A stretch of 64,000 nt of DNA, from assembly GCA_025999155.1 (NCBI GenBank), contig AP026679.1:602561-666560 (forward strand), written 5' to 3'. The notes beneath the pieces are model-generated. The model was not told the origin of the DNA. It did no database searches and was given only the letters and a program-made list of their open reading frames with translations. How positions within the stretch are numbered: position 1 is the first letter of the stretch; each line of letters opens with the position of its first letter. Of this stretch, positions 1-64,000 are shown piece by piece. The position numbers and the translations under genes were made by a program. The stretch comes from Candidatus Dojkabacteria bacterium (GTDB lineage Bacteria > Patescibacteriota > Dojkabacteria > JAOAGR01).

Positions 1-37
1 TCAACGTAGTTAGCTAGCCACTACATGTTATGTGAAT

Positions 38-1353
38 TTAAGGCGTAAGTCTATTTATCATTCTAGGGAATGGTATTGTGGTACGTATGTGTTTTGTCCC
101 ACTAATATATCTAACAAGACGTTCCAACCCTAAACCAAAACCAGAATGTGGAACTGTTCCATATCTGCGTAAGTCCATGTACCATTCGAAAACACTAGGA
201 TCCAGTCCAAACTCTTTGATTCTTTCGGCTAATAAATCTAAATCATGTATCCTTTGGCTACCTCCTATAATTTCACCACAGCCTTCTGGAGCTAAAACAT
301 CATTAGCTAATACTCTGTTATCACCTTCTTCAAAATCTGGCTGCATGTAAAATGCTTTTATTTCTTTTGGCATATGGTGCAGTACGATGAATTGATCTGT
401 GATTTGTGTAAGGGCAGCTTCTTCGTCTGCACCTAGATCATCTCTTTCTCCGATGTTAATACCAATTTTCCGTAGTTCTCGTGTGGCGTCACGATGGTGT
501 ATCCACACAAAAGGCTTAAGGCCATTTTCTAGCTTTTTTAAGTCTCTACCAAGTATTTCTAATTCTTTATAGCAATTATCAATACAGTGTTTAATCACAT
601 AATGCACCATTCTCTCTTGAAGTGCTATATTGTGCTTTCCAATCATAAAAAGCAACCTCAGGTTCAAGCATCCAAAATTCCGTCAAATGTCTACGTGTTT
701 TTGATTTTTCAGCTCTGAAAGTTGGTCCAAAGGTGTATATTTTGTTAAAAGCCATAGCCCCAGCCTCACCATACAATTGTGCACTTTGAGTGAGATAAGC
801 TTTTCTACCAAAATAGTCGACTTCAAAAAGAGTGGAACCTCCTTCAACTTCATTGGCTGTGAAAATTGGACCGTCAAATTTTACAAAATCTTCTTCGTGA
901 AAAAATTTATGTAACGCCCAGATGATCTCTGATCTCAATTTTAAGGTAGCATACTGCTTTGGTGATCTGATCCATAAATGCCTATTTTTCATTAAAAACT
1001 TAACTCCATGCTTCCCCCCCTTTTTTTTCTGAATCGGATAATTAGAGGATAGGCCTACAGTATGCCACTCCATAATTGTTATTTCAAAACCTCCTGGAGC
1101 TCTACTGTCCTCCTTTACGGTACCGGTAGCCTGAAAGGAGCTTTCCATGCCTAACGATTCTATTTCTTCAAACGTCTCTGGTTTCAACATCTTGTTTACT
1201 AACTACTGCCTGAATAAAACCTGTTCCGTCTCGTAAAGTCAAAAATAAGATAGAACCAGAAGATCTTCTGTTAACCAGCCATCCTTTTATCGTAACTTTT
1301 TCATTGTTATGATTAGAAATATCTTTGATTAGTACGTTTGACATATGCATCAA
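38..1353 (-). pseudogene. asnS: asparaginyl-tRNA synthetase (class II), split into three ORF pieces by two frame changes
   Basis: ORFs 1168..1353 (N-terminal OB anticodon-binding domain), 591..1190 (FRAEKSKTRRHLTEFWMLE motif 2 region) and 38..667 (GFGLGLERLV motif 3) read as one contiguous AsnRS in three frames. An A10G7 homopolymer (coding strand) lies at 1012-1031. Confidence 0.7.
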
Positions 1354-1497
1354 CGAAATTATAGTAATAATATGTGCTAGTTCAAATCAGTATCGTAATG
1401 ATTGCTAGTATTTTAATTCTCTGGGTCGTCACCATAATGATTGGCAGATGAACTTTTTAATTTGCTAATTTTTTATTATAATTGTCGTATCAGCATC

Positions 1498-4090
1498 ATG
1501 TATAAAAACAAGTTTACTAAAAATGCTATTGCCGTCGTAGAGTCCGCCACTAAAGCATGTGTTCGGTTAGGTTCGAAAGTGATGACATGTGGAACATTTA
1601 TTTATCGGCATTTTAAGTGTAAAAGAGGGTGTTGGATCCAGAATATTAGCTCGTTTAGGACTCGATCCAGATGCTACTTTAGAAAGCATAGAGAATGAAC
1701 TGAAGGGTGAGCTCGTCATCACAAGACGTTAATTCAAAATTTGGATGAGGTAGTCTGATAGTCTTTGTATCGGATGATGTCAAATCAGGCATTCGAAAAG
1801 GCCTTTGACTATGCGATGAATGCGGGGCACACCTATATTGGGACTGAGCATCTATTGTTAGGAATTTTATCGATCAGCGATAATGCTTTTGTCAAGGAGC
1901 TTGATAAATTAAATATAAATTTCCGAAAAATTAAATCAGAAATTGATAGTTTTGTGCAGTATCCTGAGTTTACAAATACTGAAGTTTTGGATAGTTTGAC
2001 AGGACAGCCAAATGTTCAGTTACCGGATCTACCTAATAAAAATTCATCGCAAAATCGAGGTTTTCTCGAGACTTATGGGCGAAATCTTGTTAGAGAGGCA
2101 AGACAAGGTAAATTAGATCCAGTAATTGGTCGAGATAAAGAAATACTCCGAGTAATGCAAATTTTAGCTCGTCGTACGAAAAATAACCCGATTTTACTCG
2201 GTGATGCGGGAGTTGGTAAAACTGCTGTTGTCGAGGGTCTCGCTCAGCGTATTGCAAATAATGCAGTTTCTCCCGTTTTAGCCGGTTTTGAAATTTGGTC
2301 CGTCGATACAGCTTCAATTATTGCCGGATCTCAATTAAGGGGGGATGTAGAGTCTAAACTACTAGACTCTGATATCTGAGATTGAAAGCAGACAAAACGT
2401 GATTTTATTTATTGATGAAATTCATACCATATTAGGTGCTGGTTCAACTTCTAATAGTCCACTTGATATTGCAAATATTTTGAAACCTGCTTTAGCTAGA
2501 GGAGCATTACGTTGTATTGGTGCTACAACAGTTGATGAATATAAAAAGCATTTTGATGAAGATCCCGCTCTGCAAAGAAGATTTCAACCTGTAGATATAG
2601 AAGAGTTATCTGAGGAAGATACACTAACCGTTTTAAAGAACCTGCGTCCTATATATGAAGCCTTCCATAATGTCAAAATTACAGACGGTGCTTTACAGGC
2701 AGCAATAAAGTTATCAAAAAGGTATATAACTGATCGTTATCTGCCTGATAAAGCTATAGATATTATTGATGAGGCTTGTGCTAGAAATAAACTTGAGAGA
2801 GTACAGTTAAGTGATGAATTCAAACAAGAATTAGAACGTTTACGACAAATAATAAAAAACAAAAATGATGCTTTGAAAACAAAAGATTTTGATAAAGCTG
2901 CCTCTTTATTAGAGGAAGAGAATCAAATTACTCAGCGACTTAATGAAATAGAAAAACAATTAAAACGCAGTTGGAACTCTTCAAATAGGTTTATTAATGA
3001 GAGAGATATAAAAAATGTCATTACACTGTGGACAAAAATTCCAATTGAGACTTTAGATCAATCTACTGTCGAAAGTATAAAAAAATTGAAGGCAGATCTA
3101 TCACGTAATATCCTTGGTCAAGAGTATGCCACTAGTGTTGTCGTAAATGCTATTAAACGTACTAAAGCTGGGCTTGCCGGCTTTGATAGGCCTTTAGCAT
3201 CGTTTCTGTTTGTAGGTCCTACAGGAGTAGGAAAGACTGAGCTTGCAAAACAGTTGGCAAAATCACTTTTTGGCAGTAAAGATGCTTTGATTCAAGTTGA
3301 CATGAGTGAATTAATGGAATCGCATAGTGTATCAAAACTTATAGGTTCGCCTCCTGGCTATGTAGGTTTTGAGCAAGGAGGCCTATTGACCGATCGAGTT
3401 CGTCGTAGACCCTTTTCAGTTTTGCTATTCGATGAAATTGAGAAAGCAAGTCCGGAAGTGCTGAATATACTGCTACAGATTCTTGACGAAGGGCGTTTGA
3501 CGGACAGTAAGGGCAGAACAGTTAATTTTAAAAACACTATTGTCATTATGACTTCGAATATTGGCGCAGAATACGTTCATAAAGACATAGCTATAGGGTT
3601 ATATATTGGTGATAAAAAAAGAGATAATGAACTTGACCATGAGTTCGATCATGCTATGGCTGATATTCGTGAGAAAATCATCACGGAATTAAAAGACTAC
3701 CTGCAACCAGAATTTTTAAATCGTATAGATGACATCGTAGTATTTAGAGAATTGACACAAAAAGATGTAAAAAAAATAGCTAGACTACAAATACGAAATC
3801 TAGTTAATCGGTTGAGAAAAGAAAATAGGGTCATTGTTCATAACGCAGATTCTAAAGATATTATTGACTATGTTACTAGAGTAGGCTTTTCTGAGGAATA
3901 CGGGGCTCGCGAGATTAGGAGGGTGATTAAAAATACTATCGAAAACCTTGTCGCTGATAAACTCATTGATTTACATTGGGATAGCGATAAGAAGGGATGG
4001 TTACATCTAGAGGTCTCTCTAGGAAATAACAAGATATCTGTAAAAGAGATCAAAAGCATATCAAAAAATAATTCACGAGAAAGGCGTTAA
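1498..4090 (+). pseudogene. clpC: ClpC/ClpB-type AAA+ chaperone ATPase, at least three frame changes (about 1585, 1700-1765, 2365)
   Basis: Clp_N repeats (HVEHLFIGILSVKEG, GTEHLLLGILS); D1 Walker [19 protein letters not shown]; LISEIESRQNVILFIDEIHT only after a frame change; D2 Walker A GPTGVGKTELAK. Pieces are 1498-1585, about 1586-1733, 1765..2379 and 2399..4090. Confidence 0.75.
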
Positions 4091-4159
4091 GGAAGGGTCA
4101 GAATCTAGTATGGTTAATGAAGCATCTGAAAAGGTTGATGAGTCTGCTATAATGACCTA

Positions 4160-4681
4160 ATGTTAGCAAAACTTATTAAAGATCCAACTCAAATAATACC
4201 ATCTATTCTTACATGGGGGCTTTTTATATTTAATCTATTACCCATTCTAGCTCCTATCTTAGTAGCTATGGGAGAAAAAAATATTTCTAGTGCGATATAT
4301 TGGATTTATCAATTTACTTGTCATCAGAAGGCATCAAGATCTTTTTTTATATGTGATAATCAGTGCGGTTGGTGTGCAAGATGTACCTTTCTATGGTTTT
4401 CAACTTTTATAACAGCCTACATTACCTTTATGACTCGTATTATTTGGTCATTTAAAGGTTTGCGTACAATTGTAGCTGTATTGCTAGTTTTGCCTTTAAT
4501 ATTAGATGGAGGTATTCAATTTATAGCTACAGCATACTCGTTGTGGGCAAGCGTCCCACCTTTTTATGAGTCTACGAATAGTATTCGCGCCATTACAGGC
4601 ATCTTATTCGGCACGGGGTTAGGTTTATACTTTTTTCCGCGACTAAGGGACGAGCTCAGAGAGGATATGAGTAGCAACTAG
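4160..4681 (+). CDS. polytopic membrane protein with CHQ...CARC motif (DUF2085-like)
   Basis: Intact 173-aa ORF; several hydrophobic helices; FTCHQKASRSF and CGWCARCT motifs. Confidence 0.4.
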   Translation: MLAKLIKDPTQIIPSILTWGLFIFNLLPILAPILVAMGEKNISSAIYWIYQFTCHQKASRSFFICDNQCGWCARCTFLWFSTFITAYITFMTRIIWSFKGLRTIVAVLLVLPLILDGGIQFIATAYSLWASVPPFYESTNSIRAITGILFGTGLGLYFFPRLRDELREDMSSN

Positions 4682-4720
4682 AATAAAATTTGTGTTTGAT
4701 GTAAAATCCTAGAGGGTGAC

Positions 4721-4796
4721 GGATTCGTGGTGTAGTGGTCAACATGCTTCCCTGTCACGGAAGAGATCGAGGGTTCGAATCCCTTCGAATCCGCCA
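4721..4796 (+). tRNA. tRNA-Asp (anticodon GTC), CCA encoded
   Basis: Cloverleaf GGATTCG/CGAATCC acceptor stem; anticodon stem CTTCC/GGAAG with loop CTGTCAC; T-arm GAGGGTTCGAATCCCTTC; 3' GCCA. Confidence 0.9.
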
Positions 4797-4900
4797 CTTT
4801 ACGTGATTTTAGATCAGGTATGTAGTTAAGTGTGTTTTTTATTTAGAGTTTTGTTAAAATCAGACGCGTTGGACTATATAGTTTATGAATTCGTTTTAAA

Positions 4901-5168
4901 TGGCAAACTTAAGATCATCACAAAAAGATACAAGAAGGATAAAGAGACGGACTCTAGCAAAGAAAACCTTTCGCACGTAACGCGAGAGTGACGCCGAAAG
5001 AAAGTTATGAAGCTCATAGCTGCGGGCGATGTAAAAGCAGCTTCCGATTTGATGCCTCTTGCATTTAAAGCAGTAGATAAAGCTGCAAAAAAGAATATCA
5101 TCCATAAGAATAAGGCTGCTAGGATTAAATCGAAGCTTGCGGAAGCCTTAAACGCTGCTATGTCGTAA
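4901..5168 (+). pseudogene. rpsT: 30S ribosomal protein S20 with a single frame change
   Basis: MANLRSSQKDTRRIKRRTLAKKTFRT reaches a stop. Another frame then continues as ...AAGDVKAASDLMPLAFKAVDKAAKKNIIHKNKAARIKSKLAEALNAAMS. The span is 268 nt, not a multiple of 3. Confidence 0.7.
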
Positions 5169-5243
5169 ATATTTGTTTCGAGTTTTTGTCTTTTTAGTGG
5201 TTTCTAATTTTCTATACGTTTGTTAGTTTGATTCTTAATTTCC

Positions 5244-5861
5244 ATGTACTTAATTGGTATAGATGAAGCTGGTCGCGGTCCCTGGGCTGGGCCTGTATTT
5301 GCTTCTGTAGTTATTTTGAACCCTGAAGATGAAATAAAACTGCTGGAATTAGGTATTAAGGATTCAAAGAAACTGACACCATACAAACGCGAAAAACTTT
5401 TTAGTGTTATTAAAGAACTCAGTGTGTTCTTTAATGTCCTATCGAGTCCTGTGGCCTGCTATTGATGAATATGGTGTGTATAAGGCAACAAAAAGTCTTA
5501 TTCAGAAAATCGTTGGAAGTATTCCACATGAACTGTTATATGGTCAAAAAATATTTATTGATGGTGTTTTTAAAGATTTTCAATTTCCAAACGCAGACTC
5601 TAACTTTCACTTATGAGTGTGTCATAGATGGTGATGCAAAGTATTCCAGTTATTTCTGCAGCTTCAATACTTGCTAAGGTAAGTAGGGATAAATTTATGT
5701 ACGAGTTAGACAAGGAGTACCCAGAATATGCATTTGCCAAACATAAAGGTTACGGTACTAAGTTACATAGGGATTTACTCTTAAAATATGGACCTTGTAA
5801 GGAACATCGAAAAAGCTTTAAACCTATTCAGAAATTGATTAATAACCATAATAGCTTATAG
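5244..5861 (+). pseudogene. rnhB: ribonuclease HII, reading frame changes about three times
   Basis: [19 protein letters not shown] (frame 0), [24 protein letters not shown] (frame 1), [11 protein letters not shown] (frame 2), [13 protein letters not shown]...[27 protein letters not shown] (frame 0). Confidence 0.75.
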
Positions 5862-5964
5862 ACATTATTATTATTTCATTCGAGAAATTTGAGTGAAGAT
5901 TTTCTTGATTTGCTATGACAGTGTATGAAAACGAATTTCGGCTGTTAACCAAAATTACTCCGTA

Positions 5965-7206
5965 TTATTTAAAAATATCATATATCTTTTTAAGAGAATG
6001 AATAAAAGCATCTATTTCCGATTTTGTATTGTAGAAATATAAAGAGGCTCTTACAGTAGCAGGAATTCGCAATTTTTGCATGATTAATTGAGTGCAATGG
6101 TGTCCTGCGCGTACAGCTATGCCATCTTCATCAAGTAAATGACCTACATCATGTGCATGTACGCCTCTGACATTGAAACTTAGAATCGGCAGTTTAATTA
6201 CCCGGCTGGTATCATGTGTAGTTCCATAGATATCTACGAAGTCTAGTTCTTGTATCTTATCGATTAAGTATTGGGCTAATTCTTGTTCATATGCTTGGAT
6301 ATTTTCAAATCCTATTTCTAATAAATATCTCAGTGATGCTCCAAATGCTATTACATCAGCAATATTAGGTGTACCTGCTTCAAATTTGTATGGTAGATCA
6401 TTAAATGTTGTACGATATTTAGATACTTCTTTGATCATATCTCCGCCTCCTAGAAATGGCTGCATCTGTTCAAGTAAGTTTTTCTTGCCTATTAATATAC
6501 CAACACCGGTAGGACCACACATTTTATGTGCAGAGAAAGTTATAAAGTCTGCGTCAATTTCCTGAAAATCGAAAATACTATGTGGAACGTATTGTGCGGC
6601 ATCCACTAATACAATGATATTGGGATTTAATTGTCTGGCAATGCGTATAATTTTTTTTGCGTCGTAAATTAAACCAAATGTATTAGATGCCCATGTAAAA
6701 CTGAGAAACTGTGTATCGCGATCTATAACGCGCGACAATGAATCAGTTTCTAATATTCCGTTCTCGTCAAATTCTAAGTATCGGATTTCAAAATCAATCT
6801 CATGACGTAATAGATGCCATGGTACGATATTTGAATGATGCTCAACCTCTGTAATAACTATATTAGATTTCTTATTTTTTAAGATTTGTTTACCTAAACT
6901 TTGAATAATCAAATTGATACTTTCTGTATCATTTTTGGTAAAAATAATCTGTTGCGGTTTGACTTTATATATTTGTGCAATAAGCTGGCGTGTCTTTTCA
7001 TAGGCTTCAGTAGCTTTGTTTGCAAGAGAGTGAATACCTCTGTGTATATTAGCATTATAATTAGAATAAAAATCTACTAGCGTATCTATCATGACTTTTG
7101 GTTTTTGTGTTGTAGCAGCATTATCAAAATATATAAGTTGTCGTCCATTGACAGATGTGTTTAGAATCGGAAATTGTTTTCGTATAGTTTCTATATCGAA
7201 TGCCAT
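5965..7206 (-). CDS. sufS: cysteine desulfurase SufS (class V aminotransferase)
   Basis: 413 aa; FDNAATTQKP, PLP-lysine region FSAHKMCGPTGVGIL, C-terminal RAGHHCTQ active-site cysteine motif. Confidence 0.85.
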   Translation of the reverse strand: MAFDIETIRKQFPILNTSVNGRQLIYFDNAATTQKPKVMIDTLVDFYSNYNANIHRGIHSLANKATEAYEKTRQLIAQIYKVKPQQIIFTKNDTESINLIIQSLGKQILKNKKSNIVITEVEHHSNIVPWHLLRHEIDFEIRYLEFDENGILETDSLSRVIDRDTQFLSFTWASNTFGLIYDAKKIIRIARQLNPNIIVLVDAAQYVPHSIFDFQEIDADFITFSAHKMCGPTGVGILIGKKNLLEQMQPFLGGGDMIKEVSKYRTTFNDLPYKFEAGTPNIADVIAFGASLRYLLEIGFENIQAYEQELAQYLIDKIQELDFVDIYGTTHDTSRVIKLPILSFNVRGVHAHDVGHLLDEDGIAVRAGHHCTQLIMQKLRIPATVRASLYFYNTKSEIDAFIHSLKKIYDIFK

Positions 7207-7328
7207 TATTACACTACGTTAAGTTATGTTATGTAAGACAATTAGCAATATCTTTATTTTAATATTGTCTCATGTTAATTGATTGAGCTATTAATACTTT
7301 CTTTATTGTATTTGTCAATCTGCGCACT

Positions 7329-9110
7329 TTAGTCTAATTCACTTACTCCAATGATTTTATTTCGGTTGAACAAGAAAAGTACCTTGTTTAGATATGGCTT
7401 AGTTTTAGTGATTAGGTCATCGATTAATAATACATCGTCGTCTTTTAAAAAGTTTTCGCTAAGATAGTAAGTCATTAAGATAAACATAGAGGAATTTATG
7501 GAAGTTAGCAAAACACCCACAACTCTAGTAGTGTCAATAAAGTCATTTGTATATTTGAATACTATTAAACCCAGAATTAGGCTAATAAGGCCACTAAGAA
7601 ATTTTTTCGATATGTATGATTGTTCGTAAAAAAAGTTAATACCTTTTTTACGTAGTAAGAAAATCAGAATAGAAACATTAATAGTGGTAGAAATGCTCGA
7701 TGCTAGGGCTATCCCTCCAATAGCTGCAGGACTGTTTCCGTTGGAAAAGTAGCTATTTATATTCGATATTATGAATATCGGATTAACCGAGAGACTCTCA
7801 TCAAAATTGCTAAATAAGTTTACTAAAGCATATGTTAAGCTTATCTCAAAAAATATTATGAAAATACTCACCAATGTAGGTGTAACAGAGTCATTTAATG
7901 CATAAAATGTACGGTTTATAATACCTACTATCGATAAAGAAATAATACTTATTGCCAGGAACAGCAATGTATAAGAAACCATGTTTGTTCCCTGGAAATC
8001 GCCACTTTTTGAAAATAAGCCAAATATCAGCTGTGTCATTGGTGTGCGTAATACTATTACTACTACAGTTATAGGAATTGTCCATAATAACAATATTCTT
8101 ATTGCCCTTGAAAAAACTTTTTGTAAATCATCAAGACGGTTACTTTGAGCGAGTTCAGATATATGCGGGAATATAGATTGAGCTATTGCTAGACCAAATA
8201 CGGATGTTGGAATATCTCGTAAAGAAGTAGCTAATCTTAGTGCATTTAATGCTCCGGTAGTGATGTTTAAAGCAATAAAAGCTTGAAAGATACCAGCTAT
8301 ATATTCAGATGCAAGACCTATACTTCTTGGTATAGTGTTTCGGATGGCATTTATAACGTATGAATTATTAAAAGCAAATGAGAGAACCTGATAATGAATA
8401 TTAGCTTGAAATATTGCCGGTAATTGAATTAGAAGATGTAGAACACTTGCAAATATAACTCCATAAGCCAGAAATTTAACATCAAGATGAAAAATACGTA
8501 TAACAAGCGTTGTAATAATGATCCCTATATTGTAAAAGAGTGGCGCGAAAGCTGTTATCCAAAATAACTTCTTGACTTGTAAAATGCTTGAAAATATGGC
8601 GCTTAAGCACAATATGATTGGTGAAAAAATAAGTATTCTGAGTAAATCAATTAGCATATGATATTCATCTGGTGTAAGTTTGTTATTTATATTAGGTAAG
8701 TTAATGTTTACGACATAGTGTATTGCTTGAGGAGCAAATATATACACCGCTATAGAGATGAATAGCAGACATATCACAAAAATGTTTAAAATGCTTGATA
8801 ATATCTTAGTTTGGATCTCGTAGGGCTCATCTAAATTTATTTTGCTAAATATAGGAATTAAAGCTGCGTTGATACCTCCAATAACTATAACCGAAAAAAT
8901 AAAGTCAGGTATAACATTTGCGGCATGAAAAAGATCTAACTCTCTTGACCTGATACCGTAGACAGCTACAAGAAGTTGAGATTTAAGTAAAGAAGTTAAT
9001 TTAGTTAGCAATATAATTATACCCATTCCGATCGCAACAATACCTAAAGATTCTTGTGCTTTAGATAGTTTAGTTTGCGTCGACTTCAAAATATTTCTTA
9101 CATCATTCAC
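7329..9110 (-). CDS. murJ: lipid II flippase MurJ/MviN-like polytopic membrane protein
   Basis: 593 aa with about 14 hydrophobic helices. N-terminal motif GIRSRELDLFHAANVIPDFIFSVIVIGGINAALIPIFSK resembles the MurJ N-terminus. Confidence 0.55.
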   Translation of the reverse strand: MNDVRNILKSTQTKLSKAQESLGIVAIGMGIIILLTKLTSLLKSQLLVAVYGIRSRELDLFHAANVIPDFIFSVIVIGGINAALIPIFSKINLDEPYEIQTKILSSILNIFVICLLFISIAVYIFAPQAIHYVVNINLPNINNKLTPDEYHMLIDLLRILIFSPIILCLSAIFSSILQVKKLFWITAFAPLFYNIGIIITTLVIRIFHLDVKFLAYGVIFASVLHLLIQLPAIFQANIHYQVLSFAFNNSYVINAIRNTIPRSIGLASEYIAGIFQAFIALNITTGALNALRLATSLRDIPTSVFGLAIAQSIFPHISELAQSNRLDDLQKVFSRAIRILLLWTIPITVVVIVLRTPMTQLIFGLFSKSGDFQGTNMVSYTLLFLAISIISLSIVGIINRTFYALNDSVTPTLVSIFIIFFEISLTYALVNLFSNFDESLSVNPIFIISNINSYFSNGNSPAAIGGIALASSISTTINVSILIFLLRKKGINFFYEQSYISKKFLSGLISLILGLIVFKYTNDFIDTTRVVGVLLTSINSSMFILMTYYLSENFLKDDDVLLIDDLITKTKPYLNKVLFLFNRNKIIGVSELD

Positions 9111-9183
9111 ATAGTAATTCTAATCCAAAAAAGCAATTTATCAAGAAATGAAAATAAAATCTATTTAATGTAAAAACAAATTG

Positions 9184-9459
9184 TTAGCTATCTATTTCTA
9201 TCAAGTTATCAGAATTACAGTGAGGACATCGTTGAATTGGATTTATACCCTCGTGTAGAAACCCACAATTAAGACATTTAATTCTTCGGACATTTTCATA
9301 CAGATACCCTTGATACTGGATAGGTATTTGTCCCCCTTTGGATGTATCTATTATTTCGATGTTGGAAAGATCTACATCGGGATAAGGATCATTAATGATG
9401 CCATTGCTAGCATTTTGATTTATAGAAGCATTCGTTGTATTGCTTCCTGTGTTATCCAT
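9184..9459 (-). CDS. small zinc-ribbon protein (CxxC...CPHC), hypothetical
   Basis: 91 aa; C-terminal CLNCGF...CPHCNS. Confidence 0.35.
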   Translation of the reverse strand: MDNTGSNTTNASINQNASNGIINDPYPDVDLSNIEIIDTSKGGQIPIQYQGYLYENVRRIKCLNCGFLHEGINPIQRCPHCNSDNLIEIDS

Positions 9460-9572
9460 CTTCGACGACTATTTACATAATCATATTATTAATTGTAGAA
9501 TTTGCAAGTTATTTTTTATCAATTGATTTGCCAAAAGTTAATTGTTAATATCTAAAAGAAACAAAGTAAAGT

Positions 9573-9866
9573 ATGGCTGAGAAAAAGATTAAAAAGCTTG
9601 ATATAGCAAACATGTCTCGAGAAGAGCTAATAAAAGTGGTTGCTGTTTCTCCTACAGATACTGGATCGCCTGAAGTCCAAATTGCTCTTTTAACAAAAAG
9701 AATAATAGACTTGGTTGAGCACCTCAAAGTACATAAGAATGACAATCATTCACGTCGAGGTTTGCTACAAATGACAGGTAAGAGAAGGAGGCTTCTGGAA
9801 TATCTAAGAAGAAAAGACGATTCTAGATATCAACGAATATTAGCCTTAATAGGTCTCAACAAGTAA
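9573..9866 (+). CDS. rpsO: 30S ribosomal protein S15
   Basis: [52 protein letters not shown]; immediately upstream of pnp (classic rpsO-pnp pair). Confidence 0.9.
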
Positions 9867-9913
9867 AAATATTTGTTCATTAGTTTTTGGTATCTTATAA
9901 TGTAATATCAGTT

Positions 9914-12022
9914 ATGTATAATCAAAAGTTTGTTTACGAGTTTGTCTTGGATGGAGTGCCTTTCCGTATTGAATCAGGGGAATTTGGTCTTTTAAGTCAT
10001 GTAGCTTTCTTAATTAGTTATGGTAATACTTCTGTCTATATTACAATCAATGTTGGCAAGCATAGTTCTGAGCTAGATTTTCTTCCATTAACCATAGAAT
10101 ATTCCGAGAAGTTGTACGCTGGCGGAATCATCTCATCTTCTCCCTATATTAAAAGGGAGGGGAAACCAACAGAAAGTGAAATATTGAAGGGGCGTTTGCT
10201 AGATCATGCGATTAGGTCGCTTTTTGATGATCGGTTCAAAATAGAGACTCAGATAATAGTACAAGTTTTTGCCTATGACAAAGTCAATGATCCATTGTAT
10301 GCGGCCCTTGTCGGTTTGAGTTTTGCTTTGATGTATTCGGGATTACCATTTTTAGGTCCTTATGGTGCTACAAAAGTCGGATATATTGATGGACAGATAG
10401 TATTAAACCCAAATTTAGAGCAAATGAATGCATCTCTTCTTGAGATGTTTGTATCGAGTGTAGAAAAAGGCGTTGTTTCTATAGAAGCAGATGCGAATGA
10501 TTTATCTGATAATATAATCAAAAATGCTATTGAGCGGGCCGTGCAACACAATCGATTGTTGATTGAAGAGCAGTACAACTTTATAAACAAGTATGGTCGA
10601 AAAAATTTTGCCTTTGTACAAGATGAACAAAAAGAATCTCTTTTAAATCAATTACATCAAGAAATCCTGCAAGTTTCTCAATCTGATATTGAAGATGCAC
10701 TTTATTTAGAAACGAAGGCTGCTAGAACAAAGGCTATTGAAGATATCAAATTCTCTCTTTTGGTAAAGTATAAAGATCAAATTGAGAATGGAGTATACAG
10801 AGAGGACGATATTAGCCAAACCTTAGAAAAAATATTTAAAAAAACATTTCGTTCAAATTTGTTAAGATTTGGTCGACGTTTTGATAATCGTAAGTTAGAT
10901 GAAGTACGTCCTCTTTCAATGAGAGTCGGTGTATTGCCTGGAGTACATGGATCTGCTTTATTTACAAGGGGCGAAACTCAAAGTTTGTCTATTGTTACTT
11001 TAGGCACGGACCGGGATGAGTTAATGTTTCAAGGTTTAGAGGGAGATTCCTCAAAAAGATATTTTCATCATTATAATATGCCTGGATATGCTAATGGGGA
11101 GATCGATAGAAAATTTGGCATGCCAAACCGTCGCGCCATTGGTCATGGAGCAATCGGAGAGAAAGCTTTAGATCCCGTTTTACCGTCCGAAGATGAATTT
11201 CCGTACACAATAAGAGTAGTATCGGAAATACTTACATCAAATGGATCTACATCTATGGCTGCCACTTGTGCATCAAGTTTAGCATTGATGGATGCAGGTG
11301 TGCCAATTAAAAAAGCCATTGGTGGTGTTGGACTTGGTCTAGTACTGGAAGAGGATACCGGTGAATATAGGATATTAACTGATATTATGGGAATGGAAGA
11401 TTTTTATGGTGATATGGATTTTAAAATTGCTGGGTCAAGAGATGGTATCACTGCTATCCAGTTAGATAATAAAAAGGCAGGAATTCCATTAGAGATAATT
11501 CTTGAGTCTATTGATAGGTCGAAATTGGCAAGATTGTTTATTTTGGATGAAATGGAGAAGTGTCTAGCATCTCCTAGAGCTCATTTGTCTCATAATGCTC
11601 CAAGAGTAAGGATAATAAAGATTAGTCCTGATAAAATAGGGGAATTAATAGGTTCTGGTGGTAAAACTATAAAGTCAATAATAGAGAAAAACAATGTAGA
11701 GATAAGTATTGAGGAAGATGGCCTAGTCAAAATATATTCTAGTAATGAACAAAGTTGTAACAATGCTGTTACTATGATTTATGGCGTTTTACAGGACTTA
11801 GAGCCTGGTATGGAAATGGACGCAAGGATTGTAAGGATAGAAAATTACGGTGCCTTTGTAGAAATTCTAAACACAAAGATCCAGGGGCTGATACATATTT
11901 CGAACCTTGGTTTAAAAAGGACTGAGAGCATACGAGATAACTTCAAAGTGGGTCAGGTCGTTTTGGTGAAATTTTTAGGATGCGATGAAAAAGGTCGTAA
12001 CAAGTTTGCTTTAGCTAAATAA
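9914..12022 (+). CDS. pnp: polyribonucleotide nucleotidyltransferase (PNPase)
   Basis: Two RNase PH domains (RPLSMRVGVLPGVHGSALFTRGETQ) plus C-terminal KH and S1 domains. The ORF track starts at 9887; the likely start is the ATG at 9914. Confidence 0.9.
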   Translation: MYNQKFVYEFVLDGVPFRIESGEFGLLSHVAFLISYGNTSVYITINVGKHSSELDFLPLTIEYSEKLYAGGIISSSPYIKREGKPTESEILKGRLLDHAIRSLFDDRFKIETQIIVQVFAYDKVNDPLYAALVGLSFALMYSGLPFLGPYGATKVGYIDGQIVLNPNLEQMNASLLEMFVSSVEKGVVSIEADANDLSDNIIKNAIERAVQHNRLLIEEQYNFINKYGRKNFAFVQDEQKESLLNQLHQEILQVSQSDIEDALYLETKAARTKAIEDIKFSLLVKYKDQIENGVYREDDISQTLEKIFKKTFRSNLLRFGRRFDNRKLDEVRPLSMRVGVLPGVHGSALFTRGETQSLSIVTLGTDRDELMFQGLEGDSSKRYFHHYNMPGYANGEIDRKFGMPNRRAIGHGAIGEKALDPVLPSEDEFPYTIRVVSEILTSNGSTSMAATCASSLALMDAGVPIKKAIGGVGLGLVLEEDTGEYRILTDIMGMEDFYGDMDFKIAGSRDGITAIQLDNKKAGIPLEIILESIDRSKLARLFILDEMEKCLASPRAHLSHNAPRVRIIKISPDKIGELIGSGGKTIKSIIEKNNVEISIEEDGLVKIYSSNEQSCNNAVTMIYGVLQDLEPGMEMDARIVRIENYGAFVEILNTKIQGLIHISNLGLKRTESIRDNFKVGQVVLVKFLGCDEKGRNKFALAK

Positions 12023-12051
12023 ATGATTATAATTAAGCTAATTGTTAGATT

Positions 12052-12477
12052 ATGGAGACCATAATGCGATTAAATGCATATCTTGCTAAATTTTCGAAGT
12101 TTATATTTGCTATATTTTTGCTGTTTTTATTCATTATTAATTTTATAAGTGTTCCTGCTGTTGCTAAATGTCCGGAAAATGTTGTGCCGAATCCGCTAGA
12201 TCCTAACTGTCAATTACAGCAACCCATCACTCTGGGCATGATTTTGAATCGAATCACTCCATTTATCCCAATTGCGGCAACAATTGCTGCAGTGTTCATG
12301 TTGATTGCAGGGGCGTTCGTGATGTTGACGTCTCAAAATGAGGAGGGACGACGTAAAGCGATACAGTTCTGGATTAATGCCGCCATTGGTCTGGTGCTTT
12401 TATTCTCGATATGGCTCATTTTATTTCTCATCTCGATATTTACTGGTGTGGATTTATTAAGTGCTGTAGGACAATGA
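12052..12477 (+). CDS. pilin-like secreted protein 1 (VirB2/TrbC-like topology: signal peptide, Cys region, C-terminal TM-loop-TM)
   Basis: Likely start at 12064 (MRLNAYLAKFSKFIFAIFLLF signal). C-terminal hairpin IAATIAAVFMLIAGAFVMLT-SQNEEGRRKAIQ-FWINAAIGLVLLFSIWL. Stop overlaps the next start (ATGA at 12474-12477). Confidence 0.45.
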   Translation: METIMRLNAYLAKFSKFIFAIFLLFLFIINFISVPAVAKCPENVVPNPLDPNCQLQQPITLGMILNRITPFIPIAATIAAVFMLIAGAFVMLTSQNEEGRRKAIQFWINAAIGLVLLFSIWLILFLISIFTGVDLLSAVGQ

Positions 12478-13118
12478 GATTATTATTCATCAGAAAGTTC
12501 AAACGGTATTTATCTCTTATATTCGTTTTTATTTTATCTGTTTGTTTTTTCTATTTTATTTCGGTGCATGTTTTTCAATCAAATGTTTTCGTACTGTTTG
12601 CTCCATCGCCAGTCTCCGCAGAGTCACGTTTGGAATGTCATGATCCTGCTTCCGATGTGTATGATTCTGCAGAATGCGTAAGGGTTAGGTTAGGTCTACA
12701 AGAGATTAAGACAGAGTCATTTCTTATACCCAGAAATCCGAATGACATCATTACATTAGTTTTTATTGTTGTGTTGGCGATTGCTTTCATGGTTTCAGTA
12801 TTTAGGGCTATACTAATAAGTATGAAGTTCTCTGCAGCTGGGGATAATGTGGAAAAGAGACAGGAAGCTCTAAAACAACTCGTGGCATCCCTAATTGCGG
12901 TGGCTGTGTCTTTTTCTGCTTTAGGTATAACTACGTTTATTGTAGTAGATTTACTAGGAGGTACGGTTAATAATACATTAGTTGATTGTGATAACTTACC
13001 AGCGAATGCCTCACAGGAATTAAAAGATAAGTGCAATTTATATATAAATAATGTAATTCCTACGCAAGATAGTGATCCTGGAAGGAGGCCTGTGGGTCCC
13101 ACTATGAGGGCAGAATAG
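12474..13118 (+). CDS. pilin-like secreted protein 2 (paralog)
   Basis: Signal-like N-terminus MRLLFIRKFKRYLSLIFVFIL. Hairpin LVFIVVLAIAFMVSVFRAILISM-KFSAAGDNVEKRQEALKQ-LVASLIAVAVSF. Cys-containing C-terminal tail. Confidence 0.45.
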   Translation: MRLLFIRKFKRYLSLIFVFILSVCFFYFISVHVFQSNVFVLFAPSPVSAESRLECHDPASDVYDSAECVRVRLGLQEIKTESFLIPRNPNDIITLVFIVVLAIAFMVSVFRAILISMKFSAAGDNVEKRQEALKQLVASLIAVAVSFSALGITTFIVVDLLGGTVNNTLVDCDNLPANASQELKDKCNLYINNVIPTQDSDPGRRPVGPTMRAE

Positions 13119-13171
13119 TTTTTTGTGATGAGTAGTATGGCTGTATAGGTTGCAAGTATACAAAAGTTGTA

Positions 13172-13801
13172 ATGTATGCTACAATTGTTTTGTACATTTA
13201 TATTATATTTATATTGATAGCTATGAAAATAGAATATACTAAAAATATTTCAGCAAAGATGGCTGTTCTGATATTTTTCCTTGCTGTGTTTGCTGTGGTG
13301 TTTTCGCTTAGCACCGTGGCGTATGCTCAGAATGCCAACAATAGTTGTGGTTCTGATCCATTAAGTGCTGCTTTCGGGTGTAACAGCATTATTAATAGTG
13401 GTAGAGGTATAGATATAGGTAGTATAATCACAATATTCTTTAGAGGTCTTTTAATTGCTTCTGGGGTATGGACTGTATGGCATTTTGCTCTTGCTGGCTT
13501 TAAGATTGGTGGTGCAAAAGAAGACGCTACAAAGAGGCAGGAAGGAATAAAGGCTGCTGTAAATGCCGTTTTAGGTCTTGTTGTCGCGCTGTTATCTTTT
13601 GGGGCGACTTCGCTTATTGCAGGTGCCGTAGGAGGAAGTGCGGCTATTTCTGCTGTAGGAACGCCGTGTACTGCTGTAGATGACCAAACTCAATTATTAT
13701 TTACAGGATTTATGGAGCAGGAGGGAGGATCTGTGTATTGTGTTTTGAGGGATGCACAAGGTAACCAACTCCGTAGGGGCCCTGTTACTTCAAGGACATA
13801 A
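13172..13801 (+). CDS. pilin-like secreted protein 3 (paralog)
   Basis: Alternative start at 13223 (MKIEYTKNISAKMAVLIFFLAVFAVVFSLSTVAYA). Hairpin GVWTVWHFALAGF-KIGGAKEDATKRQEGIKA-AVNAVLGLVVALLSFGA. Confidence 0.45.
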   Translation: MYATIVLYIYIIFILIAMKIEYTKNISAKMAVLIFFLAVFAVVFSLSTVAYAQNANNSCGSDPLSAAFGCNSIINSGRGIDIGSIITIFFRGLLIASGVWTVWHFALAGFKIGGAKEDATKRQEGIKAAVNAVLGLVVALLSFGATSLIAGAVGGSAAISAVGTPCTAVDDQTQLLFTGFMEQEGGSVYCVLRDAQGNQLRRGPVTSRT

Positions 13802-13905
13802 CGTGGTTATATAATTGACCAACAAACCGTCTGGTCATATTGTCTTTTATCGCTGCGATTTCGTGTCAATTTGTGTTTTATGGCCCGCTAATGCCGGATT
13901 GATTA

Positions 13906-13982
13906 GAGCCATTAGCTCAGTTGGTTAGAGCACGGTTCTTATAAAGCCGGGGTCGCTGGTTCAAGCCCAGCATGGCTCACCA
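13906..13982 (+). tRNA. tRNA-Ile with unusual anticodon TAT (UAU), CCA encoded
   Basis: GAGCCAT/ATGGCTC acceptor stem, D-arm GCTCAGTTGGTTAGAGC, anticodon stem CGGTT/AGCCG with loop CTTATAA, T-arm GCTGGTTCAAGCCCAGC. Confidence 0.8.
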
Positions 13983-14039
13983 CTTGTGTTTATATATTTT
14001 GTAGACTATTTTCAGGGTTTGACAAATTGATTGGAAGAT

Positions 14040-14215
14040 CAACGTAGAAAGTCTAGCATTTAATGGTGAAGGTCATGCACGTCATTTACCAAAAATTCAA
14101 TATCTGATATATCAAAAGATGGGTCGGTGTAAAGGAATACTGGTTCAAGGAGAGTGGAACCGAGGTAACACGCCTCTCTACCATTGCTTGGTAGGGGGGT
14201 TTTTTATTTTATAAA
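14040..14215 (+). promoter_or_regulatory. putative T-box riboswitch leader of thrS (Thr ACC specifier, T-box-like sequence, terminator)
   Basis: GGTGA (GNUGA-like) at 14064-14068; ACC followed by A at 14088-14091; AAGGAGAGTGGAACCGAGG at 14147-14165 resembles the T-box consensus AGGGTGGNACCGCGG; terminator hairpin and T-run at 14176-14210. thrS starts at 14265. Confidence 0.45.
14176..14210 (+). terminator. intrinsic terminator/attenuator hairpin (CTCTACCA-TTGCT-TGGTAGGGGGG) followed by a T-run
   Basis: Stem CTACCA/TGGTAG, then GGGGGG TTTTTTATTTT; lies inside the thrS leader. Confidence 0.55.
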
Positions 14216-14264
14216 AGATTTGTAGAATCTAATTATTAGAACACACAGAATAATTCAAATAGCT

Positions 14265-16013
14265 ATGAACGAGCAAAACCAAATATACAAAATTCGACAT
14301 TCGCTGGCACATGTGCTAGCTCAAGCTGTACAACATTTGTATAGTAATGTGAAATTAGGTATCGGTCCTGTAATTGAAAACGGGTTTTATTACGATTTTA
14401 TATTTGAAGAACCGATCAATGAAGAAGCTCTGCCAAAATTAGAAGATGAAATGCGCAAAATAATTACGAAGAACTACAATTTTGAGAAGAGTATAATGAA
14501 AAAAAGTGAGGCTGTAGAGATGCTGTATAGGGTCAATCAGCCGTTTAAAGCTGAATTAGCAAATGAAATTCAAGATGATGAGGTGAGCTTTTATACGGAC
14601 GGTGATTTTATGGACTTATGCAAGGGGCCTCATGTATCTAATACTTCTGAAATTAATCCGGATGCTTTCAAATTAACCAGTATTGCTGGCGCGTACTGGC
14701 GTGGTGATGAAAAAAGACCTATGATGCAAAGAATTTATGGTGTTGCTTTTGAAACAAAAGAAGAGTTAGATGAATATTTAAGAGTGCAAGAAGAAGCAAA
14801 AAAACGTGATCATCGTAAATTAGGTAAACAACTTGAACTATTCACTTTTTCTGATTTGGTTGGCCCAGGACTGCCTTTATTTACTCCTAGAGGTACGTAT
14901 ATAAGAGATCAGTTAATAGCTTTTTCGGAGCAATTACAGCAAGAAGCTGGTTTTGAGCGAGTTTGCATTCCGCATTTAGCAAAAAGTGATTTGTATAAAG
15001 TATCTGGACATTGGGATAAATATAAAGAAAATTTATTTCATGTACACAGTAATCAGTCCGACGACGAATTTGTCATAAGACCGATGAATTGTCCTCATCA
15101 TGCTCAAATTTATGCCTCTGCTAAAAGGAGCTATCGCGATTTACCTATCCGTTATCTTGAATCTACTACGTGTTATAGAGACGAAAAAACCGGCGAATTG
15201 TTAGGTCTTTCTAGGGTCCGTTCTTTGACACAGGATGATGCGCATATTTTTTGTAGAGATGATCAGGTCAAGGATGAATTGATTATGGTATTAGGGTTGG
15301 TACGCAAGCTATATCAAGCTTTAGGTATGAATTTTCGTGCTCGATTATCTTTTCGGGATCCAAATACGCCAGAAAAATATTTAGGTACTGATGAAGAATG
15401 GCAGCGGACACAAGATTTGTTAAAGGATGCTGTTGAAGAAGCTGGGCTGGAGTATTACATTGCTGAAGGTGAGGCTGCCTTTTATGGGCCAAAAATTGAT
15501 ATAATGGTCAAAGACGCTTTGGGTAGAGAGTGGCAGTGTGCTACTCAACAAGTTGATTATTTTCAGCCACAAAGATTCGGATTGACATATACAGATTCTG
15601 ATGGCAAAGAAAAACCTGTGGTGATGATTCATAAAGCACTCTTAGGATCAGTTGAACGTTTTATGTCTGTTTATATAGAGCACACTGCAGGTAATTTTCC
15701 TTTGTGGTTGTGTTATGAAAAGGCTGTTGTTATACCGGTTTCAAATGAGAAGCATGTTGAATACGCTCATAAGGTTGCCAAACAATTAAATAATATGGGA
15801 TTGCGTTCTTATGCGGATGATGGGAACGAGACTATGGCAAATAAAATACGTAAGGCTCAATTGACTAAGATTCCTTATATGTTAATTGTAGGAGATAAAG
15901 AACAAGACAATGATGCGGTATCTGTAAGATTGCGGAATGGTATAAATTTAGGTCTGATGTCAATAGATGAATTAGCGGAGAGAATGCGAAACGAGATAGC
16001 CAATAAAGTATGA
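14265..16013 (+). CDS. thrS: threonyl-tRNA synthetase (lacks N-terminal TGS domain)
   Basis: 582 aa; second additional domain RHSLAHVLAQAV; class II catalytic core (FRDPNTPEKYLG, HRKLGKQLELF); C-terminal anticodon-binding domain. Confidence 0.9.
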   Translation: MNEQNQIYKIRHSLAHVLAQAVQHLYSNVKLGIGPVIENGFYYDFIFEEPINEEALPKLEDEMRKIITKNYNFEKSIMKKSEAVEMLYRVNQPFKAELANEIQDDEVSFYTDGDFMDLCKGPHVSNTSEINPDAFKLTSIAGAYWRGDEKRPMMQRIYGVAFETKEELDEYLRVQEEAKKRDHRKLGKQLELFTFSDLVGPGLPLFTPRGTYIRDQLIAFSEQLQQEAGFERVCIPHLAKSDLYKVSGHWDKYKENLFHVHSNQSDDEFVIRPMNCPHHAQIYASAKRSYRDLPIRYLESTTCYRDEKTGELLGLSRVRSLTQDDAHIFCRDDQVKDELIMVLGLVRKLYQALGMNFRARLSFRDPNTPEKYLGTDEEWQRTQDLLKDAVEEAGLEYYIAEGEAAFYGPKIDIMVKDALGREWQCATQQVDYFQPQRFGLTYTDSDGKEKPVVMIHKALLGSVERFMSVYIEHTAGNFPLWLCYEKAVVIPVSNEKHVEYAHKVAKQLNNMGLRSYADDGNETMANKIRKAQLTKIPYMLIVGDKEQDNDAVSVRLRNGINLGLMSIDELAERMRNEIANKV

Positions 16014-17053
16014 AATTTTTGCTACAAACTCAGATAGGAGTTGAAAAGATCACGGTACGAGAGTTACTAAGTAAGATCAGGAGTACTTATAGTATAGATT
16101 TTTTGGGATTTGTACCACACAAAAATGGTATTGTGCAGATTGATTGGCGTGATAAGAGCCGTTTTGAGTATCAAAATCTAGGAACGGTCGAAGATGTATT
16201 TTTTGTAGTAAATTATGTAAAAAATATCCCGTATAGCATCCAAGCTAAAGATATTGTCAAGTTTATTGATTCTAGAGGACTAAGAAGCAATATTGACTAT
16301 TTTTTTGATGTGTTGAACCCTTTCTCGAGCGATAAAAAATTTAGATTTATAGTGAGAAAAAAGTCCCCTCACAGTTTCCGACGTATTGACTTACAAGAGG
16401 TAATTAAGACACTTTTTAATAAAAATATTAAAAGAGTTCAAGTTACTGCAGAAGAGGGAGTGAAAGAGATTTGGGTTACGTTGTTAAAAAATCGCTTAAT
16501 AATAGCAATAAGACTTACTACTAAGATACAAAGACAGGGAAAATATAAGACACAAGGCATTCCTGGTGCATTACGTCCTACTGTAGCGTATGCTATGAAT
16601 TTTATAAGCGAAATACGTTCGAATGACGTAGTTTGGGATCCATTTTGTGGGTCTGGTACTATCCCCTGTGAGATGGTAGAACATTTTAAATTTAAAAGAT
16701 TGATATGCTCTGACGTTTCTGAAAATGCTTTATTCATTACGAAATCTAATCTAGAAAATGTAGAAAACTATAAAAGAGTAAAAAGTAAAGTCTCACTACG
16801 TGTAGAAAATTTTTTTGCGTCAAAAAGTTATTCGGACTTAATTATTACGAATTTGCCTTTTGGAATACAACATGGCAGAGATGAGGATTTCGTTCGGCGG
16901 TTTATTGATAAAATACAAAGTATTAAAAATCTTCGGCAAATTACTGTTTTATTTCCAGAATTAATCAATATCTCAGGTTGGCAACGTACAAGTAAATTTC
17001 ATTTACAGGTGAAAGGTAGACATTGCATATTGCAAGTTTTAAGAAAATTATAG
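16010..17053 (+). CDS. THUMP-domain class I SAM-dependent RNA methyltransferase
   Basis: 347 aa; SAM motif VWDPFCGSGTIPCE; NLPFG catalytic-type motif; ATGA overlap with the thrS stop. Confidence 0.55.
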   Translation: MKFLLQTQIGVEKITVRELLSKIRSTYSIDFLGFVPHKNGIVQIDWRDKSRFEYQNLGTVEDVFFVVNYVKNIPYSIQAKDIVKFIDSRGLRSNIDYFFDVLNPFSSDKKFRFIVRKKSPHSFRRIDLQEVIKTLFNKNIKRVQVTAEEGVKEIWVTLLKNRLIIAIRLTTKIQRQGKYKTQGIPGALRPTVAYAMNFISEIRSNDVVWDPFCGSGTIPCEMVEHFKFKRLICSDVSENALFITKSNLENVENYKRVKSKVSLRVENFFASKSYSDLIITNLPFGIQHGRDEDFVRRFIDKIQSIKNLRQITVLFPELINISGWQRTSKFHLQVKGRHCILQVLRKL

Positions 17054-17200
17054 GTTTGTTCACAAAAGCGTTGATATTTGAAGAATCAATACGTTTTTTA
17101 TTGAATATCACAATCACATTATCTTAGCCTTATCAATACTGAATTTATATAGTATACTCCTAATGGGAATCCTGCCGTATTAGTAAAATAGTCACACGGA

Positions 17201-17293
17201 GGAGAGGTACCCAAGTGGCTGAAGGGGCGGGTTTGCTAAACCTGTAGTAGGGAGAAATCCCTAGCGAGGGTTCGAATCCCTCTCTCTCCGCCA
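17201..17293 (+). tRNA. tRNA-Ser (anticodon GCT), long variable arm, CCA encoded
   Basis: GGAGAGG acceptor stem, 3-bp D-stem CCC/GGG, anticodon loop TTGCTAA, variable arm TAGTAGGGAGAAATCCCTAGC, T-arm GAGGGTTCGAATCCCTC, GCCA. Confidence 0.9.
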
Positions 17294-18349
17294 GTTTAAA
17301 TATGTTGATGCAGTTTATTGATGCTTGTTTTTGGTTGATTTAAAGTTTTGATTGTAAGTTTGTGTTGAGGAATTTTTGTTGTGCTATTTACTATAAAATT
17401 CTCGTTTATCTCAGCAAATCCATAAAATTTTCTCTTAGCACGTGGAGATTTTCATCTATAAATAAACCTAGGTCTTTGGACTCTATAAAAGAAGGGTATA
17501 TGTTCATTAGTGATACGAGTATTACGTGCATCTAATATACCTATCAATTGAAAATTTAAATTTGTACGTAATAAATCCTGATAAACAAAAATAATATCGT
17601 CACGCACTATTTTAATATATTCGTCTCTAGTAATCTCGTGAGGTACTAATGGAACTTAGGCTTATTGACAATACTAATTCTTCAATACACGTAAAAGGAT
17701 ATAAATAGGAATGATGCTGTATGCATTGCCGCTTTAGTCAAGATTAATTGACAGTCTGCATCAAAGAATGTTTTATTGAGATAAAAAATGTCAAAAGTAT
17801 TTGTCACCGTCTTTCGGTACATTTCTACTGCCTCCTGATTTTGTGAATCGATGTAGATGTGTTGTACACCAATAGATCTTTGAAAAAATCATAAGTGTTC
17901 GAGCAGGTAAATTGCCCTCCGAAGAATCTTTGAATCTTTTTTCGTAAATATTAATCTGACAATCAAAGTGATCCTTACAAAGTCTGAGTATTTTGAGAAG
18001 CAGGGAATGATCAGAATTATTCTTATTCTCGAGATGTAAGAGTACATAAAACTGAAATGCTTTTTATGCGTTTGTGCTGAAGTATTGAATTCAGCCGATT
18101 CAATACTCGGTCGACCGTCATGAAATCACAAAATCTAATATGGATCTAGTATAGATTGTTTTTGGCTTTCATCCATTAATTCCGCAATCTTTTTCTGCTT
18201 GTAACTTTTGTAGGCCCTCAAAGGTCCGTAATTTAGGTATTACTCACGTAGTGTTTTCCCATCTAGATTAAACGACTTCAAGTAGATCTTTTAAATCCTC
18301 CTCGTTGAAATTAATGCCTTGAGTATTGTTTATTACCAGTAAGCGATGT

Positions 18350-18903
18350 TTAGTAGCTTCCCAGAATATCCGCTAAATCATTGATCTCCTTAGCTACCAT
18401 CAGGTATTCCGATGTCGGCCATGCGACTACTATAAGTCTATCATTGTCATTTCCGTACACACTACGGTTAATATGCTCAACACCAGCTTCCCGATCTATG
18501 AGAATATAGTCATATTCCTGAGTCTTATTTAGGTGTCTCAGCATATAATTGAGTGCATTATTATAAGAACATAAGCAAGAGTTTTTTTCATGATGGCCCA
18601 TAAATCCATAATCGAATCTTGTTCCGTTATAACTCAAGTGTTGCAATATGATGTGTTTTAGATGAATTGAAAAAGCTTTCAGAATATTCATCCCAGTTTT
18701 GGGGTACTAAATTATCTAGCTTTCCTATTGGTTGAATATCAGGACTGTCGATTCCCATTGACTGCAACAAATTGGCTGATGGGTCGGCATCGATAACTAA
18801 GCACCTTTTTATCGGTCGATCCTTGCAAGATGAAATGTAAGGCTAGGGAAAATATCGTGGTCTTTCCCGCGCCACCTTTGCCGGAAAAAATTATTCTTCT
18901 CAT
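18350..18903 (-). pseudogene. ParA/MinD/CooC-family P-loop ATPase remnant (in-frame stops and frame changes)
   Basis: Minus-strand N-terminus MRRIIFSGKGGAGKTTIF (deviant Walker A), then stops. ORF 18350..18691 carries YDYILIDREAGVEHINRSV, typical of MinD/CooC C-terminal halves. Confidence 0.55.
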
Positions 18904-19040
18904 CTTTACTCTAATATTAACACATTATTCTCAGATTGTAAATGTATTTGCGCGTTTATAAATTTATAACTTATGCTAAACGATCTCTTACTTAAGAATT
19001 CTATTTATTCACAAATTGCTGATTCAAAATGTTGTATCAC

Positions 19041-21763
19041 CTATTTGTTCAGGCAATCTGTCGGAACTCTGAATATTAGCGCTTTACAAATTGAGAGACC
19101 TTTCTGTCTCACTGTCTGGAAGAGAACATAATACCCTGGGAAAAACACTATAACCATAATCAAACTGCTTAGTAGACCGAACACTATAGTAAAGGCTAAT
19201 CCTTCCCAGAATGGATCGGATAATGCGAGAGGTAGCAAACTACCTATTGTAGTCAACGAAGTAACTATTATTGGTCGTACTCTTGACGCGGTAGCTTCGG
19301 CGATAGCTTTGGATATATTCCCTCCATTTTCTTTGAGTAATGCATTTGCAGTATCAACAAGAATGATTGTATTGTTGACTACTATACCTGCTAAGGCAAG
19401 TATGCCGATCACCACAAAAAAGCTAATTGGATTGCCAGTCAAGTACAGGCCCGGGAACAGTAATGGGAAGGAGAATGGTATTGCCATGAATATCAGTATA
19501 GGTAGTGAGTACGACGAATACTGTGCGACGAGGTAAGCGTACATCACTAACAAAGCTATATACAGACCAACAATGGCTGAATCAAATGATTCTCGATTCC
19601 TACTTTCGGATCCTAAATCTCTGCCTATATCCTTATTAATATCCAGCCCAAGCTCTGTTAGTTCATCTTTCGTTTGTCTCAATAACCTTCTTTCTGGATC
19701 GTAGTGATGTCGTTGGTATCTACCTGGGTGTCGAACTTAGCTTCTACTGAAGCAATTCTTTGATTATTCTCACGATATATCGTATCAACATTTCTGACCA
19801 CTACCTCAGCTAACTCTACTTTTTCACCATCTCTGATTAGTGTATTCAAGACTTCTCTAGCGTCTCTTTGAGTTCGTTCGTTGCCCTTCTCAGAGTTTCA
19901 GTGTCGTCTGAATACACTTGAATCTTAAATGGAAATTGATCTCTTGGTGGTCCGGAAGAGACTTGTGAGACCGAGATCACAGAGTCCGGGATGTTTTTTA
20001 GCTCTTTCTCGATACTTTTTGCTAGTTCAGATGCGGTGACATCTCTTCTGATCAGACGGGGATAGCTCGACCGATCCCGTGGTCGATAGGATCGATCCTC
20101 TATATATAACTTTGTTGGATATCGGCCTGATAATTTTTCAAGGATGTTCGTTGACTGATTCTACAATTTGTTTTTGTTTGTCTATGCTTGGTAGGCCGAC
20201 AGGTTGTATCGAAATAGTAAGTTCGTCACCGTCTTCAGCAGCAGGAAATATTGAGAATTTTAACTGACTGGCAAAAGATGATCCTAAAACAATAAAAACT
20301 AAACTCACAATAAGCATTGTTGTGAGAAATATAGGTTTACGTACATATGCATATACAAACTTCCCAATGATTTCTCCTAATCTGATAACAAGACCTCCTG
20401 TTACGCTTAATAGATTTTCGATTCTATCAATAAAATTCTGATTTTCTGGTTTCTTTGGTTGTTTTAGTATTAATGATGCCAATCCGGGTACTAAAGTCAG
20501 GGCAAGCAATAAGGAAAGTATCAGTGTAGTAATAACAGTTATAGGAATAAGTCGTATAAAATCACCTAAAACACCACTTATGAAAAGCATTGGAATAAAG
20601 ACAAGGATGGTTGTAACTGATCCTGCTATTTTCGCAATTCCAATAGAGTTTATTGCTTTCTTCACGGATGCTATACGACCTAAGCCTTGAGATCTATATG
20701 TCTCGATAGCTTCTACTACAACAGTTCCATCATCAACAAACACACCAAGTACCAAAATCAAAGCGAACAAAGATATGATATTGAGAGAATTAACAGAAAA
20801 GTAGATATACAGTATCGAAGAAGCAATAACAATCACGACAAATGAAGCCAATACTACAGCGGATCTGATATTAATTAACAATGCCACGATTAGTAAAACG
20901 ATAATTACAGCTCCTACCGTATTAGATTCCAATGAACTTATCTGCTGACGTATTGTTGGGGCAAAGTCCTGTGTAATTTCTATATTGTAATCTTTAAATT
21001 CATCTTTTGATTTCAGTGAATCTATGCTTTTTTGTACTGCATCAGAGAATTTTATAGCATCGAGGGATTCTTTTTTTATTAATCCAATTGATATTGCTTC
21101 GTAAGAGTCTAATTGATCATTATTTAATTTTACTATTCTGGTGAATCTTTCTTGTACTGGTATTTCCTGATTAGTAAATGGGTTTACACGTTTTTGTATG
21201 GCTTTTATTACTTCCGCTTGGATTATTTCATCTGTTTTTGCTAGTTCTGATGCGATTTTATCAGCAGTACTTTGTAATTCTGCTAAATCCGCATCACTTT
21301 GGTATACGTTAACGATAACGTCATATTTATTGTCGAACTTTCCTATATTAGGAGTTTGAACCTCGTATTTAGCCCCGTCTGGTATTTTAACTTTTTCAGA
21401 AATTGCTTCTTTAATAGTAGTTTTTACAGCTTGTGGGGAAGATCCTTCATTGAGAGTAATCACTATTACAAAACCGTTATCAGTTGTAGTGGATGAGATT
21501 TTGTTGACCTCTTTTAACTCGGCTAGTTGTCTTTCTATAGGTCCAGAAAATTCTTTATCAACCTTGTATTTATCGTTAACTTGATAATTTCCATTAATAA
21601 TTAATATAGGATTCTGGATGCTTGGAAAGCCTTCTTTTCTTAGAAACTGGGTGTATGCAATCCAACCTAATGCAATTATTCCGACAAACAAAAGTAGGGT
21701 AAACCTAATATTTTTTACAAATGGAATACTTAGTTTTGTAATGAAATTATCTTTCGTTTTCAT
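19041..21763 (-). pseudogene. RND-superfamily (AcrB/HAE-like) exporter, frame-disrupted in the 19683-20137 segment
   Basis: 541-aa N-terminal half (20138..21763) with TM1 and a large periplasmic loop; 19041..19682 is the RND C-terminus LALAGIVVNNTIILVDTANALLKENGGNISKAIAEATASRVRPIIVTSLTT. The middle lacks one continuous frame. Confidence 0.6.
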
Positions 21764-21870
21764 AGCAGTTACCTTGATCGTTCGTAGTCCATGTTAATAG
21801 GCCTCGGTATTCTATCCCATATGGGATACTAAGTCAACAAAGCCATTGTGAAACAGATTTCTTTATCTAA

Positions 21871-22581
21871 TTAAAATTTAAGGATTCTACGTGTAGTTAA
21901 AAATTTTACTTTTATATTTATTGTTAATCTATTTATTGTTAATCTGAAATGACAGGATACTGCCTGATGTATCCAGGATTTATGAGCACATTCGTATATA
22001 AAATCGGCTATAAAATTTCTACTGCATTTCAAGGTTTGGCCTTTTGATCCAAGAGGACCTACAGCACGAGTACCTGTAGAACTTAAGCTGTGTTGTACTG
22101 GTGTGCGAACTATAGTCCAGTCTAGATCTGATGCCAAGAGCCTTTTTACCATCTCGATACCATCCTTGATACGGTGAGGGTCGATTAGTGCAGAGGGCCT
22201 TAGTTAGAATTCTATCTACCAATCTTGGTCTATCTCCATCAAGAAATATCCCCGAGCCTGTCAGACATATAATACGCTTGATGCCGTAGTGTCGCATTAC
22301 TTTAATTACCATCTGTTATTGAGCGTGTTTGTAGATCGGGTGGGGAGTCAATTTTGTGCCCTAAAGCACTTATAACGACGTCAGTATCTATAATTGTTTT
22401 ATTAATATCATTTTCATTTAAAGCATTACCTTTAATTAGTTTTAGATTTTGGTATTTGTTGAAGTCTAAAAGAGAATTTGGATTGCGAACTAATGCTTTT
22501 ACATCATGCCCGTTTTCCAGAAATTTTCTTAATATAAACTTACCGGATTTCCCAGATGCTCCTAGTATTGCAACTTCTCAT
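21871..22581 (-). pseudogene. NAD(P)-binding (NmrA/SDR-like) oxidoreductase remnant in three or more frames
   Basis: Minus-strand EVAILGASGKSGKFILRKFLENGHDVKALVRNPNSL (Rossmann GxxGxxG). Pieces 22019..22312 (IKRIICLTGSGIF) and 21871..22152 (SDLDWTIVRTP) follow. The ATG at 22581 is out of frame with the Rossmann segment. Confidence 0.5.
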
Positions 22582-22632
22582 TGTGTAGACTACTTAAGTT
22601 TTATGTAAAGATATCAATATTTTTAGCACTTT

Positions 22633-24052
22633 CATATAGCTTTAGGGCTTTTTGCCGCTCGACTCTCGTGATTCACAATAGGAAAAGGATAATCTTGACC
22701 TATTACGCACCGATACTTTGATTTGTAAATCTTTCGGCATTGTATAAGGTTCATGTATAAATTCCTTGGGTACGTGTGCTTAGCTCCGGAATGAATTGTC
22801 GAATAAATTTGCCTTCAGGGTCAAATTTCTGGCTTTGTAATACTGGGTTGAAAATTCTGAAATATGGTGATGCATCTGTGCCCGTGCCAGCAACCCATTG
22901 CCACCCTCCATTGTTTGATGTTTTATCCCAATCTATTAATTTTTCTTTGAAATGCCTTTCGCCTTCTTTCCAGTGTATATGCATATCTTTGCAGAGAAAA
23001 GATCCGACTATCATTCTCCCCCTATTATGTAGCCAACCTGTTTGATTCAAACAACGCATGCATGCGTCTACTATCGGATAACCAGTTTGTCCATTACACC
23101 AAGCTAAAAATTTATCTCTATCAAATTCCCAAGGGAAATTATTAAATTGACTATTAAAGTTTTCTGTTTCTACATGTGGGAAATATATGTTTATATATTT
23201 ATAGAATTCACGCCATATAATTTCGGATAAAAAAGTGTCTATCCCTTTATTTCGTCTGTTCATGAAACAAAATTTCACGATTTCGTATGGACTTATAGTC
23301 CCAAATTTTAGATGAGGCGATAATCTACTTGTACCATCAAAGTCAAGAAAATTACGGTTATTGTGATACCGTTCGATTTGATTTATTTTAAAATCATTCC
23401 ATACTTTTGATGCTTCATCTTCGCCTCCATGAAATTCATCGTTTTTTTGATTAATGACCAATCGATCAATTTCTACCAAGTTATCGAAACCCTTGAAAAT
23501 ATCATCGATAATGCTACTATCCACAAATATTTCTTTAATGTGATAATGAAAATCTAGGATTTGAAAGTTCGATTCTAGTTTCTGTAACCAAGCTTTTTTG
23601 AATGGAGTAAATACTTTAAATGGAGCATTGTTACTATTAAGCAAGTTATCTTCTTCATCAAACACAATAAGATTTTTTATCGCATAAACTTTACCATTGT
23701 TTTCTTCAATCAACTTACGTACTTCAACATCGCGTTTTTTTGCAAACTTTGTGTAGTCCTTAGAATAATATAGATTATCTATTTTATATCTGGTTAGTAT
23801 TTGACGAAATACATGTTTCGGGCTTCCTTCTAAAACTACTAGTGTAGAGTTATAGCGTTGCAGAGCTTTCTTAAGCGATACTAGACTTTCAATTAAAAAA
23901 GTTCTGCGAAAAGGAGATGTCTCTTCACTATGAAAAATTTTCGTATCTAGGATGTATATCGGAATGACCTTTAGAGATTGCTTATATACTGCTTCTAGGA
24001 CACGACTATAGCGCAATCTTAAATCATTACGAAACCAGACAAAATTCAGCAT
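22633..24052 (-). CDS. phr: deoxyribodipyrimidine photolyase/cryptochrome family; two frame changes in the last 40 codons or so
   Basis: FAD-binding C-terminal domain WLHNRGRMIVGSFLCKDMHIHWKEGERHF and GGWQWVAGTGTDASPYFRIFNP. Main ORF 22751..24052; the C-terminus continues in other frames as VPKEFIHEPYTMPKDL and IGQDYPFPIVNHESRAA. Confidence 0.8.
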
Positions 24053-24067
24053 AAGCTATTTTCTGAG

Positions 24068-24475
24068 TTATTTGGCATCCAATTGTTTTTGGAGTTTCCT
24101 CAAAGCTCGTTTAAACATTCTCTTATGAGCTTTTTCCCGAGCCATAGCCACTTTAAATGCTTTGAGGGCAGTATCTTTATTTTTAGGATTTTCTGATTCA
24201 GCCTCTGCTATCATTGAAGGATACATTTCGTCAATTTCATCTTGCTCACCGTATACAGCGTCTTGTAGATTTTCTAAAGTTGATTTAACGAATCCCATTG
24301 CTTGAAGATGGGTGATTCCGTGTACGGTCTCTGCTCCAGCAGCTTCTTCGAAAAGTTGCGCAATTTCTGGATAGCCTTCCTCTAGTGCCTTTTGTGCAAA
24401 AGCCATGTACTTCAGTCTTGCAAAAGCCTCACCTTGTGCGGCTTTGAGTAGGTTTTCATTTGTCTTTGACATCAT
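24068..24475 (-). CDS. rubrerythrin-like ferritin-fold diiron protein (no rubredoxin domain)
   Basis: NLLKAAQGEAFARLKYMAFA...AETVHG and ...AVYGEQDEIDEMYP...AMAREKAHKRMF: two E..H pairs. Likely start at M13/M14 of the tracked ORF. Confidence 0.65.
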   Translation of the reverse strand: MMSKTNENLLKAAQGEAFARLKYMAFAQKALEEGYPEIAQLFEEAAGAETVHGITHLQAMGFVKSTLENLQDAVYGEQDEIDEMYPSMIAEAESENPKNKDTALKAFKVAMAREKAHKRMFKRALRKLQKQLDAK

Positions 24476-24547
24476 TGAGAGTCTAACATTTTTTACGAAA
24501 TTTAGAAGCATGGATTGAAGTTGTGTTTTGATTGAAATTTATCTACT

Positions 24548-25450
24548 ATGAGATTCAATATTATGCAATCTAAAAACATTGTTAGGAAGGCTATAATACC
24601 AGTGGCAGGCTTTGGTACTCGCTTTTTACCGTATACTAAATCTATTCCAAAAGAAATGTTACCCATTATTGATAAACCGGTCGTGCAATTTGTAGTCGAA
24701 GAAGCGATAAGTGCAGGGATAGAAGATATCATTCTAGTCACTGGGCCAAACAAAAGGGCCATCGAAGATTATTTTGATTATTCGTATGAGCTAGAAAAAA
24801 GACTCATTGACTTTGGTAAGGAAAGTCTTATCCCAGATATTAATAAACCTGCTTCTCTAGCGAATTTTATCTATATTAGACAAAAAGGTCCTTATGGCAA
24901 TGCAATTCCTATTAAGGTTGCTAAAAAGTTAGTAGAAAATGAACCCTTTTTAGTTTTATGGGGCGATGAGTTTCTTTTGTGTGACGGTAAGACTCGTGCA
25001 CAACAAGTTGTTGAAGCATATGAGAAATTAAAAGCAAGTGTACTATGCGCTTTTGTATCTAATGATCCGGAAGATACTAAAAAATATGCCTTTGTTGACG
25101 GGTATGAAGTAGAACCTGGGGTTTGGAAGGTTAATAGATTAATTGAGAAACCTGGAGTTGGTAATGCTCCTACTAATATTGCAATTCCTTCGGGATATGT
25201 GCTTACACCTGATATATTTCCGATTTTAGATTCACAAAAGCCAGGCCTAGGAGGAGAATATTATTTATCTGAGGCTATAGATCAACTTGCAAAAAGCGGA
25301 GTGCCTGTCTATGCTGTTATAGTTGAATATAAGCGGTATTTTGATACAGGTGATAAACTAAAATACATGCAAGCTGTTATCGAGATGGCATTGCATGATC
25401 CTAATATCGGTGAGAATATACGTGAATATATTAAAACTATTCTAAAATAA
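24548..25450 (+). CDS. galU: UTP-glucose-1-phosphate uridylyltransferase
   Basis: KAIIPVAGFGTRFLPYTKSIPKEMLPIIDKPVVQFVVEEAISAGIEDIILVTG; 300 aa. Confidence 0.85.
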   Translation: MRFNIMQSKNIVRKAIIPVAGFGTRFLPYTKSIPKEMLPIIDKPVVQFVVEEAISAGIEDIILVTGPNKRAIEDYFDYSYELEKRLIDFGKESLIPDINKPASLANFIYIRQKGPYGNAIPIKVAKKLVENEPFLVLWGDEFLLCDGKTRAQQVVEAYEKLKASVLCAFVSNDPEDTKKYAFVDGYEVEPGVWKVNRLIEKPGVGNAPTNIAIPSGYVLTPDIFPILDSQKPGLGGEYYLSEAIDQLAKSGVPVYAVIVEYKRYFDTGDKLKYMQAVIEMALHDPNIGENIREYIKTILK

Positions 25451-26281
25451 TCCGATATTGTCCGCATTAATGTTAATATTGTTTGGTGATGAGTACGATA
25501 TCTCTCTCACTGAATAATTAATACCGATTTCTAAAACTACCGGGCAATGGTCGCTTCCCATTTGGTTTGTCAAGTGGTAACAGTTTATTATGTATTTGTC
25601 AAGAGATTTGGATGCGAAAAAATAGTCTATCCTCCAGCCTACATTTCTCTCGCGAGCACGTGACTTAAGATCCCACCAAGTGTAATTTCCTCCATCACTA
25701 TTGAATTTTCTGAAACAATCTATAAATCCTGCATCTATAACTCTATCAATCCATTCTCTTTCTATCGGCATAAAACCAGATACGTTTATATTTTCTTTAG
25801 GCCTCGCTAGATCGATTTCCTTATGGGCTGTATTGACATCGCCACAAAAAATGACTGGTTTAATTTTCTCGTATGATTGGATAATTCTTAAAAATTCATC
25901 ATAAAATTCTAATTTGTACTTCAGTCTATTTTCTCCCATTCCACCATTCGGAAAATATACATTAAATAAGAAAAAATCCTGAAATTCTAAACAGATTACT
26001 CTCCCTTCATTTCTAAGTATCGGATTATCGTTTATTTCTTCGATTTTTATTGGCTGTATGTTGGTATAGACAGCAGTGCCGCTGTATCCTTTTTTGTTCT
26101 TTGCTGATGACCAGAACGAGATGTAGTTTTTGTATTCGATAATATTTTTTGGGAGTTGCTCCACAGATGCCTTAGTTTCTTGGAGGCACAGAACATTAGG
26201 CTGAGCTTGTTCAAAAAACTCGAAGAAACCTTTGTTTACTATCGCTCTTATTCCATTTACATTCCAAGTCATTAATTTCAT
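25442..26281 (-). CDS. xth: exodeoxyribonuclease III / AP endonuclease (EEP family)
   Basis: MKLMTWNVNGIRA, CLQETK, GDVNTAHKEIDL, WRIDYFFAS, SDHCPV motifs. Confidence 0.85.
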   Translation of the reverse strand: MKLMTWNVNGIRAIVNKGFFEFFEQAQPNVLCLQETKASVEQLPKNIIEYKNYISFWSSAKNKKGYSGTAVYTNIQPIKIEEINDNPILRNEGRVICLEFQDFFLFNVYFPNGGMGENRLKYKLEFYDEFLRIIQSYEKIKPVIFCGDVNTAHKEIDLARPKENINVSGFMPIEREWIDRVIDAGFIDCFRKFNSDGGNYTWWDLKSRARERNVGWRIDYFFASKSLDKYIINCYHLTNQMGSDHCPVVLEIGINYSVREISYSSPNNININADNIGLF

Positions 26282-26630
26282 GATCGATTGTATCAGTATT
26301 AATACGTTAGTCGATATGTAAAATATTGACCAGACTTATGATAATTCACGATTTGAAGATTATATATCTGCTTGAATAATTATGAAATTTCCTTTCTCGT
26401 TTTAGAGTTTTCACGTAAAGATCATAGAGTGAGCTATCTGGTTGTTCTGCTATGTAGTTTGTAAGTTTCTTTTCGTGGATGATTTTGTGAAGAATTGATG
26501 ACAACAAGAAGCCTACTATTTGCTATCAATATCACTAATAAGTCCTGTATGAGCTGTTTTGCTTTGATAAAGGTAAGTAGCCTGAATTGTTTTGTTTATG
26601 GATTTCAAGTATATATACAGAGTGTTTCAA

Positions 26631-27006
26631 ATGAAAATCAGAATATCACATCCGATCTAGCATAATTTGTATCAAAAAATCGATCAGCACGAGGGCAATT
26701 ACACCAGGTTTTTAGTTATTGGATATCAAAAAGCCGCTCGTGCTGATGATAAGACTAGTATTACATTTAATTTGCATAATGGTATTTCCGATTTGCCTGA
26801 AATTTTGAGTTTGCTGAGTAAAAATAATATAAGGTTACTGAATATAATTCACGTCCAGTTCAATATAAAATTTTTGACTTTGTTTTTTTATAGATATTCA
26901 AGGACATATTGAAGATATGACGGTACAACGGTTTATCGACTCTATTAGTACAAAGGTAAGTCATCTGAAGTTACTTGGATCATATGAGGCTGCATGGCAT
27001 GATTAA
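26631..27006 (+). pseudogene. pheA: prephenate dehydratase C-terminal (ACT domain) remnant, frame-disrupted
   Basis: MKIRISHPI(stop)...GNYTRFLVIGYQKAARADDKTSITFNL in ORF 26667..26912. Another frame gives FIDIQGHIEDMTVQRFIDSISTKVSHLKLLGSYEAAWHD(stop). No catalytic PDT domain upstream. Confidence 0.55.
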
Positions 27007-27090
27007 TATTGATATAATGAGTTATTGCGGATTGACGTAGTGTTTTTTATCGACTATTTTGTTATTTGATTCAATGATGGTAATACGATT

Positions 27091-28197
27091 TTGTTTGATA
27101 ATATTGCAAAACAAATTCGTGCTATGGCTGATTTAGCTATCATTAAAAATAAAATTAGCAAAGAAGGGCTTGATGCTTTTCTTTTTAATTCTGAATCAAA
27201 TGTATTTTACTTATCGAAATTTTCTTCAACTTACGCGTTTATTGTAATCACCCCATCTAATCAATATTTTTTAACTGATGCAAGATACTATGAAAATGCC
27301 AAAGCAAAATTACAAGAATTTGAGGTAGTACAATTACAACAAGGAACGAAAGGGTTAAAGCTATTTTTGAATGATTTGGGTATTAAGACACTTGGATTTG
27401 AAAAGGATCGAGTTACATTAGACTTTTATGAAAATTTGAAAGAAGGTTTGCAAGCAGAACTTTTAGGTTATACGAAGTTTTTAGAAGAATTTAGGACTGT
27501 AAAAACCGAAGAAGAGATTCAAATCATTAGGACAGCTGTTCATAAAATAGATGATATTTATAGTGGTTTGATTGAATGGCTTAGAAGTAACGATATTAGT
27601 CGACTTACTGAGTCCATGGTGAGACGTAAGTTGGTCGATTTAATACTTCAAGAGGGAGGTTCTGGCGAAAGCTTTCCATCTATAGTTGCTACTGGAAGTA
27701 ATTCTGCAATTCCACATTGGGAGACAGCGGATCAGCACGTTTTGTCGGATGCTCCTTTATTGATAGATACGGGTTTGAAATATAAAGGGTATTGTAGTGA
27801 TTTTACCCGTACTATTTATTTTGGTAGCCCAACAAAACAATTTGAGGAAATTTATAAAATAGTAAAAGAAGCAAATATTGCAGCAACTTCATGTGTAAAA
27901 GCTGGTGTTAGCGTAAGCGAGATAGATTTGGCTGCTAGACACGTAATTGAGTCATATGGATATGGTCAGCATTTTATACACTCGACCGGGCACGGAATCG
28001 GTATTGACATTCATGAACACCCAAGAGTACACAAAGATGAAAATGCTGTTCTACCGGAAAATACTGTTATAACAATTGAACCGGGTATTTATATACCAGG
28101 TTATGGCGGTGTAAGATTAGAGAATGTTGTTGTCGTAAGGAAAGATAGTGCTGAGGTATTGACTCGGACTTCTCTAGATATTCTTACCATAAATTAA
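27091..28197 (+). CDS. pepP: M24-family Xaa-Pro aminopeptidase/dipeptidase
   Basis: Pita-bread fold metal ligands: DTGLKYKGYCSDFTRT, HSTGHGIGIDIHEHP, ITIEPGIY, GGVRLEN. Confidence 0.8.
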   Translation: MFDNIAKQIRAMADLAIIKNKISKEGLDAFLFNSESNVFYLSKFSSTYAFIVITPSNQYFLTDARYYENAKAKLQEFEVVQLQQGTKGLKLFLNDLGIKTLGFEKDRVTLDFYENLKEGLQAELLGYTKFLEEFRTVKTEEEIQIIRTAVHKIDDIYSGLIEWLRSNDISRLTESMVRRKLVDLILQEGGSGESFPSIVATGSNSAIPHWETADQHVLSDAPLLIDTGLKYKGYCSDFTRTIYFGSPTKQFEEIYKIVKEANIAATSCVKAGVSVSEIDLAARHVIESYGYGQHFIHSTGHGIGIDIHEHPRVHKDENAVLPENTVITIEPGIYIPGYGGVRLENVVVVRKDSAEVLTRTSLDILTIN

Positions 28198-28338
28198 TAT
28201 GCTGAATAAGTAGACCATTTTAAGACTTTTTTGTAAGAGAATATGTCAGGTTAGGGACTTATCGCTGTAAACAGTTATTTCACTGGTACTATCTAGTGAG
28301 ATTATCTTTAATTTAATAACTTAGAATATAATTTTCAG

Positions 28339-31300
28339 ATGCAAGATTTGTTTCTGCAAAAATACAATGAATTAAATGAGAATCAGAAAAAAGCTGTAGA
28401 TAAAATCTATGGACCTGTGCTTGTGTTAGCTGGCCCAGGTACTGGTAAGACACAAGTTTTAGCTTTGCGTATTGCAAATATTTTAAGACAAACCGGAGAT
28501 GATCCTAAATCTATTTTGTGCTTGACTTTCCAGGAGTCTTCAGTTTTTGCCATGCAAAAGAGGCTGGAAAAGTTTATTGGAGCAGCTGCGTATAAAGTAC
28601 AAATTAGTACGTTTCATTCATTTTGTTCTGAAATTATTCGTACTTTTCCCGAATTATTTGATTTTTCGGATAAAGTTGAGCCAGTAAAAGATATTGATAA
28701 ATTAAGTATTTTTGCTGATATTTTAGAAAGTGAGAGTTTGATTAGCTTGCAGATGCGTGGTGATAAATTAGGTTATTTTAAAGGAATTGCCGATGCTATC
28801 TCGAATCTTAAAAAAGAATTTATTTCCCCTAATCAGTTTTTAGAAATTATTCGAAGTTTTGAGGCATCTTTAGATTCAGATGCTTTGAAACGAGAACAAA
28901 AAAGACTTGAAAAACTTTACGATTTGCAAAAGTTTTATGTGAAGTACTTAGAGGTTATGCAAAACCGCAATCTTATCGATTTCGATGATATGATTTTTCG
29001 TGTAACTGAACAATTTTCTATCAATGAGTCATTAGTAAAATTTTTTCAAGAAAAATATTTGTATACTTTAGTTGATGAATTTCAAGATACAAATAACGCA
29101 CAATTAGAAGTACTAAAGGCTGTCGCTCGATTTGAATACCTCGATACTAATGTTTTTGCTGTAGGTGATGATGACCAAACTATTTTTAGGTTTCAAGGAG
29201 TAAATAGTAAAAATTTTGAGAGATTTTTAGAGCTATTCCCAAAGTCAGAAATCATTGTTTTACAGACTAATTATCGTTCAAAGCAGGAAATTATTGATGC
29301 CGCATCAAATTTGATCGCTAATAATCCGAATAGATTAGTAGATCATGAATTATTGAAATCACGTAATTTAAATAAAAATTTTACTTCGGGATACAAAAAT
29401 TCTGATTTTTCTGATGATATTGAGGTTCATATTTTTGAACATTCATTTCATGAAGATTATTGGATTGGGCAAAAAATTCTAGAATTATCAAAACAAGGGA
29501 TAAAATTGAATGACATTGCAATTATTGTGAGGAAAAACAATCAAATGCCGAATATCACGAAATTTCTTGATAGATTCGGTATACCGTATACTATAAAACG
29601 TTCGGAATCATTGTTGGCGAGTAAGTATATAAGGCATTTACTTTTGATTGTTGAAGTTATTGCTTCTGCAGATGCTTTGCAGGATGATAATAAGATGTGG
29701 CAGCTTCTTTCTTTAGAATATTTTGGGTTCAATGCTTTTGACGTATTAGAGCTTTTACACAAAGCAAAAAAAAGCAAGGTATCTATTTACGATTTTGTCG
29801 TTAACGATACTACAGATCAATACCTGTCCATTCGAGAATTAATACATAAACTTATTGCTTTGCAGAATTACGCTTTGAATAATTCTTTTGCCTTTACATT
29901 TGTCAAAATAATTCATACTTTGGAATTATTGAAATTTTTTGAGAAGTTACCGGATCCTTATGTAGAGTTAAACAAAATATCCTCCTTATATCAATATATT
30001 CAGTCACGAACTAATTTCTTGAAGAAATACTCTATACACGATTTTTTGACAGAGGTTAAGTTGATGGAAGATAGAGATATTCCTCTTCCTGTAGATCCTA
30101 TAGATATTGATTTAGACAATAAAGTCAATATCATTACTGCTCATTCAGCTAAAGGATTAGAGTTTCGTAAGGTATTTATATATCAAGCTGTAGAAAATAA
30201 ATGGGAGAAATATCGTGGTTTGAATACAGGCATAAAATTACCCCCTTTAAATACTCCTAGATTTACTGATGATACTGATAATACTGAAATAGACGAAAGA
30301 AGATTATTTTATGTTGCTGTAACAAGAGGGAAGGATAGTGTATATGTTACTTATTCAAAAAGATATTTTGACGCCGAAACCGGCGAAGTTGATACCGATG
30401 AGAAAACACCTTCACGCTTTATTAGTGAAATGAATGTATCTAAGCATATTGAACATACAGACTTGGTCCAAAAACACCTAGAAATTACTAAGTTATTACT
30501 TGAAGAGAATAGCCCTTTACAAATATCTGATCAAAATAAGTCATATTTACGTAAATTAATTACTCAAGATTTGAGCCTCTCAGCTACTCGAATAAATAAA
30601 TATCAGAAATGTCATTATAAATTTTTATTAGAAGATATTTATAAGGTGCCGGTTTATGACTCTGTACACGCGATTTTAGGGAATTTAGTACATGATGGTA
30701 TACGTTCCATGTATATCAAGAGGAATCATGGCAGATTAAATGATGATGCTTTATTTGAGATCATAAATTCACAAATTCAGAATTTACAACATAGATTAGA
30801 TTTAGGGATGATAATCGAGGAGCAAACAAGTTATGATGTTTTAAAGAATGATTTGGAAAAAAGTTTAAAAATTTACTACGAATATTTGTTACATAATCCT
30901 ATCAAATATTTACGATCAGAACAGTGGATCCGAGGTGTCATCGATGGAATCAAAATTATAGGTAGGATAGATTTATTAGCAGAAGATGACTATGGGCTAG
31001 TTGTTATAGATTTCAAAACCTCACAGAACATACCATCTATTTATGAATTTCTCGGTTTAGGAAAGAGGTCAGATAAAACCCATTTAAGACAAATACTGTT
31101 CTACAAACTGCTAATAGATTCGGCTATTAATCATGTCACTTTATTCAAGAATAAAAGTGTTAATCGTTTACGACTAGAATATATCGATATTAAAGCTGGC
31201 ACAGTTAAAGTTATTGAAGTGCCTACACAAGGGATTTTTGAATATAAATTACGATCTAATTCGAAGACGACTAAATTACATGACATTGATATGGAGATAA

Positions 31301-31419
31301 AAGTTTTAGAGCAAGATTTAAAGATGACTTATGAGTCAATCTTATCATTTGATTTTTCTAGAACAGAAGATCGTGGCATTTGTAAAAATTGTCCTTTTCG
31401 TAATCATTGTGGGAGATAA
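28339..31419 (+). CDS. UvrD/PcrA-family helicase fused to a C-terminal RecB/AddB-type PD-(D/E)XK nuclease with an iron-staple Cys cluster
   Basis: Walker A LAGPGTGKTQV, DEFQDTN (motif II), TNYRS; C-terminal GRIDLLAEDDYGLVVIDFKTS nuclease motif; cysteines KYQKCHYKF ... CKNCPFRNHC. Confidence 0.7.
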   Translation: MQDLFLQKYNELNENQKKAVDKIYGPVLVLAGPGTGKTQVLALRIANILRQTGDDPKSILCLTFQESSVFAMQKRLEKFIGAAAYKVQISTFHSFCSEIIRTFPELFDFSDKVEPVKDIDKLSIFADILESESLISLQMRGDKLGYFKGIADAISNLKKEFISPNQFLEIIRSFEASLDSDALKREQKRLEKLYDLQKFYVKYLEVMQNRNLIDFDDMIFRVTEQFSINESLVKFFQEKYLYTLVDEFQDTNNAQLEVLKAVARFEYLDTNVFAVGDDDQTIFRFQGVNSKNFERFLELFPKSEIIVLQTNYRSKQEIIDAASNLIANNPNRLVDHELLKSRNLNKNFTSGYKNSDFSDDIEVHIFEHSFHEDYWIGQKILELSKQGIKLNDIAIIVRKNNQMPNITKFLDRFGIPYTIKRSESLLASKYIRHLLLIVEVIASADALQDDNKMWQLLSLEYFGFNAFDVLELLHKAKKSKVSIYDFVVNDTTDQYLSIRELIHKLIALQNYALNNSFAFTFVKIIHTLELLKFFEKLPDPYVELNKISSLYQYIQSRTNFLKKYSIHDFLTEVKLMEDRDIPLPVDPIDIDLDNKVNIITAHSAKGLEFRKVFIYQAVENKWEKYRGLNTGIKLPPLNTPRFTDDTDNTEIDERRLFYVAVTRGKDSVYVTYSKRYFDAETGEVDTDEKTPSRFISEMNVSKHIEHTDLVQKHLEITKLLLEENSPLQISDQNKSYLRKLITQDLSLSATRINKYQKCHYKFLLEDIYKVPVYDSVHAILGNLVHDGIRSMYIKRNHGRLNDDALFEIINSQIQNLQHRLDLGMIIEEQTSYDVLKNDLEKSLKIYYEYLLHNPIKYLRSEQWIRGVIDGIKIIGRIDLLAEDDYGLVVIDFKTSQNIPSIYEFLGLGKRSDKTHLRQILFYKLLIDSAINHVTLFKNKSVNRLRLEYIDIKAGTVKVIEVPTQGIFEYKLRSNSKTTKLHDIDMEIKVLEQDLKMTYESILSFDFSRTEDRGICKNCPFRNHCGR

Positions 31420-31476
31420 TTTGTAATTATGATCTGCGAGTTGTTAAACTACATATATATTTATTAAGAATTAAAT

Positions 31477-32142
31477 ATGGGGAACGATGTGATAAATCAA
31501 AGTAACTCATTTTATTTGACACCTGAGCCTGAATCTAAGATAAAGATTTTTCTTCGTAGAATTTTTAGTCGAATAGGATGTGTGTTCCAGGTTTTGGTGA
31601 TTTTGGTGTGTGTATTAGCTTTGCTGTATTTATTTATATTCCCTGTGAACATAGTTAATGGTAGATCTATGGATCCAAATTTTTGTTCGAATGATGTTTA
31701 TTTGACTTATAAACTGAATATGTATTTTTCAGACCAGCCTTTACAGGTTGGTAATGTCATAGCTTTCAAACACTCGGAAGGAAGTTATTTTATAAAAAGA
31801 GTTATCGGTATACCTGGTGATGAAATAATGATCTTGAATGGTAAAGTCTATCGAAACGGCTTGGTATTAGAAGAACCTTATTTACCAGATGGCCGATATA
31901 CTGCGACTAAACCGGGTGGTTTCATTAATGAAGGGGAAGTTGTGAAAATACCAAAAGGCAAGTATTTTGTGTTAGGTGATAACAGACAACATAGCATGGA
32001 TTCAAGAGATTTTGGGCCTATTGACTTGCTAGCGAATGAAATAAATGGTCATGTGGTATTTGTAATTTGGCCTTTAAGTCGAATGCGATTTTTCAGTGAA
32101 AATCAAGCTTTTCCAGAGAACGAATGCGCTAATATCAATTGA
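31477..32142 (+). CDS. lepB: signal peptidase I (S26)
   Basis: NGRSMDPNF (catalytic Ser), FIKRVIGIPGDEI, VLGDNRQHSMDSRDFGPI (catalytic Lys box region). Confidence 0.85.
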   Translation: MGNDVINQSNSFYLTPEPESKIKIFLRRIFSRIGCVFQVLVILVCVLALLYLFIFPVNIVNGRSMDPNFCSNDVYLTYKLNMYFSDQPLQVGNVIAFKHSEGSYFIKRVIGIPGDEIMILNGKVYRNGLVLEEPYLPDGRYTATKPGGFINEGEVVKIPKGKYFVLGDNRQHSMDSRDFGPIDLLANEINGHVVFVIWPLSRMRFFSENQAFPENECANIN

Positions 32143-34106
32143 TATTTGAATATTCAATGTCTGATTTAGACCGGTTAAAAGGTATTGGTGACCGAACACT
32201 TAAAAAACTTGCAAAATTAGGCATCTTTTCGATAAGGGATTTGGTGTATCATTTCCCACGTAAGTTTATTGATCGTCGTCGTGGTTTGAGGATTGCTGAT
32301 TTATTGTCTATCGACAATGAAGATTATCATAGTATTGGGCATATTATTAAGTTACAAGGAATACGTTCCAAAACAGGTAAACCTTTGACTAAAGCTATTA
32401 TAAAAGATGAAACTTCCTCAATTAACGTAATATGGTTTAATAGCCATTATGTAAAAAAAATCGTTGATGTAGGTGATCGAGTAATCATCTCAGGATTGTG
32501 CGAAAAGGGGCGTCTCATCAATCCTAAGATTCGTAAATATACAAGTGATCAGGATTTAAAAGAATTTGCAATTCTTGAGGCTATTTATCCAGAGACTAAA
32601 AGTCTTTCTTCAAAAGTGCTAGCGAATTTAATCAAACATATTTTTGATTTTAATCTGTTTCGTGAAGATGAAATATTATCTCCAATGATAATGCAAGCAG
32701 AAAATCTAATGGATATTAATTCTGCATTAAGAACCATGCATTTTCCTCAAGACATACAATCTTGGCATAGGGCACGAGAAAGGATAGCTTTTGATGAGAT
32801 TTATCGTATTTTATTAGAAGTGAAACAACGTAAGGAAGAAGCCGTAAAATATCAATCATTTAAATTCTCTATTGATGAGGTAGCTCATACAAAATTGATG
32901 GAGTCATTGCCCTTTACATTGACGGACTCTCAAGCTAATGCGATACAAGAAATATATACAGACCTACAAAAATCAATCCCCATGCATCGGTTATTAAATG
33001 GAGATGTTGGTTCAGGTAAAACTATAGTTGCAGCGTTTGCAGCAATGCAGGCTATTTGTAATAATAAGCAAGTTATTTTTCTAGCTCCTACTAGTATTCT
33101 TGCGAGCCAACATTACCAGTTTTTTCAAAAAATATTTCAAGATTTTGATGTAAATATACATCTGATAACCTCAAATACTAAATCAAACGTAGCAAAACTA
33201 AGGAAACACGGTAACCGTTTGGGGGACAAGGAGATTTTTATAGGAACTCATGCTTTGCTTTTTAATATGGACTTATTTCATAATGTCGGTCTTGTTATTA
33301 TTGATGAACAGCATAAATTTGGAGTGAAACAGAGGGAAACTCTTGAGATGCTCAGATTAGAATCGAATCTAGTCTGCTTACCTCACGTCTTATCTATGTC
33401 CGCTACTCCTATTCCGAGGACTTTGGCTTTAACTTTATATGGAGATTTAGATGTTTCTATTCTTTATAAGCCTAGCGTCAGAAAGCATGTTATAACAAAA
33501 TGTATTTATGATGAGGATATTCAAGAAAAAATGTATGAGTGGATTCGTCATGAAATTCGGACGAAAAAATATCAGGTATATGTAATATGTCCTTTAATTG
33601 AAGAATCAGAAAAATCGGATATGAAATCCGCGATACAGGAATATAACAATCTACAAAAACGCTATCCAGAATTCAATATAGCTCTTCTACATGGTAAAAT
33701 GAAAGGCTCTGTAAAAGATCAGATAATTCAGGATTTTAGAGAGGGAAAGATTAATATTTTAGTATCAACGTCTGTAATAGAAGTTGGTATAGATAATCCT
33801 AATGCGGTAATTATGATAGTGGAAGGTGCTGATAGGTTCGGACTTGCTCAGTTACATCAAATTAGGGGACGAGTTGGACGTTCTGATATTCAGTCATATT
33901 GTTTTTTGAAGACAACAAATAATATCAGAGCACCACATTTAGAATTTTTTGCAGAAAACCATGATGGATTTATTGTAGCTGAATATGACTTGCAAAGACG
34001 TGGCCCTGGAGAAGTGTACGGCTATGTTCAATCTGGTATTCCAAAGCTTAAAGTTGCTAATATTTTGGATGTAGATTTTATTAAAAGGGTTAAACAGTAT
34101 CTATAA
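32139..34106 (+). CDS. recG: ATP-dependent DNA helicase RecG
   Basis: Wedge/OB N-terminus, LPFTLTDSQANAI, GDVGSGKTIVAAFA, DEQHKFGV, helicase C-terminal QLHQIRGRVGR. ATGA overlap with lepB. Confidence 0.85.
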   Translation: MIFEYSMSDLDRLKGIGDRTLKKLAKLGIFSIRDLVYHFPRKFIDRRRGLRIADLLSIDNEDYHSIGHIIKLQGIRSKTGKPLTKAIIKDETSSINVIWFNSHYVKKIVDVGDRVIISGLCEKGRLINPKIRKYTSDQDLKEFAILEAIYPETKSLSSKVLANLIKHIFDFNLFREDEILSPMIMQAENLMDINSALRTMHFPQDIQSWHRARERIAFDEIYRILLEVKQRKEEAVKYQSFKFSIDEVAHTKLMESLPFTLTDSQANAIQEIYTDLQKSIPMHRLLNGDVGSGKTIVAAFAAMQAICNNKQVIFLAPTSILASQHYQFFQKIFQDFDVNIHLITSNTKSNVAKLRKHGNRLGDKEIFIGTHALLFNMDLFHNVGLVIIDEQHKFGVKQRETLEMLRLESNLVCLPHVLSMSATPIPRTLALTLYGDLDVSILYKPSVRKHVITKCIYDEDIQEKMYEWIRHEIRTKKYQVYVICPLIEESEKSDMKSAIQEYNNLQKRYPEFNIALLHGKMKGSVKDQIIQDFREGKINILVSTSVIEVGIDNPNAVIMIVEGADRFGLAQLHQIRGRVGRSDIQSYCFLKTTNNIRAPHLEFFAENHDGFIVAEYDLQRRGPGEVYGYVQSGIPKLKVANILDVDFIKRVKQYL

Positions 34107-34841
34107 TGATTTATATATTTCAATTTGTTCGTTCATGTAAAGTTTGACTGTTCTTGCCCAAATTCTATTGTTTTCAGGCAATGCGCAAGGAGGACAGTAT
34201 CTAGCCATCATTTTTTCTGGGTCGAAGTTCGTATCCGAATATCCTTCTGCTATACCACGCGAAACTTGGTCAACAGCGTCTTCCCAGGATGCAAAGTAAC
34301 TCCACCTACCATATTTACTTCCTCCACTCCATCCCCATGCATTATATGATGAAATATTACGATAATAAGGTATTAATCGTCCAAAAGCAGACTCAATACC
34401 TGATATTGCTGGTAATAAATACCATTTATCGCCAAAACCATATTTATCTGCGCTTTCTACAAATGTTCTAGCTACACTTGGTTGTGCCATTGGTGATTTA
34501 TATTTTTCAAGAAATATAAGCAATGCTACTACACGCTTATCTCCTGCCATATTTGACGTAGATATGTTGGTTAAGCTAAGAGGTACATTTCCAGCTAAAC
34601 TTTGATTAAGCGCAATCACTTCTTCGTAGTTATTACCCAGCCCAAAACCGATTGCTTCAGCTTTCTCTGATCGATTGTAATAAACGATGGTAGAAAGAGA
34701 GACTAATAGAGCGAGCACAATCAGACTGGTTACAATCGAACGAACGCGCTTAGAAAACTGATTTTGATAGCGATGATTAATACCGTTCCTTATTTCTAGT
34801 AATTTGATTGGATTGACTCGGTCTTCAATCAAGTTATTCAT
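34101..34841 (-). CDS. membrane-anchored putative peptidoglycan N-acetylglucosaminidase (GH73/FlgJ-like)
   Basis: N-terminal TM IVTSLIVLALLVSLSTIVYY; LLPAISGIESAFG resembles the GH73 catalytic ESGWG region; YNAWGW, FASWEDAVDQ. Confidence 0.35.
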   Translation of the reverse strand: MNNLIEDRVNPIKLLEIRNGINHRYQNQFSKRVRSIVTSLIVLALLVSLSTIVYYNRSEKAEAIGFGLGNNYEEVIALNQSLAGNVPLSLTNISTSNMAGDKRVVALLIFLEKYKSPMAQPSVARTFVESADKYGFGDKWYLLPAISGIESAFGRLIPYYRNISSYNAWGWSGGSKYGRWSYFASWEDAVDQVSRGIAEGYSDTNFDPEKMMARYCPPCALPENNRIWARTVKLYMNEQIEIYKSL

Positions 34842-34957
34842 ATCTGTATATAATATACGATAGAGTTTTTTTAAAAAAAGTAAAGTATCTTATACTTTTG
34901 AAACATACGGCAATTTTGTATGATGGTACAACAGATTTGATTAGAGATTGAGAGAGT

Positions 34958-36439
34958 ATGCAGCTATATAAATATAGAGTGATCAACGATGAAAATCTAA
35001 TTTCATACGTTCAGGGTTTTACTTCAACTCAAGTAATTTGGCAGGATTACATGTATGTTCCGACACGATCTCTTTTTGGCCAGGGAGATTTATATGACGA
35101 TAAACAGTTTGCACGTCTAATGTGTTTAACTGACGGAGAATATGCTCAATTAGTAGATAAGTTTTTGGGTCATTCGCAAAATAACGTCCACGATGATTTA
35201 GATTTACAAAGTAAAAGACATAAATTGGCGATGCTTGAGCAAAAGGCTAAATATAGCCGTTATCACATCAATAATCAACTTAGTCATATCTCTCGAGAAT
35301 TAGCTGATCTTGAAAAGTATCTGCATCCTTATCTAGGCCTGCTAGAAAAGGAAAAACATATATTAAATGCATATTCGCGATACAGACATTTGTCTAGATT
35401 TAATTTACAAAAAATTTATGAAGATTTAGTATCGATAAATTCAAAAATATCCGCGCTTGAATCTCAGTACTTGGAGCTCAAAGCGAAATCGATCAAACAA
35501 AATATAGTTAAATTTGAATCCGATAAAGGCAAAATAGCCCTTGGAATAGGAACATTAATAGGGATGGGCTTATTTGGAAGCGTTTTCTACATTCTCCGGA
35601 GTTCGGTCTGGATATATATGGCGATTTGGTCTATTGGTATAGTACTAGGATTATTATTTATTCTATTTTCACAACATAAAGTTGAAGAGGTAAACTTTGA
35701 TTTACGCAAGATAAATCCTGATTCAGTATTAAGAGAAATAGAAATGCTACAGGCTCGTCGTAATCAAATTTTAAATTTACTAAATTTGCATTCTGCGGAT
35801 GAGTTTTTCTTTATTAAGGCTCAATTAGCTGGCATACAAAAAGAATTAGATTATATTAGAGCTCAGAAAGAGCTGCTGGCACAACAGTTCGATGCACAAA
35901 AATTGCTGTATCGAAAGAATGAGTTAGATAAGAGAAAAAATGAAATATTAATGCTCCAATACAAAGCCAACGATATTACAACTAAAGAAATGTATGAAGA
36001 ACTACAAAAAGAAATGCGTACTCTAAGACTGGCATTATCTGCGCATGTACACATACAAACAAAAGAAAATATACTGCAGCGCCTAAAAGAAATTCGTAAT
36101 GAGTTAAAAATGAATATGAGTGGTTTTACTAGAATGCTTCAGGATTTATTAGTAAATTACATTAACGAGATCAATTCAAAAATTATTGAAATATCTACAT
36201 TAGGTATTATTAACCCTTTCAATATCGATCAAAACTTCTCAAGTTGGGATCAGTTGTCACTTTCACAGCGCGTCCTTTTATACTATTTACTTTCTAAAAG
36301 GCTATATACAGGAGTTTTGTTTCTAATTTTTGAATATTTTTTGGCTTCCAATGATGATCCCGAAAGGATCTATGTTGAAAAATTGATTAATTATTTCAAT
36401 AATGATAGTGACTTAAATCTCGTTATGTTAGAAATTTGA
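34958..36439 (+). CDS. coiled-coil protein with a central TM hairpin, unknown function
   Basis: 493 aa; two adjacent hydrophobic helices (IALGIGTLIGMGLFGSVFYIL / IYMAIWSIGIVLGLLFILF) flanked by long heptad-rich segments. Confidence 0.4.
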   Translation: MQLYKYRVINDENLISYVQGFTSTQVIWQDYMYVPTRSLFGQGDLYDDKQFARLMCLTDGEYAQLVDKFLGHSQNNVHDDLDLQSKRHKLAMLEQKAKYSRYHINNQLSHISRELADLEKYLHPYLGLLEKEKHILNAYSRYRHLSRFNLQKIYEDLVSINSKISALESQYLELKAKSIKQNIVKFESDKGKIALGIGTLIGMGLFGSVFYILRSSVWIYMAIWSIGIVLGLLFILFSQHKVEEVNFDLRKINPDSVLREIEMLQARRNQILNLLNLHSADEFFFIKAQLAGIQKELDYIRAQKELLAQQFDAQKLLYRKNELDKRKNEILMLQYKANDITTKEMYEELQKEMRTLRLALSAHVHIQTKENILQRLKEIRNELKMNMSGFTRMLQDLLVNYINEINSKIIEISTLGIINPFNIDQNFSSWDQLSLSQRVLLYYLLSKRLYTGVLFLIFEYFLASNDDPERIYVEKLINYFNNDSDLNLVMLEI

Positions 36440-36453
36440 TTTTAATTTTGCCG

Positions 36454-38103
36454 ATGGTACAGATGTATAAATATTTGTACAAGTTATTGCTGGTATTTCT
36501 TGTTTTGTTGGCTCCAGGATTACCTCATCAGGCAAAAGCAAATAGTATTGGAGAATACAGTGCTCGGATAGAAGAAGTTAAACGTAAGCAAAATGAAACT
36601 CGTAATAAAATAAATCAGATCAATAAGACTATTCGTTCGATCACATCAACCATAAATAGTTTATCTGCCCAACTTGCTGCGTTACGTGAAGAAAAAACTA
36701 AATTAGAGGAACAAGTAAAGCTTTTTAATCAGCAAATTGAAGATCAGGAGCGTAATATTCAGGAATTTGAAAATGCTATTAAGCAAAGAGAAGCTGACGT
36801 TAAAGCCAAAGTTAATTATCTATACAAACTCAGCTTTAACAACCCAAATAGCATCCTATCTGATGAAGGAGATTTAAAAGATTTTTTTGATAAGCAATTC
36901 CAAACTAACTTCTTAATAGATCTATATACTAAAGAAATTAAAGAATTTTACGAAAAACTCGAATATGCAAAAAAATTAAGGGAACAGTTAAGCGAGGATA
37001 AAAAATTCGCCGAAGTTTCTATAAAAGATCTAGACGAAAAAATAGCATCTATTAATGATACTATTGTGCAAAATCGTGTAGCTCTTGGTCAGGCTACTCA
37101 AACTCGCAATGCTTTGAATGCTGAATTAAATACTTTGTCTGGACAGTTGCAATTTTTATCTGCAGAGCGACAAAGACTGTTACAAGCAGAATTGAACAAA
37201 ATGAGCTCAGTTGGTCAAGTTCCTAAGAGGCCTCTTGTTCCTGGTCAGTATTACTTTGAAGGTAGGGGAAGAGATCGAGTGGACGGGCATGGTTTAGGTA
37301 TGTCTCAATGGGGAGCTTATGGAATGGCTGAAAAAGGTTTTACCTATGATCAAATCCTGACGTTTTATTATCCTGGTACCGTCATTGGTGATTATAATGA
37401 ACCTGAAAAGGTTATAGTTGACGAAAATCGTGAATTATCTATCGATGAATATTTAGCTGGCATTGGGGAGGTCCCAAATAACTGGCCTGATGAAGCTATA
37501 AAAGCACAAATAGTTGCTGCGCGTACTTATCTGATGGGAGTTTGTGGATCACAAAAAGTATGTCGTATTTGTGGATCTGATAGATGTCAGGTATATGTGG
37601 GAGGTGAAGGTAAAATGCCTTTTGTACAAGCAACTAAAGGCAAAGTAATTTTATATAATAATGAGCCTATTGTTGCATATTATAGTGCTAGTCACAGGGG
37701 ATGTAGTAGTAAAATAAGCACAGTTTGGGGAGGCAGTGATCTACCATACATACAGACTGTGAGGGACGATAATTATGCCGAAAAAGACTATTACACTGAA
37801 AATCCTTACCCAGGAGAACAAAATCGAATTTATCCATATAACTGGAAATGGAGGACTAATAGCTACACTTTTAGTGATTTGAAAGATGTATTTGACCGTC
37901 ATGAAAAATTAAGAGTAGGTGATGTAGTATCTGTAGAGATTCTACATGTAGATGAGTGTGGTAGGGTTGGTAGGATAAGGATAAAAGGTACAGAAGGTGA
38001 GAAAACTCTAACTGGTTGGGATTTTCGAGCTATTTTTAATGAAGTCACTCCGTTTAATGATTTTGTCTACAGTACGGAATTTGTGTTTAAAAAAGTCGAG
38101 TAA
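36454..38103 (+). CDS. secreted coiled-coil protein with C-terminal SpoIID/LytB domain
   Basis: Signal peptide MVQMYKYLYKLLLVFLVLLAPGLPHQAKA; about 230 aa of coiled coil; SpoIID motif GRGRDRVDGHGLGMSQWGAYGMAEKGFTYDQILTFYYPGT. Confidence 0.65.
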   Translation: MVQMYKYLYKLLLVFLVLLAPGLPHQAKANSIGEYSARIEEVKRKQNETRNKINQINKTIRSITSTINSLSAQLAALREEKTKLEEQVKLFNQQIEDQERNIQEFENAIKQREADVKAKVNYLYKLSFNNPNSILSDEGDLKDFFDKQFQTNFLIDLYTKEIKEFYEKLEYAKKLREQLSEDKKFAEVSIKDLDEKIASINDTIVQNRVALGQATQTRNALNAELNTLSGQLQFLSAERQRLLQAELNKMSSVGQVPKRPLVPGQYYFEGRGRDRVDGHGLGMSQWGAYGMAEKGFTYDQILTFYYPGTVIGDYNEPEKVIVDENRELSIDEYLAGIGEVPNNWPDEAIKAQIVAARTYLMGVCGSQKVCRICGSDRCQVYVGGEGKMPFVQATKGKVILYNNEPIVAYYSASHRGCSSKISTVWGGSDLPYIQTVRDDNYAEKDYYTENPYPGEQNRIYPYNWKWRTNSYTFSDLKDVFDRHEKLRVGDVVSVEILHVDECGRVGRIRIKGTEGEKTLTGWDFRAIFNEVTPFNDFVYSTEFVFKKVE

Positions 38104-38136
38104 AAGAGTTTGGAGTCCGATTTGTAGAAGTTTAGC

Positions 38137-38841
38137 TTGAAGAATTATGCTATAATAGATTATATGCCTGTGGATAGTAGTGGCAGAAAACTCGACTCTG
38201 GAGTTGACCAGAATGCCAATGTACAGTTGGTGTACCCTCAACAACTAAAAACGGTAGGCGGTCTGACTTCGTTAGCATCGTTTCCGTCCAATATAGGCAT
38301 TGACGGACAAAATAAAGACGAGTACATATTACTCTTTATCCGTGAACATAAGGTAATATTGGTGATTAACTTAGTCATATACTTGGTTGTATTTACATTA
38401 CCATTTTGGATTAAGGAAATTAGTTTATATATGGATAATAGTCTTTTAAATGGTTTTTTTCATATTGAAGCTTTCTTTAATACAAAATGGTGGTTGATAC
38501 TGTTGATTGGATGGACATCTTATATACTGAGTGGAATTTTTAATATATTTTTTAAATGGTTTTATAATATCAACATATTAACAACTGAGAGGTTTATTGA
38601 CATAGATTTTGAGAGTATATTTTCTAATCATATCGAAAGTACTCCTATACTCGAAATTCAAGATGTCAAAGATTCTCAGGTAGGCATTTTGCAATCAATA
38701 TTTGATATGGGTAATTTGACTATGTTGACGGCGTCTGGAGGAACAGTATTTAATTTGAGCAATGTTCCAAAAGCTTATAAAATCCGTGATTTTATCATGG
38801 ATGTGGCTATTTTAGTAAAGAATCTTAAAGGTAAGAATTAA
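38137..38841 (+). CDS. membrane protein with bacterial PH-like (YdbS/YdbT-type) domain
   Basis: Two TM helices, then ILEIQDVKDSQVGILQSIFDMGNLTM..GGTVFNLSNVPKAYKIRDFI. Confidence 0.35.
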   Translation: MKNYAIIDYMPVDSSGRKLDSGVDQNANVQLVYPQQLKTVGGLTSLASFPSNIGIDGQNKDEYILLFIREHKVILVINLVIYLVVFTLPFWIKEISLYMDNSLLNGFFHIEAFFNTKWWLILLIGWTSYILSGIFNIFFKWFYNINILTTERFIDIDFESIFSNHIESTPILEIQDVKDSQVGILQSIFDMGNLTMLTASGGTVFNLSNVPKAYKIRDFIMDVAILVKNLKGKN

Positions 38842-38847
38842 CGAATT

Positions 38848-39090
38848 ATGAATCTTGGAAGGCTCGAAGATTTATTGATTAATCCTGATCAATTGGGAGG
38901 ATTGTTATTCAGTGCTGTAGTAATCTTTTTTTTCATCTATAGTGTAATTTTGTCGCTATTGCAGGTTCGACAGATTAACATTTTACAACGAAAAGTCAAC
39001 ACGCCATTCGATAACGGTATAAAAATCCTGACCTATATCTATTTGTTCGTACAGATCTTGCTATTTGTAATTGTTTTAGTATTACTGTAA
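38848..39090 (+). CDS. small two-TM membrane protein, hypothetical
   Basis: 80 aa, two hydrophobic helices; weak support. Confidence 0.25.
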   Translation: MNLGRLEDLLINPDQLGGLLFSAVVIFFFIYSVILSLLQVRQINILQRKVNTPFDNGIKILTYIYLFVQILLFVIVLVLL

Positions 39091-39099
39091 ATTATACAT

Positions 39100-40498
39100 A
39101 AGTTACAAATGGCAGGTGAAGTGGATCAAAATAAAATATTTCCTGTTATATTCAATCACAAGTTTACACAACAGACACTTTTTTCAGTTACAAATCTATT
39201 TCAGGCTGACGGTTATGAGGTGTTTGTGGCTAGCTAGCATATATACTAGCCAATATTATCGATCTTTGGCAGAGCATCTGGAGTTTGCGTTGAAAGCAGT
39301 TGGTTGCGTTCTTTACAGCGAGCGATACTAGACATTTTGGAAAGAATGAAAAAATCGATCTTTGACTCGGGTGATAGGCTAGCATCACGTCTGATCAGAT
39401 CTCGGCTATCCAGTAGATGATGTCGATTACAGTGTTTGCATGATCGCTCTTTCGTGATGGGAGTCTTTTATGTGTGGTTAGACGGGGAGTTGAATGTGCG
39501 CATATATCGTGGAGCAAAGTTCTATATTATTAAATAAAGCAATTAAAGCCGCAGTTTTTTGGGAGCGGCACTGCCGAGCTCGGTGATATTTTTGCGATTT
39601 CATACAATGATTTTGTGCGAGCCGAAGATGACAATATTGAGGCGTATGTATTGGACAGGAAAAAACACCTGAATACCCTATATTTCTGTTAGATTATCAA
39701 ATCGATGATACCCATTCTAGTCTGGACGCAATGCGTTGATCGTGTAGAGGCCGCACATGATGAATACTGGAGCATCCGTATTAGTCACAGGAAGCTGAAC
39801 AGGAAAAAGTATCCGTCAGCATAAGAGTGTGGCTAGAATCCGACAACAAGGCTAATGATCTGAAAGCCGTCTGATAAGCAGATCTTTTGGGCAGTGTGCA
39901 TACCCGTGACGTTTTACAAAAAGTAGTTGTGTATCTCTCCGAAAGGGATATTAGTGCTAAACTTTTGGCAATTTTTGATGTCTTTGGCTTCACACGTTGT
40001 TGATGCTATATTCAAAACGATATATGGCGGTAACTCACGCCAGATTTAAGCGTTTTCAGGTTAGCCCTCTGAAAGGGTTCAGTTGCAGTATGTCTTTGTT
40101 GTTATTATTTTTGATATCGGTCTGGGTATCTGATTGTTTTCTGGTGTGAATTCGTTTACTCAAACGAATCAAGCCTATGACTCAAGGAAATAACGTTATG
40201 ACTCAAAACAATAATGGTAGTCGTGACGCAAGTTTAAGCGAAATGAGATCGAGCTCGAGATATTCCGCATTGAATCAATTTAGCTGCAGCTTATCAAGTA
40301 GATGAGTTTAACCAAAAATTAGCAGACTTTCGCAGTCTCTTGGAATCCGCTAGCGCACAAGGTTTCAAGGACGATCTGGAATATATCAAGCAAATGCAGG
40401 CGAATGTCACCCAACTGGAGGATTCTGTGTATAAGGTCACTCCGATTGCTCAAGATGGATGAAGTATTTTCTGCTCGCAAATATACCTAATGTAGATA
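39100..40498. other. higher-GC (about 45%) stretch with only fragmentary reading frames; probable decayed gene(s)
   Basis: No ORF over 71 aa. Conserved-looking peptide runs (e.g. DEFNQKLADFRSLLESASAQGFKDDLEYIKQMQANVTQLEDSVYKVTPIAQDG) are broken across frames. Hairpins at 39221-39247 and 40143-40172. Confidence 0.4.
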
Positions 40499-41308
40499 TT
40501 GTTGACTTTTCTCGGGTTGGCAATACCATTTATGCCCTTGATAGGGCAAATTCACAGGTGTCTGGTTTCAAATTCAGCTACACAACAGTTTGATGTCTTT
40601 GCTGCTGATCCTGAGCTAAAAGCTTTAAGTCATATTTCTTGTATACAAAGAAGTTGTTATCTTGTGGATGAGCAAGTAGGTATGGTCATTCTCAATCTTG
40701 AGACTCGGTCATTTAGTAAATTCTCCGCACTACGTGATGCTGGAAAAGGAGTAAAAGAAATTGCGACTTATCTAGCAGGAGATGTGGTATATATATACAC
40801 ATTAATCCCTGCCGAAGGAAAAGTTCTCAGATACCAGAGAGTCGGCGATGGTCTCAGTAAACCTGACGTGTGGAATAAGGATGCAGGTTTTGGTCCTAAT
40901 GTGTCAGATATTTGGGTGGATGGCAGTATATATGAAATGTCGAATGAAGGATCCTTGAGGAAGTTTTATACAGGGAATGTCGATCCGATAAACAGTTTTG
41001 GAGGTTTAGGTCTTGCTATGTTGCCTTTGCGTGGGGACTTACAATTAGCCATGACACCTCCACGAGATCCAGCTCCTGGTGTGATTAATAGATTGTACGT
41101 AACTGATCCTACAAATGAACGCATAGTGGTGTTTGATAGAGATCTTGATCCTCAAAAGAAGCTGAGGTTTCTTGGTTCATATAAATTTAGGGGTTCAGAT
41201 AGAATAAACTTCAGCGATCTTAGGGAAATTGACTTATCCTCAGATGAAAAATATTTGTATGGTTTAAGTAATAATATAGTTTTTAGATTCGCAGTTACAT
41301 CTCTATAA
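40499..41308 (+). CDS. hypothetical protein, possibly the intact C-terminal part of the decayed upstream gene
   Basis: 269-aa ORF with GC higher than the flanks; repeated G/D-rich beta-strand-like segments; no recognisable motif. Confidence 0.3.
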   Translation: MLTFLGLAIPFMPLIGQIHRCLVSNSATQQFDVFAADPELKALSHISCIQRSCYLVDEQVGMVILNLETRSFSKFSALRDAGKGVKEIATYLAGDVVYIYTLIPAEGKVLRYQRVGDGLSKPDVWNKDAGFGPNVSDIWVDGSIYEMSNEGSLRKFYTGNVDPINSFGGLGLAMLPLRGDLQLAMTPPRDPAPGVINRLYVTDPTNERIVVFDRDLDPQKKLRFLGSYKFRGSDRINFSDLREIDLSSDEKYLYGLSNNIVFRFAVTSL

Positions 41309-41325
41309 TTCGAGTTCTACACATT

Positions 41326-41769
41326 GTGCTTGCTACCAAAAAAGTCCTAAAAGTCAATAAGCATGCAATGCATAAATATGCTTCTGAATATATATTCACT
41401 GCAGGAGTAGTGCTAAAAGGCAGTGATGTGCGTGACTTCAAACATTATGACTTTGAAATTCGCGATGCTGTGGTCAATATTGTAGATTATGAAGTGTTTG
41501 TCGAGAATTTGATATTAAAATCTCATGGTACATTACCGCAATGTCGTAAATTACTGTTACAATCAAACGAGATAAATAGAATAATGCAGCTTTTTTCTAA
41601 TAAACGAAATAAGGGCTTTGTTCGCAGAGTGTTTATATCAGATAAGAATCTTATTAAATTAGAAATAGGCATTGGTAAAGTTAGGCGCAAAGTGGAGAAG
41701 AAATCTGCAGAAAAGCGAGCTACTCAGAAGCGTGAGTTAGAAAAAACACTTAAAGAGCTATATATTTGA
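41326..41769 (+). CDS. smpB: SsrA-binding protein SmpB
   Basis: KHAMHKYASEYIFTAGVVLKGSDV...CRKLLLQSNEINRI...IGIGKVRRKVEKKSAEKRA matches the SmpB core and its basic C-terminal tail. Confidence 0.8.
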   Translation: MLATKKVLKVNKHAMHKYASEYIFTAGVVLKGSDVRDFKHYDFEIRDAVVNIVDYEVFVENLILKSHGTLPQCRKLLLQSNEINRIMQLFSNKRNKGFVRRVFISDKNLIKLEIGIGKVRRKVEKKSAEKRATQKRELEKTLKELYI

Positions 41770-41781
41770 TATTACTACATT

Positions 41782-42183
41782 ATGCAACCAGATAATATAG
41801 AAGGTTTTAACCCAGCGGGAGGCCATATCAATGAAATAAACCCTAATTTACAGCCGGATTTGCAACAGCGACGGTATTATCAGGCAGAATATGGCGATAC
41901 TTTTAATTCAGTAGGCAGTAGTACTCAACAAAGCAATAATGGTGTGTTACAAGGTGTACGAGGTCAGATTCAAACTAATGTCTCACAAGGTCAATTGACT
42001 ACAAGCAAACCTGTCGATCCTGTAAAAATTATCGGTGATATGATTTCTGCTGGCTTCAAACCTACGGCCTACCAGATCAGTCAAGCTCAAAATTATGTCA
42101 ATGGTTCATCTGATACGGTTAAAACATGGTTTGCTGTGTTACTTATGAAGATGTTACGACAATTACGTAAGCGTAGATCGTAA
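41782..42183 (+). CDS. Gln/Asn/Ser-rich hypothetical protein
   Basis: 133 aa, low complexity, no TM. Confidence 0.3.
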   Translation: MQPDNIEGFNPAGGHINEINPNLQPDLQQRRYYQAEYGDTFNSVGSSTQQSNNGVLQGVRGQIQTNVSQGQLTTSKPVDPVKIIGDMISAGFKPTAYQISQAQNYVNGSSDTVKTWFAVLLMKMLRQLRKRRS

Positions 42184-42201
42184 GCACATGTTATTAGCCA
42201 C

Positions 42202-42804
42202 ATGAGTGATGATTATACCCCAAAATTAGATAAGGTTGGTGAGTTTGGGTACGGTAAAACGACTATATGTCTCATCTCAACATTAGGATTATCTGCAACA
42301 GTAGACTTTCCGAGAATAGATTCAAAACATCACAAACTATTTACTTATATATTAGATTTTAAAGATAAGATAACAGTATTAGAGGGTAAATTGATTAATA
42401 CTGTTAATTATCTGAGTTTTGCTGGTACTATTGTTTGTGATTATCCTGCTTTTATCTTACTTATGCATTTATCTACAAGTTTAATCTCGTTTCAAAAAGG
42501 TTTGGATCAAATCATTTTATTTAATCCAAAGATACATAAAAATAAGTTCTTAAGTGGCATGGTGCGATACCGATTAATTAACCTAATTAATCAAAACATA
42601 TATGTTAATATACGAGACATAGAAGCGTATATCTTACAATATCCACCCGATATAAAGGTGAGGAAATCCGATGTCATTGGATTAGAAAGTCGGGATAGCG
42701 CTGTTAAATTTGCTACATTACTCGAAAATTCCAAAGTTCATTTCGCTTTTGATTATAATGATGCCTTAGATATTCTGGAACAAGTTTTGAATGGAAATGC
42801 TTAA
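42202..42804 (+). CDS. hypothetical protein with N-terminal P-loop-like motif
   Basis: GEFGYGKTT near the N-terminus; the rest is unrecognised. Confidence 0.3.
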   Translation: MSDDYTPKLDKVGEFGYGKTTICLISTLGLSATVDFPRIDSKHHKLFTYILDFKDKITVLEGKLINTVNYLSFAGTIVCDYPAFILLMHLSTSLISFQKGLDQIILFNPKIHKNKFLSGMVRYRLINLINQNIYVNIRDIEAYILQYPPDIKVRKSDVIGLESRDSAVKFATLLENSKVHFAFDYNDALDILEQVLNGNA

Positions 42805-43363
42805 TATTCGTGTTATCAAAAAATTCTTGAATACACAGGGACAGGTAAGTTGCGTAGCCTTATTATTGAGTATTGTAACTTTTTTGTCGGTAATAGTAGC
42901 GTCTTTTGTTACTGAGCAAATAAGCACATTCATTAATGAAGCTGCGGCCGGTTCGGATGATTTTTATATCGCTGTTAAAGTGATTGATGGTGATACAATA
43001 GAAGTTGAAAATAATGGTCAACGTCTAAAGATTCGTTATATCGGAGTCGATACTCCTGAGTCTGTCAAACCAGATTCTCCAGTGGAATGTTACGGTCAAG
43101 AAGCTAAGGAGTTCAATAAGAGTTTGGTTTTAGGTAAAAAAATAAGAGTAGAATCCGACGTTACAGATACAGATAAATATGGTCGTAAATTAAGATATGT
43201 TTATTTAGAGGATGGACGTATGGTTAATGAAATACTGCTAGAAGAAGGATATGCTCGTTTATTAACTATACCGCCAAATGTGAAATATGTTGACAAGCTC
43301 AGAGAAGCAGAAAAGAAAGCTCGGGAAAATGAACGGGGTCTCTGGGTAAAGTGCAGTCAATGA
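42791..43363 (+). CDS. membrane-anchored/secreted thermonuclease (staphylococcal nuclease-like, SNase)
   Basis: N-terminal TM VSCVALLLSIVTFLSVIVASFV; VIDGDTIEV, RLKIRYIGVDTPE, KYGRKLRYVYL, NEILLEEGYAR SNase motifs. Confidence 0.75.
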   Translation: MEMLNIRVIKKFLNTQGQVSCVALLLSIVTFLSVIVASFVTEQISTFINEAAAGSDDFYIAVKVIDGDTIEVENNGQRLKIRYIGVDTPESVKPDSPVECYGQEAKEFNKSLVLGKKIRVESDVTDTDKYGRKLRYVYLEDGRMVNEILLEEGYARLLTIPPNVKYVDKLREAEKKARENERGLWVKCSQ

Positions 43364-43409
43364 TTGACACTATAATGAATTTATATCACTATATTATGAA
43401 GGTTTTAAA

Positions 43410-44615
43410 ATGTTTCACTTTAATAAGACAGAGAACCACAATAAAAGATATTTGTGTCTTGATATTGGTACGGAATATTTAAAAGTCATAGTTTATAGAA
43501 TAGTTGATGAAAATCTTGAGGTTTTAGAATATTTGAGAGCACGCCAGCATAATACAGCCATGAAGAATGGTACTGTGACTAGTATTCGTCGTGTGATTGA
43601 GACTGTGCGTGACACCATTCGGAACTTACAAACAAAGAAATTTGAAGGAGCGATAATGGGTATTGCAGGGGAACTTGTTAAAGGTGTTATGGTTGAGGCA
43701 AGATATACTCGGAATAATCCTAGTCAAGCAATCGATAATGATGAGATAGATCTTATTGCTGGGAAGATTTTGCCAGAAGCTTATAAGGAAGCCCAAAAGC
43801 TTGTATTCAATCAGGTAGGGGATACTACAGGAGAATTAAAAAATCTAGAAATGCTTAATTACATTATAGTGGATGCAGAAATAGATAGTTTTCGGGTTGA
43901 AGACCCTATTGGAATGACTGGCGTAGAAGCAAAGATTAAGTTTTATTGTACTTTTGCTCCTGTGTTGCATGTTAACTACTTAAGAAGTATCACTGATTCG
44001 ATCGGTGTGAGGTTAATTGCTATTACTCCACAGCCTTTTGCAATCGCTAGAGCTATTAATGGGGCTAGAAGTTCTTCTTTTTCCGGTATTATTATAGATA
44101 TTGGTGGAGGTACGACTGATATAGCAGTCATTCAGAATGGGGTTGTCGTGGGTACTCATATGGTTGCTTTTGGTAGTCGTGTTTTTACAAAAAGAATTGC
44201 GGCAGATTTAAATTTGACATTAAATGAAGCAGAAGAATTTAAAATAAAGTATTCGAAAAATGAGTTAGCTCAAGGTCGCGTTCAAGAAGTAAAAAATGCA
44301 TTGATGAAAGATGTTCCGTTTTGGACTACTCAAGTAGCGATTGGGTTAGAGGAATTTTTGCCACTAGTCTCTGGTTTTCCTCACCAAATTTATTTGTGCG
44401 GGGGAGGAAGTTTGTTACCGGAAATCAAAACAAGTCTGATAGAGTTTCCTTGGACTAAAGAACTTCCATTCAATAGATCGCCGAAGATAAATTTTCTTTA
44501 TCCCTCTGACTTATATGGTATTATAGATCCAAATAATTTATTAACTTCGGTAGAAGATGTGACACCTGTGAGCATTGCACGATTCACATTAGAGTTAGAC
44601 AAAATTAATAAATAG
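43410..44615 (+). CDS. ftsA: actin-like ATPase of the FtsA/PilM family, most like FtsA
   Basis: CLDIGTEYLKVIV phosphate-1, NGTVTSIRRVIETVRDTIRNLQTKKFEGAIMGIAG, IIDIGGGTTDIAVI phosphate-2, LCGGGSLLPEI adenosine motif. Confidence 0.55.
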   Translation: MFHFNKTENHNKRYLCLDIGTEYLKVIVYRIVDENLEVLEYLRARQHNTAMKNGTVTSIRRVIETVRDTIRNLQTKKFEGAIMGIAGELVKGVMVEARYTRNNPSQAIDNDEIDLIAGKILPEAYKEAQKLVFNQVGDTTGELKNLEMLNYIIVDAEIDSFRVEDPIGMTGVEAKIKFYCTFAPVLHVNYLRSITDSIGVRLIAITPQPFAIARAINGARSSSFSGIIIDIGGGTTDIAVIQNGVVVGTHMVAFGSRVFTKRIAADLNLTLNEAEEFKIKYSKNELAQGRVQEVKNALMKDVPFWTTQVAIGLEEFLPLVSGFPHQIYLCGGGSLLPEIKTSLIEFPWTKELPFNRSPKINFLYPSDLYGIIDPNNLLTSVEDVTPVSIARFTLELDKINK

Positions 44616-44620
44616 GGTAT

Positions 44621-45406
44621 ATGGACTCTGCAAAGATATTTATAGATACAGATAATGAAATAACTTTTATAATCGAAAAGATTTTAAATGCTAAATCTGA
44701 ACGTGTGTGCCTGGTTGTACCAGATCGGGCATCTATTTTTACCTCTATATCTACTCTTAAGCTATTAAAGAGAGTTATTGATAAATCGAATAAATTATTA
44801 ATTTTAGTCACCTTAGATGATAATGGAGTAAAATTGGCTCAAAGGGTTGGTTTTGTCGTCGTAAGAAGGCTAGGGGAAGTGAATGGTGAATCATGGGAAA
44901 AAGTACAAAAACAGAAATTTGAGTTACTAAAGAAAAATAAAAGTAAAATCTATTATACACCTGAGATTCCTGAGTTGGATACTTCTGCAACCGATGAAAA
45001 TACAGAGGATAATAGTGAAAAAGCAAATGTTTCAATCTCCGATATCGAAAGCTCTGATTTAGTTGGTCTGGATTATACCGCAGCAGATACAACAATCGCC
45101 TCGGGTACACCTCAATTGACTATTGATTTGCCCAGCAATGATTTGCGTAGACCAGTAGTAGAACAGGTGACTACAAAAAGTATTAATGAAGAACGAACGA
45201 AAAGTCAAGGAGACAATAATGAGAACACCGATAAAATATTCTCATTCATGCTGTCACACGAACAGATTTCAGGTAACACACAGCCTCAAACACTATCTCA
45301 AGGCCCTCATACACCACCTAAAAGGAGACGTAAATCAAAACATAAAACGAATAATTTAGAATTTTTTGAGGGAAAGGATTTACTAAAAAACGCTAGAGAT
45401 ATATAG
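44621..45406 (+). CDS. hypothetical protein (ordered N-terminal domain, acidic/low-complexity C-terminal half)
   Basis: 261 aa, no TM; sits between the ftsA-like gene and ftsEX. Confidence 0.3.
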   Translation: MDSAKIFIDTDNEITFIIEKILNAKSERVCLVVPDRASIFTSISTLKLLKRVIDKSNKLLILVTLDDNGVKLAQRVGFVVVRRLGEVNGESWEKVQKQKFELLKKNKSKIYYTPEIPELDTSATDENTEDNSEKANVSISDIESSDLVGLDYTAADTTIASGTPQLTIDLPSNDLRRPVVEQVTTKSINEERTKSQGDNNENTDKIFSFMLSHEQISGNTQPQTLSQGPHTPPKRRRKSKHKTNNLEFFEGKDLLKNARDI

Positions 45407-45432
45407 TAAATCAGTATTTATTTGATATTCGT

Positions 45433-46875
45433 GTGATGATGAACAATGAGCGAGCGTCTTTATCCAGATTTTTAAAATCATCTTCTACACGTCTCAGATC
45501 TGCCAGACCGATAAAATCAAGACGCACAGCTGATTTTTTATCGATGTCTCACAATCAGGGTAGTTTATTTATAAGAAGAAGAGTCGCGTTGGAAAGACGA
45601 AGTTTGCTCTCCAGAATCAAAAGTATTTTTAGTACATCAAATAGAACTTTACCACAAAGAAGAACGTTTTCAGGCACTATATCGAGTAGTAAATCAAACT
45701 CATCACATGACTCATTTAAGTTACATGGTAAAAAAAGGTTATTTTTTTATCTGTCAGCTATTTTCGGTGTGCCGATTTTATTGATAATAATTGCTGTTTA
45801 TGTATTTATAGATAATTCGGTTTTATACGCCGTTACGTTACGATATAAGTATCAAAATCTACTGCTTGAAAGGCAAATCCAAATACAAGAGGATTCACCA
45901 TTAAATCTCAAGATTATGAAATTGACTACTGAAGATGGTGTAACAGTATCCAATTCTACGACAGGTCAGAAAATAGTAGGCGAAAAGGCTTCAGGGTATA
46001 TTTCAGTGTTCAATTCCACTGCAGAAATAAAAGTAATTTCAAAAGGTACGGAAGTACTGTGTATCTCGCCATCGTGTAATGGTCTTGTATATATTGCTAA
46101 TTCTGATTTAAATCTTGGCCCTGGAAGTTCCTCAGGAGATTTACAAATTGTAGCATCTGATATTGGAGAAAACTATAATGTTAATGTAAATGCAGGACGT
46201 TTTAAAGTTGGCAATTTCGATCCTAATCTCGAAATTATAGCAGCTAATGTAAGACCAATCACAGGAGGCACCCCGAAAAAAACCGTCAATATTGTCTCTG
46301 CAGATGATATAAAGGCTTTAGAGGAAAAAGCCCTCAATTATCTCAAGGGTACCATTCTTCTCAAACTCACAACAGATCCTAATCATGTGAATAAATATTT
46401 ATTTTCAGAAAATAGCCTGAAAATAGAAAAAATTAGTGTTCAGGGAGATCAAGAAGGTCAAGAAGCTGATGTGGTGAATCTAACGGTAAGGGCTAAAGGG
46501 ACCATAGATGCTATTCCTAAGGACAGTATTAACAATATTGTGGAGGAAATGAAAGCTTCTATGGTCCCTGATGGATATTATTTAGATGAAAAGACATTTA
46601 AGCATAACTTATCTGTTGCAAGTACAGATAACGATTTCATTATAACTATTACTGCGACAGGTATAGGACGAGTTAATCTTAATATAGATGAGTTAAAATC
46701 AAAATTGGCGAATCAAAGTTTGCATGAAGCGGAGAAGATTATTATATCAATCCCTAATATTCATGGTGTAAGTATTTCGTATGTACCAGATTATATTCCT
46801 GAGTTTTTCAGAAAAGTTCCTAGTAACCCAAATAAAATACAAATTCGCTTAATAGCTGAAGATCCTGAGTCATGA
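45433..46875 (+). CDS. bitopic membrane protein: basic Arg/Ser-rich cytoplasmic N-terminus, one TM, large extracytoplasmic domain (FtsQ/DivIB-like topology)
   Basis: TM at LFFYLSAIFGVPILLIIIAVYVFI; 480 aa; no recognised motif. Confidence 0.3.
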   Translation: MMMNNERASLSRFLKSSSTRLRSARPIKSRRTADFLSMSHNQGSLFIRRRVALERRSLLSRIKSIFSTSNRTLPQRRTFSGTISSSKSNSSHDSFKLHGKKRLFFYLSAIFGVPILLIIIAVYVFIDNSVLYAVTLRYKYQNLLLERQIQIQEDSPLNLKIMKLTTEDGVTVSNSTTGQKIVGEKASGYISVFNSTAEIKVISKGTEVLCISPSCNGLVYIANSDLNLGPGSSSGDLQIVASDIGENYNVNVNAGRFKVGNFDPNLEIIAANVRPITGGTPKKTVNIVSADDIKALEEKALNYLKGTILLKLTTDPNHVNKYLFSENSLKIEKISVQGDQEGQEADVVNLTVRAKGTIDAIPKDSINNIVEEMKASMVPDGYYLDEKTFKHNLSVASTDNDFIITITATGIGRVNLNIDELKSKLANQSLHEAEKIIISIPNIHGVSISYVPDYIPEFFRKVPSNPNKIQIRLIAEDPES

Positions 46876-46939
46876 CTCTAGTTAGTTCGGTTATACTTTC
46901 AATCGCTCAGAAAATATGTAAAATAGATAGATTAAAGTT

Positions 46940-47617
46940 GTGTTAACTTTTCAACAAGTAACAAAAAAGTACTCAAACGGACGTGTAGCTTTAGATAATG
47001 TTTCGTTTCATATCGATGAAGGTGAGTTTGTGTTTTTGGTAGGTTCGTCGGGTGCGGGGAAGTCAACAGCTATAAGATTGATAATCAGACAAGAGACACC
47101 TACGAGTGGTGATATTTTATTTGAAGGTATTAAAGTAAATAAGCTTAAAGGAGATAAACTGGCACGTTATCGCAGAGATATCGGGATTGTGTTTCAGGAT
47201 TTTAAGTTATTAAGTGCACGCACGGTTGCTGAAAACGTAGCGTTTGTACTCGAAGTCAGCGGCAAGCCTTATTCATTTATTAAAAAAGCGGTCGACTATA
47301 TTCTAGACTTAGTAGGATTATCTGACAAAAGAAATGCATTTCCTGCTACTTTATCTGGCGGAGAGCAACAGAGAGTGGCTATTGCTAGAGCTATTGTAAC
47401 TGAGCCCAAAATGCTTATTGCGGATGAACCGACAGGCAATCTTGATCGCAGCAATGCATGGGATATAATTCAGCTTTTCAATAAAATCAACAATTGGGGA
47501 ACAACAGTAGTTATAGCTACACATGATACTGAAATAGTTGATTCACTAAATAAAAGAGTAATCAGATTTGAAAACGGGCGGTTAGTTCGAGATAATGTAG
47601 GAGGGTATCACTTTTAA
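46940..47617 (+). CDS. ftsE: cell-division ABC ATPase FtsE (GTG start)
   Basis: Walker A GSSGAGKST, Q-loop, signature LSGGEQQRVAIARA, Walker B LIADEPTGNLD. Confidence 0.85.
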   Translation: MLTFQQVTKKYSNGRVALDNVSFHIDEGEFVFLVGSSGAGKSTAIRLIIRQETPTSGDILFEGIKVNKLKGDKLARYRRDIGIVFQDFKLLSARTVAENVAFVLEVSGKPYSFIKKAVDYILDLVGLSDKRNAFPATLSGGEQQRVAIARAIVTEPKMLIADEPTGNLDRSNAWDIIQLFNKINNWGTTVVIATHDTEIVDSLNKRVIRFENGRLVRDNVGGYHF

Positions 47618-47621
47618 AGCT

Positions 47622-48572
47622 ATGAGAAAATTTTTTCGTGCCGTAAAAATTGCTTTTCAATATATCTACCGTAACTGGGGGCTGAGTGTAGCTTCTACGC
47701 TTGTTATGACTTTATCTTTTTTGATAGTTTCGGTTTTCGGAATAGCTTTTTATGGATCTACTTTATTAGTCCAGTATGTGGATTCTAAACCTGCTCTAAC
47801 TATCTTTTTACGTGGAGATCTGAGTGATGAACAAAGAGTGAAGTTTGAACAATTGGTGACCCAGACTGGTCTGGTGCGTGAAGTTTCTGTAAAGAATCTT
47901 GAATTTACCAAAGAAGATTTTGCAAAAAAATATCCTGACCCCGAATTAATTAAACCGTTAGAAACTGAAGAAGCTAAATCTTTCATGCCGATAATCGCCT
48001 TTATTTATAGTGATTCTCAAGATAAGTTACAAGAGTTAATAAATTATCTCGAGAAAAATGAGGAGTTCATGAAAGATATGATAGATACTAAAAATGTCGA
48101 TAGAGTAGGGTGGTATAGCTTTAGCGAGACTCAAGCCAGCATTATTCGAGAGACAAATCGATTTATTTCCATAGTGGGAACTATAGTGACTATAATGCTG
48201 TTTGTAATATCTTCTATTTTGATCTTTATTACAGTGAAATTAACTATTAACTATCATCGACGTGAAATTGAAATTATGGATTTGGTGGGGGCTGATGGCT
48301 GGTTTATACGATTTCCTTTTGTACTAGGAGGAATTATATATGGGGTGGTCGGTGCTGTTTTGTCTACAACATTAATTATAGTATCTCGTAATTTATTATT
48401 CGAAACATCTCAGTCACTTGTGCCTCGTTTACTTGAATTTTTCGGCGAAGTACCATGGCCAACTATTGATAATTATTTGATAATTGATTTCTATATCTTC
48501 ACCGTAGGAGTAGGTGCATTGATTGGTGCTCTGAGTAGCTTTATTGCAATTTTAAAATATGTTAAAAATTAA
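47622..48572 (+). CDS. ftsX: cell-division permease-like protein FtsX
   Basis: Four TM helices with a large extracytoplasmic loop after TM1; follows ftsE directly. Confidence 0.8.
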   Translation: MRKFFRAVKIAFQYIYRNWGLSVASTLVMTLSFLIVSVFGIAFYGSTLLVQYVDSKPALTIFLRGDLSDEQRVKFEQLVTQTGLVREVSVKNLEFTKEDFAKKYPDPELIKPLETEEAKSFMPIIAFIYSDSQDKLQELINYLEKNEEFMKDMIDTKNVDRVGWYSFSETQASIIRETNRFISIVGTIVTIMLFVISSILIFITVKLTINYHRREIEIMDLVGADGWFIRFPFVLGGIIYGVVGAVLSTTLIIVSRNLLFETSQSLVPRLLEFFGEVPWPTIDNYLIIDFYIFTVGVGALIGALSSFIAILKYVKN

Positions 48573-49926
48573 AAATATGACTGCCCAACATCATCGAATC
48601 CAGAGTTTGCTCTATGTGCTCATTGTGTTATTTGCTTTTGTGTGGGTATTTTTGCCGACATCAATACAGGCCCAATCTCAGAATCGATTAAAAGAGATAG
48701 AGGAACGAATAAATGAACTAAAACGTCAAAGGGATGAGATTAATGCACAAATTCAAGCTGCTCAAAACGCACAAGAGTCTCTTGCTCAACAAGCTCAGTT
48801 ATTAGATGCAGAAATTGCACGTTCTGAAATTGCTATTCAATCTTTTCAATTAGAGTTAGATAAATTGAATGTAGAATTAGAAGTTTTGCGTGATGAGCAA
48901 AGAAAATTACAAGAAAGGCTTGATCAAGTAAAAGAAGAGTTGAAAACAGCTGAGACAGAACTAAAAATATCGGTTAACCTACTCTATAAATTGTCAAAAA
49001 ATTCTCTTTCTATCTTAGATAAAGATATGAATTTCAGGGAGGTAGTTATCGGGGAGGAGAAAGAGCGTACTACCTTAAGGTTAATTAAGGCAAAAATCAA
49101 AGAAATTGAAAACTTAAAATCACAAATTGAACAGAAAAAGTCCGAAATTGATGCTAAAGAAAAACAAGCATCAGAACTCAAGGATCAATTAGAAGGTCAA
49201 AAAAACCTTTTAGACTTACAAAAGCAAGCTTTAGCAATACAAAAAGAATATAAACAAAATCTTATCATTAGATACAAACGGTCTCAAGAGGATCTTAGCA
49301 ATAAGAAAAATGCATATGAGAGGCGCATTCGTCAGTCTGAAGAAGAAAAGGCTATGATAGAGGCTGCTTTGCGTAATAGTATAGTTTCTGGTACTCGAGT
49401 CAATGCTGGGGATGTAATAGGTTTTCAAGGGCGGACAGGTTTGTCGTGTAGTAGTCCGATACCAGGAGCTACCCCGTATCCTGATCCAGAAAGCGATCCT
49501 TGTCGTAAAGTACCGTATACTGACGGATTTTATTATTATGATCCTAATACGTATCCTGCTGCAGGCTCACATTTACATTTCGTATATAATGATACGAATG
49601 GCTATCGTGTTAACTTGAATCAGTATTTCCCATACGGAGGACCTATCATAAAACCTCCATTTTTTGACGTTTTACCTATAAGTCGTTTTGTTGTAACACA
49701 GCAATTTTATTCAGGGCATCAAGCAATAGATATGGATGGGGGACATGGGGCACCTGTATATGCAATCAAGAGTGGGGTTATAAGTTATTTTTGTTCTGCT
49801 TATAATCGAAGTGATCCTGTTTTATCAAAAGATCCTGGATTTGGTGCTATCATAATACATGATGATGGTTCAAAGTCCGTTTACTACCACATACAAAGAA
49901 ATCAACCTTGCCCTCAATGGCTATAA
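48559..49926 (+). CDS. EnvC/PcsB-like secreted coiled-coil protein with M23 (LytM) peptidase motifs in unusual order
   Basis: Signal peptide, about 280 aa of coiled coil. GDVIGFQGRTG...GSHLHFVY (normally the C-terminal half of M23) precedes HQAIDMDGGHGAPVYAIKSGVI (normally the N-terminal HxxxD half). Likely start at 48577. Confidence 0.6.
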   Translation: MLKIKNMTAQHHRIQSLLYVLIVLFAFVWVFLPTSIQAQSQNRLKEIEERINELKRQRDEINAQIQAAQNAQESLAQQAQLLDAEIARSEIAIQSFQLELDKLNVELEVLRDEQRKLQERLDQVKEELKTAETELKISVNLLYKLSKNSLSILDKDMNFREVVIGEEKERTTLRLIKAKIKEIENLKSQIEQKKSEIDAKEKQASELKDQLEGQKNLLDLQKQALAIQKEYKQNLIIRYKRSQEDLSNKKNAYERRIRQSEEEKAMIEAALRNSIVSGTRVNAGDVIGFQGRTGLSCSSPIPGATPYPDPESDPCRKVPYTDGFYYYDPNTYPAAGSHLHFVYNDTNGYRVNLNQYFPYGGPIIKPPFFDVLPISRFVVTQQFYSGHQAIDMDGGHGAPVYAIKSGVISYFCSAYNRSDPVLSKDPGFGAIIIHDDGSKSVYYHIQRNQPCPQWL

Positions 49927-50061
49927 AGATTAATTTTCCTGGATTTATGTGTTTGGTAATTGTTGTGTAAATAATTAATCATGGTTTCTCAAATTGGTTT
50001 TTATCAATCTGAGATTATATTCTTCTGATGAGATTTAGTTGAGTATTTAGTGTTTGGCGTG

Positions 50062-50138
50062 TGGTGGACCCTAGCGGATTCGAACCGCTCACCTCTTCTA
50101 TGCCATAGAAGCGTTCTAGCCAAATGAACTAAGGGCCC
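50062..50138 (-). tRNA. tRNA-Ala (anticodon GGC) with G3:U70, CCA encoded
   Basis: Minus strand GGGCCCT...AGGGTCC acceptor stem with G3:T70 wobble, anticodon loop ATGGCAT, T-arm AGCGGTTCGAATCCGCT, ACCA. Confidence 0.85.
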
Positions 50139-50166
50139 TACAAAAAAATTATATCATAATGCTAAC

Positions 50167-52074
50167 TTAGATGGCACAACGTTTGAATTTCTTGAGAAGT
50201 TCGTCTGTATTTATCTCTATCATAATGGGTCGTCCGTGTGGACAATTGTAGGGATCTTCACACTCCATTAATTGTTTTAGCAAGGAAATAATTTCTGGTT
50301 TTGTGATCTTATCTCCAAATCTTACAGCCGTATGACAAGCTAATTTTGCTGCTATATTATGATAGATTTTATGATCGAGATTAGTAGAGAGATCATGTTC
50401 TGTAAGTTCGTCAGCTATAGATATAAATACTTGTTTGAAATCATCCATTCTGATGCCATCTGGTACTTGTGTTATCTTTATTGATTTACTACCAAATGCT
50501 TCAAAGCTAAATCCAAACTCTGAAAAGGTCTCCGAATGTTTCAAAAGTTCTTGAATAGTAAATTCATCAAAATCTATAATTTCAGGGACTAGTAAAACTT
50601 TTGCACTTACGGTTCGAGATTTGAGTTGGTTCATATACCTTTCGTAAAAAATTCTCTCTGATGCTGCATGCATATCGATAATCAGTAGAGCTTTTTGATT
50701 CGCTGTAATAATGTAGGAATTTAGAAGTACTGTAGCATTATCTAAATCGCATAAAAATTTTTGTTCCTTATGGGATATGCCTTCAATTTCAAAAAGAGTT
50801 GGTCTTTCTGTGTCATCTCTCTTTTGTATTGCTGTTTTTTGGGATTTTGTGTGAGTGTGGTCAGTATTTGTAGTATTATCTCTATTATCGTCAGAGATTA
50901 TTTCTTTATTGAAATCTAATGCTTTTTTCGTAATCCAGTCAGAAATGTGATTTTTACGTCCGAATGATTGTTGTATATCACTGCGTAAAAAGTCTTCAAA
51001 CTCGGCTATAGGATCGGATGGTTTATCAATATTTGATTGTGAATTATTTGGTTTTGTATCAAGCTCTGAAATTTGTACAAAATTGCTTCTCGTCTTTTCG
51101 CGAATTGTACTTGTTAGCCGATGATTCACTGTAGAACGCACTGCTTTATAAACTTCACTAGCATTAATAAAGCGTACTTCAAGTTTACGAGGATGTATGT
51201 TGACATCAACTTCATTTGGTGGGACATCAACAAAGAGCACATAACCAGGAAATTGATTTTTCATCAAAAATGTATCGTATCCTTCTAAAACAGCTTTGCC
51301 TGCAATTGGATCATTCACTGGTCTAGAATTTACAAAAATGAATTGATTCGCCTTATTTCTAAATGTGATGCGAGGATGGATCAAAAAGCCGTAGACTTTG
51401 ACTCTCCCTTCACTTTGAATAGGAATAATGTTATCTACATCTATATCTAGGACTGCGCTAATTCTTTTGATATGGTCAGTTTTTAGAAAAGTTTTTAATT
51501 GACCATCTATATTGATTACAAAATCAACTTGTGGATTGCTTACAATAAATCGATACAGCACATCTTTTATGGCTTTGTTTTCTGTAGCTGGAGACTTGAG
51601 AAATTTACGGCGTACAACAATTTCACCAAATAGATCTTCAATAATAAAATTTGATCCGATAGTAATCGAACTTGGTTTAACCCTTAAATTTCGTCCAAAC
51701 TCAATAGAAATTTCAGAACCAATGGGATCGTCCTGATGATGTGTCTGTAATGTTACTTTCGCTACAGCTGCTATCGAAGCCAGAGCTTCGCCACGAAAGC
51801 CAAATGTTATTATGTTTTCTAGATCCGCAATAGTATTGATTTTTGAAGTAGAATGTTTTTGAAATAAGTGCTGAAAATCTCTTCGTGCAATACCAGTACC
51901 GTTATCTATGACCTGGATTTTTCCTATGCCATATTTTTCAATGTTCACGCGTATTTCAGTAGCTTTAGCATCAAGACTATTTTCGACTAATTCTTTTACT
52001 ACGGATGCAGGCCTTTCTACTACTTCCCCAGCTGCGATTTGATTGATGACTTCTTTCGGTAAGGGTTTGATCAT
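50167..52074 (-). CDS. mutL: DNA mismatch repair protein MutL
   Basis: GHKL ATPase N-terminus VINQIAAGEVVERPASVVKELVENSLDA, DNGTGI; C-terminal dimerization/endonuclease domain. Confidence 0.85.
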   Translation of the reverse strand: MIKPLPKEVINQIAAGEVVERPASVVKELVENSLDAKATEIRVNIEKYGIGKIQVIDNGTGIARRDFQHLFQKHSTSKINTIADLENIITFGFRGEALASIAAVAKVTLQTHHQDDPIGSEISIEFGRNLRVKPSSITIGSNFIIEDLFGEIVVRRKFLKSPATENKAIKDVLYRFIVSNPQVDFVINIDGQLKTFLKTDHIKRISAVLDIDVDNIIPIQSEGRVKVYGFLIHPRITFRNKANQFIFVNSRPVNDPIAGKAVLEGYDTFLMKNQFPGYVLFVDVPPNEVDVNIHPRKLEVRFINASEVYKAVRSTVNHRLTSTIREKTRSNFVQISELDTKPNNSQSNIDKPSDPIAEFEDFLRSDIQQSFGRKNHISDWITKKALDFNKEIISDDNRDNTTNTDHTHTKSQKTAIQKRDDTERPTLFEIEGISHKEQKFLCDLDNATVLLNSYIITANQKALLIIDMHAASERIFYERYMNQLKSRTVSAKVLLVPEIIDFDEFTIQELLKHSETFSEFGFSFEAFGSKSIKITQVPDGIRMDDFKQVFISIADELTEHDLSTNLDHKIYHNIAAKLACHTAVRFGDKITKPEIISLLKQLMECEDPYNCPHGRPIMIEINTDELLKKFKRCAI

Positions 52075-52114
52075 TATGAATACCAGAGGATTTTACGATA
52101 TATTCGTAAAAAGT

Positions 52115-52936
52115 TTAATTATTTGTTGCTAGGCGAATCAGATTTTTAATCAATCCATACACTGTCATCGGTCCGACTCCGCCAGGAACAGGTGTGATAT
52201 GTGCAACAATACGCGATACTGTCTCAAAATCTACATCACCGCATAGTGTATTATTTTGGTCACGATTTATTCCTATGTCTATTACTGTTTGGCCTTCCGT
52301 AAAAAATGATTGAGTGAGAAATCTAGGTTTGCCGACAGCGGATATGACAATATCAGCCTCACGTGTCAAGTTAGATAAATTTTTGGTATATGAATGGCAT
52401 ATAGTAATAGTTGCATTTTTTTGTAATAGTGCAAAAGCAAGAGGTTTGCTGACTAGATTACTACGACCAATAATCACAGCATGTTTTCCCGCCACATCAA
52501 TGTTGTAATAGGAAAGAAGGTCTACTACTCCTTGGGCTGTAGCTGGCATGAAGTCAGATTCCCCAGAATAAAAGCTTCCGAGATTTTGAGTATGTAAACA
52601 ATCTACATCTTTTGTAGGATCTATATGATTTATTATTTTTCTTGCGTGTTGTATCAATGTTTCTGGAAGAGGAAGTTGGATTATAATGCCTTTTATGTTT
52701 TGATCTTCATTGAGCTTTGTTATTTCTTCGAGTATTTTTTCTAAAGGGGTGTTTGCTGCAAGATTTATTAATCGAAAACCTAATCCTAGTTCATTTAATT
52801 TTTTGGCTTTAATACGTAAATATACTTGTGATGCGGGGTTATTACCGATTAATAAGGCAGCAAGCTGTAAATTATCGCCAAATTTTGGTAGTTTTGCATA
52901 TAAATCATTTGAAGCTGCTATTCCTGACAAAATCAT
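52115..52936 (-). CDS. folD: bifunctional methylenetetrahydrofolate dehydrogenase/cyclohydrolase
   Basis: LAALLIGNNPASQVYLRIKAK, NAD(P) site VIIGRSNLVSKPLAFALL, PVPGGVGPMTV. Confidence 0.85.
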   Translation of the reverse strand: MILSGIAASNDLYAKLPKFGDNLQLAALLIGNNPASQVYLRIKAKKLNELGLGFRLINLAANTPLEKILEEITKLNEDQNIKGIIIQLPLPETLIQHARKIINHIDPTKDVDCLHTQNLGSFYSGESDFMPATAQGVVDLLSYYNIDVAGKHAVIIGRSNLVSKPLAFALLQKNATITICHSYTKNLSNLTREADIVISAVGKPRFLTQSFFTEGQTVIDIGINRDQNNTLCGDVDFETVSRIVAHITPVPGGVGPMTVYGLIKNLIRLATNN

Positions 52937-52943
52937 GATATGT

Positions 52944-53147
52944 TTACCTACTAAATAGTGCCGAACTCCCTAAAAATAGTGAAATGACGGTAATTAATAC
53001 TACAAGAATCCACAATATTTTGAATGCTAGACTTGCAGTGTATTTCTTTAATTTATTTATTAGCCTTTTTAGCCAAAGATATAATCGCTTTTTGTCTGTT
53101 TTATGTATATGTATTAGTAATGACTTCATATATTTAAATTGTCGCAA
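52944..53147 (-). CDS. small basic protein with C-terminal TM helix, hypothetical
   Basis: 67 aa; KKRLYLWLKRLINKLKK then ILWILVVLITVISLFL. Lies between pilin-like gene 4 and folD on the same strand. Confidence 0.3.
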   Translation of the reverse strand: MRQFKYMKSLLIHIHKTDKKRLYLWLKRLINKLKKYTASLAFKILWILVVLITVISLFLGSSALFSR

Positions 53148-53180
53148 AATTTTGAGAAATAAAGAGCTTCAAGTATTACA

Positions 53181-53861
53181 TTATTCACCACATGGATCAT
53201 TTCTATCGAAAGTAAGGTTAAAAACTATTGTATTTTGACAGATAAAGTTATATTCCTTACGTTCCGTATTTGCAACTCCAAATCCAAGCACCCCAACTAA
53301 GAAAAATACTAAGACAGGATAAGCGAACAAGAAACCAAACGTGGAGACGATTGATGCGACAAGACCTTTTACTGCTGTTTGTCTTTTATCTGTATTGTCT
53401 CCTGCCGTCATTATTAATACAGCAGCCTTTCCAATACTAAAGGCTAATACTAGGCCAACAATAGCGTATAGAATCATAACTATACGTACGATGATTTTTT
53501 GTAGAGTAGATGCGGAAGCACATGAGATGACCACTGGATTAATAGGATTACCTGCACTATCGAGTTGGTAACCGTAAACAACGGAACCGTTTACTCCTAC
53601 AGATACTTCAGGTCTCAGTGTAGGATTACCATAGCCATCTAAAGTTATATAAATGTTTTTTATGACATCGGGGCAGCCAGAGTTGTATATACGTCTAGCT
53701 ATTTCTTCAGCTTGGGGTGAGCTTCGATCTACCGGAGGACCATAGCTGTAGGCATATGCCGTGGAAATTTTACTTACTGTTGGAGTAATACCAAGACAAG
53801 CTAATATATTGAATATTACGAGCAGTAAGTATTTTGAATATTTACTTATATGAATTCTCAT
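53181..53861 (-). CDS. pilin-like secreted protein 4 (paralog of the 12.0-13.8 kb trio)
   Basis: Signal peptide KYLLLVIFNILACLGITPTVSKISTAYA. Hairpin IVRIVMILYAIVGLVLAFSIG-KAAVLIMTAGDNTDKRQTAVKG-LVASIVSTFGFLFAY. The loop is near-identical to protein 2 (SAAGDNVEKRQEALKQLVAS). Confidence 0.45.
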   Translation of the reverse strand: MRIHISKYSKYLLLVIFNILACLGITPTVSKISTAYAYSYGPPVDRSSPQAEEIARRIYNSGCPDVIKNIYITLDGYGNPTLRPEVSVGVNGSVVYGYQLDSAGNPINPVVISCASASTLQKIIVRIVMILYAIVGLVLAFSIGKAAVLIMTAGDNTDKRQTAVKGLVASIVSTFGFLFAYPVLVFFLVGVLGFGVANTERKEYNFICQNTIVFNLTFDRNDPCGE

Positions 53862-54027
53862 GATTGAATTTTTCTATATACTATATAATTTGATAATCTA
53901 ATTATTTCGAGTATAAAAAAGAAATGTATATAAAGCAATTCTAACATTAATTTCTCTCTTTAGTCATATGCAAGTTTTCTGTAATTTTCTTTACTTTTTT
54001 ATGGACATAACATTATATTTACAAAAT

Positions 54028-54042
54028 TTGTACTAGGTACAA
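54028..54042. promoter_or_regulatory. perfect palindrome TTGTACTAGGTACAA in the divergent promoter region between pilin-like genes 4 and 5
   Basis: 6-3-6 inverted repeat, 41 nt upstream of the 54083 start, inside a 220-nt AT-rich intergenic region. Confidence 0.3.
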
Positions 54043-54082
54043 GATTTATTGTTATTTAAAATAAATTATTCTATAATAAACC

Positions 54083-55075
54083 ATGTGGTGTGCACATAAA
54101 AATCTCCTCTTTGTTTTTTCTTTTGTTTTTATGAGCGTACTTTTTGGTGGGGTTGATTTTTCGCGGGTTTATGCACAGTCATCATTCACCGTTAATCCAT
54201 GCAAACCAACTGGTACTCAATCCAATGATGTAGCCTGTCGCTGTAAAAAAAATCAGTGTAGATTATCCAGTATGAATGCAGATGTTCTATACGTCAATTC
54301 TTCCAATTTGAGCGCAGCTGATTTCGACCCGAATTTGATAGCTGATGGGACTGTCTCAGAAACGACAGCTCTTGTAGTATCTATGCCGGGTTACGTATGT
54401 ATTGACGGGGTAGAAAAGTTAGATGCAAATACTTTTAGACTCGGAGAAGAAGGTAATAATCAAGTTCTTTCTAACTTTACCATATCTAACGTGTATGAGA
54501 CTCTGGAAACAGGTTCTGCTTCTTTACGTGCCGATTTAGATCCTAAAAATTCAGTTTATGTGGATGTCTTTGCTGATGATGTCAATAGATCATCTATACC
54601 TAAAGGTTCATTTTGTAAGCTAGATCCACAGTCGGGTGTTGCATATTGGTATTATCCGGGTTATTTTTCTGTGATTGGATTGAATCCTTCTGGTAATTCT
54701 GAGATATTTGGGCCAGGAGGTTTATGTGAAAATGTACTGTTTTCCTCAAGAGATTTGTTTGGTCAGCAAATTACTGGAACTCAAACTTTTTTTGGTTGTT
54801 TGCCGAATTCGCCAAATGGGTTAGTTGCGTTTATAGTGAGGTTAATTACTGGGTTAGCAGTTATTATAACATTTTTGATTATCCTAATTAATTTGTTGCA
54901 AATTATCTCAAATTCAACAAATCCGGATATCGTAGCTCGGGCTCAAAAGAAGATGACGAGTGCAATTATTACCTTAGTTGTAATCTTGTTTACTATTACT
55001 ATATTGAATATAATCGGCATTCAGATTATTGGTCTGGATGCTGGGGGAATATTCGGTCTATTTACGGGAGGCTAA
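54083..55075 (+). CDS. pilin-like protein 5 with an extended (about 230 aa) Cys-containing N-terminal domain
   Basis: Signal peptide LLFVFSFVFMSVLFGGVDFSRVYA, eight Cys in the N-domain. C-terminal hairpin LVAFIVRLITGLAVIITFLIILINLL-QIISNSTNPDIVARAQKKMTSA-IITLVVILFTITIL. Confidence 0.4.
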   Translation: MWCAHKNLLFVFSFVFMSVLFGGVDFSRVYAQSSFTVNPCKPTGTQSNDVACRCKKNQCRLSSMNADVLYVNSSNLSAADFDPNLIADGTVSETTALVVSMPGYVCIDGVEKLDANTFRLGEEGNNQVLSNFTISNVYETLETGSASLRADLDPKNSVYVDVFADDVNRSSIPKGSFCKLDPQSGVAYWYYPGYFSVIGLNPSGNSEIFGPGGLCENVLFSSRDLFGQQITGTQTFFGCLPNSPNGLVAFIVRLITGLAVIITFLIILINLLQIISNSTNPDIVARAQKKMTSAIITLVVILFTITILNIIGIQIIGLDAGGIFGLFTGG

Positions 55076-55116
55076 GGGTTTTCATGTTGTGGTAACAGTT
55101 TATAAGTAAAGCATAT

Positions 55117-57558
55117 ATGATTTTGTTTGATATGAGATATTTTGTTAAAATGGCTTCTAATAAAGATAAAAATATATTGAATAAGTTAAAGAGGATTTTT
55201 TGTGCAGCATTGCCAAGTAGAGGAGATTTAGTACTTTTCGGTAAATCTCTAGTGTTTTTGTTTGCAATACTTCTTGGATTGTCATTATTTTCACACCTTG
55301 CATCACCTGTAAAGGCTTTTAACTGGCCATGGGTGGAAGAAAAGGAAGTAGATTCTGCACCTGATGCTTTTTTTCAGTATATGAATTTCCAGGTGGCTGG
55401 TTGTTTCGGGTTGTCACAAGCACGTGACATAAAATATTCTGCTTTTACCGAGAATTTAGGTGTTGGTAGGAAAGTTGCTGAATATTGCCGGCAATTATCG
55501 GGTCCAAATGCTGCTTCTTCAGATCAGAAAAGTGGAATGTATGATACGGGTTTAGGGTGGATACAAATAGATTACGGAGCTACTGGTAGATTGATAAATG
55601 CTACTGCATCGGTATACGGTACGCAAGCTGTTCAGCCTGGTATGACGGTAGAATACTATGCCAAAAGGATTAGGGGGGAAGTGCTTGCTGCTGACAATCC
55701 TATGAGTGGAAGAAGCGTGTTGGCTCCTATTCTAGTACTTAATCAGAATTTGGTTAATCTTGCATACGGTTTGGTGGTTGTTGTGCTGCTTGTTTCATCT
55801 TTGAACATTTTGCTTAGCTCATTGACTGGACAGGAGGAAAAGGTAACTATAGTCCAATTAGTGATGAACGCAGGGGTAACTCTTTTGATTATTACTTTTT
55901 ATTATGAGATAGCAGCTATAATCTATGATCTAACTGTGAATTATGGCAATGCCCTGGTTGCTTCAATGATGGCCCCCTTTATCAACTCAAAAGTCATATT
56001 AGAAAGACTCTCACCTGGAGGAGATTTAGCTGTTATAAATTTACTTAATGTATACCAGTTTGTTGGTGTATCTGATGCTTTGCTCGTAGTACTACAAAGT
56101 ATAATGTCTGGTTTGTATCCTGCAATCGCACAGTCAACATCAGCGATAGGCGCTTCTTTGGGTGGTAGAGGAACTATTGATTCTCCATTCAACATCTTTG
56201 CAGGAATCTTTCAGTTTGCAGGGGGGTTAGGAGCTACAGGAGCTAGTATCTTCATTTCATCTTTTTTAGGTAATGCCGAGATATTCCAAGCTATTATTTC
56301 ATGGACCATTTTTGGCATAAATATAAAAATATTTATTAATCTATTAACTTCTTTTGTTACATTTACTATTTATGTTGGTTTTGGACCTTTGATTGCATTA
56401 GGAGGTATAGATGGTGGGTTTGCAAGGATATCCGAATCATTTAAAAAATTATTTGCATTGGGACTTGTTTTTCCGATGACCTTCTTATTTATTCTCTTAG
56501 GAGCTACGGCACTTAATCTGTCAATCAGAGAAAAGCCTTACGATGCCTCACAAGATTCTGTCAAAGCTATACCGTTGTGTAAGTATTCCCCTAGTGATCC
56601 AGCGAATACTGAGAATTCCATAATAGATAATGCTGGTTTGACTCAGTGGCTGCAAGATAGCATTGGTGGTAATCCAGATGTAGAGGATCCTGCTCGCTTT
56701 CGAAATAAAAATTTTGTTAATCAGAACATATTCGATGTAGTGCCAAAAGGGTATATAGATGGACTGAGAGATTGTAGACCCTCTTTATTTCCTGTTCCTT
56801 GGACCTTTATCCCTGCACCTTTTGGGACAGTTGGACAAAGACAGCTTCAGATACAGACAATAGATTCTTTAGTAAGAACATTCTTGGCTTTAGTGTTTAT
56901 AATACTGGCAGCCAGAGTTCCAAGTATTGTAAATGAAGCTTTGGGGGTTAGGGAAATGAATTCTTTGTCTAATATTACTTCAGCATTTGGCGCAGGAGCC
57001 AAAGGTGCCTTCGGTGCTGGAGGTACTATTTTCGCTACGGGTTTAGGTATGCTGTCTGCTGCGACTTCTGCTGCGACTAGAGTACCTATTCCTTTAGCTG
57101 GTCATTTAAATTCGGCGCGGGGGCTTGGACAAAATAGCTATCTTCAAGCTGTAGGTGGAGTCCTAGGTAGAGTTGTGCAACGTCTAAACCCAAGTTCTGT
57201 CCAGGATATAATAGCCAACTATTCAAAAAGGCAAAGTACTCCTGCTGAGATGGTTAATCAGTTCAATAGTGTTCGAAATTCTTTCTTAGGTGCTACCCCT
57301 GGGGCAGCACCTGCTGGAGTACCTACTCCTGGTACACCTGCCGCCGCTGCGGCAGGTGCTATGGATCCTGCTTATGCATCTCTGATTGCAGCTGTCCAGT
57401 TAGGTACAGCTTTCAAAGACTTGTCACAACAGACTACCGCTTTAGGGACTGTATTTAGTACATTTGGTGGTTCTATCGTTGCATTAACAACACAAATCCA
57501 AGCGTTTGCTAAAGAATTACGAGGTTTCATTGCTACAATCTCTATTGATGACGTATAA
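55117..57558 (+). CDS. large polytopic membrane protein, VirB6/TrbL-like by architecture
   Basis: 813 aa: signal/TM, about 180-aa extracytoplasmic domain, 6 or more TM helices, Gly/Ala/Pro-rich C-terminal region (GAGAKGAFGAGG, PGAAPAGVPTPGTPAAAAAGA). Confidence 0.35.
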   Translation: MILFDMRYFVKMASNKDKNILNKLKRIFCAALPSRGDLVLFGKSLVFLFAILLGLSLFSHLASPVKAFNWPWVEEKEVDSAPDAFFQYMNFQVAGCFGLSQARDIKYSAFTENLGVGRKVAEYCRQLSGPNAASSDQKSGMYDTGLGWIQIDYGATGRLINATASVYGTQAVQPGMTVEYYAKRIRGEVLAADNPMSGRSVLAPILVLNQNLVNLAYGLVVVVLLVSSLNILLSSLTGQEEKVTIVQLVMNAGVTLLIITFYYEIAAIIYDLTVNYGNALVASMMAPFINSKVILERLSPGGDLAVINLLNVYQFVGVSDALLVVLQSIMSGLYPAIAQSTSAIGASLGGRGTIDSPFNIFAGIFQFAGGLGATGASIFISSFLGNAEIFQAIISWTIFGINIKIFINLLTSFVTFTIYVGFGPLIALGGIDGGFARISESFKKLFALGLVFPMTFLFILLGATALNLSIREKPYDASQDSVKAIPLCKYSPSDPANTENSIIDNAGLTQWLQDSIGGNPDVEDPARFRNKNFVNQNIFDVVPKGYIDGLRDCRPSLFPVPWTFIPAPFGTVGQRQLQIQTIDSLVRTFLALVFIILAARVPSIVNEALGVREMNSLSNITSAFGAGAKGAFGAGGTIFATGLGMLSAATSAATRVPIPLAGHLNSARGLGQNSYLQAVGGVLGRVVQRLNPSSVQDIIANYSKRQSTPAEMVNQFNSVRNSFLGATPGAAPAGVPTPGTPAAAAAGAMDPAYASLIAAVQLGTAFKDLSQQTTALGTVFSTFGGSIVALTTQIQAFAKELRGFIATISIDDV

Positions 57559-57566
57559 GATCTTCT

Positions 57567-60227
57567 ATGAATCCTGCTACAGGTGGCGAACAAAATGGTA
57601 ACCCGATAGGACCTGCACAGATTCCTGGCGGAGTATCGGGTTCGAATGTCGGTAGTCAGCCAAAAGGATGGAGTCCCTGGGTTAATTCAGGAGGACTAGC
57701 GGCTGGATCTGGACAAAAGAACTCACCACAGGATAATCCCCCCCAACAGAATACACCACAAAGCAACTTTACATCAGCAGTGTTACAGAAGTTGCAAGAA
57801 CAAAATGAGCTACTTGCAAACTCCGGCTCACCAAATACTGAGCGACCAGAGACTCATCTATTGAACAATTCTCTACAAGGATCTGGCTATCCATTCGGGT
57901 CAGGATGGGGACCCAATGACTCTGCACCAAAAGGATTAGGGGTTGATTCGTCGCAACCAAGAACAAGAGGGCGTCTAAGTCCAGAGGTCCCATCTAATAC
58001 ATTCGGCACTTCCATACGACAAGTTCCATCAGTTACCGGCCTAGGATTGCAACCAGCAGCAAGCTTGCAACTTCCAACTGTTCGTTCGGGAAATCCTCCA
58101 CAAGCTGAAGCAAATACTCAAGGCGGAGATACTAAGGATCCATACAACGTCGCATATCTGCAAAGATTAAATCTTGATGGACTTCGCGGCGGAGGATCGG
58201 CTGAGTCAAGATTTAAACGTTTTGCTTCTGCAGCTAATCTTGGTGAAAAACCACCACCTATACTAAGATCATCACAGATCACCTTAGAACAAGGACAACA
58301 GCCATCTGATACACATACAACTAATTCAAATGTTTCGAGTGTGGGGGCGTTCGGTTCTGAATCAGTTGAAGCAACAGTTAATGCTGGGTCTCTTGCGGAT
58401 TCTATTGATACTAAATCTGAAGGAGATGTTGAGAAGCGTAGAAGTGCAGGATCAGCAAGAGGGAGACAGGTAGCAAGAAGAAAAAGATCAGCAGCAAGCA
58501 GAGTGGGAGTAGCAAATACGGTATATATGCCATCACTTAGTCCACACGGTGGTACAACATTGGGGGGGCAAGGAGTTGATACACCTACTGTAACGAGTTC
58601 AGAAATTCAGGGTACAGGTAGGCAACGTTCTTCTCTCCTTGTCCAGGGTGGAGAAGCAAGAGCTGGGTACGGGCCTATGTCAGACGTTTGGGAAGAGCCC
58701 ATATCTGAGGCTTGGAAACAGCCCGAGTCGGACGCTTGGCAACAGGGAGATCCTAAAACTGTTGCAGGACAGTCTCCTTCGGATGCTCCTTCCCGGGATG
58801 TAGATGTACAGCAACTTAAGACTCAAATCGATGGTGCGCAACAAATTGGACAACGGACACGATCAACAGCCTCCAATCTAGGTCAAGGTCTTGCCTCTAC
58901 AGGAAATAAAGCATCCCGAGCTCTTAAAACCGCAGCGACAGCTAGTAGGACAGCGCTTGTTGCAGGTAGGGCAGCGGTCTCCGCCATCGGAGCTGCACTA
59001 GCAACTCCTCAGGGTTGGTTCATTTTACTAGTGATTATTGTGTTGATACTTATAATAATAATTATTATAGTAGTGATCATACAGAGCTCTCAATCGAATT
59101 CAATTGCTGCAACTAATGAGGTAGCTCGCGAAACTGTACAAGCAACTATCAGTTCTGCTGCTTTTTCTGTTCTTGGCCCCAGTATCGGGCGTAATATACA
59201 GGTCCCCTTGGTTGCTAATTCTGATGGTGTAGAGAAAGACTCGAGTGATGCTGTCAGAAAAATATATGTTAGAGCTTTCCATCAATTAAGCGCTGATTCT
59301 AAAATTCAAGATTATAAGCTGACTTTACGAGTTAGTTTTCCTAACTCCTTAAATTTGTTAACACCGGAAGGGAAAGTTCTCGACAGAAACTCAAGTATCA
59401 TGACATTTAATGTTATAGGTGTGAGTAGTTTTGCTGTGATTGGCACAGATGCTGTGCGATGGGAATGTTCAAATGCTTGTAAAAGTACTGATATCGAAAT
59501 TATATTTACGAGTCCTATCGATCTTGCTAGCAGTGGCGGGCAAATATTACTGACTCTGGTTGCTTCAGATTTAAAGGATCAGCAAGGGGTTGTACTGCCA
59601 ACTACACAGATACGGGAGCTATGCTATGATGTTACTAATGTAGCAGGGTGTACGACAGCTACCCGATATGGTTCGGGTTCTGTAAGTGGAGGGGTATCAG
59701 GCCAACAGAATACCGGTTACACATCTGATGGTGTGTTACAGGTATGTCCTATGGATGTGAAAATCAATACTGGTGGCATAATATGTACTTCTGGAATGAA
59801 AGATAAAAGAGGCAATAAAGATCATAATGCAGTTGATATCGCTAGTGCTGATAATCAAGGGTTTTTGACGCAAGATGTAGTATCCCCAGTGACAGGTATA
59901 ATTGTGGCTATGTCTGATCCAAAATCAGAATTGCGTATAGGAGGAAGATGGTATCAGATTCAGGACGCTCAAAGGCCAGAATATACTTATGTAATTGCTC
60001 ATTTACAGCCTAATACAGAACCACAAGGTAGAGCATTTAATAAGGGAACAAGAATACAAGCAGGACAAATATTAGGAAAACCTTTTTATGCTACATCCGG
60101 ATATGACCGCCAATATTGGTCTGGACCTCATGTACACTTCCAGGTTCGACGAAATGGACAGGCCATCGATCCTGCTCCAGCCATAAGAGAAAAATGTGGT
60201 TGGCAGAATTTCAGATGTCCTAATTAA
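57567..60227 (+). CDS. bitopic cell-wall hydrolase: about 480-aa G/P/Q/S-rich disordered N-terminus, TM, extracytoplasmic domain ending in an M23 (LytM) peptidase
   Basis: TM GWFILLVIIVLILIIIIIIVVII at about aa 490. Canonical M23 order HNAVDIA ... VIAHL ... GQILG ... GPHVHFQV; paired Cys (CSNACKS, CYDV..GCTT, CPMD..ICTSG). Confidence 0.6.
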   Translation: MNPATGGEQNGNPIGPAQIPGGVSGSNVGSQPKGWSPWVNSGGLAAGSGQKNSPQDNPPQQNTPQSNFTSAVLQKLQEQNELLANSGSPNTERPETHLLNNSLQGSGYPFGSGWGPNDSAPKGLGVDSSQPRTRGRLSPEVPSNTFGTSIRQVPSVTGLGLQPAASLQLPTVRSGNPPQAEANTQGGDTKDPYNVAYLQRLNLDGLRGGGSAESRFKRFASAANLGEKPPPILRSSQITLEQGQQPSDTHTTNSNVSSVGAFGSESVEATVNAGSLADSIDTKSEGDVEKRRSAGSARGRQVARRKRSAASRVGVANTVYMPSLSPHGGTTLGGQGVDTPTVTSSEIQGTGRQRSSLLVQGGEARAGYGPMSDVWEEPISEAWKQPESDAWQQGDPKTVAGQSPSDAPSRDVDVQQLKTQIDGAQQIGQRTRSTASNLGQGLASTGNKASRALKTAATASRTALVAGRAAVSAIGAALATPQGWFILLVIIVLILIIIIIIVVIIQSSQSNSIAATNEVARETVQATISSAAFSVLGPSIGRNIQVPLVANSDGVEKDSSDAVRKIYVRAFHQLSADSKIQDYKLTLRVSFPNSLNLLTPEGKVLDRNSSIMTFNVIGVSSFAVIGTDAVRWECSNACKSTDIEIIFTSPIDLASSGGQILLTLVASDLKDQQGVVLPTTQIRELCYDVTNVAGCTTATRYGSGSVSGGVSGQQNTGYTSDGVLQVCPMDVKINTGGIICTSGMKDKRGNKDHNAVDIASADNQGFLTQDVVSPVTGIIVAMSDPKSELRIGGRWYQIQDAQRPEYTYVIAHLQPNTEPQGRAFNKGTRIQAGQILGKPFYATSGYDRQYWSGPHVHFQVRRNGQAIDPAPAIREKCGWQNFRCPN

Positions 60228-60237
60228 AAAATTCACT

Positions 60238-61212
60238 ATGCCAAGTACGCATGTTAAATTAGATAAAAAAATAATACTAGGTTTAATTGCAGTATTTATA
60301 CTATTTTTAGTGCTTTTACTACAGTCGATTTTTGTAAGGCCGTCATCAGATTCTAAACCTAAGTTTGATACCATTGAATTGCAATCTTTCTCTAATTACA
60401 AGTATGGCGATTACTTTACCGTAAATAGCGACATTGAATTCAAAACTACCAGCAATACTCTTGTATATAAAGTATCTGGTATTAATTCTGGGATAGAATC
60501 TGTCAAAAATGCAGCTTTGAAGTTAGGTCTTAGCAAGGAAATTCCTAACGTAAATACAAAAATCACAAAATGGGTAAAAGACGATGATAATGTACGTGCT
60601 CTGAATTCGGTCACTTTAGACAATATAAAAGGGACAGTTAATGTCTTTTATGAAAATGGTATCAATGAGAAGCCACTAGAGAGTGAAGATTATCTTAATT
60701 ATTTGAAGAGTTTTTTTGGTTTTCCGGATATGTATGAGATATATTTGATTAGTAAGGAAACTCAGCAAGATAGTGAGTTTTTAAATTATGGGGTCAAATG
60801 GCAGGAAAAAGATATCTATTTTGATCAGGCAGATAATATTTTTCTCAGCGTAACTATTGTCAATAAAAAAATCATCAGTGTATTTTTTCACTTGTTACCT
60901 ACCGAAATTACCGACTTTAAAAAGTTGAAGCCGATTGATAGGGTGACAAAAGATAATATTGCTTCTTATTATTATCAATTAAGTCTGAAACCGGAGGAAA
61001 TTCATAGCGCTTCAGAATATGGTAGCGAAACAATTGTTGTACCACCTGTGAAAGTTGGTTTAAGAGACCAAAAAGACGCATATATTTTATTTAACGATCC
61101 TACTTTGTCGTGGTTGCTTATACCTGTAATCGATTTTAACGGAGTATTTTTGGATGCAAATAACCAAAAGGGTAGCGCGAGTCTTTTGATAGTTAATCAA
61201 AATAATCGATAG
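60238..61212 (+). CDS. N-terminally membrane-anchored extracytoplasmic protein (VirB8/TcpC-like placement, unverified)
   Basis: TM IILGLIAVFILFLVLLLQSIF, then a 290-aa soluble domain. Directly follows the M23 hydrolase gene; ORF track start 60196 overlaps it, so the ATG at 60238 is more likely. Confidence 0.3.
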   Translation: MPSTHVKLDKKIILGLIAVFILFLVLLLQSIFVRPSSDSKPKFDTIELQSFSNYKYGDYFTVNSDIEFKTTSNTLVYKVSGINSGIESVKNAALKLGLSKEIPNVNTKITKWVKDDDNVRALNSVTLDNIKGTVNVFYENGINEKPLESEDYLNYLKSFFGFPDMYEIYLISKETQQDSEFLNYGVKWQEKDIYFDQADNIFLSVTIVNKKIISVFFHLLPTEITDFKKLKPIDRVTKDNIASYYYQLSLKPEEIHSASEYGSETIVVPPVKVGLRDQKDAYILFNDPTLSWLLIPVIDFNGVFLDANNQKGSASLLIVNQNNR

Positions 61213-61266
61213 TTTCCAAAACGATTTTCATTATTTATGAATTCCTTTTAAAATTATCTTGCGTCT

Positions 61267-63840
61267 ATGACTCCAGCAATGCAACAGTATTTGAAAATTA
61301 AGTCTGAATATCCTGATCATATAGTCTTGTTTCGGATGGGGGATTTTTATGAGACTTTCTATGATGATGCGAAAAAAGCTTCTGTTATCCTTGGGATTAC
61401 TTTAACAGCGCGTGATCGGGAGAAGAAAATCCCGATGGCTGGAATTCCTTTTCATTCATTGGATACTTATTTAAATAGATTAATCGAAAATAATGAAAAA
61501 GTTGTTTTAGTAGAACAATTAGAGGATCCGAAAAAAGCTGTAGGTGTAGTCAAGAGAGGCATCGTCCGTATTTTTACTCCTGGTACCACTTTTGATACCG
61601 AAACGAAGCAGAATAACTATCTTTTTAGTATTTATAAACATAAGCAAACATTTGACTGTGCTTTTGCCGACCTTAGTGAAGGTATAATTTTTATCATTCA
61701 ATTTGATAATTTCAATGACTTACTTAGTAACCTCATTATTACCTTACCAAAAGAAATTATTACAGTACGAAGTTCTTTTACAGATCCACAGCTTCATTCT
61801 ATAAAAGCTCACCTAAAAAAGACATTGTTAAGTGAATTAAATGAAAACTATTTTTCTGAAAAATGGTATGAAGAAAAAATCACTCCTATTTTAAAAGATA
61901 AATTATTACATCTAGAATCACACAGTGTGAATGGTCTTTTGAATTATTTCGTAGAAACACAAAGGACAGATTTAGGACATATTAATGAAGTAAAAATTTT
62001 CGGTTTAAAGGATTTTATGAAATTAGATGCAAATGCGATTGCAAGTTTAGAAATTTTTGAAGGACAAAGACAGGACGCTGTACCACTAATTCGAGTCATT
62101 GATCATACTGTGACACATGGAGGTGCAAAGCTGCTGAGAAAATGGTTGGCATCACCTTTAGTTAATGTAGAGAAAATAAAACAAAGACAATCTCAGGTTT
62201 TTGCTATAAAAAACCTTGGACAAGAGATTATTCTTAAACATCAACAAAAACTTGCCGAGATTCACGATTTAAATCGTATCGCCACAAAGATCGGTTTAAA
62301 AACAGCTAATGCGCGTGATCTAAGAAATCTTGTAGATTCAACAAAAACCATATTTGAGTTTATCTCTGATCTTAAAAAATACGAAAATTTGGATGCTATT
62401 GTAGAAAAACTAGATAGAATAGAGAAAGAAATTAAAATTTCTCAAGACATACTGGCATTGATTCATAAAACTATAGTAGACGCTCCTCCTCTATCTATTC
62501 GTGAAGGCAATATGATTCGGGCCGGTGTTTCTAAAGAATTAGACGAATTACATGATATTAAGACTGGAAGTAGTGAATGGTTACGTACTTTCGAGCAGCA
62601 GGAGATAAAAAAAACTAATATATCAACATTAAAGGTGAGATATAATAAAGTTTTCGGATTTTATATAGAGGTCTCAAAAGGTCAAAGTAAAAATGTCCCA
62701 TCAAACTATATACGTAAACAGACTTTAGTGAATGCAGAAAGATATATTACTCCAGAACTCAAAGAATATGAAGCTAAGTTTTTAAGTGCAGAAGATCGTA
62801 TAAACGCTTTAGAATATGAGATTTTTACAGATTTGCTTGAAAAAGCTAGTCAGTTAATCATACCTATTCAAAATATTTATCAAATTATTGCTGAACTTGA
62901 TGTCATCTATGCTCTTGCTTTAACTGCAATTATGAATCATTGGACATTGCCTTTGGTTAATGATGGTTTTGCTATAAAAATCGAGAATGGTAGACATCCG
63001 GTCGTCGAACATATTTTATTAAAACAAGGTAAGCTTTTTGTGAAGAATTCTTATGTAGCTGATGAAAATGCAACTCTCACCATAATCACAGGTCCAAATA
63101 TGGGTGGCAAATCTACATATTTGCGTCAGGTCGCCTTAATCGTCCTTTTAGCTCAAATAGGGTCGTATGTTCCAGCAGATCAAGCAGAAATCGGTGTTGT
63201 AGATCAAATTTTTACACGAATTGGTGCTTCGGATAATTTGAGCATGGGGGAAAGCACTTTTATGGTAGAAATGCTTGAAACCTCGTCTATTCTAAACAAT
63301 GCTACCAAACAAAGTCTTGTTATACTAGACGAAATTGGCAGGGGCACAAGTACATTCGATGGAATGAGTATTGCTTGGGCCGTTTGTGAATATTTAGCTT
63401 CTAAAGGGTGTAAAACCTTGTTTGCTACTCATTATCATGAATTAACTGACTTAGCAGATAAATACCCGACAATCAAGAATTTATGCGTAAAAGTGACGGA
63501 ATATGAAGGAGAAATTATTTTTTTACATCAAATAGTGCCTGGACGCGTTGATAAAAGTTATGGTATACATGTAGCCAAGCTTGCCGGTATTCCTAACAAA
63601 GTAATCACTACTGCACAAAAAATCCTGCATATTCTTGAGAGACAGAAAGATCGTTTACAACCAAAGCCTTATGATCTTTTTTCTGGGGCAGAAAATAAGG
63701 ATGACGAGTCTATAAATCAAGATTTTATACATGTGGACAAGATTATTGATATATTGGAGAAAATTGAGATTAATACTATTTCACCTCTTGAAGCCTTACA
63801 CTTATTACAACAGTTACAAGACATGGTCAAAAATAAGTAG
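61267..63840 (+). CDS. mutS: DNA mismatch repair protein MutS
   Basis: MTPAMQQYLKIKSEYPDHIVLFRMGDFYETF mismatch-binding N-terminus; Walker A GPNMGGKSTYLRQ; DEIGRGTSTFDG; HTH C-terminus. Confidence 0.9.
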   Translation: MTPAMQQYLKIKSEYPDHIVLFRMGDFYETFYDDAKKASVILGITLTARDREKKIPMAGIPFHSLDTYLNRLIENNEKVVLVEQLEDPKKAVGVVKRGIVRIFTPGTTFDTETKQNNYLFSIYKHKQTFDCAFADLSEGIIFIIQFDNFNDLLSNLIITLPKEIITVRSSFTDPQLHSIKAHLKKTLLSELNENYFSEKWYEEKITPILKDKLLHLESHSVNGLLNYFVETQRTDLGHINEVKIFGLKDFMKLDANAIASLEIFEGQRQDAVPLIRVIDHTVTHGGAKLLRKWLASPLVNVEKIKQRQSQVFAIKNLGQEIILKHQQKLAEIHDLNRIATKIGLKTANARDLRNLVDSTKTIFEFISDLKKYENLDAIVEKLDRIEKEIKISQDILALIHKTIVDAPPLSIREGNMIRAGVSKELDELHDIKTGSSEWLRTFEQQEIKKTNISTLKVRYNKVFGFYIEVSKGQSKNVPSNYIRKQTLVNAERYITPELKEYEAKFLSAEDRINALEYEIFTDLLEKASQLIIPIQNIYQIIAELDVIYALALTAIMNHWTLPLVNDGFAIKIENGRHPVVEHILLKQGKLFVKNSYVADENATLTIITGPNMGGKSTYLRQVALIVLLAQIGSYVPADQAEIGVVDQIFTRIGASDNLSMGESTFMVEMLETSSILNNATKQSLVILDEIGRGTSTFDGMSIAWAVCEYLASKGCKTLFATHYHELTDLADKYPTIKNLCVKVTEYEGEIIFLHQIVPGRVDKSYGIHVAKLAGIPNKVITTAQKILHILERQKDRLQPKPYDLFSGAENKDDESINQDFIHVDKIIDILEKIEINTISPLEALHLLQQLQDMVKNK

Positions 63841-63873
63841 CATACTTCTTATTTGTTTGCTAATATTATTTAT

Positions 63874-64000
63874 ATGGAGTTAACCAAGAGGCAAAAAGAT
63901 ATTTTATACGCAATAATAACTGAATTCATTGAAACAGCTATGCCTGTAGGCTCTGGCCTTATTTGTGAGAAATACGCTATAGACGCTAGTCCTGCGACCG
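63874..64000 (+). CDS. hrcA: heat-inducible transcription repressor HrcA, 5' partial (runs off the window)
   Basis: MELTKRQKDILYAIITEFIETAMPVGSGLICEKYAIDASPAT matches the HrcA winged-helix N-terminus. Confidence 0.6.
   Translation, partial: MELTKRQKDILYAIITEFIETAMPVGSGLICEKYAIDASPAT

Follow-up and report, generated by a model that had tools for sequence, protein, structure and literature searches.

Genes of the T4SS pilin family (PF18895) at two loci of a Candidatus Dojkabacteria genome

The window, meaning the whole stretch of DNA that was analysed (64,000 nt of contig AP026679.1, Candidatus Dojkabacteria bacterium, an ultra-small member of the Patescibacteria), holds two groups of genes for pilin-like proteins. 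A trio (P1, P2 and P3) has pnp, tRNA-Ile and thrS as neighbours, and a second module (P4, P5, M6, H7 and U8) has folD and mutS. The features are as follows.

12064..12477, + strand: P1, pilin-like protein, 137 aa (ORF and PF18895 match)
12474..13118, + strand: P2, pilin-like protein, 214 aa (ORF and PF18895 match)
13223..13801, + strand: P3, pilin-like protein, 192 aa (ORF open from 13172)
13906..13982, + strand: tRNA-Ile (anticodon TAT), just 3' of P3; context only, outside the protein system
14172-14200: terminator-like hairpin after tRNA-Ile
53181..53861, - strand: P4, pilin-domain protein, 226 aa, transcribed divergently relative to P5
54083..55075, + strand: P5, pilin-domain protein, 330 aa, with a C-terminal hairpin
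55117..57558, + strand: M6, polytopic membrane protein, 813 aa, about 7 hydrophobic segments
57567..60227, + strand: H7, M23 peptidase protein, 886 aa (Peptidase_M23 E = 9e-9)
60238..61212, + strand: U8, single-pass membrane protein, 324 aa, last gene of the module (GTG ORF opens at 60196)

The sequence-only reading had described three adjacent genes in an interval from 12049, the first two coupled by an ATGA overlap, and two further paralogs at the second locus. The three genes were found, as was the overlap at 12474-12477 (P2 ATG at 12474-12476, P1 TGA at 12475-12477), which is kept as a 4-nt overlap in relatives; 12049 did not hold as a gene start, being merely where the stop-to-stop frame opens. 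P1 probably starts at 12064 rather than at an earlier Met, because GGAG is present at 12055-12058 and a 137-aa orthologue was called from the same Met; the alternative ATG at 12052 would give a protein of 141 aa. For P3, the start is probably 13223, not 13172. The ORFs at 53181..53861 and 54083..55075 are present and share the hairpin type of the trio. U8 is also 324 aa as called in an identical contig.

Each of P1-P5 has an N-terminal hydrophobic segment with an AXA-type end (P1 AVA/K, P2 VSA/E, P3 AYA/Q, P4 AYA/Y and P5 VYA/Q, the slash marking the predicted cut); behind it lie two strongly hydrophobic helices joined by a loop. The AXA sites are conserved in orthologues. The hairpin loops contain 2-5 K/R each and no Cys, and the Cys count is even in every external segment (N-tail/C-tail: P1 2/0, P2 2/2, P3 2/2, P4 2/2, P5 8/0). 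The order in P1 is signal peptide, external loop CPENVVPNPLDPNC, helix, loop TSQNEEGRRKAIQ and helix. P2 carries one Cys pair in each external tail, N and C, with the C-tail pattern DC...LP.NAS.ELKDKC and the loop AAGDNVEKRQEALKQ; P3 also has an N-tail and a C-tail Cys pair, with the loop KIGGAKEDATKRQEGIK. P4 consists of an external N-domain of 84 aa, a hairpin with the loop TAGDNTDKRQTAV, and a C-tail with a Cys pair, and the external N-domain of P5 is 214 aa long with 8 Cys. Family and structure searches gave no match for the P4 N-domain or for the P5 N-domain (Pfam and PDB for the latter). A signal peptide, a Cys-containing region and a hairpin had been ascribed to every protein of the group, and hydropathy, AXA sites, loop K/R and Cys distribution bear this out. 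The loops quoted at that stage are present (SQNEEGRRKAIQ in P1, SAAGDNVEKRQEALKQ in P2, GGAKEDATKRQEGIKA in P3 and TAGDNTDKRQTAVKG in P4), and the claimed likeness of the P2 and P4 loops is real, with LVAS following directly after the loop in both. The AlphaFold2 model of P1 was a helical hairpin (H71-92 / H97-131, pLDDT 83-87), so the condition set earlier for rejecting the pilin reading, a predicted structure that does not fit a helical hairpin, did not arise.

Pfam comparison gave PF18895 (T4SS_pilin, gathering cut-off 26.6 bits) as the best match for all of P1-P5. Two of the five exceeded the cut-off, P1 (E = 3e-8, 34.1 bits) and P2 (E = 6.5e-7, 29.8 bits); P3 (E = 0.027, 15.0 bits), P4 (E = 1.4e-4, 22.3 bits) and P5 (E = 4.3e-4, 20.7 bits) were below it, with the hairpin covered in each. 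Orthologues of P1, P2 and P3 are flagged PF18895 in precomputed annotation. The NCBIfam model NF045849 ("pilin-like conjugal transfer protein", Mycoplasma ICE, cut-off 40 bits) gave sub-threshold matches to all five (9-27 bits, E 3e-6 to 0.9; P3 at E = 1.2e-5), and a large conserved subfamily can be aligned with P3. P1-P5 have a loop motif in common, in the same register, and are 14-31% identical within the hairpin (14-25% inside the trio). No sixth copy was found when a family HMM was run over the 495 ORFs of the window (six frames, 40 aa or longer; P1-P5 at E <= 5.5e-19, next ORF at 0.055); P1-P5 were included in building the HMM, hence the scan informs solely on the absence of a sixth copy. 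Word-indexed homologue searches returned 3 matches with P2 and 4 with the hairpin profile, few because the E-value of so short a domain is computed for a database of 5.8 billion sequences. The hairpin profile collected 10,203 cluster representatives at E <= 1e-3; with this number, a curated Pfam entry and published arrays in Patescibacteria (PMC12102498, PMC10633639), the earlier description of the family as lineage-specific proved wrong. P1-P5 are members of the Patescibacterial T4SS pilin family (PF18895), which is already described, and remote relatives of VirB2/TrbC.

The relation to VirB2/TrbC was examined using hhalign. The family aligned with five real VirB2/TrbC sequences at a probability of 57% and a score of 31.9, against controls of 9.6 (alignment reversed) and no more than 16.3 (columns shuffled 30 times). 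The alignment was collinear from the signal peptide through helix 1 and the loop to helix 2. In bridging poly-hairpin proteins, PF18895 and PF04956 (TrbC/VirB2) both match on the same hairpin units. PF04956 itself had no direct match at E <= 1 in any of P1-P5, and a profile of 32 family members found no solved pilin in the PDB sequences. The proposal that the five are VirB2-like paralogs of conjugative type is supported by the T4SS_pilin and sub-threshold NF045849 matches in all five, the hhalign score above its controls, the bridging proteins, and the hairpin model of P1.

In the second module, the order P5-M6-H7-U8 is still kept where M6 identity has fallen to 31%. Orthologues of P4 occur in loci L007 and L005, those of P5 in L007, L005 and L006, and U8 is kept after H7 in L005, L006 and L007. 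M6 has a long Ala/Gly-rich helical C-terminus and is invariably downstream of P5. It is 100% identical to a protein of a Candidatus Dojkabacteria MAG and had 29 homologues, none annotated; neither M6 nor 20 homologues matched Pfam or NCBIfam, and the PDB profile search returned coiled-coil noise only. Its AlphaFold2 model (21 sequences) had a pLDDT of 45.6, too low for a fold search. Position and architecture alone make M6 a candidate VirB6-like partner; its identification as VirB6 (VirB6/TrbL/PrgH) was not supported, with an hhalign probability of 0.6% against Ti VirB6. H7 begins with about 480 aa of low complexity; a single TM helix (486-504) leads on to an external domain, and the M23 peptidase is C-terminal. 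Its N-terminal half could not be aligned between close strains. Beyond Peptidase_M23, family and structure searches found nothing in H7, and the protein is a candidate for the cell-wall hydrolase of this module. U8 has an N-terminal TM helix and an external domain, with no family or PDB match.

The reading preferred here, at a probability of roughly 0.6, is that P1-P5 are pilins of the T4SS family that form a VirB4-driven filament touching a host cell, with the second module as its base. The proteins would be exported by Sec, and signal peptidase I would cut the leader at the AXA site. Each mature protein is predicted to be a membrane hairpin with both tails outside and disulfide-stabilised and the K/R-rich loop in the cytoplasm. 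If they behave like VirB2, the hairpins pooled in the membrane would then be drawn on by a T4SS-like machine powered by VirB4 and encoded outside the window, which would assemble them into an extracellular polymer, a filament or tube in contact with the host cell; the basic loop would point towards the lumen and the tails would lie at the surface. The second module is plausibly an envelope-spanning base. For Patescibacteria, published work describes divergent VirB2-like pilins in tandem arrays of 2-11 genes (Wang 2023; Quinonero-Coronel 2025). Against the preferred reading weigh the three Pfam matches under the cut-off, the negative results for PF04956 and for solved pilins in the PDB, the missing link of M6 to VirB6, and the negative searches for VirB4 given below. 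In addition, a T4SS pilus has never been observed in any Patescibacterium, and reviews mention only a "potential to elaborate conjugative pili".

Rather unlikely, yet the most serious of the alternatives, is that the hairpins form no pilus but stay in the membrane as parts of an envelope complex (ring, pore or scaffold) acting with P5-M6-H7-U8 independently of VirB4. Scanning all ORFs of 450 aa or more in the 64 kb revealed no recognisable VirB4, VirD4, TrsD or VirB3; about 10 genes are visible left of the trio, and a VirB4 farther upstream may exist. Ti VirB4 as a phmmer query gave no match, and none of these genes was found within 10 kb of either locus in relatives. In no genome examined is a VirB4 near either locus, as such a complex would allow. 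The fold is equally near to ring-forming hairpins such as ATP synthase subunit c, and the external Cys-bounded motifs are the best conserved, as fixed protein contacts would predict. The family also includes single chains of 5-17 fused hairpins, an arrangement known from ring-forming proteolipids, but these fit a VirB2-type filament topologically as well, because both termini are outside. The sequence continuity of the family with TrbC/VirB2 speaks against a complex of this kind, as does the genomic setting elsewhere in the phylum. PF18895 and PF04956 pilins are present in 1,948 VirB4-positive Patescibacteria assemblies and lie beside virB4 (within about 20 genes) in 1,135 of the 1,948 (PMC12102498); at least two Dojkabacteria genomes are VirB4-positive in Table S1 of that survey. 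In Southlakia epibionticum, a series of pilins, itself essential, lies within the essential T4SS cluster (PMC10633639; PMC12857230).

At the trio locus, the order pnp, P1, P2, P3, thrS with type-for-type best matches was found in L001, L014, L015, L017 and L019 (PNPase identity 58-65% in the distant ones), and each of P1, P2 and P3 has one-to-one positional orthologues in distant genomes. A scan of the genome collection with the P3 subfamily returned 4 loci. In close relatives the trio is 52-75% identical, compared with 88-99.5% for its neighbours, and the identity profile recovers from about 13900; the tRNA-Ile and the terminator-like hairpin mark the right edge of this divergent island. Such divergence, together with the low identity of the paralog hairpins and the suggestion of a published survey (441 arrays of 2-11 genes each, mean identity 25%) that pilin arrays may help adaptation to different hosts (PMC12102498), would suit antigenic or host-range variation, in which one copy is expressed at a time or segments are recombined (compare the Anaplasma virB2 arrays and Neisseria pilE/pilS). 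This was judged improbable. At the DNA level, neither comparison of the copies with one another nor a search of the rest of the window gave similarity above chance, and a cassette or gene-conversion mechanism was rejected on the same ground, the paralogs being unlinked by DNA repeats. Distant genomes contain a separate orthologue for every copy, with order and translational coupling conserved, and dN/dS is 0.22-0.27, which indicates purifying selection. The most variable parts are the signal peptides and helix 1, and several external Cys-bounded motifs are the most conserved; a model with the exposed tails as the most variable parts was rejected for this reason. The earlier phrase "variant pilus subunits" thus stands as far as multiple divergent copies are meant and fails for interchangeable variants.

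Because they have positional orthologues in distant genomes and no similarity to each other at the DNA level, P1, P2 and P3 are ancient, distinct and non-redundant types, and not recent variants, interchangeable variants or recombination cassettes. They would be made from one compact, partly translationally coupled unit adjoining pnp, and probably act jointly, whether by co-assembly or in major and minor roles, and not as alternatives, because ancient, separately conserved types share that unit.

That P1-P5 are five unrelated small membrane proteins, resembling pilins through hydrophobic composition alone, is hardly credible and effectively refuted by the Pfam matches, the ORF scan and the reversed and shuffled controls: two-helix hairpins are common, fold searches are non-specific and 3/5 Pfam matches are below the cut-off, but the same Pfam family is best in 5/5 (E down to 3e-8), a loop motif and register are common to all five, the hhalign controls are far lower, and the other membrane proteins of the window score nothing with the family HMM.

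A bolder reading was considered unlikely. It holds that the Dojkabacterial pilin-like genes have left the locus of the T4SS ATPase and become two fixed units, a pnp-linked, obligatorily co-inherited trio that would build a heteromeric structure and a five-gene module with a hypervariable disordered H7 N-terminus, that together they may represent a previously undescribed T4SS-derived host-contact apparatus, and that the divergence between near-identical strains might reflect host specificity.

Few machines have been shown to be indispensable to Patescibacteria living as epibionts, and the T4SS-like system with its pilin array is one of them. The Dojkabacterial example leaves the present picture of the pilin family unchanged; its separately conserved ancient paralogs argue for co-assembly over interchangeable variants, and it indicates that pilin loci can lie far from any VirB4 and can be divergence hot spots between otherwise near-identical strains. 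The results could help in deciding which subunits should be modelled, or tagged, in tractable relatives.

Among known systems, the pilin-like protein of Mycoplasma ICE (Mbov_0395 / MMCAP2_0565, NF045849) is likewise a small two-helix protein, from a monoderm conjugation system of the MPF-FATA class; the window differs in having no ICE context, and P1-P5 score under the cut-off of that model. With the VirB2/TrbC/TraA pilins (PF04956), P1-P5 share the long leader, the Ala-X-Ala type cleavage site and the two hydrophobic helices flanking a short basic loop. Their loop is about 7 residues longer, their external tails are predicted to be disulfide-bonded and reach 214 aa, and they show no sign of cyclisation or acetylation; they have no adjacent virB3/virB4, and their host is a monoderm, in contrast to the Gram-negative T4SS. 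The virB2 arrays of Bartonella and Anaplasma phagocytophilum are also divergent tandem copies in a host-dependent bacterium, but these are classical PF04956 pilins beside a full VirB system, with antigenic variation presumed, whereas P1-P3 are old types, each conserved on its own. The Patescibacteria arrays, such as SEML1_0006-0019 in the T4SS cluster of Ca. Southlakia epibionticum ML1 and the Sec-secreted array of TM7x, share phylum and Pfam family with P1-P5, as well as the signal peptide followed by a two-helix hairpin. Like the trio, they are tandem, divergent paralogs (14-31% identity in P1-P5, compared with the published mean), chromosomal and without relaxase context. The Dojkabacterial trio differs in lying between pnp and thrS with VirB4 not in view, in belonging to a class that is absent from the text discussion of the survey paper, and in consisting of three fixed orthologous types in conserved order, and P4 and P5 differ in bearing external N-domains within a separate conserved module.

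Five genes of the window, a plus-strand trio (P1-P3) and two further genes (P4, P5), encode pilin-like proteins. The reading frames were as the sequence-only reading had described, and every loop sequence that it quoted was found.

Pilin-like genes and features downstream of the trio
12052 or 12064 to 12477, plus strand, P1, open reading frame
12474-13118, plus strand, P2, open reading frame
open from 13172 with Met at 13223 favoured (orthologue comparison), plus strand, P3
13906-13982, tRNA-Ile(TAT), downstream of the trio
14172-14200, strong terminator-like hairpin after tRNA-Ile(TAT), followed by thrS
53181-53861, minus strand, P4, open reading frame
54083-55075, plus strand, P5, open reading frame

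The ATG of P2 overlaps the TGA of P1 in an ATGA at 12474-12477. All five proteins have a hydrophobic leader with an AXA-type site at its end and two strongly hydrophobic helices separated by a loop with two to five Lys/Arg; AGDN.[DE]KRQ.A[LV]K.LVAS is common to the loops of P2 and P4. The loops contain no Cys, and the Cys counts of the predicted outside segments are even (N-tail/C-tail 2/0, 2/2, 2/2, 2/2, and 8/0 for P1 to P5), which fits a predicted topology with both termini out, the loop in, and disulfides outside. A non-hairpin fold had been named as the outcome speaking against pilins; P1 was instead modelled as a hairpin (AlphaFold2, 12 sequences, mean pLDDT 74.6; H71-92 / H97-131 at pLDDT 83-87). 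Fold searches gave non-specific results.

The top Pfam match of all five was PF18895 (T4SS_pilin), with the curated cut-off exceeded by P1 and P2 and the others below it (P3, E = 0.027; P4, E = 1.4e-4; P5, E = 4.3e-4). NF045849, the NCBIfam model of the Mycoplasma ICE "pilin-like conjugal transfer protein," gave aligned sub-threshold matches to 5/5 proteins. A 32-member family HMM searched against the 495 six-frame ORFs of the window recovered exactly P1-P5 (next ORF, E = 0.055); as these five were among its members, the scan informs only on a sixth copy, and none was found. Hairpin identity between paralogues was 14-31%. Because a five-hairpin profile matched, at E ≤ 1e-3, 10,203 of 1.84 billion cluster representatives (50% identity), the family is large and not, as had been supposed, lineage-specific.

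No direct PF04956 match was obtained with Pfam for any of the five, and no solved pilin was found with the family profile. The family was compared using hhalign with five authentic VirB2/TrbC genes carried by Ti, rhizobial, and Sphingobium plasmids, giving a probability of 57% and a score of 31.9 (reversed control, 9.6; 30 column shuffles, at most 16.3). The alignment is collinear from the leader through both helices and the loop between them, and the VirB2 loop is ~7 residues shorter. The strongest hairpin-profile matches (P0037-P0048, outside the window) are single chains of 550-1,775 aa with 5-17 tandem hairpins. Two of them match both Pfam families (P0037, PF18895 E = 6e-92 and PF04956 E = 1e-23; P0038, E = 3e-60 and 1.9e-40), and the window-hairpin HMM and the VirB2 HMM fall on identical units. 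A shorter relative of 312 aa with three hairpins occurs in a Ca. Curtissbacteria MAG. Since hhalign scored above its controls and two of the fused-hairpin proteins match both families, remote homology of P1-P5 to VirB2 is supported, short of proof; the pilin-family reading is supported as regards homology and topology.

Pilins and pilin arrays of Patescibacteria are already in the literature, so the window pilins add one more case to a kind already described. In Quinonero-Coronel et al. 2025 (PMC12102498), where Dojkabacteria (WS6) is treated as a patescibacterial class, 3,035 Patescibacteria genomes were searched with PF04956 and PF18895; VirB2-like pilins were reported in 1,948 VirB4-positive assemblies (near virB4 in 1,135/1,948), with 441 arrays of 2-11 genes each at a mean identity of 25%, and at least two Dojkabacteria rows of Table S1 are VirB4-positive. 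The T4SS cluster of Southlakia epibionticum contains an essential series of predicted pilins (Wang et al. 2023, PMC10633639), and a 2025 review describes six VirB2-like pilins conserved in structure and divergent in sequence, with pilus building given only as "potential" (PMC12857230).

The trio starts 41 nt downstream of pnp. The order from pnp through the trio to thrS and the 4-nt overlap of trio genes 1 and 2 are kept in close relatives (loci L001, L003, L019) and in the distant loci L014, L015, and L017 (PNPase 58-65%, ThrRS 67% identical); in L016 (Dojkabacterium), the third type alone is retained. Best matches across genomes are strictly type-wise (first/first, second/second, third/third), and each type retains its own external motifs: x-C-P-x-N-V-V-P-N-P-L-D-P-x-C immediately past the cleavage site in P1, D-C..LP.NAS.ELKD.C in the C-tail of P2, and, for P3, AFGC on the N-terminal side and P-C...C in the C-tail. 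No DNA similarity between paralogues was found. On these grounds, P1, P2, and P3 are ancient, non-redundant, and co-inherited, and the "variant subunits" proposed earlier are not supported; the orthology pattern argues for joint use over interchangeable variants or recombination cassettes.

Three close lineages were compared (the window with L003; L001; L019). Proteins of the trio neighbours are 88-99.5% identical, with ThrRS 99.5% identical to that of L001 and nucleotide identity ~100% over 14500-16300, whereas P1, P2, and P3 are only 52-75% identical to their counterparts in protein and nucleotide identity drops to 53-76% at ~11950-13750. This divergence island (11950-13750) is sharp, with both dS and dN raised and its right edge at tRNA-Ile(TAT).

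Substitution rates against L001
Trio (P1-P3): dS 0.9-1.9, dN 0.24-0.43, dN/dS 0.22-0.27
Flanking genes: dS 0.02-0.7, dN 0.002-0.05, dN/dS 0.08-0.16

By these values, the alleles at the trio locus are deeply diverged while the background recombines, and the locus is still subject to purifying selection. Variation is greatest in the signal peptides, helix 1, and the loop, and the Cys-bounded N-tail, helix 2, and C-terminus of P1 are best conserved; it does not follow a simple exposed-epitope pattern.

Elsewhere in the window, ClpB is divided between two frames (1765-2379 and 2399-4090), where relatives have a single protein of 883-884 aa, and a minus-strand class II aminoacyl-tRNA synthetase-like gene is split (38-667 and 591-1190), both probably through assembly frameshift errors or as pseudogenes. 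Consecutive genes at 46940-49926 encode an ABC ATPase like FtsE, a permease like FtsX, and an M23 peptidase protein of 455 aa, a row that resembles a unit of the FtsEX-EnvC type for the control of cell-wall hydrolases. The ORF of 480 aa ahead of it (45433-46875) had no family match, and the orthologue of this ORF is weakly annotated Baseplate_J.

A scan of all ORFs of ≥450 aa gave no VirB4-type ATPase in the window, and phmmer with Ti VirB4 gave no match there or in the related loci. In the mechanism considered most likely, the proteins would be exported by Sec with leader cleavage, the hairpins would be pooled in the membrane, and a VirB4-type machine encoded elsewhere would assemble them into an extracellular structure touching the host. 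Because no ATPase and no filament are evident here, its probability is put at about 0.6. The main rival, that the hairpins stay resident in the membrane and act without a filament, is judged rather unlikely. The fused "poly-pilins" are relevant to the question of filament versus ring assembly in the family.

P4 and P5 belong to a second module, in which folD and mutS flank P4 (minus strand), then P5, M6 (813-aa polytopic membrane protein), H7 (M23 peptidase protein), and U8. The P5-M6-H7-U8 order is kept in L007 (M6 81% identical), L005 (44%), and L006 (31%). M6 matches, at 100% identity, a protein of Candidatus Dojkabacteria bacterium KatS3mg084 encoded on a 738-kb contig. It has approximately seven hydrophobic segments, its helical tail is long and rich in Ala and Gly, and its predicted model was too low in quality for use. 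In H7, the N-terminal half is of low complexity, and the protein also has a single transmembrane helix and an M23 peptidase; U8 crosses the membrane once. The N-terminal half of H7 (57510-58900; ~480 aa, probably disordered, ahead of the transmembrane helix) is essentially unalignable between close strains (33-48% nucleotide identity; neighbour genes 91-98%), with a local GC of 42-44% versus ~35% elsewhere. Directly 3' of the four genes in L006, the most distant relative, lies a gene for signal peptidase I (Peptidase_S26, 6876-7529); the sole S26 gene of the window (31477-32142) is far from the module. In RP4, the TrbC pilin is matured by TraF, an S26-family peptidase. A VirB6-like or VirB8-like assignment was unsupported by any sequence or profile test run; in gene content, the module is like the minimal monoderm T4SS membrane set of a VirB6-like protein, a cell-wall hydrolase, and a VirB8-like protein.

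Follow-up and report, generated by a model that had tools for sequence, protein, structure and literature searches.

Few machines have been shown to be essential for CPR bacteria to live as epibionts; type IV secretion systems (T4SSs) equipped with an array of pilins are one of them, and such ultra-small cells are thought to use a type IV secretion pilus on their hosts. The Patescibacteria-type T4SS derives from the MPF-FATA class, is chromosomal and lacks a relaxase; it is essential in Southlakia epibionticum (PMC10633639). A survey of these systems (Quinonero-Coronel et al. 2025, PMC12102498) described them as chromosomal, devoid of relaxases and carrying arrays of VirB2-like pilins, detected VirB4 in 18 of 20 Patescibacteria classes, including Dojkabacteria (two assemblies of which are scored 'Yes' in its Table S1), and found VirB6 hard to detect in Microgenomatia, which was blamed on extreme divergence. 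Outside Saccharibacteria, the make-up of these machines is poorly known.

Here, we analyzed a window of 64 kb (the whole stretch of DNA under study) from Ca. Dojkabacteria bacterium KatS3mg084, a member of the CPR/Patescibacteria, in which a cluster of six ORFs (52944-61212) lies between mutL/folD and mutS. We consider it probable, at roughly 70%, that this cluster is the pilus/envelope module of a Patescibacteria-type T4SS, vertically inherited in Dojkabacteria and genetically separate from its ATPase module. The genes of the cluster (g1 to g6), their flanks and a second pilin array in the same window (pA to pC) are as follows:

mutL, 50167-52074, flanking gene on the same side as folD
folD, 52115-52936, flanking gene
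g1, 52944-53147, minus strand, 67 aa, one TM helix after a basic N-terminus
g2, 53181-53861, minus strand, 226 aa, VirB2-like T4SS pilin paralogue with signal peptide and C-terminal two-helix hairpin
g2-g3 divergent intergenic region, 53862-54082, 221 nt, presumed promoter region
g3, 54083-55075, plus strand, 330 aa, VirB2-like T4SS pilin paralogue with signal peptide, Cys-rich ectodomain and two-helix hairpin
g4, 55117-57558, plus strand, 813 aa, extended VirB6-like polytopic membrane protein
g5, 57567-60227, plus strand, 886 aa, bitopic peptidoglycan hydrolase with C-terminal M23 domain
g6, 60238-61212, plus strand, 324 aa, bitopic protein with N-terminal TM helix and alpha/beta ectodomain of about 290 aa
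mutS, 61267-63840, gene on the opposite flank
second T4SS-type pilin array, 12052-13801, plus strand, three genes
pA, 12052-12477, plus strand, Pfam T4SS_pilin at 34.1 bits, above the cut-off
pB, 12411-13118, plus strand, Pfam T4SS_pilin at 29.5 bits, above the cut-off
pC, 13172-13801, plus strand, NCBIfam Mbov_0395 pilin-like family at 1.2e-5

All six ORFs listed in a preliminary description of this DNA, which gave no strand for g1, are present at their coordinates, with g1 on the minus strand. We regard the genes as real because independent Dojkabacteria contigs show them in unchanged order at 80%, 42% and about 30% identity and dN/dS across the cluster is 0.14-0.50; selection on the cluster is purifying. 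A synteny comparison, as the preliminary description had suggested, placed the same order at the same site beside folD-mutL in all the Dojkabacteria lineages sampled (loci L001, L003, L004, L092, L093, L094 and L095), and the cluster is vertically inherited in this group. Elsewhere in the window, all ORFs of at least 500 aa are housekeeping genes. Neither VirB4, VirD4, a relaxase nor an integrase was found in the 64-kb window, in agreement with the earlier reading, which had also seen no repeat boundary; VirB4, TrsD, PrgI and VirD4 are absent both from the window and from the 10-kb flanks of every Dojkabacteria locus examined. The cluster edges carry no flanking repeats and no adjacent tRNA. 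With deep synteny and without repeats, a tRNA junction or a recombinase, the locus was rejected as an integrative conjugative element (ICE) and is chromosomal, as had been suspected; none of the ICE hallmarks (integrase or relaxase, attachment-site repeats or tRNA junction, patchy distribution) was found.

The two pilin-like genes both encode a signal peptide and a hairpin of two hydrophobic helices, the layout of a T4SS pilin. In g2, about 90 additional N-terminal residues precede the hairpin (residues 113-192, nt 53286-53525), and a hydropathy scan placed TM helices at residues 12-30, 123-141 and 162-196; in g3, the hairpin spans residues 242-320 (nt 54806-55042), with TM helices at 3-21, 251-269 and 295-313 in the same kind of scan. 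The N-terminal ectodomain of g3 measures about 210 aa, carries 8 Cys after the signal peptide and is Cys-rich as described before. Scores against Pfam T4SS_pilin (PF18895) lay under the cut-off of 26.6 bits for both g2 (E 1.4e-4, 22.3 bits) and g3 (E 4.3e-4, 20.7 bits). HMMs built from Microgenomates pilin arrays neighbouring VirB4 matched g2 at 2e-6 to 4e-5 and g3 at 3e-11 to 6e-10, g2 matched pB of the window (BLASTP, 4e-8), which itself exceeds the Pfam cut-off, and a phmmer search with g3 matched 194 array pilins (best 4e-17). Their sequences clearly place g2 and g3 in the family of VirB2-like pilins arrayed in Patescibacteria T4SS loci, which bears out the earlier assignment as VirB2/T4SS-type pilin paralogues. 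The dN/dS of g2 is 0.19-0.27, and g3-like proteins adjoin g4-family genes in two loci of a sister lineage (L090 and L091). The array-pilin HMMs also matched pA, pB and pC (1e-16 to 3e-7), and these three are probably further subunits of the same apparatus. In total, the window thus encodes five divergent VirB2-like pilin paralogues, with neither relaxase nor VirD4, as in T4SSs of the Patescibacteria type. Between g2 and g3, a -35/-10-like site lies at 54049-54077 on the plus strand; promoter-like sites are barely commoner than in shuffled sequence (63 versus 48 +/- 7).

The polytopic protein g4 is identical (100%) to KatS3mg084_0600 of Ca. Dojkabacteria. It has about 9-10 hydrophobic segments with a core at approximately residues 150-620, and its C-terminal extension (601-813) is Ala/Gly-rich, helical and hydrophilic. 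An extended definition of VirB6 asks for at least five TM helices and treats large hydrophilic domains as optional (PMC12857230), and the topology of g4 is that of such a VirB6/TrbL-type protein. Searches of g4 against Pfam, NCBIfam and PDB sequences gave no family match, it matched neither of the TrbL/VirB6 profile sets (PF04610 or CONJScan), and hhalign found nothing in alignments with single TrwI, PrgH and TcpH sequences. A profile search retrieved at least 562 relatives, counted as representatives at 50% identity, and hhalign aligned g4 with a Microgenomates polytopic family at 99.5% probability, so that g4 is a diverged representative of a large family of polytopic proteins. Members of this family weakly match TrbL/VirB6, Mbov_0396 and MMCAP2_0566 of the Mycoplasma ICE, and pLS20_p028, and match almost nothing outside T4SS families; TrbL or TrbL_5 was matched by just 2-3 of 73 remote relatives, at about 4e-4. 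An AlphaFold model of g4 built from 23 sequences reached a mean pLDDT of 48 (60-80 in the TM core). On this low-confidence model, the top three Foldseek matches were TrwI (E 1.4), and the best fold matches were DotA and VirB6, i.e. solved VirB6-type proteins. The proposal that g4 is VirB6-like therefore gains support from this structural check, and from the company that its family keeps with pilin arrays and VirB4.

The hydrolase g5 begins with a low-complexity region (residues 1-480, 64% G/S/P/Q/N/T/A), followed by a single TM helix (486-504, nt 59022-59078) and an ectodomain ending in an M23 domain (752-869, nt 59820-60173; Pfam Peptidase_M23 at 35.9 bits against a cut-off of 28.7), an architecture already recognized in the preliminary description. 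The zinc ligands HxxxD (HNAVD) and HxH (HVH) are intact and kept in all Dojkabacteria orthologues, and among solved structures, M23 enzymes come closest. Homologues of g5 were detectable in Dojkabacteria and the sister lineage and not beyond. Its positional equivalents carry M23 in L091, Peptidase_C39_2 in L090 and CHAP in Microgenomates, and monoderm VirB1/PrgK-type hydrolases also carry M23, C39-like or CHAP domains (PMC12102498). Its identification as an M23 cell-wall hydrolase in a PrgK-type position thus holds.

The placement of g6 as a VirB8/TcpC-like factor fared less well. It is bitopic with an N-terminal TM helix (12-30 in a hydropathy scan) and its gene, whose start at 60238 is also chosen by gene callers, directly follows the hydrolase gene, as expected for a PrgL/VirB8-like position. 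Neither Pfam, NCBIfam nor PDB yielded a relation, and hhalign probabilities against TcpC, TrwG, PrgL and PrgD stayed below 1%, so that similarity to VirB8, PrgL or TcpC was found at neither the sequence nor the profile level. Orthologues are confined to Dojkabacteria, and since word-indexed searches return 2-4 proteins, no deep alignment could be built. An AlphaFold model from 5 sequences (pLDDT 44) had YpeB/PepSY as its best Foldseek match (E 0.016) along with scattered local NTF2/SnoaL matches, none significant; this fold search was uninformative because of the low confidence of the model. The small protein g1 (67 aa from a TTG start, or 61 aa from an ATG at 53129) has a C-terminal TM helix at residues 40-58, and its sole family match is SecE-like and weak (E 0.013). 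Its ORF is intact in close relatives, and an ORF of 63-80 aa and the same design lies between folD and g2 in four of the Dojkabacteria loci (L001, L004, L094 and L095).

We collected 80 Microgenomates loci of the g4 family, 57 of which were scored for upstream pilins and 49 of which had sufficient downstream flank. At least two array pilins lay upstream of the g4-family gene in 53 of the 57 loci (median 6), and PrgI-like, TrsD or VirB4 genes lay downstream within 10 kb in 23 of the 49, VirB4 in 17; the VirB4 module was missing within this distance in 26. Where present, PrgI, TrsD and VirB4 are co-oriented with the pilin/polytopic module and 4-7 kb apart from it. The VirB4 calls come from phmmer matches to PrgJ (1e-39 to 1e-46) and NCBIfam CD1110 VirB4 (3.4e-125), those of the neighbours from TrsD (9.6e-12) and Pfam PrgI (4.6e-5). 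VirB4 and other T4SS genes thus stand near the g4-family gene in 17-23 of 49 Microgenomates loci, in contrast to the Dojkabacteria loci, where they are absent. Since the Microgenomates modules lie near VirB4 and Dojkabacteria are reported to be VirB4-positive, a split T4SS with its ATPase outside the window is the simpler reading, and we infer from this indirect link that the VirB4 of this system is encoded elsewhere in the genome. The self-contained, ATPase-less surface structure envisaged in the preliminary description is probably wrong, both on account of these Microgenomates homologues and of the VirB4 reported in Dojkabacteria (PMC12102498).

In such a split system, Sec would export g2, g3 and pA-pC, which would be kept in the membrane as VirB2-like pilins of two helices, and the ectodomains at the N-termini of g2 and g3 may decorate the filament or its tip. 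By analogy with R388 and Dot/Icm, g4 could act as a VirB6-like platform or channel for pilin assembly. Held by its one TM helix, g5 would cut peptidoglycan cross-links, its presumed substrate, with the extracellular M23 domain, which might let the apparatus cross the cell wall, be it the cell's own or that of the host. From their position, g6 and g1 may be bitopic accessory or scaffold proteins. Energy would be provided by VirB4, together with TrsD and PrgI/VirB3, presumably encoded at another site of the genome.

Alternatively, the VirB2-like pilins might form, on a g4 platform, a surface filament or contact apparatus that is complete in itself, operates without VirB4 and is driven by Sec insertion or an unrelated motor, possibly what NCBIfam names a 'CPR-type pilus'. 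Taken further, this reading, which we consider doubtful in either form, would make the pilin and VirB6-like genes an independent genetic and functional unit in Dojkabacteria and about half of Microgenomates, a VirB4-uncoupled pilus whose g4-family platform carries a pilin-like hairpin and whose surface parts (g3, g4 and g5) would be exchanged among strains through recombination, so as to follow their hosts. Consistent with operation without VirB4, none of the seven Dojkabacteria loci, nor L089-L091 of the sister lineage, has a linked ATPase gene, around half of the Microgenomates pilin/polytopic modules have no VirB4 module within 10 kb, and one g4 relative weakly matches the NCBIfam 'CPR-type pilus protein PamT' (NF058579, E 0.0063); a limited literature search found no account of 'PamT' or of a 'CPR-type pilus'. 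We know of no VirB2-type pilus that assembles without VirB4, however, and co-orientation with PrgI, TrsD and VirB4 at 4-7 kb in 17-23 of the 49 informative Microgenomates loci argues against it, as do the VirB4-positive Dojkabacteria assemblies (PMC12102498, Table S1).

A non-secretory complex for cell-envelope or peptidoglycan remodelling in division or morphogenesis, in which g5 would be a housekeeping M23 hydrolase partnered in the membrane by g4, would fit the vertical inheritance of the cluster, the lack of a T4SS-specific sequence signature in g5 and g6, and the core genes around the cluster (ftsE, ftsX and an EnvC-like M23 gene upstream of mutL-folD, then mutL, folD and mutS). This is improbable, as g2 and g3 clearly fall into the T4SS pilin-array family, genes of the g4 family keep company with pilin arrays and VirB4 and not with division genes, the predicted fold of g4 is nearest DotA and VirB6, and that FtsEX and M23 set is a separate one, already present 3 kb upstream. 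Least credible of all is a decaying remnant of an ICE left without its ATPases, relaxase and integrase, even though the genes of the cluster are all envelope genes from a T4SS-like set and its G+C content is locally raised (0.42-0.475 versus 0.34). The rise coincides with stretches of g4 and g5 that encode low-complexity sequence rich in Gly, Ala and Pro, and horizontal acquisition was therefore rejected as its cause. Furthermore, gene order and chromosomal site are unchanged even where protein identity has fallen to about 30%, ORFs and catalytic motifs are intact at the dN/dS values given above, and repeats, a tRNA junction and a recombinase are lacking; on these sequence grounds, conservation already contradicts decay.

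If the split T4SS is the correct reading, Dojkabacteria can divide such a system across the chromosome, and searches in the neighbourhood of virB4 would therefore undercount its parts. The g4 family becomes a concrete candidate for the VirB6 subunit missing in Microgenomatia, for three reasons: it counts 562 representatives or more, its genes adjoin pilin arrays with VirB4 nearby, and its predicted fold is VirB6/DotA-like. The head of the hydrolase is interchangeable between M23, C39-like and CHAP domains. From g3 to g5, the locus shows mosaic divergence at the strain level, which points to these surface components as putative determinants of host interaction.

Compared with described machines, g4 shares 8-15% identity and no profile-level sequence match with R388 TrwI/VirB6 and Legionella DotA, the stalk and protochannel proteins of T4SSs that, unlike that of g4, are diderm systems with an outer-membrane core complex. 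Among the conjugation genes of the Mycoplasma ICE, the pilin-like family NCBIfam Mbov_0395 is matched by the pilins (down to 4e-8), g4 relatives match the TM protein Mbov_0396 and MMCAP2_0566 (down to 4.9e-6), and the Microgenomates VirB4 matches the VirB4 Mbov_0397, so that a trio of pilin, TM protein and VirB4 is shared; the set also includes MMCAP2_0565. All these matches are under curated cut-offs, g4 itself gives none, and the Mycoplasma genes, unlike the cluster, belong to a mobile element with relaxase-type machinery. The Prg/Pcf system of Enterococcus faecalis pCF10 resembles g4-g5-g6 in its succession of a polytopic protein, a bitopic hydrolase (PrgK has 871 aa, g5 886 aa) and a small bitopic protein. 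Its order is PrgH, PrgI, PrgJ, PrgK, PrgL, however, with VirB3 and VirB4 between polytopic protein and hydrolase; VirD4, a relaxase and adhesins are present and VirB2 pilins absent. PrgH, PrgK and PrgL have no detectable sequence similarity to g4, g5 and g6. From the Patescibacteria T4SS of Southlakia epibionticum (SEML1_0006-0019; Quinonero-Coronel et al. 2025, PMC12102498), the cluster differs in that its pilin, VirB6 and hydrolase genes stand apart from VirB4, TrsD and PrgI and are anchored to folD-mutL and not near dnaA, that g2 and g3 bear large N-terminal ectodomains, that g4 is too diverged for standard profiles and is extended at its C-terminus by about 210 aa, and that the g5 hydrolase has a disordered 480-aa N-terminus. 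Both are nevertheless chromosomal and without a relaxase, combine several divergent VirB2-like pilins of the PF18895 type with a VirB6-type polytopic protein, replace VirB1 with a membrane-anchored peptidase or lysozyme, and have a monoderm (MPF-FATA) ancestry.

All six open reading frames of the preliminary description were found in the window with the topologies given there, and a second pilin array lies elsewhere in it:

52944-53147 (-), g1, small open reading frame
53181-53861 (-), g2, predicted pilin
54083-55075 (+), g3, predicted pilin
55117-57558 (+), g4, polytopic protein of 813 aa
57567-60227 (+), g5, large anchored protein with an M23 domain
60238-61212 (+), g6, membrane-anchored protein
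12052-13801 (+), pA, pB and pC, second pilin array

The assignment of g2 and g3 as T4SS-type pilins, originally proposed as VirB2/TrbC-like, is well supported at the sequence level, since BLAST identified g2 as a paralogue of pB (12411-13118), a search with g3 matched 194 small two-helix proteins from Microgenomates pilin arrays (best 4e-17), and HMMs that we built from such arrays matched g3 (3e-11), g2 (2e-6) and pA/pB/pC (1e-16 to 3e-7). The Pfam T4SS_pilin profile matched g2 and g3 below threshold, and pA and pB above its cut-off. The window thus holds five pilin paralogues at two places. Array pilins usually measure 110-140 aa; g2 and g3 add ectodomains of ~90 and ~210 aa, respectively, between signal peptide and hairpin. 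The pA-pC array lies 40 kb from the cluster, between PNPase and tRNA-Ile/ThrRS; this tRNA-Ile (13906-13982, +) has TAT (UAU) as its anticodon, an uncommon choice among bacteria, most of which decode AUA with a lysidine-modified CAU tRNA.

On its own, g4 had no match in Pfam, NCBIfam or PDB sequences. A profile of 23 orthologues, run against 1.84 billion representatives, retrieved 562 relatives, most of which are polytopic, measure 450-650 aa and carry the motifs W..FRN.AY and FSYAIAGLxID, and hhalign joined the two groups with 99.5% probability (E 3e-23). Clustering the ORFs of 80 family loci, mostly from Microgenomates, revealed a stereotyped order: five to nine pilins, a large single-TM protein, the polytopic gene and an oppositely oriented gene, then often a PrgI/VirB3-like protein (Pfam PrgI, 4.6e-5), TrsD (9.6e-12) and VirB4 (CD1110 family, 3.4e-125), and last a 900-1000 aa protein with a C-terminal CHAP domain. 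At least two pilins preceded the polytopic gene in 53 of 57 loci, and the PrgI/TrsD/VirB4 block lay within 10 kb in 23 of the 49 loci with sufficient downstream flank. Weak matches among family members, namely to TrbL/VirB6 (2/73), TrbC (8), MMCAP2_0566 (7), Mbov_0396 (2), TrbL_5 (1), pLS20_p028 (1) and 'CPR-type pilus protein PamT' (1), are thematically consistent. From this context, the hhalign result and the weak T4SS matches, we conclude that g4 is, as judged by its family, a highly diverged, extended VirB6-type protein, in agreement with the VirB6/TrbL-like layout first suggested. VirB6 is scarce in Microgenomatia, for which extreme divergence was proposed (PMC12102498), and the g4 family is a good candidate for this missing component.

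The array-pilin HMMs also matched a TM hairpin within g4-family proteins of the Microgenomates loci L006-L085 (E 1e-4 to 8e-6; e.g. residues 199-265 at locus L078 and 137-196 at locus L032), and matched neither g4 itself nor the controls TcpH, TrwI and PrgH. This may explain the Pfam TrbC matches (8/73); the hairpin could be a pilin-like hairpin of a platform protein or an artefact of TM composition. The PamT family, NCBIfam NF058579.1, was matched by one relative in the alignment of g4 relatives (E 0.0063), and our literature search on Pam proteins found no paper describing them.

The C-terminal M23 peptidase predicted earlier for g5 was borne out by a Pfam match above cut-off and by HxxxD and HxH motifs kept in all Dojkabacteria orthologues. 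A metagenome scan yielded a sister lineage (L089-L091) in which relatives of g2, g3 and g4 adjoin a 954-1017 aa membrane protein, followed by a 244-320 aa single-TM protein. The C-terminus of the former is M23 in L091 and Peptidase_C39_2 in L090, and in Microgenomates the large anchored protein bears a CHAP head and follows VirB4 (L011, L012), which together shows a conserved anchored protein whose predicted wall-hydrolase head is exchangeable. In L091 (576-6315), a sortase gene and a gene for a 1666-aa protein lie directly upstream of the g4-family gene, which suggests that a sortase-anchored surface protein is associated with the module in this lineage.

The VirB8/TcpC-like role suggested for g6 fared less well. 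Its orthologues were confined to Dojkabacteria, it matched no Pfam or NCBIfam family, profile comparison with VirB8, PrgL and TcpC revealed no similarity, and its structure model was too poor for a fold reading; a VirB8-like scaffold is putative, from position and topology only.

The g4 product is 100% identical to KatS3mg084_0600 of Candidatus Dojkabacteria bacterium, encoded on a 738-kb contig, so the window is, on this evidence, chromosomal DNA of a CPR/Patescibacteria organism. Outside the cluster it encodes housekeeping functions (ClpB, IscS-like aminotransferase, MurJ, PNPase, ThrRS, photolyase, AddA-like helicase, signal peptidase, RecG, SpoIID, SmpB, FtsA, mutL, folD, mutS), as well as FtsE, FtsX and an EnvC-like M23 protein. 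Two genes appear split over neighbouring ORFs, ClpB (1765-2379, Clp_N and the start of the AAA domain; 2399-4090, the remainder) and an AcrB/SecDF-type membrane protein (19041-19682; 20138-21763), which may reflect frameshifts, sequencing errors or genuine splits. These last three form an EnvC/PcsB-like set (46940-49926, +) 3 kb upstream of the cluster. Its 455-aa coiled-coil protein matches only the first half of the M23 profile, and in place of HxH it seems to have YYHIQ; non-catalytic LytM activators show the same kind of replacement.

That the cluster is a decayed ICE is unlikely. The same arrangement occurs on contigs with g4 orthologues at ~80%, 42% and 30-35% identity: mutL, folD, a 63-80 aa ORF and a ~200-226 aa pilin (these two on one strand), then divergently a ~330-358 aa pilin, the polytopic protein, an 840-1350 aa protein and a ~325-342 aa protein, with only the downstream neighbour varying (mutS or signal peptidase). 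As the preliminary description had held, no VirB4, VirD4, relaxase or integrase was found in the 64-kb window, nor any boundary repeats around the cluster; the closest tRNA (50062-50138) is separated from it by mutL and folD. Raised G+C at 56-60 kb overlaps the Ala/Gly-rich g4 tail and the g5 N-terminus (64% G/S/P/Q/N/T/A). In two close relatives, dN/dS was 0.14-0.50 for g2-g6 versus 0.12-0.24 for folD, mutL and mutS, and g1 was intact in both. By these sequence criteria, the cluster is a conserved chromosomal locus under selection and not an island. Divergence from the close relatives L092 and L093 was mosaic across 53181-60227: against L092, dS was low in mutL, folD, mutS and g6 (0.16-0.22) and elevated in g2 (0.34), g3 (0.64), g4 (0.73) and g5 (1.39; 49.5% aa identity), and against L093 divergence was confined to g2 and g3 (0.40-0.45 against 0.04-0.06), which suggests allelic replacement of surface-exposed parts by recombination.

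The simplest account is that the cluster encodes the pilins, VirB6 and hydrolase of the Patescibacteria T4SS, as a module detached from that of VirB4, TrsD and PrgI. By analogy with R388 and Dot/Icm (general background and PMC12857230), pilins would be stocked in a pool, g4 would serve as the platform, the M23 domain of g5 would breach the cell wall, and a VirB4 encoded at a distance would supply energy. VirB4 has been reported for Dojkabacteria (PMC12102498). We regard a pilus independent of VirB4 as a possibility of low probability, and a role in division or wall remodelling as unlikely.

This kind of system is already known. Four points are apparently new: a diverged VirB6-type family is recognised, the arrangement is detached and folD-anchored, pilins bear ectodomains, and the hydrolase domain is exchangeable. 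Monoderm VirB1/PrgK-type enzymes follow the same pattern, in which the wall-hydrolase head of an anchored protein can be exchanged (PMC12102498), and the pCF10 order PrgH, PrgI, PrgJ, PrgK, PrgL becomes that of g4, g5 and g6 once VirB3 and VirB4 are removed. The T4SS of Patescibacteria are chromosomal, relaxase-less and pilin-array-bearing (PMC12102498), and Southlakia cannot grow epibiotically without its own (PMC10633639). Their pilin, VirB6 and hydrolase module resembles g2-g5; in Dojkabacteria, on the reading proposed here, this module stands apart from that of VirB4, TrsD and PrgI.

Follow-up and report, generated by a model that had tools for sequence, protein, structure and literature searches.

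Mature conjugative pilins of the canonical type, such as VirB2, TrbC and TraA (Agrobacterium T-pilus, RP4 and F, respectively), have about 70 aa and carry no extra domain, and in the solved conjugative pili the termini of the pilin point outward and its loop lines the lumen. VirB5 (TraC), the minor pilin and tip adhesin, is mainly helical, and its place in the classical virB operons is before VirB6. Patescibacteria possess essential arrays of VirB2-like pilins with divergent sequences, for which a role in adapting to different hosts has been proposed (PMC12102498, PMC10633639, PMC12857230); an example is the essential array of Southlakia epibionticum (PMC10633639, PMC12102498). That they are essential comes from the only system tested so far. 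These pilins adjoin virB4 or other T4SS genes in 1135 of 1948 assemblies, i.e., this neighborhood is typical and not obligatory (PMC12102498). There is so far no evidence for a T4SS filament in Patescibacteria, which have been credited only with the "potential to elaborate conjugative pili" (PMC12857230), and a T4SS has been reported in Dojkabacteria in a preprint (10.1101/2025.01.22.634366).

We have analyzed a window of 64,000 nucleotides (64 kb) from the 738-kb genome of a Candidatus Dojkabacteria MAG, which represents an uncultured bacterium of ultra-small size. The KatS3mg084_0599 gene (54083..55075, + strand, ATG start) encodes a protein of 330 aa that combines a signal peptide, a Cys-rich ectodomain, and a C-terminal PF18895-like hairpin; the product of the ORF is 100 % identical to the NCBI protein of that name. 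A sequence-only reading of this region had described a 330-aa protein with eight cysteines ahead of a C-terminal TM hairpin, and the ORF and all of these features were located. Purifying selection acts on the gene, including its scaffold and hairpin parts (dN/dS 0.20-0.27 for the gene as a whole and 0.05-0.08 for the conserved blocks), and thus, it can be considered a real gene; this result, together with 36 full-length relatives, rules out a spurious ORF or a pseudogene. The homolog search returned 23 further clusters, and the family of full-length proteins comprises only 26 clusters.

The protein starts with a classical Sec signal peptide (aa 1-31, 54083..54175; MWCAHKNLLFVF...RVYA, followed by QSS) with K6, a hydrophobic core, and a predicted cleavage site. 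It is supported by the sequence, by a helix at residues 4-22 of the model, and by the alignment, where an A-x-A-type site followed by Q or a similar residue is repeated among the homologs. The class III signal peptide (G-1/F+1/E+5) and the N-terminal hydrophobic helix of type IV (T4P/T2SS) pilins were not found in this protein, whose hydrophobic module is C-terminal. The N-terminal region of about 230 aa that had been placed before the hairpin does exist, but about 31 of these residues belong to the cleavable signal peptide, and thus, the mature ectodomain has only about 215 aa.

The ectodomain can be divided into three parts, all encoded on the + strand. The first one (aa 32-52, 54176..54238) contains C40 and the start of an invariant D-V-x-C-R-C-x-x-N-Q-C-R-L-S motif that ends at aa 62. 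The hypervariable distal ectodomain (aa ~53-160, 54239..54562) carries two indel-rich inserts, which across the family span 10-79 aa between C59 and C106 and 41-199 aa between C106 and D161, as well as low-pLDDT loops at residues 84-95 and 144-155. The membrane-proximal block (aa 161-248, 54563..54826) is conserved, with invariant columns, a mean pairwise identity of 49-66 % and an omega of 0.05-0.08; it comprises the motifs D161xF, P173, C178-KLDP, AYWYYPGYF, C215, and DLFG, and its GTQTFFGC239LPNSxNG motif directly precedes the hairpin.

The eight cysteines that had been listed, i.e., C40 (PCKPTG), C52/C54/C59 (ACRCKKNQCRLS), C106 (VCIDG), C178 (FCKLD), C215 (LCENV), and C239 (FGCLP), are all present, and a ninth, C3, lies inside the signal peptide. 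In the family alignment C52, C54, C59, C106, C178, and C239 are invariant, C215 is nearly so, and C40 is not conserved. When cysteines are counted beyond aa 30, 32 of 36 family members have an even number, and so do 95 of 111 related hairpin proteins when the count starts beyond aa 25, a pattern that fits four putative disulfides in the ectodomain. The AlphaFold2 model predicts beta strands that form a beta-rich core (pLDDT 70-86). Together with the invariant motifs and the even cysteine counts, it indicates that the ectodomain is a folded domain rather than a disordered or generic linker. The adhesin or lectin fold that had been anticipated was not recovered, since a Foldseek search against PDB and BFVD gave 0 matches at E<=1e-3. 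No Pfam or NCBIfam family matched the N-terminal domain, neither VirB5/TraC nor any other, no VirB5-type helical fold was seen in the model, and the family profile found nothing among the PDB sequences at E<=10.

The C-terminal module (aa 249-330, 54827..55072) consists of TM1, a short basic loop (NSTNPDIVARAQKKM; ARAQKKM), and TM2, followed by a conserved tail at the C-terminus (...F(T/V)GG). Hydropathy places the TM segments at about 251-269 and 295-313, and AlphaFold2 predicts helices at 244-276 and 281-310 (pLDDT 81-89). Like the PF18895 pilins of Patescibacteria, this protein has a signal peptide, a G-x-x-T-x-x-G-C-(L/I/F)-P motif, and two TM helices with a short basic loop between them, it comes from the same phylum, and it belongs to a set of paralogs of very low mutual identity. 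It scores 20.7 bits (E 4.3e-4) against PF18895 (T4SS_pilin), below the gathering threshold of 26.6 bits, which was reached by none of the family (the best of 24 members was no better than E 4.3e-4). The family profile retrieves 3880 hairpin proteins at E<=1e-3, and 7 of 10 that were sampled reach the gathering score. In an hhalign comparison with 12 PF18895-type C-termini, the family was aligned with a probability of 99.65 % (E 4.2e-25) over 100 columns (aa 224-321), taking into account that these references were chosen among the matches of its own profile and that 6 of them were individually confirmed above the gathering score. The hairpin module is thus homologous to PF18895, a relationship visible at the profile level.

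The signal peptide, the predicted folded Cys-rich ectodomain, and the VirB2-like hairpin at the C-terminus bear out the architecture that had been proposed, which is not a rare one. Of 111 related hairpin proteins, 70 have 150 aa or more ahead of the hairpin; long Cys-rich N-terminal extensions are common among them, and the architecture is therefore less special than implied earlier. The literature on PF18895 pilins (PMC10633639, PMC12102498) describes them as small, and long forms go unmentioned there. Since the whole family lies below the Pfam threshold, long forms could escape HMM surveys run at that threshold. This protein also differs from the PF18895 pilins in having an ectodomain of about 215 aa with a family of its own. 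It resembles VirB2, TrbC, and TraA in its predicted topology, with a cleaved leader and a helical hairpin whose loop faces the cytoplasm (lumen), but it shares no detectable sequence similarity with any solved pilin: neither the family profile nor the PF18895-type profile matched a solved conjugative pilin among the PDB sequences, and the 50 Foldseek matches listed for the hairpin model are generic helical hairpins (E>0.7) that include no conjugative pilin.

Four shorter pilin-like paralogs are encoded in the window. Three of them form an array on the + strand (12052..13801) between pnp and tRNA-Ile/thrS: 12052-12477 (141 aa, PF18895 34.1 bits), 12411-13118 (235 aa, 29.5 bits), and 13172-13801 (209 aa, pilin-like by architecture only). 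The fourth, pil226 (53181..53861, - strand, 226 aa, PF18895 22.3 bits), has a hypervariable ectodomain (aa ~15-114) and a conserved hairpin, and it is transcribed divergently from KatS3mg084_0599, as had been noticed. BLASTP of the long protein with each of its four short paralogs gave no significant match (E 0.05-0.7), so the idea of a hairpin conserved among them can be kept at the level of profile kinship but not at that of sequence.

The comparison of the ectodomain with the hairpin, which had been suggested as a check, yielded a clear difference between near-identical strains. Relative to the closest relative, aa ~53-160 show 55-75 % nucleotide identity on a background of 95-100 %, the flanks 95-99 %, and the hairpin 85-100 %; in the comparison with locus L012, the values are 55-57 % for aa 73-113, 62 % for aa 133-153, 95-100 % for the flanks, and 85-100 % for the hairpin. 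The variable segment shows 66-75 % identity in 6 of 6 pairs, and nothing else in about 9 kb of an otherwise near-identical genome varies as much as the distal ectodomain. Omega is 0.48-1.1 for aa 63-100 and 0.05-0.08 for aa 158-248; the omega and dS values of aa 63-100 come from 20-38 codons in a stretch that aligns poorly. Relaxed constraint on the loops could partially explain the variability. The ectodomain of pil226 is likewise hypervariable between strains, and its nearest relative is not that of the pil226 hairpin. Across the locus, the best-matching relative shifts segment by segment. Moreover, mutL is 99 % identical between L012 and L013, while the neighboring membrane protein gene mem813 is 81 % identical between these two loci but 97 % between the window and L012. 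The locus thus has a mosaic ancestry, and its alleles appear to recombine. This localized ectodomain hypervariability against a conserved hairpin, with mosaic ancestry, in both KatS3mg084_0599 and pil226 is a new observation. It favors surface exposure, and so sharp a strain difference in the outer ectodomain suggests a cell-surface contact protein.

KatS3mg084_0599 is the first gene of an operon that is constant in its family and encodes, after it, a polytopic membrane protein of about 800 aa, an M23 peptidase, and a protein of about 340 aa, at a chromosomal location between mutL/folD and mutS. The mem813 gene (55117..57558, + strand, 813 aa) lies 41 nt downstream and is co-transcribed. Its family is as narrowly distributed (29 clusters, many on contigs carrying members of the KatS3mg084_0599 family), 7 orthologs gave no Pfam match, and there was nothing among the PDB sequences at E<=10. 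The top Foldseek match was TrwI/VirB6 (7o3v_F), which is non-significant (E 0.62, prob 0.33), and because the AF2 model is poor (pLDDT 48.8), a VirB6-like role is kept as a weak lead. The next gene (57567..60227, + strand) encodes a protein of 886 aa with a G/S/P/Q-rich N-terminal region of about 480 aa, one TM segment (486-504), and a C-terminal M23 peptidase (752-869) in the ectodomain. The last one, x338 (60196..61212, + strand), encodes a 338-aa bitopic protein (TM 26-44) without a family match, whose true start is probably the ATG at 60238; 5 orthologs gave nothing meaningful in Pfam, the homolog search gave only 4 proteins, and the PDB sequences gave nothing at E<=10.

The order of pil226 (- strand) followed by KatS3mg084_0599, mem813, the M23 peptidase, and x338 was seen in 12 of 12 related loci as far as the contigs reach (32-81 % identity). 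The long protein and the divergent pilin paralog occur together in 11 of these 12, i.e., in every locus reaching far enough; a lack of co-variation with the pilin paralogs, which would have spoken against the original proposal, was therefore not observed. The genes ftsA-ftsE-ftsX and an EnvC-like M23 gene adjoin the operon in all relatives. A mobile-element origin of the locus was considered and ruled out, since mutL/folD and mutS flank it in every relative, though its alleles seem to recombine. The succession of a polytopic membrane protein, a cell-wall hydrolase, and a bitopic protein of about 310-340 aa is reminiscent of Orf15-Orf14-Orf13 of Tn916 and of PrgH/PrgK/PrgL of pCF10, where PrgK has an M23/LytM-type domain. 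In contrast to those modules, this operon has no adjacent VirB4 or VirB3, and hhalign detected no profile similarity of mem813 with Orf15 or PrgH, nor of x338 with Orf13 or PrgL. Scanning the ORFs of the 64-kb window, including all those of at least 500 aa, and the 10 kb on either side of related loci L001-L003 gave no family match for VirB4, VirD4, VirB3, TrsD, or VirB8. The lack of a nearby virB4 and the fixed chromosomal operon between mutL and mutS set the locus apart from typical PF18895 pilins.

Taking these data together, we give about even chances to KatS3mg084_0599 being a surface-displayed, diversifying subunit of a pilin-like, lineage-specific envelope apparatus in Dojkabacteria. 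Sec would export the protein, and signal peptidase I would remove the leader after about A31. Its ectodomain of about 215 aa would fold outside the membrane, locked by four disulfides, and the hairpin would take the topology of VirB2/TrbC-type conjugative pilins, with its short basic loop facing the cytoplasm and its two ends lying outside. The block at aa 161-248 and the hairpin may dock it to its putative operon partners pil226 and mem813, and the M23 peptidase would open the cell wall. The distal aa ~53-160 would form the exposed face, in contact with an external target that is most likely the surface of a host cell, and their diversity between strains would be maintained by selection and allele recombination. 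A conserved assembly module bearing a folded, putatively disulfide-locked domain with a hypervariable, mosaic distal part is what one would expect of a determinant of contact or specificity. This combination recalls the variable VirB2 arrays of Bartonella and Anaplasma and the type IV pilins of Neisseria, in which a conserved assembly module is also combined with a strain-variable exposed part and allele recombination, although here the variation is seen between strains, the organism is an uncultured CPR bacterium, and no silent cassettes like those of Neisseria were found in the 64-kb window.

A tip-adhesin role is plausible in itself, but we find it unlikely in its full form, where the protein would serve as tip adhesin or minor pilin, placed terminally or sparsely in a VirB2-like filament of the short paralogs, with the T4SS encoded elsewhere in the genome and the variable loops binding a host receptor. 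Its gene lies directly upstream of a large polytopic membrane protein, which matches the place of VirB5 before VirB6, it is paired with a short paralog, its distal domain is hypervariable and its polymerization-type module conserved, and the preprint cited above reports a T4SS in Dojkabacteria. However, the protein differs from VirB5/TraC in its predicted beta-rich ectodomain anchored by a VirB2-like hairpin, no VirB4 is found nearby in the window or in the related loci, and no Patescibacteria T4SS has so far given evidence of a filament. In addition, the pil226 ectodomain is just as variable, and thus, a split between a conserved major and a variable minor subunit is not seen. Incorporation into a filament and a link to a VirB4-powered T4SS are put forward only by inference. 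That every subunit of a "decorated" filament would be this protein, with its 215-aa ectodomain facing outward, is very unlikely: the outward-facing termini of pilins leave room in principle for an N-terminal domain, but the four shorter paralogs are better candidates for a major subunit, and we know of no precedent for such a domain on every subunit, the solved VirB2-type pili being built from subunits of about 70 aa.

The hairpin could also be a mere membrane anchor, an unlikely reading, in which the protein remains in the cytoplasmic membrane, where it acts as a surface or wall-associated factor and remodels the envelope with the M23 operon. Pressure from phages or predators would then have shaped its variable face (e.g., as a phage receptor), and not host binding. 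The M23 peptidase in the operon, the adjacent fts and EnvC-like genes, and the lack of a nearby T4SS ATPase agree with it, and long, varied ectodomains on the same hairpin type are what a generic anchor module would show. But one TM helix would be sufficient for anchoring, the conservation of the pre-hairpin motif, the loop, and the ...FTGG tail suggests a specific interaction, and the fts adjacency may just reflect genome-wide synteny of the clade. Finally, the variability might be generated by a dedicated mutagenic system, namely a diversity-generating retroelement (DGR), or by silent cassettes like those of the Neisseria pilE/pilS system. CPR genomes frequently contain DGRs, but this origin is extremely improbable here: neither a DNA copy of the gene pair beyond the chance level (E>=0.1) nor a protein-level copy of either ectodomain was found elsewhere in the window, no reverse transcriptase was found among the larger ORFs scanned in it, and the differences comprise indels and changes at all bases, beyond adenine-templated sites.

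Returning to the diversifying surface subunit, a more specific form of this proposal, which we regard as quite unlikely as it stands, is that pil226 and KatS3mg084_0599 form the end at which a pilin-based contact apparatus specific to Dojkabacteria recognizes the host, kept in a fixed chromosomal operon away from any virB4, and that recombination swaps aa ~53-160 of the latter and aa ~15-114 of pil226, setting which host cell the epibiont can attach to. If host recognition were true, the protein would be a candidate host-range determinant of an uncultured CPR lineage, and once confirmed, its variable segment could serve as a metagenome marker predicting strain-level host range; otherwise, it would be an ordinary lineage-specific membrane protein.

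The two divergent genes are separated by an intergenic region of 221 bp (53862..54082) that is 85-88 % identical to that of the closest relative. It contains a promoter-like TTGTTA-17-TATAAT sequence (54049..54077), recognized by its match to the consensus, which ends 5 nt ahead of the KatS3mg084_0599 ATG. Downstream of pil226 there is a small single-TM ORF of 67 aa (52944..53147, - strand) that has only one BLAST-detectable ortholog, and at its position an ORF of 59-63 aa is called in related loci.

The ORF at 54083-55075 on the forward strand lies in chromosomal DNA of a metagenome-assembled genome of Candidatus Dojkabacteria (CPR/Patescibacteria), and its 330-aa product is 100% identical to NCBI KatS3mg084_0599, encoded on a 738-kb contig. 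The G+C content of the window is 31-44%, and the ORF is surrounded by housekeeping genes, i.e., clpB, murJ, pnp, thrS, recG, an addA-like gene, ftsA, ftsE, ftsX, an EnvC-like M23 gene, mutL, folD, and mutS. The sequence-only reading described this ORF correctly, and the eight cysteines that it named are all present (C40, C52, C54, C59, C106, C178, C215, and C239), with a ninth, C3, inside the signal peptide. By hydropathy, the N-terminus holds a signal-type segment, and two strong TM segments lie near the C-terminus, at residues ~251-269 and 295-313. A large Cys-rich region does precede this hairpin, but about 31 of the 230 aa assigned to it belong to a cleavable leader (predicted cut between RVYA and QSS). 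The upstream neighbor on the opposite strand (53181-53861, 226 aa; PF18895 22.3 bits) is a pilin-like paralog, as had been proposed. The hairpin was also said to be conserved with the paralogs of the window, but direct BLASTP comparison detected no similarity (E 0.05-0.7).

The 330-aa protein reaches 20.7 bits on PF18895 (T4SS_pilin, the Patescibacteria VirB2-like pilins), below the gathering score of 26.6, and none of its 24 relatives scores better, so that it has no database annotation. A family profile searched against 1.84 billion representative proteins retrieved 26 clusters covering the whole protein at E<=1e-30, after which scores drop sharply from 191 to 111 bits, and, with E<=1e-3, another 3880 proteins. 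Among the matches listed, these partial matches cover mainly profile positions ~190-320; directly N-terminal to TM helix 1 they have in common the motif G-x-x-T-x-x-G-C-(L/I/F)-P, and 7 of 10 sampled reach the PF18895 gathering score. An hhalign comparison of the family with the C-termini of twelve partial matches gave a probability of 99.65% (E 4.2e-25) over residues 224-321, and therefore the hairpin module belongs, as a divergent member, to the superfamily of VirB2-like pilins from Patescibacteria. No PDB sequence match was found for the family profile or for a PF18895-type profile, and a fold search with the structural model yielded only generic helical hairpins among the matches listed. 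In nearly all family members the extreme C-terminus reads (I/L)F-x-(L/F)-F-(T/V)-G-G (54827-55072 in this gene). A conserved C-terminus of this kind, lying outside the membrane, might serve in processing or recognition, by analogy with RP4 TrbC and Ti VirB2, which are trimmed and cyclised.

Rather than a disordered linker, the ectodomain forms, in the AlphaFold2 model built with a 24-sequence alignment (mean pLDDT 66.7), a beta-rich core with strands at residues 58-70, 97-108, 158-161, 171-180, 187-190, and 232-241 (pLDDT 70-86); confidence is low for the loops 84-95, 144-155, and 195-213. The motifs D-V-x-C-R-C-x-x-N-Q-C-R-L-S, C106, D161-x-F, C178-KLDP, AYWYYPGYF, DLFG, and GTQTFFGC239LPNSxNG are invariant in the family alignment. 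Of 36 family members, 32 have an even number of cysteines after residue 30 (8, 10, 12, 14, or 18), as do 95 of 111 related hairpin proteins after residue 25. Full disulfide pairing outside the cell would predict such counts, and insertions bring cysteines pairwise.

This architecture is less unusual than the window alone suggests. Among 111 motif-bearing partial matches, the N-extension before the motif measures at least 150 aa in 70, at least 250 aa in 41, and at least 400 aa in 9, and the median Cys content of the long extensions is 4.7% (3.85% in our protein). Since long Cys-rich extensions are frequent among the partial matches, ectodomains of this kind are a common theme on the hairpin, and accepted PF18895 members of 354-611 aa without any other Pfam domain also occur. 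The pilins of Patescibacteria have been described as small proteins encoded by arrays of 2-11 genes, and long Cys-rich forms are not discussed in the literature consulted (PMC12102498).

The gene order is identical in 12 related loci, as far as the contigs reach, with 32-81% protein identity to the 330-aa protein: (ftsA … ftsE ftsX M23), mutL/folD, a small TM ORF, and the 226-aa paralog on the reverse strand, followed on the forward strand by the ectodomain gene, a ~800-aa polytopic membrane protein (here 813 aa, 55117-57558), a ~900-aa M23 peptidase, a ~340-aa bitopic protein (338 aa, 60196-61212), and mutS. The ~800-aa family is small, with 29 clusters (each at E<1e-190), and many of these share contigs with members of the ectodomain family. 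The named genome records among the relatives are Dojkabacteria; three are labeled 'uncultured Candidatus Saccharibacteria', yet they show the same synteny. Judging from this conservation, the locus is a lineage-restricted chromosomal operon that has been kept vertically, rather than a mobile element. The forward-strand genes of the operon are spaced by 41 and 8 nt and then overlap, which points to a single transcription unit. The best promoter-like site (TTGTTA-17-TATAAT, 54049-54077, forward strand) ends 5 nt before the ATG of the ectodomain gene, and no Shine-Dalgarno-like sequence precedes this codon, so that the transcript may be leaderless or nearly so.

Directly downstream of the 226-aa paralog there is a 67-aa basic single-TM ORF (52944-53147, reverse strand). 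Related loci have predicted ORFs of 59-63 aa in this position, of which BLAST detects only one; the 67-aa ORF may encode a conserved small membrane partner. The M23 peptidase (57567-60227, forward strand) carries before its single TM helix a ~480-aa G/S/P/Q-rich N-terminal region of 42-44% G+C that is probably disordered. This region shares ~40% nucleotide identity with the related loci L013 and L014, with many indels, and indels occur even against the closest relative.

Strain variability was analyzed by comparing the window with its close relatives L012, L013, and L014 (four strains, six pairs). The window and L012 share 95-100% identity in flanking DNA and 97-99% in the 813-aa gene. Divergence is concentrated in an island that extends from codons ~15-114 of the 226-aa paralog (73-83%) across the intergenic region 53862-54082 (85-88%) into codons ~53-160 of the ectodomain gene, where identity falls to 55-57% at aa 73-113 and 62% at aa 133-153. 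The hairpins, with which the sequence-only reading proposed to compare the variable domain, retain 85-100% in the 330-aa protein and 93-100% in the paralog. The dN/dS ratio is 0.20-0.27 for the whole ectodomain gene and 0.05-0.08 for aa 158-248; for aa 63-100, a short (20-38 codons) and poorly aligning stretch, dN/dS is 0.48-1.1 and dS is also high (1.0-1.4 vs. 0.15 in mutL).

Whereas mutL is 95-99% identical among the window, L012, and L013 (99% for L012-L013), the 813-aa gene shares 81% between L012 and L013 vs. 97% between the window and L012; therefore, the whole operon, not only the ectodomains, seems to have been exchanged between lineages. For the ectodomain of the 226-aa paralog, the closest pair is the window and L013 (88%), but for its hairpin it is the window and L012 (96%), indicative of an intragenic mosaic. 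The variable segment of the 330-aa protein shows 66-75% identity in all six pairs, and thus each strain has its own allele. The high synonymous divergence and the incongruent neighbors point to old alleles exchanged by recombination, and not to fast point mutation alone. A dedicated mutagenic system is unlikely, since the window yielded neither a template repeat nor a silent cassette, and none of its larger ORFs that were scanned encodes a reverse transcriptase. Relaxed constraint on the loops would give a similar picture, though probably a less mosaic one.

The order polytopic membrane protein, wall hydrolase, and bitopic protein resembles that of Orf15-Orf14-Orf13 from Tn916. Pfam searches with orthologs of the 813-aa and 338-aa proteins gave no matches, and hhalign against Tn916 Orf15/Orf13 and pCF10 PrgH/PrgL was negative. 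The AF2 model of the 813-aa protein is too poor to rely on (pLDDT 48.8); of 350,542 PDB chains, the one that it matches best is TrwI/VirB6 from the R388 T4SS, yet with E 0.62 and a probability of 0.33, so that a VirB6-like nature is a lead, not evidence. No VirB4- or VirD4-type ATPase is encoded by the window ORFs of at least 500 aa. Dojkabacteria are listed among the T4SS-bearing lineages (preprint 10.1101/2025.01.22.634366), and thus a VirB4 may sit elsewhere in the genome. The narrower proposal, that the protein is a filament-borne minor pilin or tip adhesin, seems to us rather unlikely.

The reading that we favor, with about an even chance of being correct, is a surface-exposed subunit. 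The conserved disulfide-locked scaffold and the VirB2-like hairpin would tie it to the membrane proteins of the operon, and contact with an external partner, most plausibly the surface of the host cell, would maintain strain-to-strain diversity in its distal face, the bacterium being a presumed epibiont. The main rival, a membrane-resident envelope protein whose hairpin is a mere anchor and whose variation reflects phage pressure, appears rather unlikely. The hairpin superfamily and its paralog diversity were already known (PMC12102498, PMC10633639, PMC12857230); four elements are new, namely a sub-threshold, ectodomain-bearing subfamily, its fixed operon with no virB4 nearby, the rule of even cysteine numbers, and the sharply localized, mosaic hypervariability in both ectodomains of the divergent pair.

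A second pilin-like array (12052-13801, forward strand) is flanked by pnp and tRNA-Ile/thrS; no T4SS genes occur in its vicinity. It consists of three adjacent short paralogs on that strand, 12052-12477 (141 aa, PF18895 34.1 bits), 12411-13118 (235 aa, 29.5 bits), and 13172-13801 (209 aa, assigned by architecture only, without Pfam match), so two of the three exceed the PF18895 threshold; the short external segments of each carry cysteines in pairs. ARAGORN identified the tRNA-Ile at 13906-13982 (forward strand) with the uncommon anticodon TAT (UAU); most bacteria decode AUA with a lysidine-modified CAU tRNA. A ClpB-like ORF (2399-4090, 563 aa, forward strand) begins 19 nt past a 204-aa ORF, and both (region 1765-4090) may form a split ClpB gene. 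An RND/SecDF-like transporter (19041-21763, reverse strand) matches Pfam ACR_tran by two separate ORFs of 541 and 213 aa. Both ORF pairs could represent split genes, frameshifts, or assembly errors.

Follow-up and report, generated by a model that had tools for sequence, protein, structure and literature searches.

A membrane-tethered M23 peptidase with a long disordered cytoplasmic tail in a conserved Dojkabacteria gene module, and its possible relation to type IV secretion

An M23 protein built of four parts, namely a polar, Cys-free N-terminal tail, a single TM helix, an Ig-like beta-sandwich and a C-terminal M23 peptidase, was found in the window (the whole 64-kb stretch of DNA analysed here), which comes from a MAG of Candidatus Dojkabacteria, an ultra-small bacterium of the candidate phyla radiation. 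We propose, giving the proposal about an even chance, that this protein is docked to T4SS-like machinery and serves, tethered to the membrane, as the wall-opening subunit of an envelope module that Dojkabacteria conserve at a fixed chromosomal site. The module would consist of a small TM protein, two VirB2-like pilin-type proteins, a candidate channel of ~800 aa, the M23 protein and a YycI/YpeB-like partner (Table 1). The anchor and tail would dock the hydrolase to the VirB4 encoded elsewhere, to the adjacent polytopic protein, or to both, and this docking would confine the cleavage of peptide cross-links to the place at which a pilin or channel structure has to traverse the wall. The partner, translationally coupled to the enzyme, may restrain or position it. 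Other wall-cutting enzymes carry this anchor too, and it is also encoded directly next to a type IV secretion motor, so that the M23 enzyme probably makes an opening in the wall for an apparatus of this kind. Much of bacterial diversity belongs to the Patescibacteria, which apparently live attached to other microbes; a recognisable anchor could help to explain how their apparatus crosses the wall and what it does.

Table 1. Features of the M23 protein and its gene module, in window coordinates
Feature	Position	Strand	Basis or remark
Small single-TM protein (61 aa)	52944..53129	-	First gene of divergent arm; no Pfam match
Pilin-like protein A (226 aa)	53181..53861	-	Signal peptide, Cys-containing external domain, C-terminal two-helix hairpin
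Pilin-like protein B (330 aa)	54083..55075	+	Signal peptide, C-terminal two-helix hairpin; first gene of plus-strand operon
Polytopic membrane protein (813 aa)	55117..57558	+	~7 hydrophobic segments; no detectable family
M23 protein ORF (886 aa)	57567..60227	+	ATG start
Tail, low-complexity, Cys-free, cytoplasmic (aa 1-410)	57567..58796	+	pLDDT 24-35; predicted disordered
Conserved basic motif in tail (VARRKRSAASRVGV)	58470..58511	+	Consensus K/R-R-R-K/R-x-L/V-R
Pre-TM helix (aa 412-437)	58800..58877	+	AlphaFold2; matches AYDxVQQ-type motif of relatives
A/G/R-rich juxtamembrane segment (aa 438-483)	58878..59015	+	Alignment of 16 proteins; anchor HMM
ATPQGW (PxGW) motif (aa 479-484)	59001-59018	+	Mostly inside A/G/R-rich segment
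TM helix (aa 484-506)	59016..59084	+	Kyte-Doolittle 4.29; predicted N-in/C-out
Ig-like beta-sandwich, extracytoplasmic (aa 533-688)	59163..59630	+	AlphaFold2 and Foldseek
Flexible G/S-rich linker (aa 689-727), GSGSVSGGVSGQQ	59631..59747	+	pLDDT <50 at aa 692-721
M23 (LytM-type) metallopeptidase domain (aa 728-886)	59748..60224	+	Pfam, PDB profiles, Foldseek
Bitopic partner (324 aa), YycI/YycH/YpeB-like by prediction	60238..61212	+	N-terminal TM helix and two external domains

Reading frame and cytoplasmic tail

The N-terminal ~480 aa had been described as dominated by G, P, Q, S, A and T, with a high local GC content driven by this composition, and both statements were borne out by measurement. 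The six residues account for 57.9% of residues 1-480, and the GC content of the first 1440 nt of the ORF is 48.3%, against 40.0% in the remaining ORF and 35.4% in the window, with local peaks of 0.51-0.53. As the excess is confined to codon positions 1 and 2 (0.60/0.57) and GC3 is unchanged (0.28 vs 0.27 in the C-terminal part), it reflects the amino-acid composition of a truly translated frame. An annotation artefact, in which the GC-rich 5' 1.4 kb is untranslated and the true start lies near the TM helix, would fit a tail of atypical GC that cannot be aligned among relatives, but it is extremely improbable. A run of 480 codons without a stop has a chance probability of 7e-12 to 8e-17 (roughly 1e-11 to 1e-16), the remaining five frames contain 7-37 stops over the same stretch, and GC3 is the same in the 5' part as elsewhere in the gene. 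Moreover, the stop of the upstream gene lies just 8 nt before the ATG, four of the nine family members start with MNP (the Pro3 of the query being an invariant alignment column), and a tail with collinear motifs is kept in all nine. No internal DNA repeats that could have given rise to the tail were found, with the single exception of a 24-nt AT repeat within the TM-coding region; promoter and terminator scans returned counts near the shuffled expectation.

Among 1.84 billion proteins searched exhaustively with HMMER, only eight relatives showed the same architecture; they share ~20-50% identity over the full length and 22-75% across the external part. Word-indexed searches with the full-length protein, the C-terminal 382 aa or the nine-sequence C-terminal alignment returned the query itself or nothing, and were uninformative because low-complexity and poly-Ile words filled the candidate lists. 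When genome contigs were scanned with a family-alignment profile, the sole match was an unrelated Bacteroidaceae M23 protein.

The disorder claimed for the N-terminus is in agreement with the AlphaFold2 model, in which pLDDT was below 50 at aa 1-418 and 420-471. The further claim that the tail has no predicted structure holds in that no confident structure was obtained, but two tiny helices and the pre-TM helix (aa 412-437) were modelled and conserved motifs are present. These motifs (F-x-D-P-T, the K/R-R-R-K/R patch, a Gly/Ser patch and the AYDxVQQ helix) are collinear across the relatives, with z-scores of 6.6-10.7 against shuffled tails; the basic motif was observed in 9/9 tails at a relative position of 0.44-0.64 (z = 7.9), and the AYDxVQQ-type helix motif gave z = 10.7. 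Tail identity to the nearest relatives is 25%, close to the shuffled level of 21-24%, against 73-75% in the C-terminal part; the length of the tail is nevertheless kept (417-496 aa in the nine members) though its sequence diverges fast. The M23 protein is a clean natural case of long, length-conserved and sequence-unconstrained cytoplasmic disorder fused to an extracellular enzyme. As originally suggested, the tail might couple a cytoplasmic partner to wall opening, although this we purely infer.

Membrane topology and the external part

The Kyte-Doolittle maximum (4.29) was located at aa 486-504, and no second hydrophobic segment was found in the M23 protein, including the region upstream of aa 484. 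Over the 40 residues on either side of the TM helix, the K+R:D+E ratio changes from 5:0 on the N-terminal side to 2:2 on the C-terminal side. Cys residues are absent from the N-tails of the nine family members, except for one member with a single Cys, whereas the C-parts contain 8-12, always an even number, with seven invariant positions. The single hydrophobic segment, the charge distribution and the presence of Cys almost only outside uphold the predicted single-TM topology, and place the protein, as judged from its sequence, N-in/C-out. The C-part is accordingly external, as had been stated, but its length is 380 aa rather than ~390 aa.

In the model, a short helical stalk, the Ig-like spacer, the G/S linker and the M23 head follow one another outside the membrane. 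The block-mean pLDDT of the beta-sandwich was mostly 73-90, with dips to 50-65, and its Foldseek matches were Ig-like adhesin, pilin and chaperone folds (CupB6, PapD, AggA, Cna). For aa 728-886 the block means were 73-91, save one block at 60. Pfam Peptidase_M23 (PF01551) matched aa 752-869 (E 9e-9, 35.9 bits vs a cut-off of 28.7) and was the sole domain matched; SLT, lysozyme, CHAP and NlpC-P60 domains were not found in the M23 protein. Profile matches in the PDB comprised Csd3, VC0503, LytM and lysostaphin, and Foldseek matches comprised ShyA, Csd1/2, EnpA, SpoIIQ, EnvC, DipM and LasA, with a probability of 1.00 for ShyA, Csd1/2, EnpA, EnvC, DipM and LasA.

The canonical HxxxD...H...HxH signature is indeed complete and not degenerate: H753-N-A-V-D757, H812 (in IAHLQ) and H855-V-H857 provide all five zinc ligands and catalytic His (H753, D757, H812, H855, H857), which are invariant in the nine proteins at ~20-50% identity and align with their counterparts in VC0503 and Csd3. 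With its full zinc and catalytic site, the head is predicted to be a catalytically competent peptidoglycan endopeptidase, and the conserved Cys pairs C727/C740 and C877/C884 probably form disulfides that stabilise it. MepM/YebA, ShyA, Csd3 and VC0503, the best profile and fold matches of the catalytic domain, likewise have a beta-rich domain ahead of M23 and a complete catalytic set, but their cytoplasmic part is short or absent, they are without the PxGW anchor described below, and their genomic partners differ. SpoIIQ was among both the sequence and the fold matches; it is also bitopic with an external LytM domain and belongs to a cell-to-cell conduit, the SpoIIQ-SpoIIIAH channel of Bacillus sporulation, where its role is that of a scaffold; its catalytic site is incomplete in B. 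subtilis. A SpoIIQ-type non-catalytic scaffold was rejected for the M23 protein, given its complete and invariant active site and the YycI-like partner; no protein bearing a SpoIIIAH-type ring-building motif was found as a partner.

The conserved gene module and the bitopic partner

All eight relatives are encoded in the same chromosomal module, between folD and mutS. An invariant order was observed on eight independent contigs: a pilin-like gene (~220 aa) on the minus strand and, divergent from it, genes for a ~330-aa pilin-like, a ~800-aa polytopic, the M23 and a ~325-aa bitopic protein. A metagenome scan with the polytopic-protein alignment gave two more loci with the same synteny. Successive genes of the plus-strand operon are separated by 41, 8 and 10 nt in the window, the last gap lying between the M23 stop and the partner gene. 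On the minus-strand arm, a ~60-80-aa TM gene is present in the window and on five related contigs (L005, L006, L008, L009 and L010), where the counterparts (59-80 aa) occupy the same position; the 61-aa gene is shorter than the usual ORF-length cut-offs. The module is vertically inherited and chromosomal, and is not a conjugative element. Genes for FtsE-FtsX and an M23 protein in the EnvC position are located 8 kb from it.

Pilin-like protein A matched T4SS_pilin (PF18895) with E 1.4e-4 and 22.3 bits, under the cut-off of 26.6; comparable sub-threshold matches were obtained in two relatives, and its hhalign match to a bona fide pilin of the window was weak. Pilin-like protein B, which has a Cys-rich external domain of ~220 aa with invariant Cys in the alignment, matched the same family under the cut-off (E 4.3e-4, 20.7 bits) and the NCBIfam Mbov_0395 pilin-like conjugal transfer protein (E 0.007). 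In all, 5 of the 12 pilin-like proteins scanned gave T4SS_pilin matches, of 17-22 bits, and their topology fits the family, while hhalign lent both pilin-like neighbours weak support. The polytopic protein is the most conserved product of the module; its relatives share 40-81% identity, and numerous polar residues in or beside its hydrophobic segments are invariant. It had no Pfam, NCBIfam or PDB profile match, no detectable similarity to VirB6 or TrbL, and no hhalign match to PrgH or Tn916 Orf15. Its size, topology and position suggest, without proof, a channel subunit of the VirB6/ConG/Orf15 type. A TraB (VirB10) identity was rejected, as the weak matches fell on the low-complexity C-terminus and were compositional.

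The position of the partner gene is conserved in all loci, and in several relatives it overlaps the M23 gene. The AlphaFold2 model of the partner (pLDDT 84, pTM 0.77) matched 5coz (2e-7), YycI 2o3o (7e-6) and YpeB 5boi (4e-4) in Foldseek, and no VirB8-like fold was present among the top 50 matches. At the sequence level, a PDB profile search returned nothing, Pfam gave no YycH, YycI or PepSY match, and hhalign showed no similarity to PrgL or Orf13. The partner is thus predicted from its modelled fold to be YycI/YpeB-like and not VirB8-like, and a VirB8/TcpC-like identity was rejected on the same fold. In SleB-YpeB and WalK-YycH-YycI, too, the bitopic partner has an N-terminal TM helix, external domains and a fold resembling the one predicted here, and the partner gene directly adjoins that of the wall hydrolase. 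Unlike those systems, the module has no WalK-like kinase nearby, and its hydrolase belongs to M23 and not to the lytic transglycosylases.

The PxGW anchor, type IV secretion and alternative roles

The A/G/R-rich segment and the PxGW motif, with which the tail ends at the membrane interface, are together with the TM helix termed the anchor. The M23 protein shares a Cys-free polar N-tail, the A/G/R-rich segment, (A/S)xPxGW, a single TM helix and a variable external part with other PxGW-anchored envelope proteins of Patescibacteria, a grouping defined in this analysis and not a curated family. HMMER matches to the proteins P0012-P0017 and P0021 span aa 361-542 of the query, and an HMM built from seven non-family anchor proteins only recovered the M23 protein with 46.7 bits (E 1.8e-13). 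Among 1482 ORF segments, the anchor HMM matched no further TM protein, and it missed the more divergent M23 family members of L005, L006 and L009. The heads carried are M23+SLT (P0012), Peptidase_C39_2 (P0015) and M23 (P0021). P0014 has no hydrolase head, and only 6 bp separate its gene from the preceding virB4, in the order 4x T4SS_pilin, PrgI, TraC-like, VirB4, P0014, dnaN, dnaA. This is the one long, well-resolved genomic context that links the anchor to virB4, the other contexts being short contigs. The anchor is thus a modular device common to patescibacterial proteins with differing hydrolase heads and to a head-less VirB4-adjacent protein.

PrgK (pCF10), TraG (pIP501), CwlT (ICEBs1) and Orf14 (Tn916) are likewise anchored N-terminally with wall-degrading domains outside. 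PrgK, which also has a LytM/M23-type domain, is close in length (871 aa). The order of polytopic protein, hydrolase and ~320-aa bitopic protein mirrors Orf15-Orf14-Orf13 of Tn916, as seen in the Tn916-like element on pCF10, where a large polytopic protein, a hydrolase and a ~310-aa bitopic protein follow one another. In contrast to these systems, the module is without adjacent VirB4, VirB3 or coupling protein and lies in a chromosomal housekeeping context, and the M23 protein has a disordered cytoplasmic tail of ~470 aa; to our knowledge, none of the four hydrolases has one. No gene for VirB4, VirD4, VirB3 (PrgI) or a relaxase was found in the 64-kb window (57 kb upstream and 4 kb downstream) or, out to 10 kb, in the seven related loci L004-L010. 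As in VirB1-type hydrolases, the membrane anchor is N-terminal and the hydrolase domain outside, but homology to the VirB1 profile was not found, and hhalign against PrgK gave a probability of 0.5%. The resemblance to T4SS-associated hydrolases of monoderm systems proposed in the original prediction is therefore partly supported: the sub-threshold T4SS_pilin neighbours, the Tn916-like gene order and an anchor homologous to that of VirB4-adjacent P0014 and shared with an M23+SLT hydrolase speak for it indirectly, whereas the absence of VirB4, VirD4 and relaxase nearby, the lack of similarity to PrgK, PrgH, PrgL, Orf15 or Orf13 and a partner that is not VirB8-like speak against it.

According to a recent study (Quinonero-Coronel et al. 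2025, PMC12102498), the patescibacterial T4SS is phylum-wide, chromosomal, relaxase-less, MPF-FATA-related and equipped with VirB2-like pilin arrays, and some VirB1 homologues have extra M23 or LysM domains. The same study reports that two Dojkabacteria genomes listed in its Table S1 are both VirB4-positive, that in the only system tested the T4SS-like genes proved essential, and that in Ca. Southlakia epibionticum essential peptidase and lysozyme genes lie right after virB4. The P0014 locus, with its pilins-PrgI-TraC-like-VirB4 set beside dnaN/dnaA, is exactly of this type, whereas the M23 module lies >10 kb from any virB4. Neither a disordered tail nor a PxGW anchor appears in the searched text, where the word 'disordered' occurs 0 times.

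Two other roles were weighed against a wall-opening subunit. The M23 protein and its partner could be a controlled pair for the cell's own growth and division, comparable to SleB-YpeB and the WalK-YycHI-controlled hydrolases, with the tail signalled by division or elongation proteins and the pilin-like and polytopic neighbours merely syntenic. Such a housekeeping autolysin, unrelated to secretion, is possible though doubtful. The YycI/YpeB-like partner fold and tight translational coupling favour it, as do a strictly chromosomal, vertically inherited module amid housekeeping genes 8 kb from ftsE-ftsX, the lack of a T4SS ATPase nearby, and the bitopic M23 endopeptidases MepM and ShyA, which are growth enzymes (ShyA being among the top Foldseek matches). 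However, it leaves unexplained why the same anchor is found right after virB4 and on an M23+SLT protein, and why genes for two VirB2-like proteins and a ~800-aa polytopic protein are constantly co-transcribed with the M23 gene; for division, moreover, the genome encodes an M23 protein associated with FtsEX.

The tethered head might instead digest host peptidoglycan at the epibiotic contact for nutrients, with the partner as a self-protection inhibitor. Cultivated Patescibacteria are obligate epibionts according to PMC12102498, ~220 residues between the membrane and the catalytic domain would give a long reach, the head has intact catalytic residues and is probably disulfide-stabilised, and a common anchor with interchangeable heads recalls polymorphic effector systems. 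This reading is unlikely. A TM-anchored enzyme would first have to get through the wall of its own cell, and through whatever outer layers surround the host, before meeting host peptidoglycan, and the M23 protein showed neither a toxin/immunity signature nor a secretion signal or cleavage site. The reading is compatible with a wall-opening subunit and does not exclude it.

The wall-opening reading can be extended, though the extension is rather improbable. The tail and PxGW anchor would then be an unrecognised phylum-wide docking adaptor of the patescibacterial T4SS with swappable heads (M23, M23+SLT, C39-like, LAS-like or none). The Dojkabacteria M23 version would be a wall-breaching unit for epibiotic attachment or feeding, with a YycI/YpeB-like inhibitor, a diverged VirB6-like channel and head-bearing VirB2-like pilins, encoded apart from virB4. 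Since it marks wall hydrolases as well as a VirB4-adjacent protein, the anchor offers a handle on dispersed components missed by virB4-centred profile searches. No similarity was detected by hhalign between the module neighbours and either the large membrane protein of the P0014 locus or the neighbours of P0015. The P0015 gene itself is located near a GH73 glucosaminidase gene, with one gene in between.

Architecture and catalytic site of the M23 protein

The reading frame of the M23 protein was recovered as predicted, with an ATG start and 886 amino acid residues, and its N-terminus is polar and of low complexity, with G, S, A, Q, P and T making up 57.9% of the first 480 residues (the tail). 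The raised local GC content was reproduced as well (48.3% in the first 1440 nt, compared with 40.0% in the remainder of the gene and 35.4% in the window). Based on codon positions, the GC content of the tail-coding stretch was 0.60 at position 1 and 0.57 at position 2, with a GC3 of 0.28 against 0.27 in the 3' part. Since the excess is confined to the first two positions and GC3 is unchanged, it is explained by amino acid composition in the translated frame, as had been proposed. The probability of 480 consecutive codons without a stop is 7e-12 to 8e-17 at this base composition; the remaining five frames of the stretch contain 7-37 stops, and no tandem DNA repeat was found beneath it. A mis-called start codon of the gene is very unlikely.

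An AlphaFold2 model was built with the nine-sequence alignment of the family (this protein and eight relatives), and in agreement with the predicted disorder the N-terminus had no confident structure (see the table). One extreme hydrophobic segment was detected (aa 484-506, Kyte-Doolittle 4.29), with no second one and no hydrophobic stretch upstream of aa 484. The ratio of K+R to D+E was 5:0 in the 40 residues preceding this TM helix and 2:2 after it, and the Cys residues were confined to the external part (eight, against none in the tail), seven of them at family-invariant positions. Because hydrophobicity, flanking charges and Cys distribution agree, the proposed single-TM, N-in/C-out topology was upheld. 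The C-terminal domain matched the M23 family in Pfam (35.9 bits; cut-off 28.7), profile matches were obtained to Csd3, VC0503, LytM and lysostaphin, and the Foldseek matches at a probability of 1.00 included ShyA, Csd1/2, EnpA, SpoIIQ, EnvC and DipM. Within peptidase family M23, this catalytic domain is unremarkable. The preceding beta-sandwich was likened by Foldseek to Ig-like adhesin, pilin and chaperone folds. Degenerate catalytic residues were not found: H753, D757, H812, H855 and H857 are invariant across the family. In LytM-type enzymes the corresponding residues bind zinc or serve as catalytic histidines, and on residue conservation the protein is therefore very probably an active enzyme. 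These results showed that the M23 head is extracytoplasmic, catalytically complete and disulfide-stabilised, on a long tether.

Location and details of the features analyzed (pLDDT values from AlphaFold2)
Feature	Location	Strand	Details
Class II aminoacyl-tRNA synthetase, split	38-1190 (38-667 and 591-1190)	-	Each ORF matches half of PF00152
ClpB, split	1765-4090 (1765-2379 and 2399-4090)	+	Clp_N; AAA_lid_9, AAA_2, ClpB_D2-small
Second pilin array	12052-13801	+	Between pnp and the tRNA-Ile gene
tRNA-Ile	13906-13982	+	Anticodon TAT (UAU), by ARAGORN
EnvC-position protein, 455 aa	48559-49926	+	After ftsE-ftsX; M23 motifs in permuted order
EnvC-position relatives	L004:968-2335, L005:1414-2805, L006:1335-2666, L008:1031-2395, L009:785-2155, L014:3936-5318
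Single-TM ORF, 61 aa	52944-53129	-	Conserved; between folD and the pilin-like gene
Polytopic protein	55117-57558	+	
M23 protein	57567-60227	+	
M23 protein, tail without confident structure	aa 1-410		pLDDT 24-35
M23 protein, pre-TM helix	aa 412-437		pLDDT low, block means 36-43
M23 protein, TM helix running on as stalk	aa 481-532		pLDDT <50 at 508-529
M23 protein, beta-sandwich	aa 533-688		pLDDT block means mostly 73-90, dips to 50-65
M23 protein, G/S linker	aa 692-721		pLDDT <50
M23 protein, compact C-terminal domain	aa 728-886		pLDDT block means 73-91, one block at 60
Partial ORF two genes past P0012	L015:4341-4703	+	Weak Replic_Relax (PF13814), E 0.005, below cut-off

Conserved tail motifs and the shared PxGW anchor

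Relatives were sought with HMMER in an exhaustive scan that covered 1.84 billion cluster representatives; word-indexed searches were unsuccessful, their candidate lists being saturated by low-complexity and poly-Ile words. Only eight relatives of the same architecture (829-916 aa) were obtained, with identities of 19-49% over the full length and 22-75% over the external part. All eight have a polar tail of 417-496 aa (without Cys, or with one in a single protein) and one TM helix, followed by an external part of 369-438 aa with 8-12 Cys, an even number in every case. Between the M23 protein and its closest relatives, the external part was 73-75% identical and the tail 25%, the level of shuffled controls (21-24%); by this comparison, the tail and the remaining protein differ strongly in evolutionary rate. 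Tail length is kept across the family, and four short collinear motifs scored far higher than in shuffled controls, with z values of 6.7 for F-[KED]-D-P-T, 7.9 for a K/R-R-R-K/R-x-L/V-R patch, 6.6 for a Gly/Ser patch and 10.7 for an AYDxVQQ-type helix. The cytoplasmic tail was thereby shown to be disordered yet motif-bearing, and not junk.

The weaker HMMER matches P0012-P0017 and P0021 all aligned to aa 361-542 of the query (pre-TM segment and TM helix). In the alignment, an A/G/R-rich segment ("GRAAxxAxRAA") is followed by (L/F)(L/A)(A/S)-x-P-x-G-W and the TM helix, and a polar, largely Cys-free tail of 126-497 aa is always N-terminal to this anchor. The external part carries M23 and SLT domains in P0012, Peptidase_C39_2 in P0015, M23 in P0021 and, by eye only, a LAS/M15-like motif in P0017, while those of P0013 and P0014 (139 and 53 aa) have no recognisable enzymatic domain. 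When an HMM trained only on these seven proteins was run on the window and eleven loci (1482 ORF segments, many TM proteins among them), M23-family proteins were the only matches beyond the training sequences (E 1.8e-13 for the window protein and 9e-14 to 4e-8 for the members in L004, L008 and L010); the members in L005, L006 and L009, which are more divergent, went undetected. The P0014 gene starts 6 bp past virB4 in a T4SS locus of classic patescibacterial type, in the order four T4SS_pilin genes, PrgI, TraC-like, VirB4 (P-loop_TraG, DUF87, AAA_10), P0014, dnaN and dnaA, an arrangement of the type reported for patescibacterial T4SS (PMC12102498). The anchor was thus shown to be a modular device common to other wall hydrolases and a VirB4-adjacent protein. 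P0015 lies near a GH73 glucosaminidase, with a single gene in between, which brings to mind the peptidase and lysozyme homologues that are described as essential in Ca. Southlakia epibionticum and lie downstream of its virB4 (PMC12102498). A partial ORF lies close to P0012 (see the table), and a location of P0012 on a mobile element is hinted at.

The chromosomal module and its possible relation to T4SS

The context was compared on eight independent contigs with family members and one further contig with the polytopic gene, and the neighbourhood was essentially identical on all fetched contigs: ftsE, ftsX, M23 (EnvC position), mutL, folD, a 60-80-aa TM protein (-), a ~220-aa protein (-), a ~330-aa protein (+), a ~800-aa polytopic protein, the M23 protein, a ~325-aa bitopic protein, mutS and hrcA. 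The four plus-strand module genes are spaced by 41, 8 and 10 nt in the window, and the M23 and bitopic-partner genes overlap in relatives. This near-constant order indicates that the module is chromosomal and vertically inherited in all compared contigs, and a mobile element was rejected; a fixed six-gene envelope module was shown. The 61-aa TM ORF falls under typical ORF-length cut-offs, and five related contigs have a counterpart of 59-80 aa in the equivalent position; the ORF matched no family and might be a VirB3-like small subunit. The ~220-aa and ~330-aa proteins share one layout, in which a signal peptide is followed by an external domain with Cys residues and, at the C-terminus, a two-helix hairpin; both recurrently matched T4SS_pilin (PF18895) at 17-22 bits, below the 26.6 cut-off, and weakly matched Mycoplasma ICE pilin-like families. 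The polytopic protein is the best-conserved module gene product (40-81% identity) and matched no known family. Its C-terminal ~200 aa are Ala/Gly/Pro-rich with a predicted coiled coil, and a weak likeness of this part to F-plasmid TraB (VirB10; E 0.03-0.27, PDB and NCBIfam) was judged compositional.

The AlphaFold2 model of the 324-aa bitopic partner was confident (pLDDT 84, pTM 0.77). By Foldseek, it matched 5coz, an uncharacterised Eubacterium protein (E 2e-7), YycI (E 7e-6 to 4e-5), which regulates the cell-wall kinase WalK from outside the cytoplasm, and YpeB (C-terminal domain, E 4e-4), which partners SleB, a hydrolase of the spore cortex. The modelled fold suggests that the M23 hydrolase has a regulator or chaperone of its own outside the cytoplasm. 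VirB8-, TcpC- or PrgL-like structures were absent from its top 50 matches, so a one-to-one mapping of the module on Orf15-Orf14-Orf13 of Tn916, an order confirmed in the pCF10 annotation, is weakened.

The resemblance to T4SS-associated hydrolases put forward in the original prediction held in part: the anchor is common to VirB4-adjacent P0014, whereas VirB4, VirD4, PrgI and relaxase families were absent from the window and within 10 kb in related loci, and no SLT, CHAP or VirB1 homology was found. The M23 protein was therefore not assigned to the VirB1/PrgK family, although it may work like a hydrolase of that type. Two Dojkabacteria genomes consulted in Table S1 of PMC12102498 are both scored VirB4-positive. 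We infer that the anchor and tail would dock the enzyme to T4SS-like machinery, that docking would keep wall opening local, and that the YycI/YpeB-like partner would restrain or position the enzyme. The main rival, a regulated housekeeping autolysin, accounts for the fold of the partner and for the location on the chromosome, yet leaves the shared anchor and the constant pilin-like and polytopic partners unexplained; a host-directed lytic role is compatible with the data. M23-bearing hydrolases or peptidases tied to patescibacterial T4SS have already been published (PMC12102498). The searchable literature yielded neither the long disordered tail nor the YycI-like partner, and likewise neither the PxGW anchor with its exchangeable heads nor this Dojkabacteria-specific module, which is encoded away from virB4.

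Other features of the window

In the 455-aa EnvC-position protein, a 'GxxIGFxGRxG...HLHF' half (aa ~283-345) lies ahead of an 'HxxxD ... YAxKxG ... Y(Y/W)H' half (aa ~386-447), an order identical in 7/7 relatives checked, and the Pfam match is confined to the extreme C-terminus and spans no more than positions 2-54 of the 96 in the profile. This protein may have a circularly permuted M23 domain with all catalytic residues kept. In the second pilin array, ORFs of 141 and 235 aa overlap each other and exceed the T4SS_pilin PF18895 cut-off, at 34.1 and 29.5 bits respectively; a 209-aa multi-TM ORF comes after them, and no VirB4 was found near the array. A tRNA-Ile with the UAU anticodon is an uncommon bacterial way to read AUA. 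The apparent splits of two housekeeping genes, those for the aminoacyl-tRNA synthetase and ClpB, are frameshifts, either real or MAG assembly errors.
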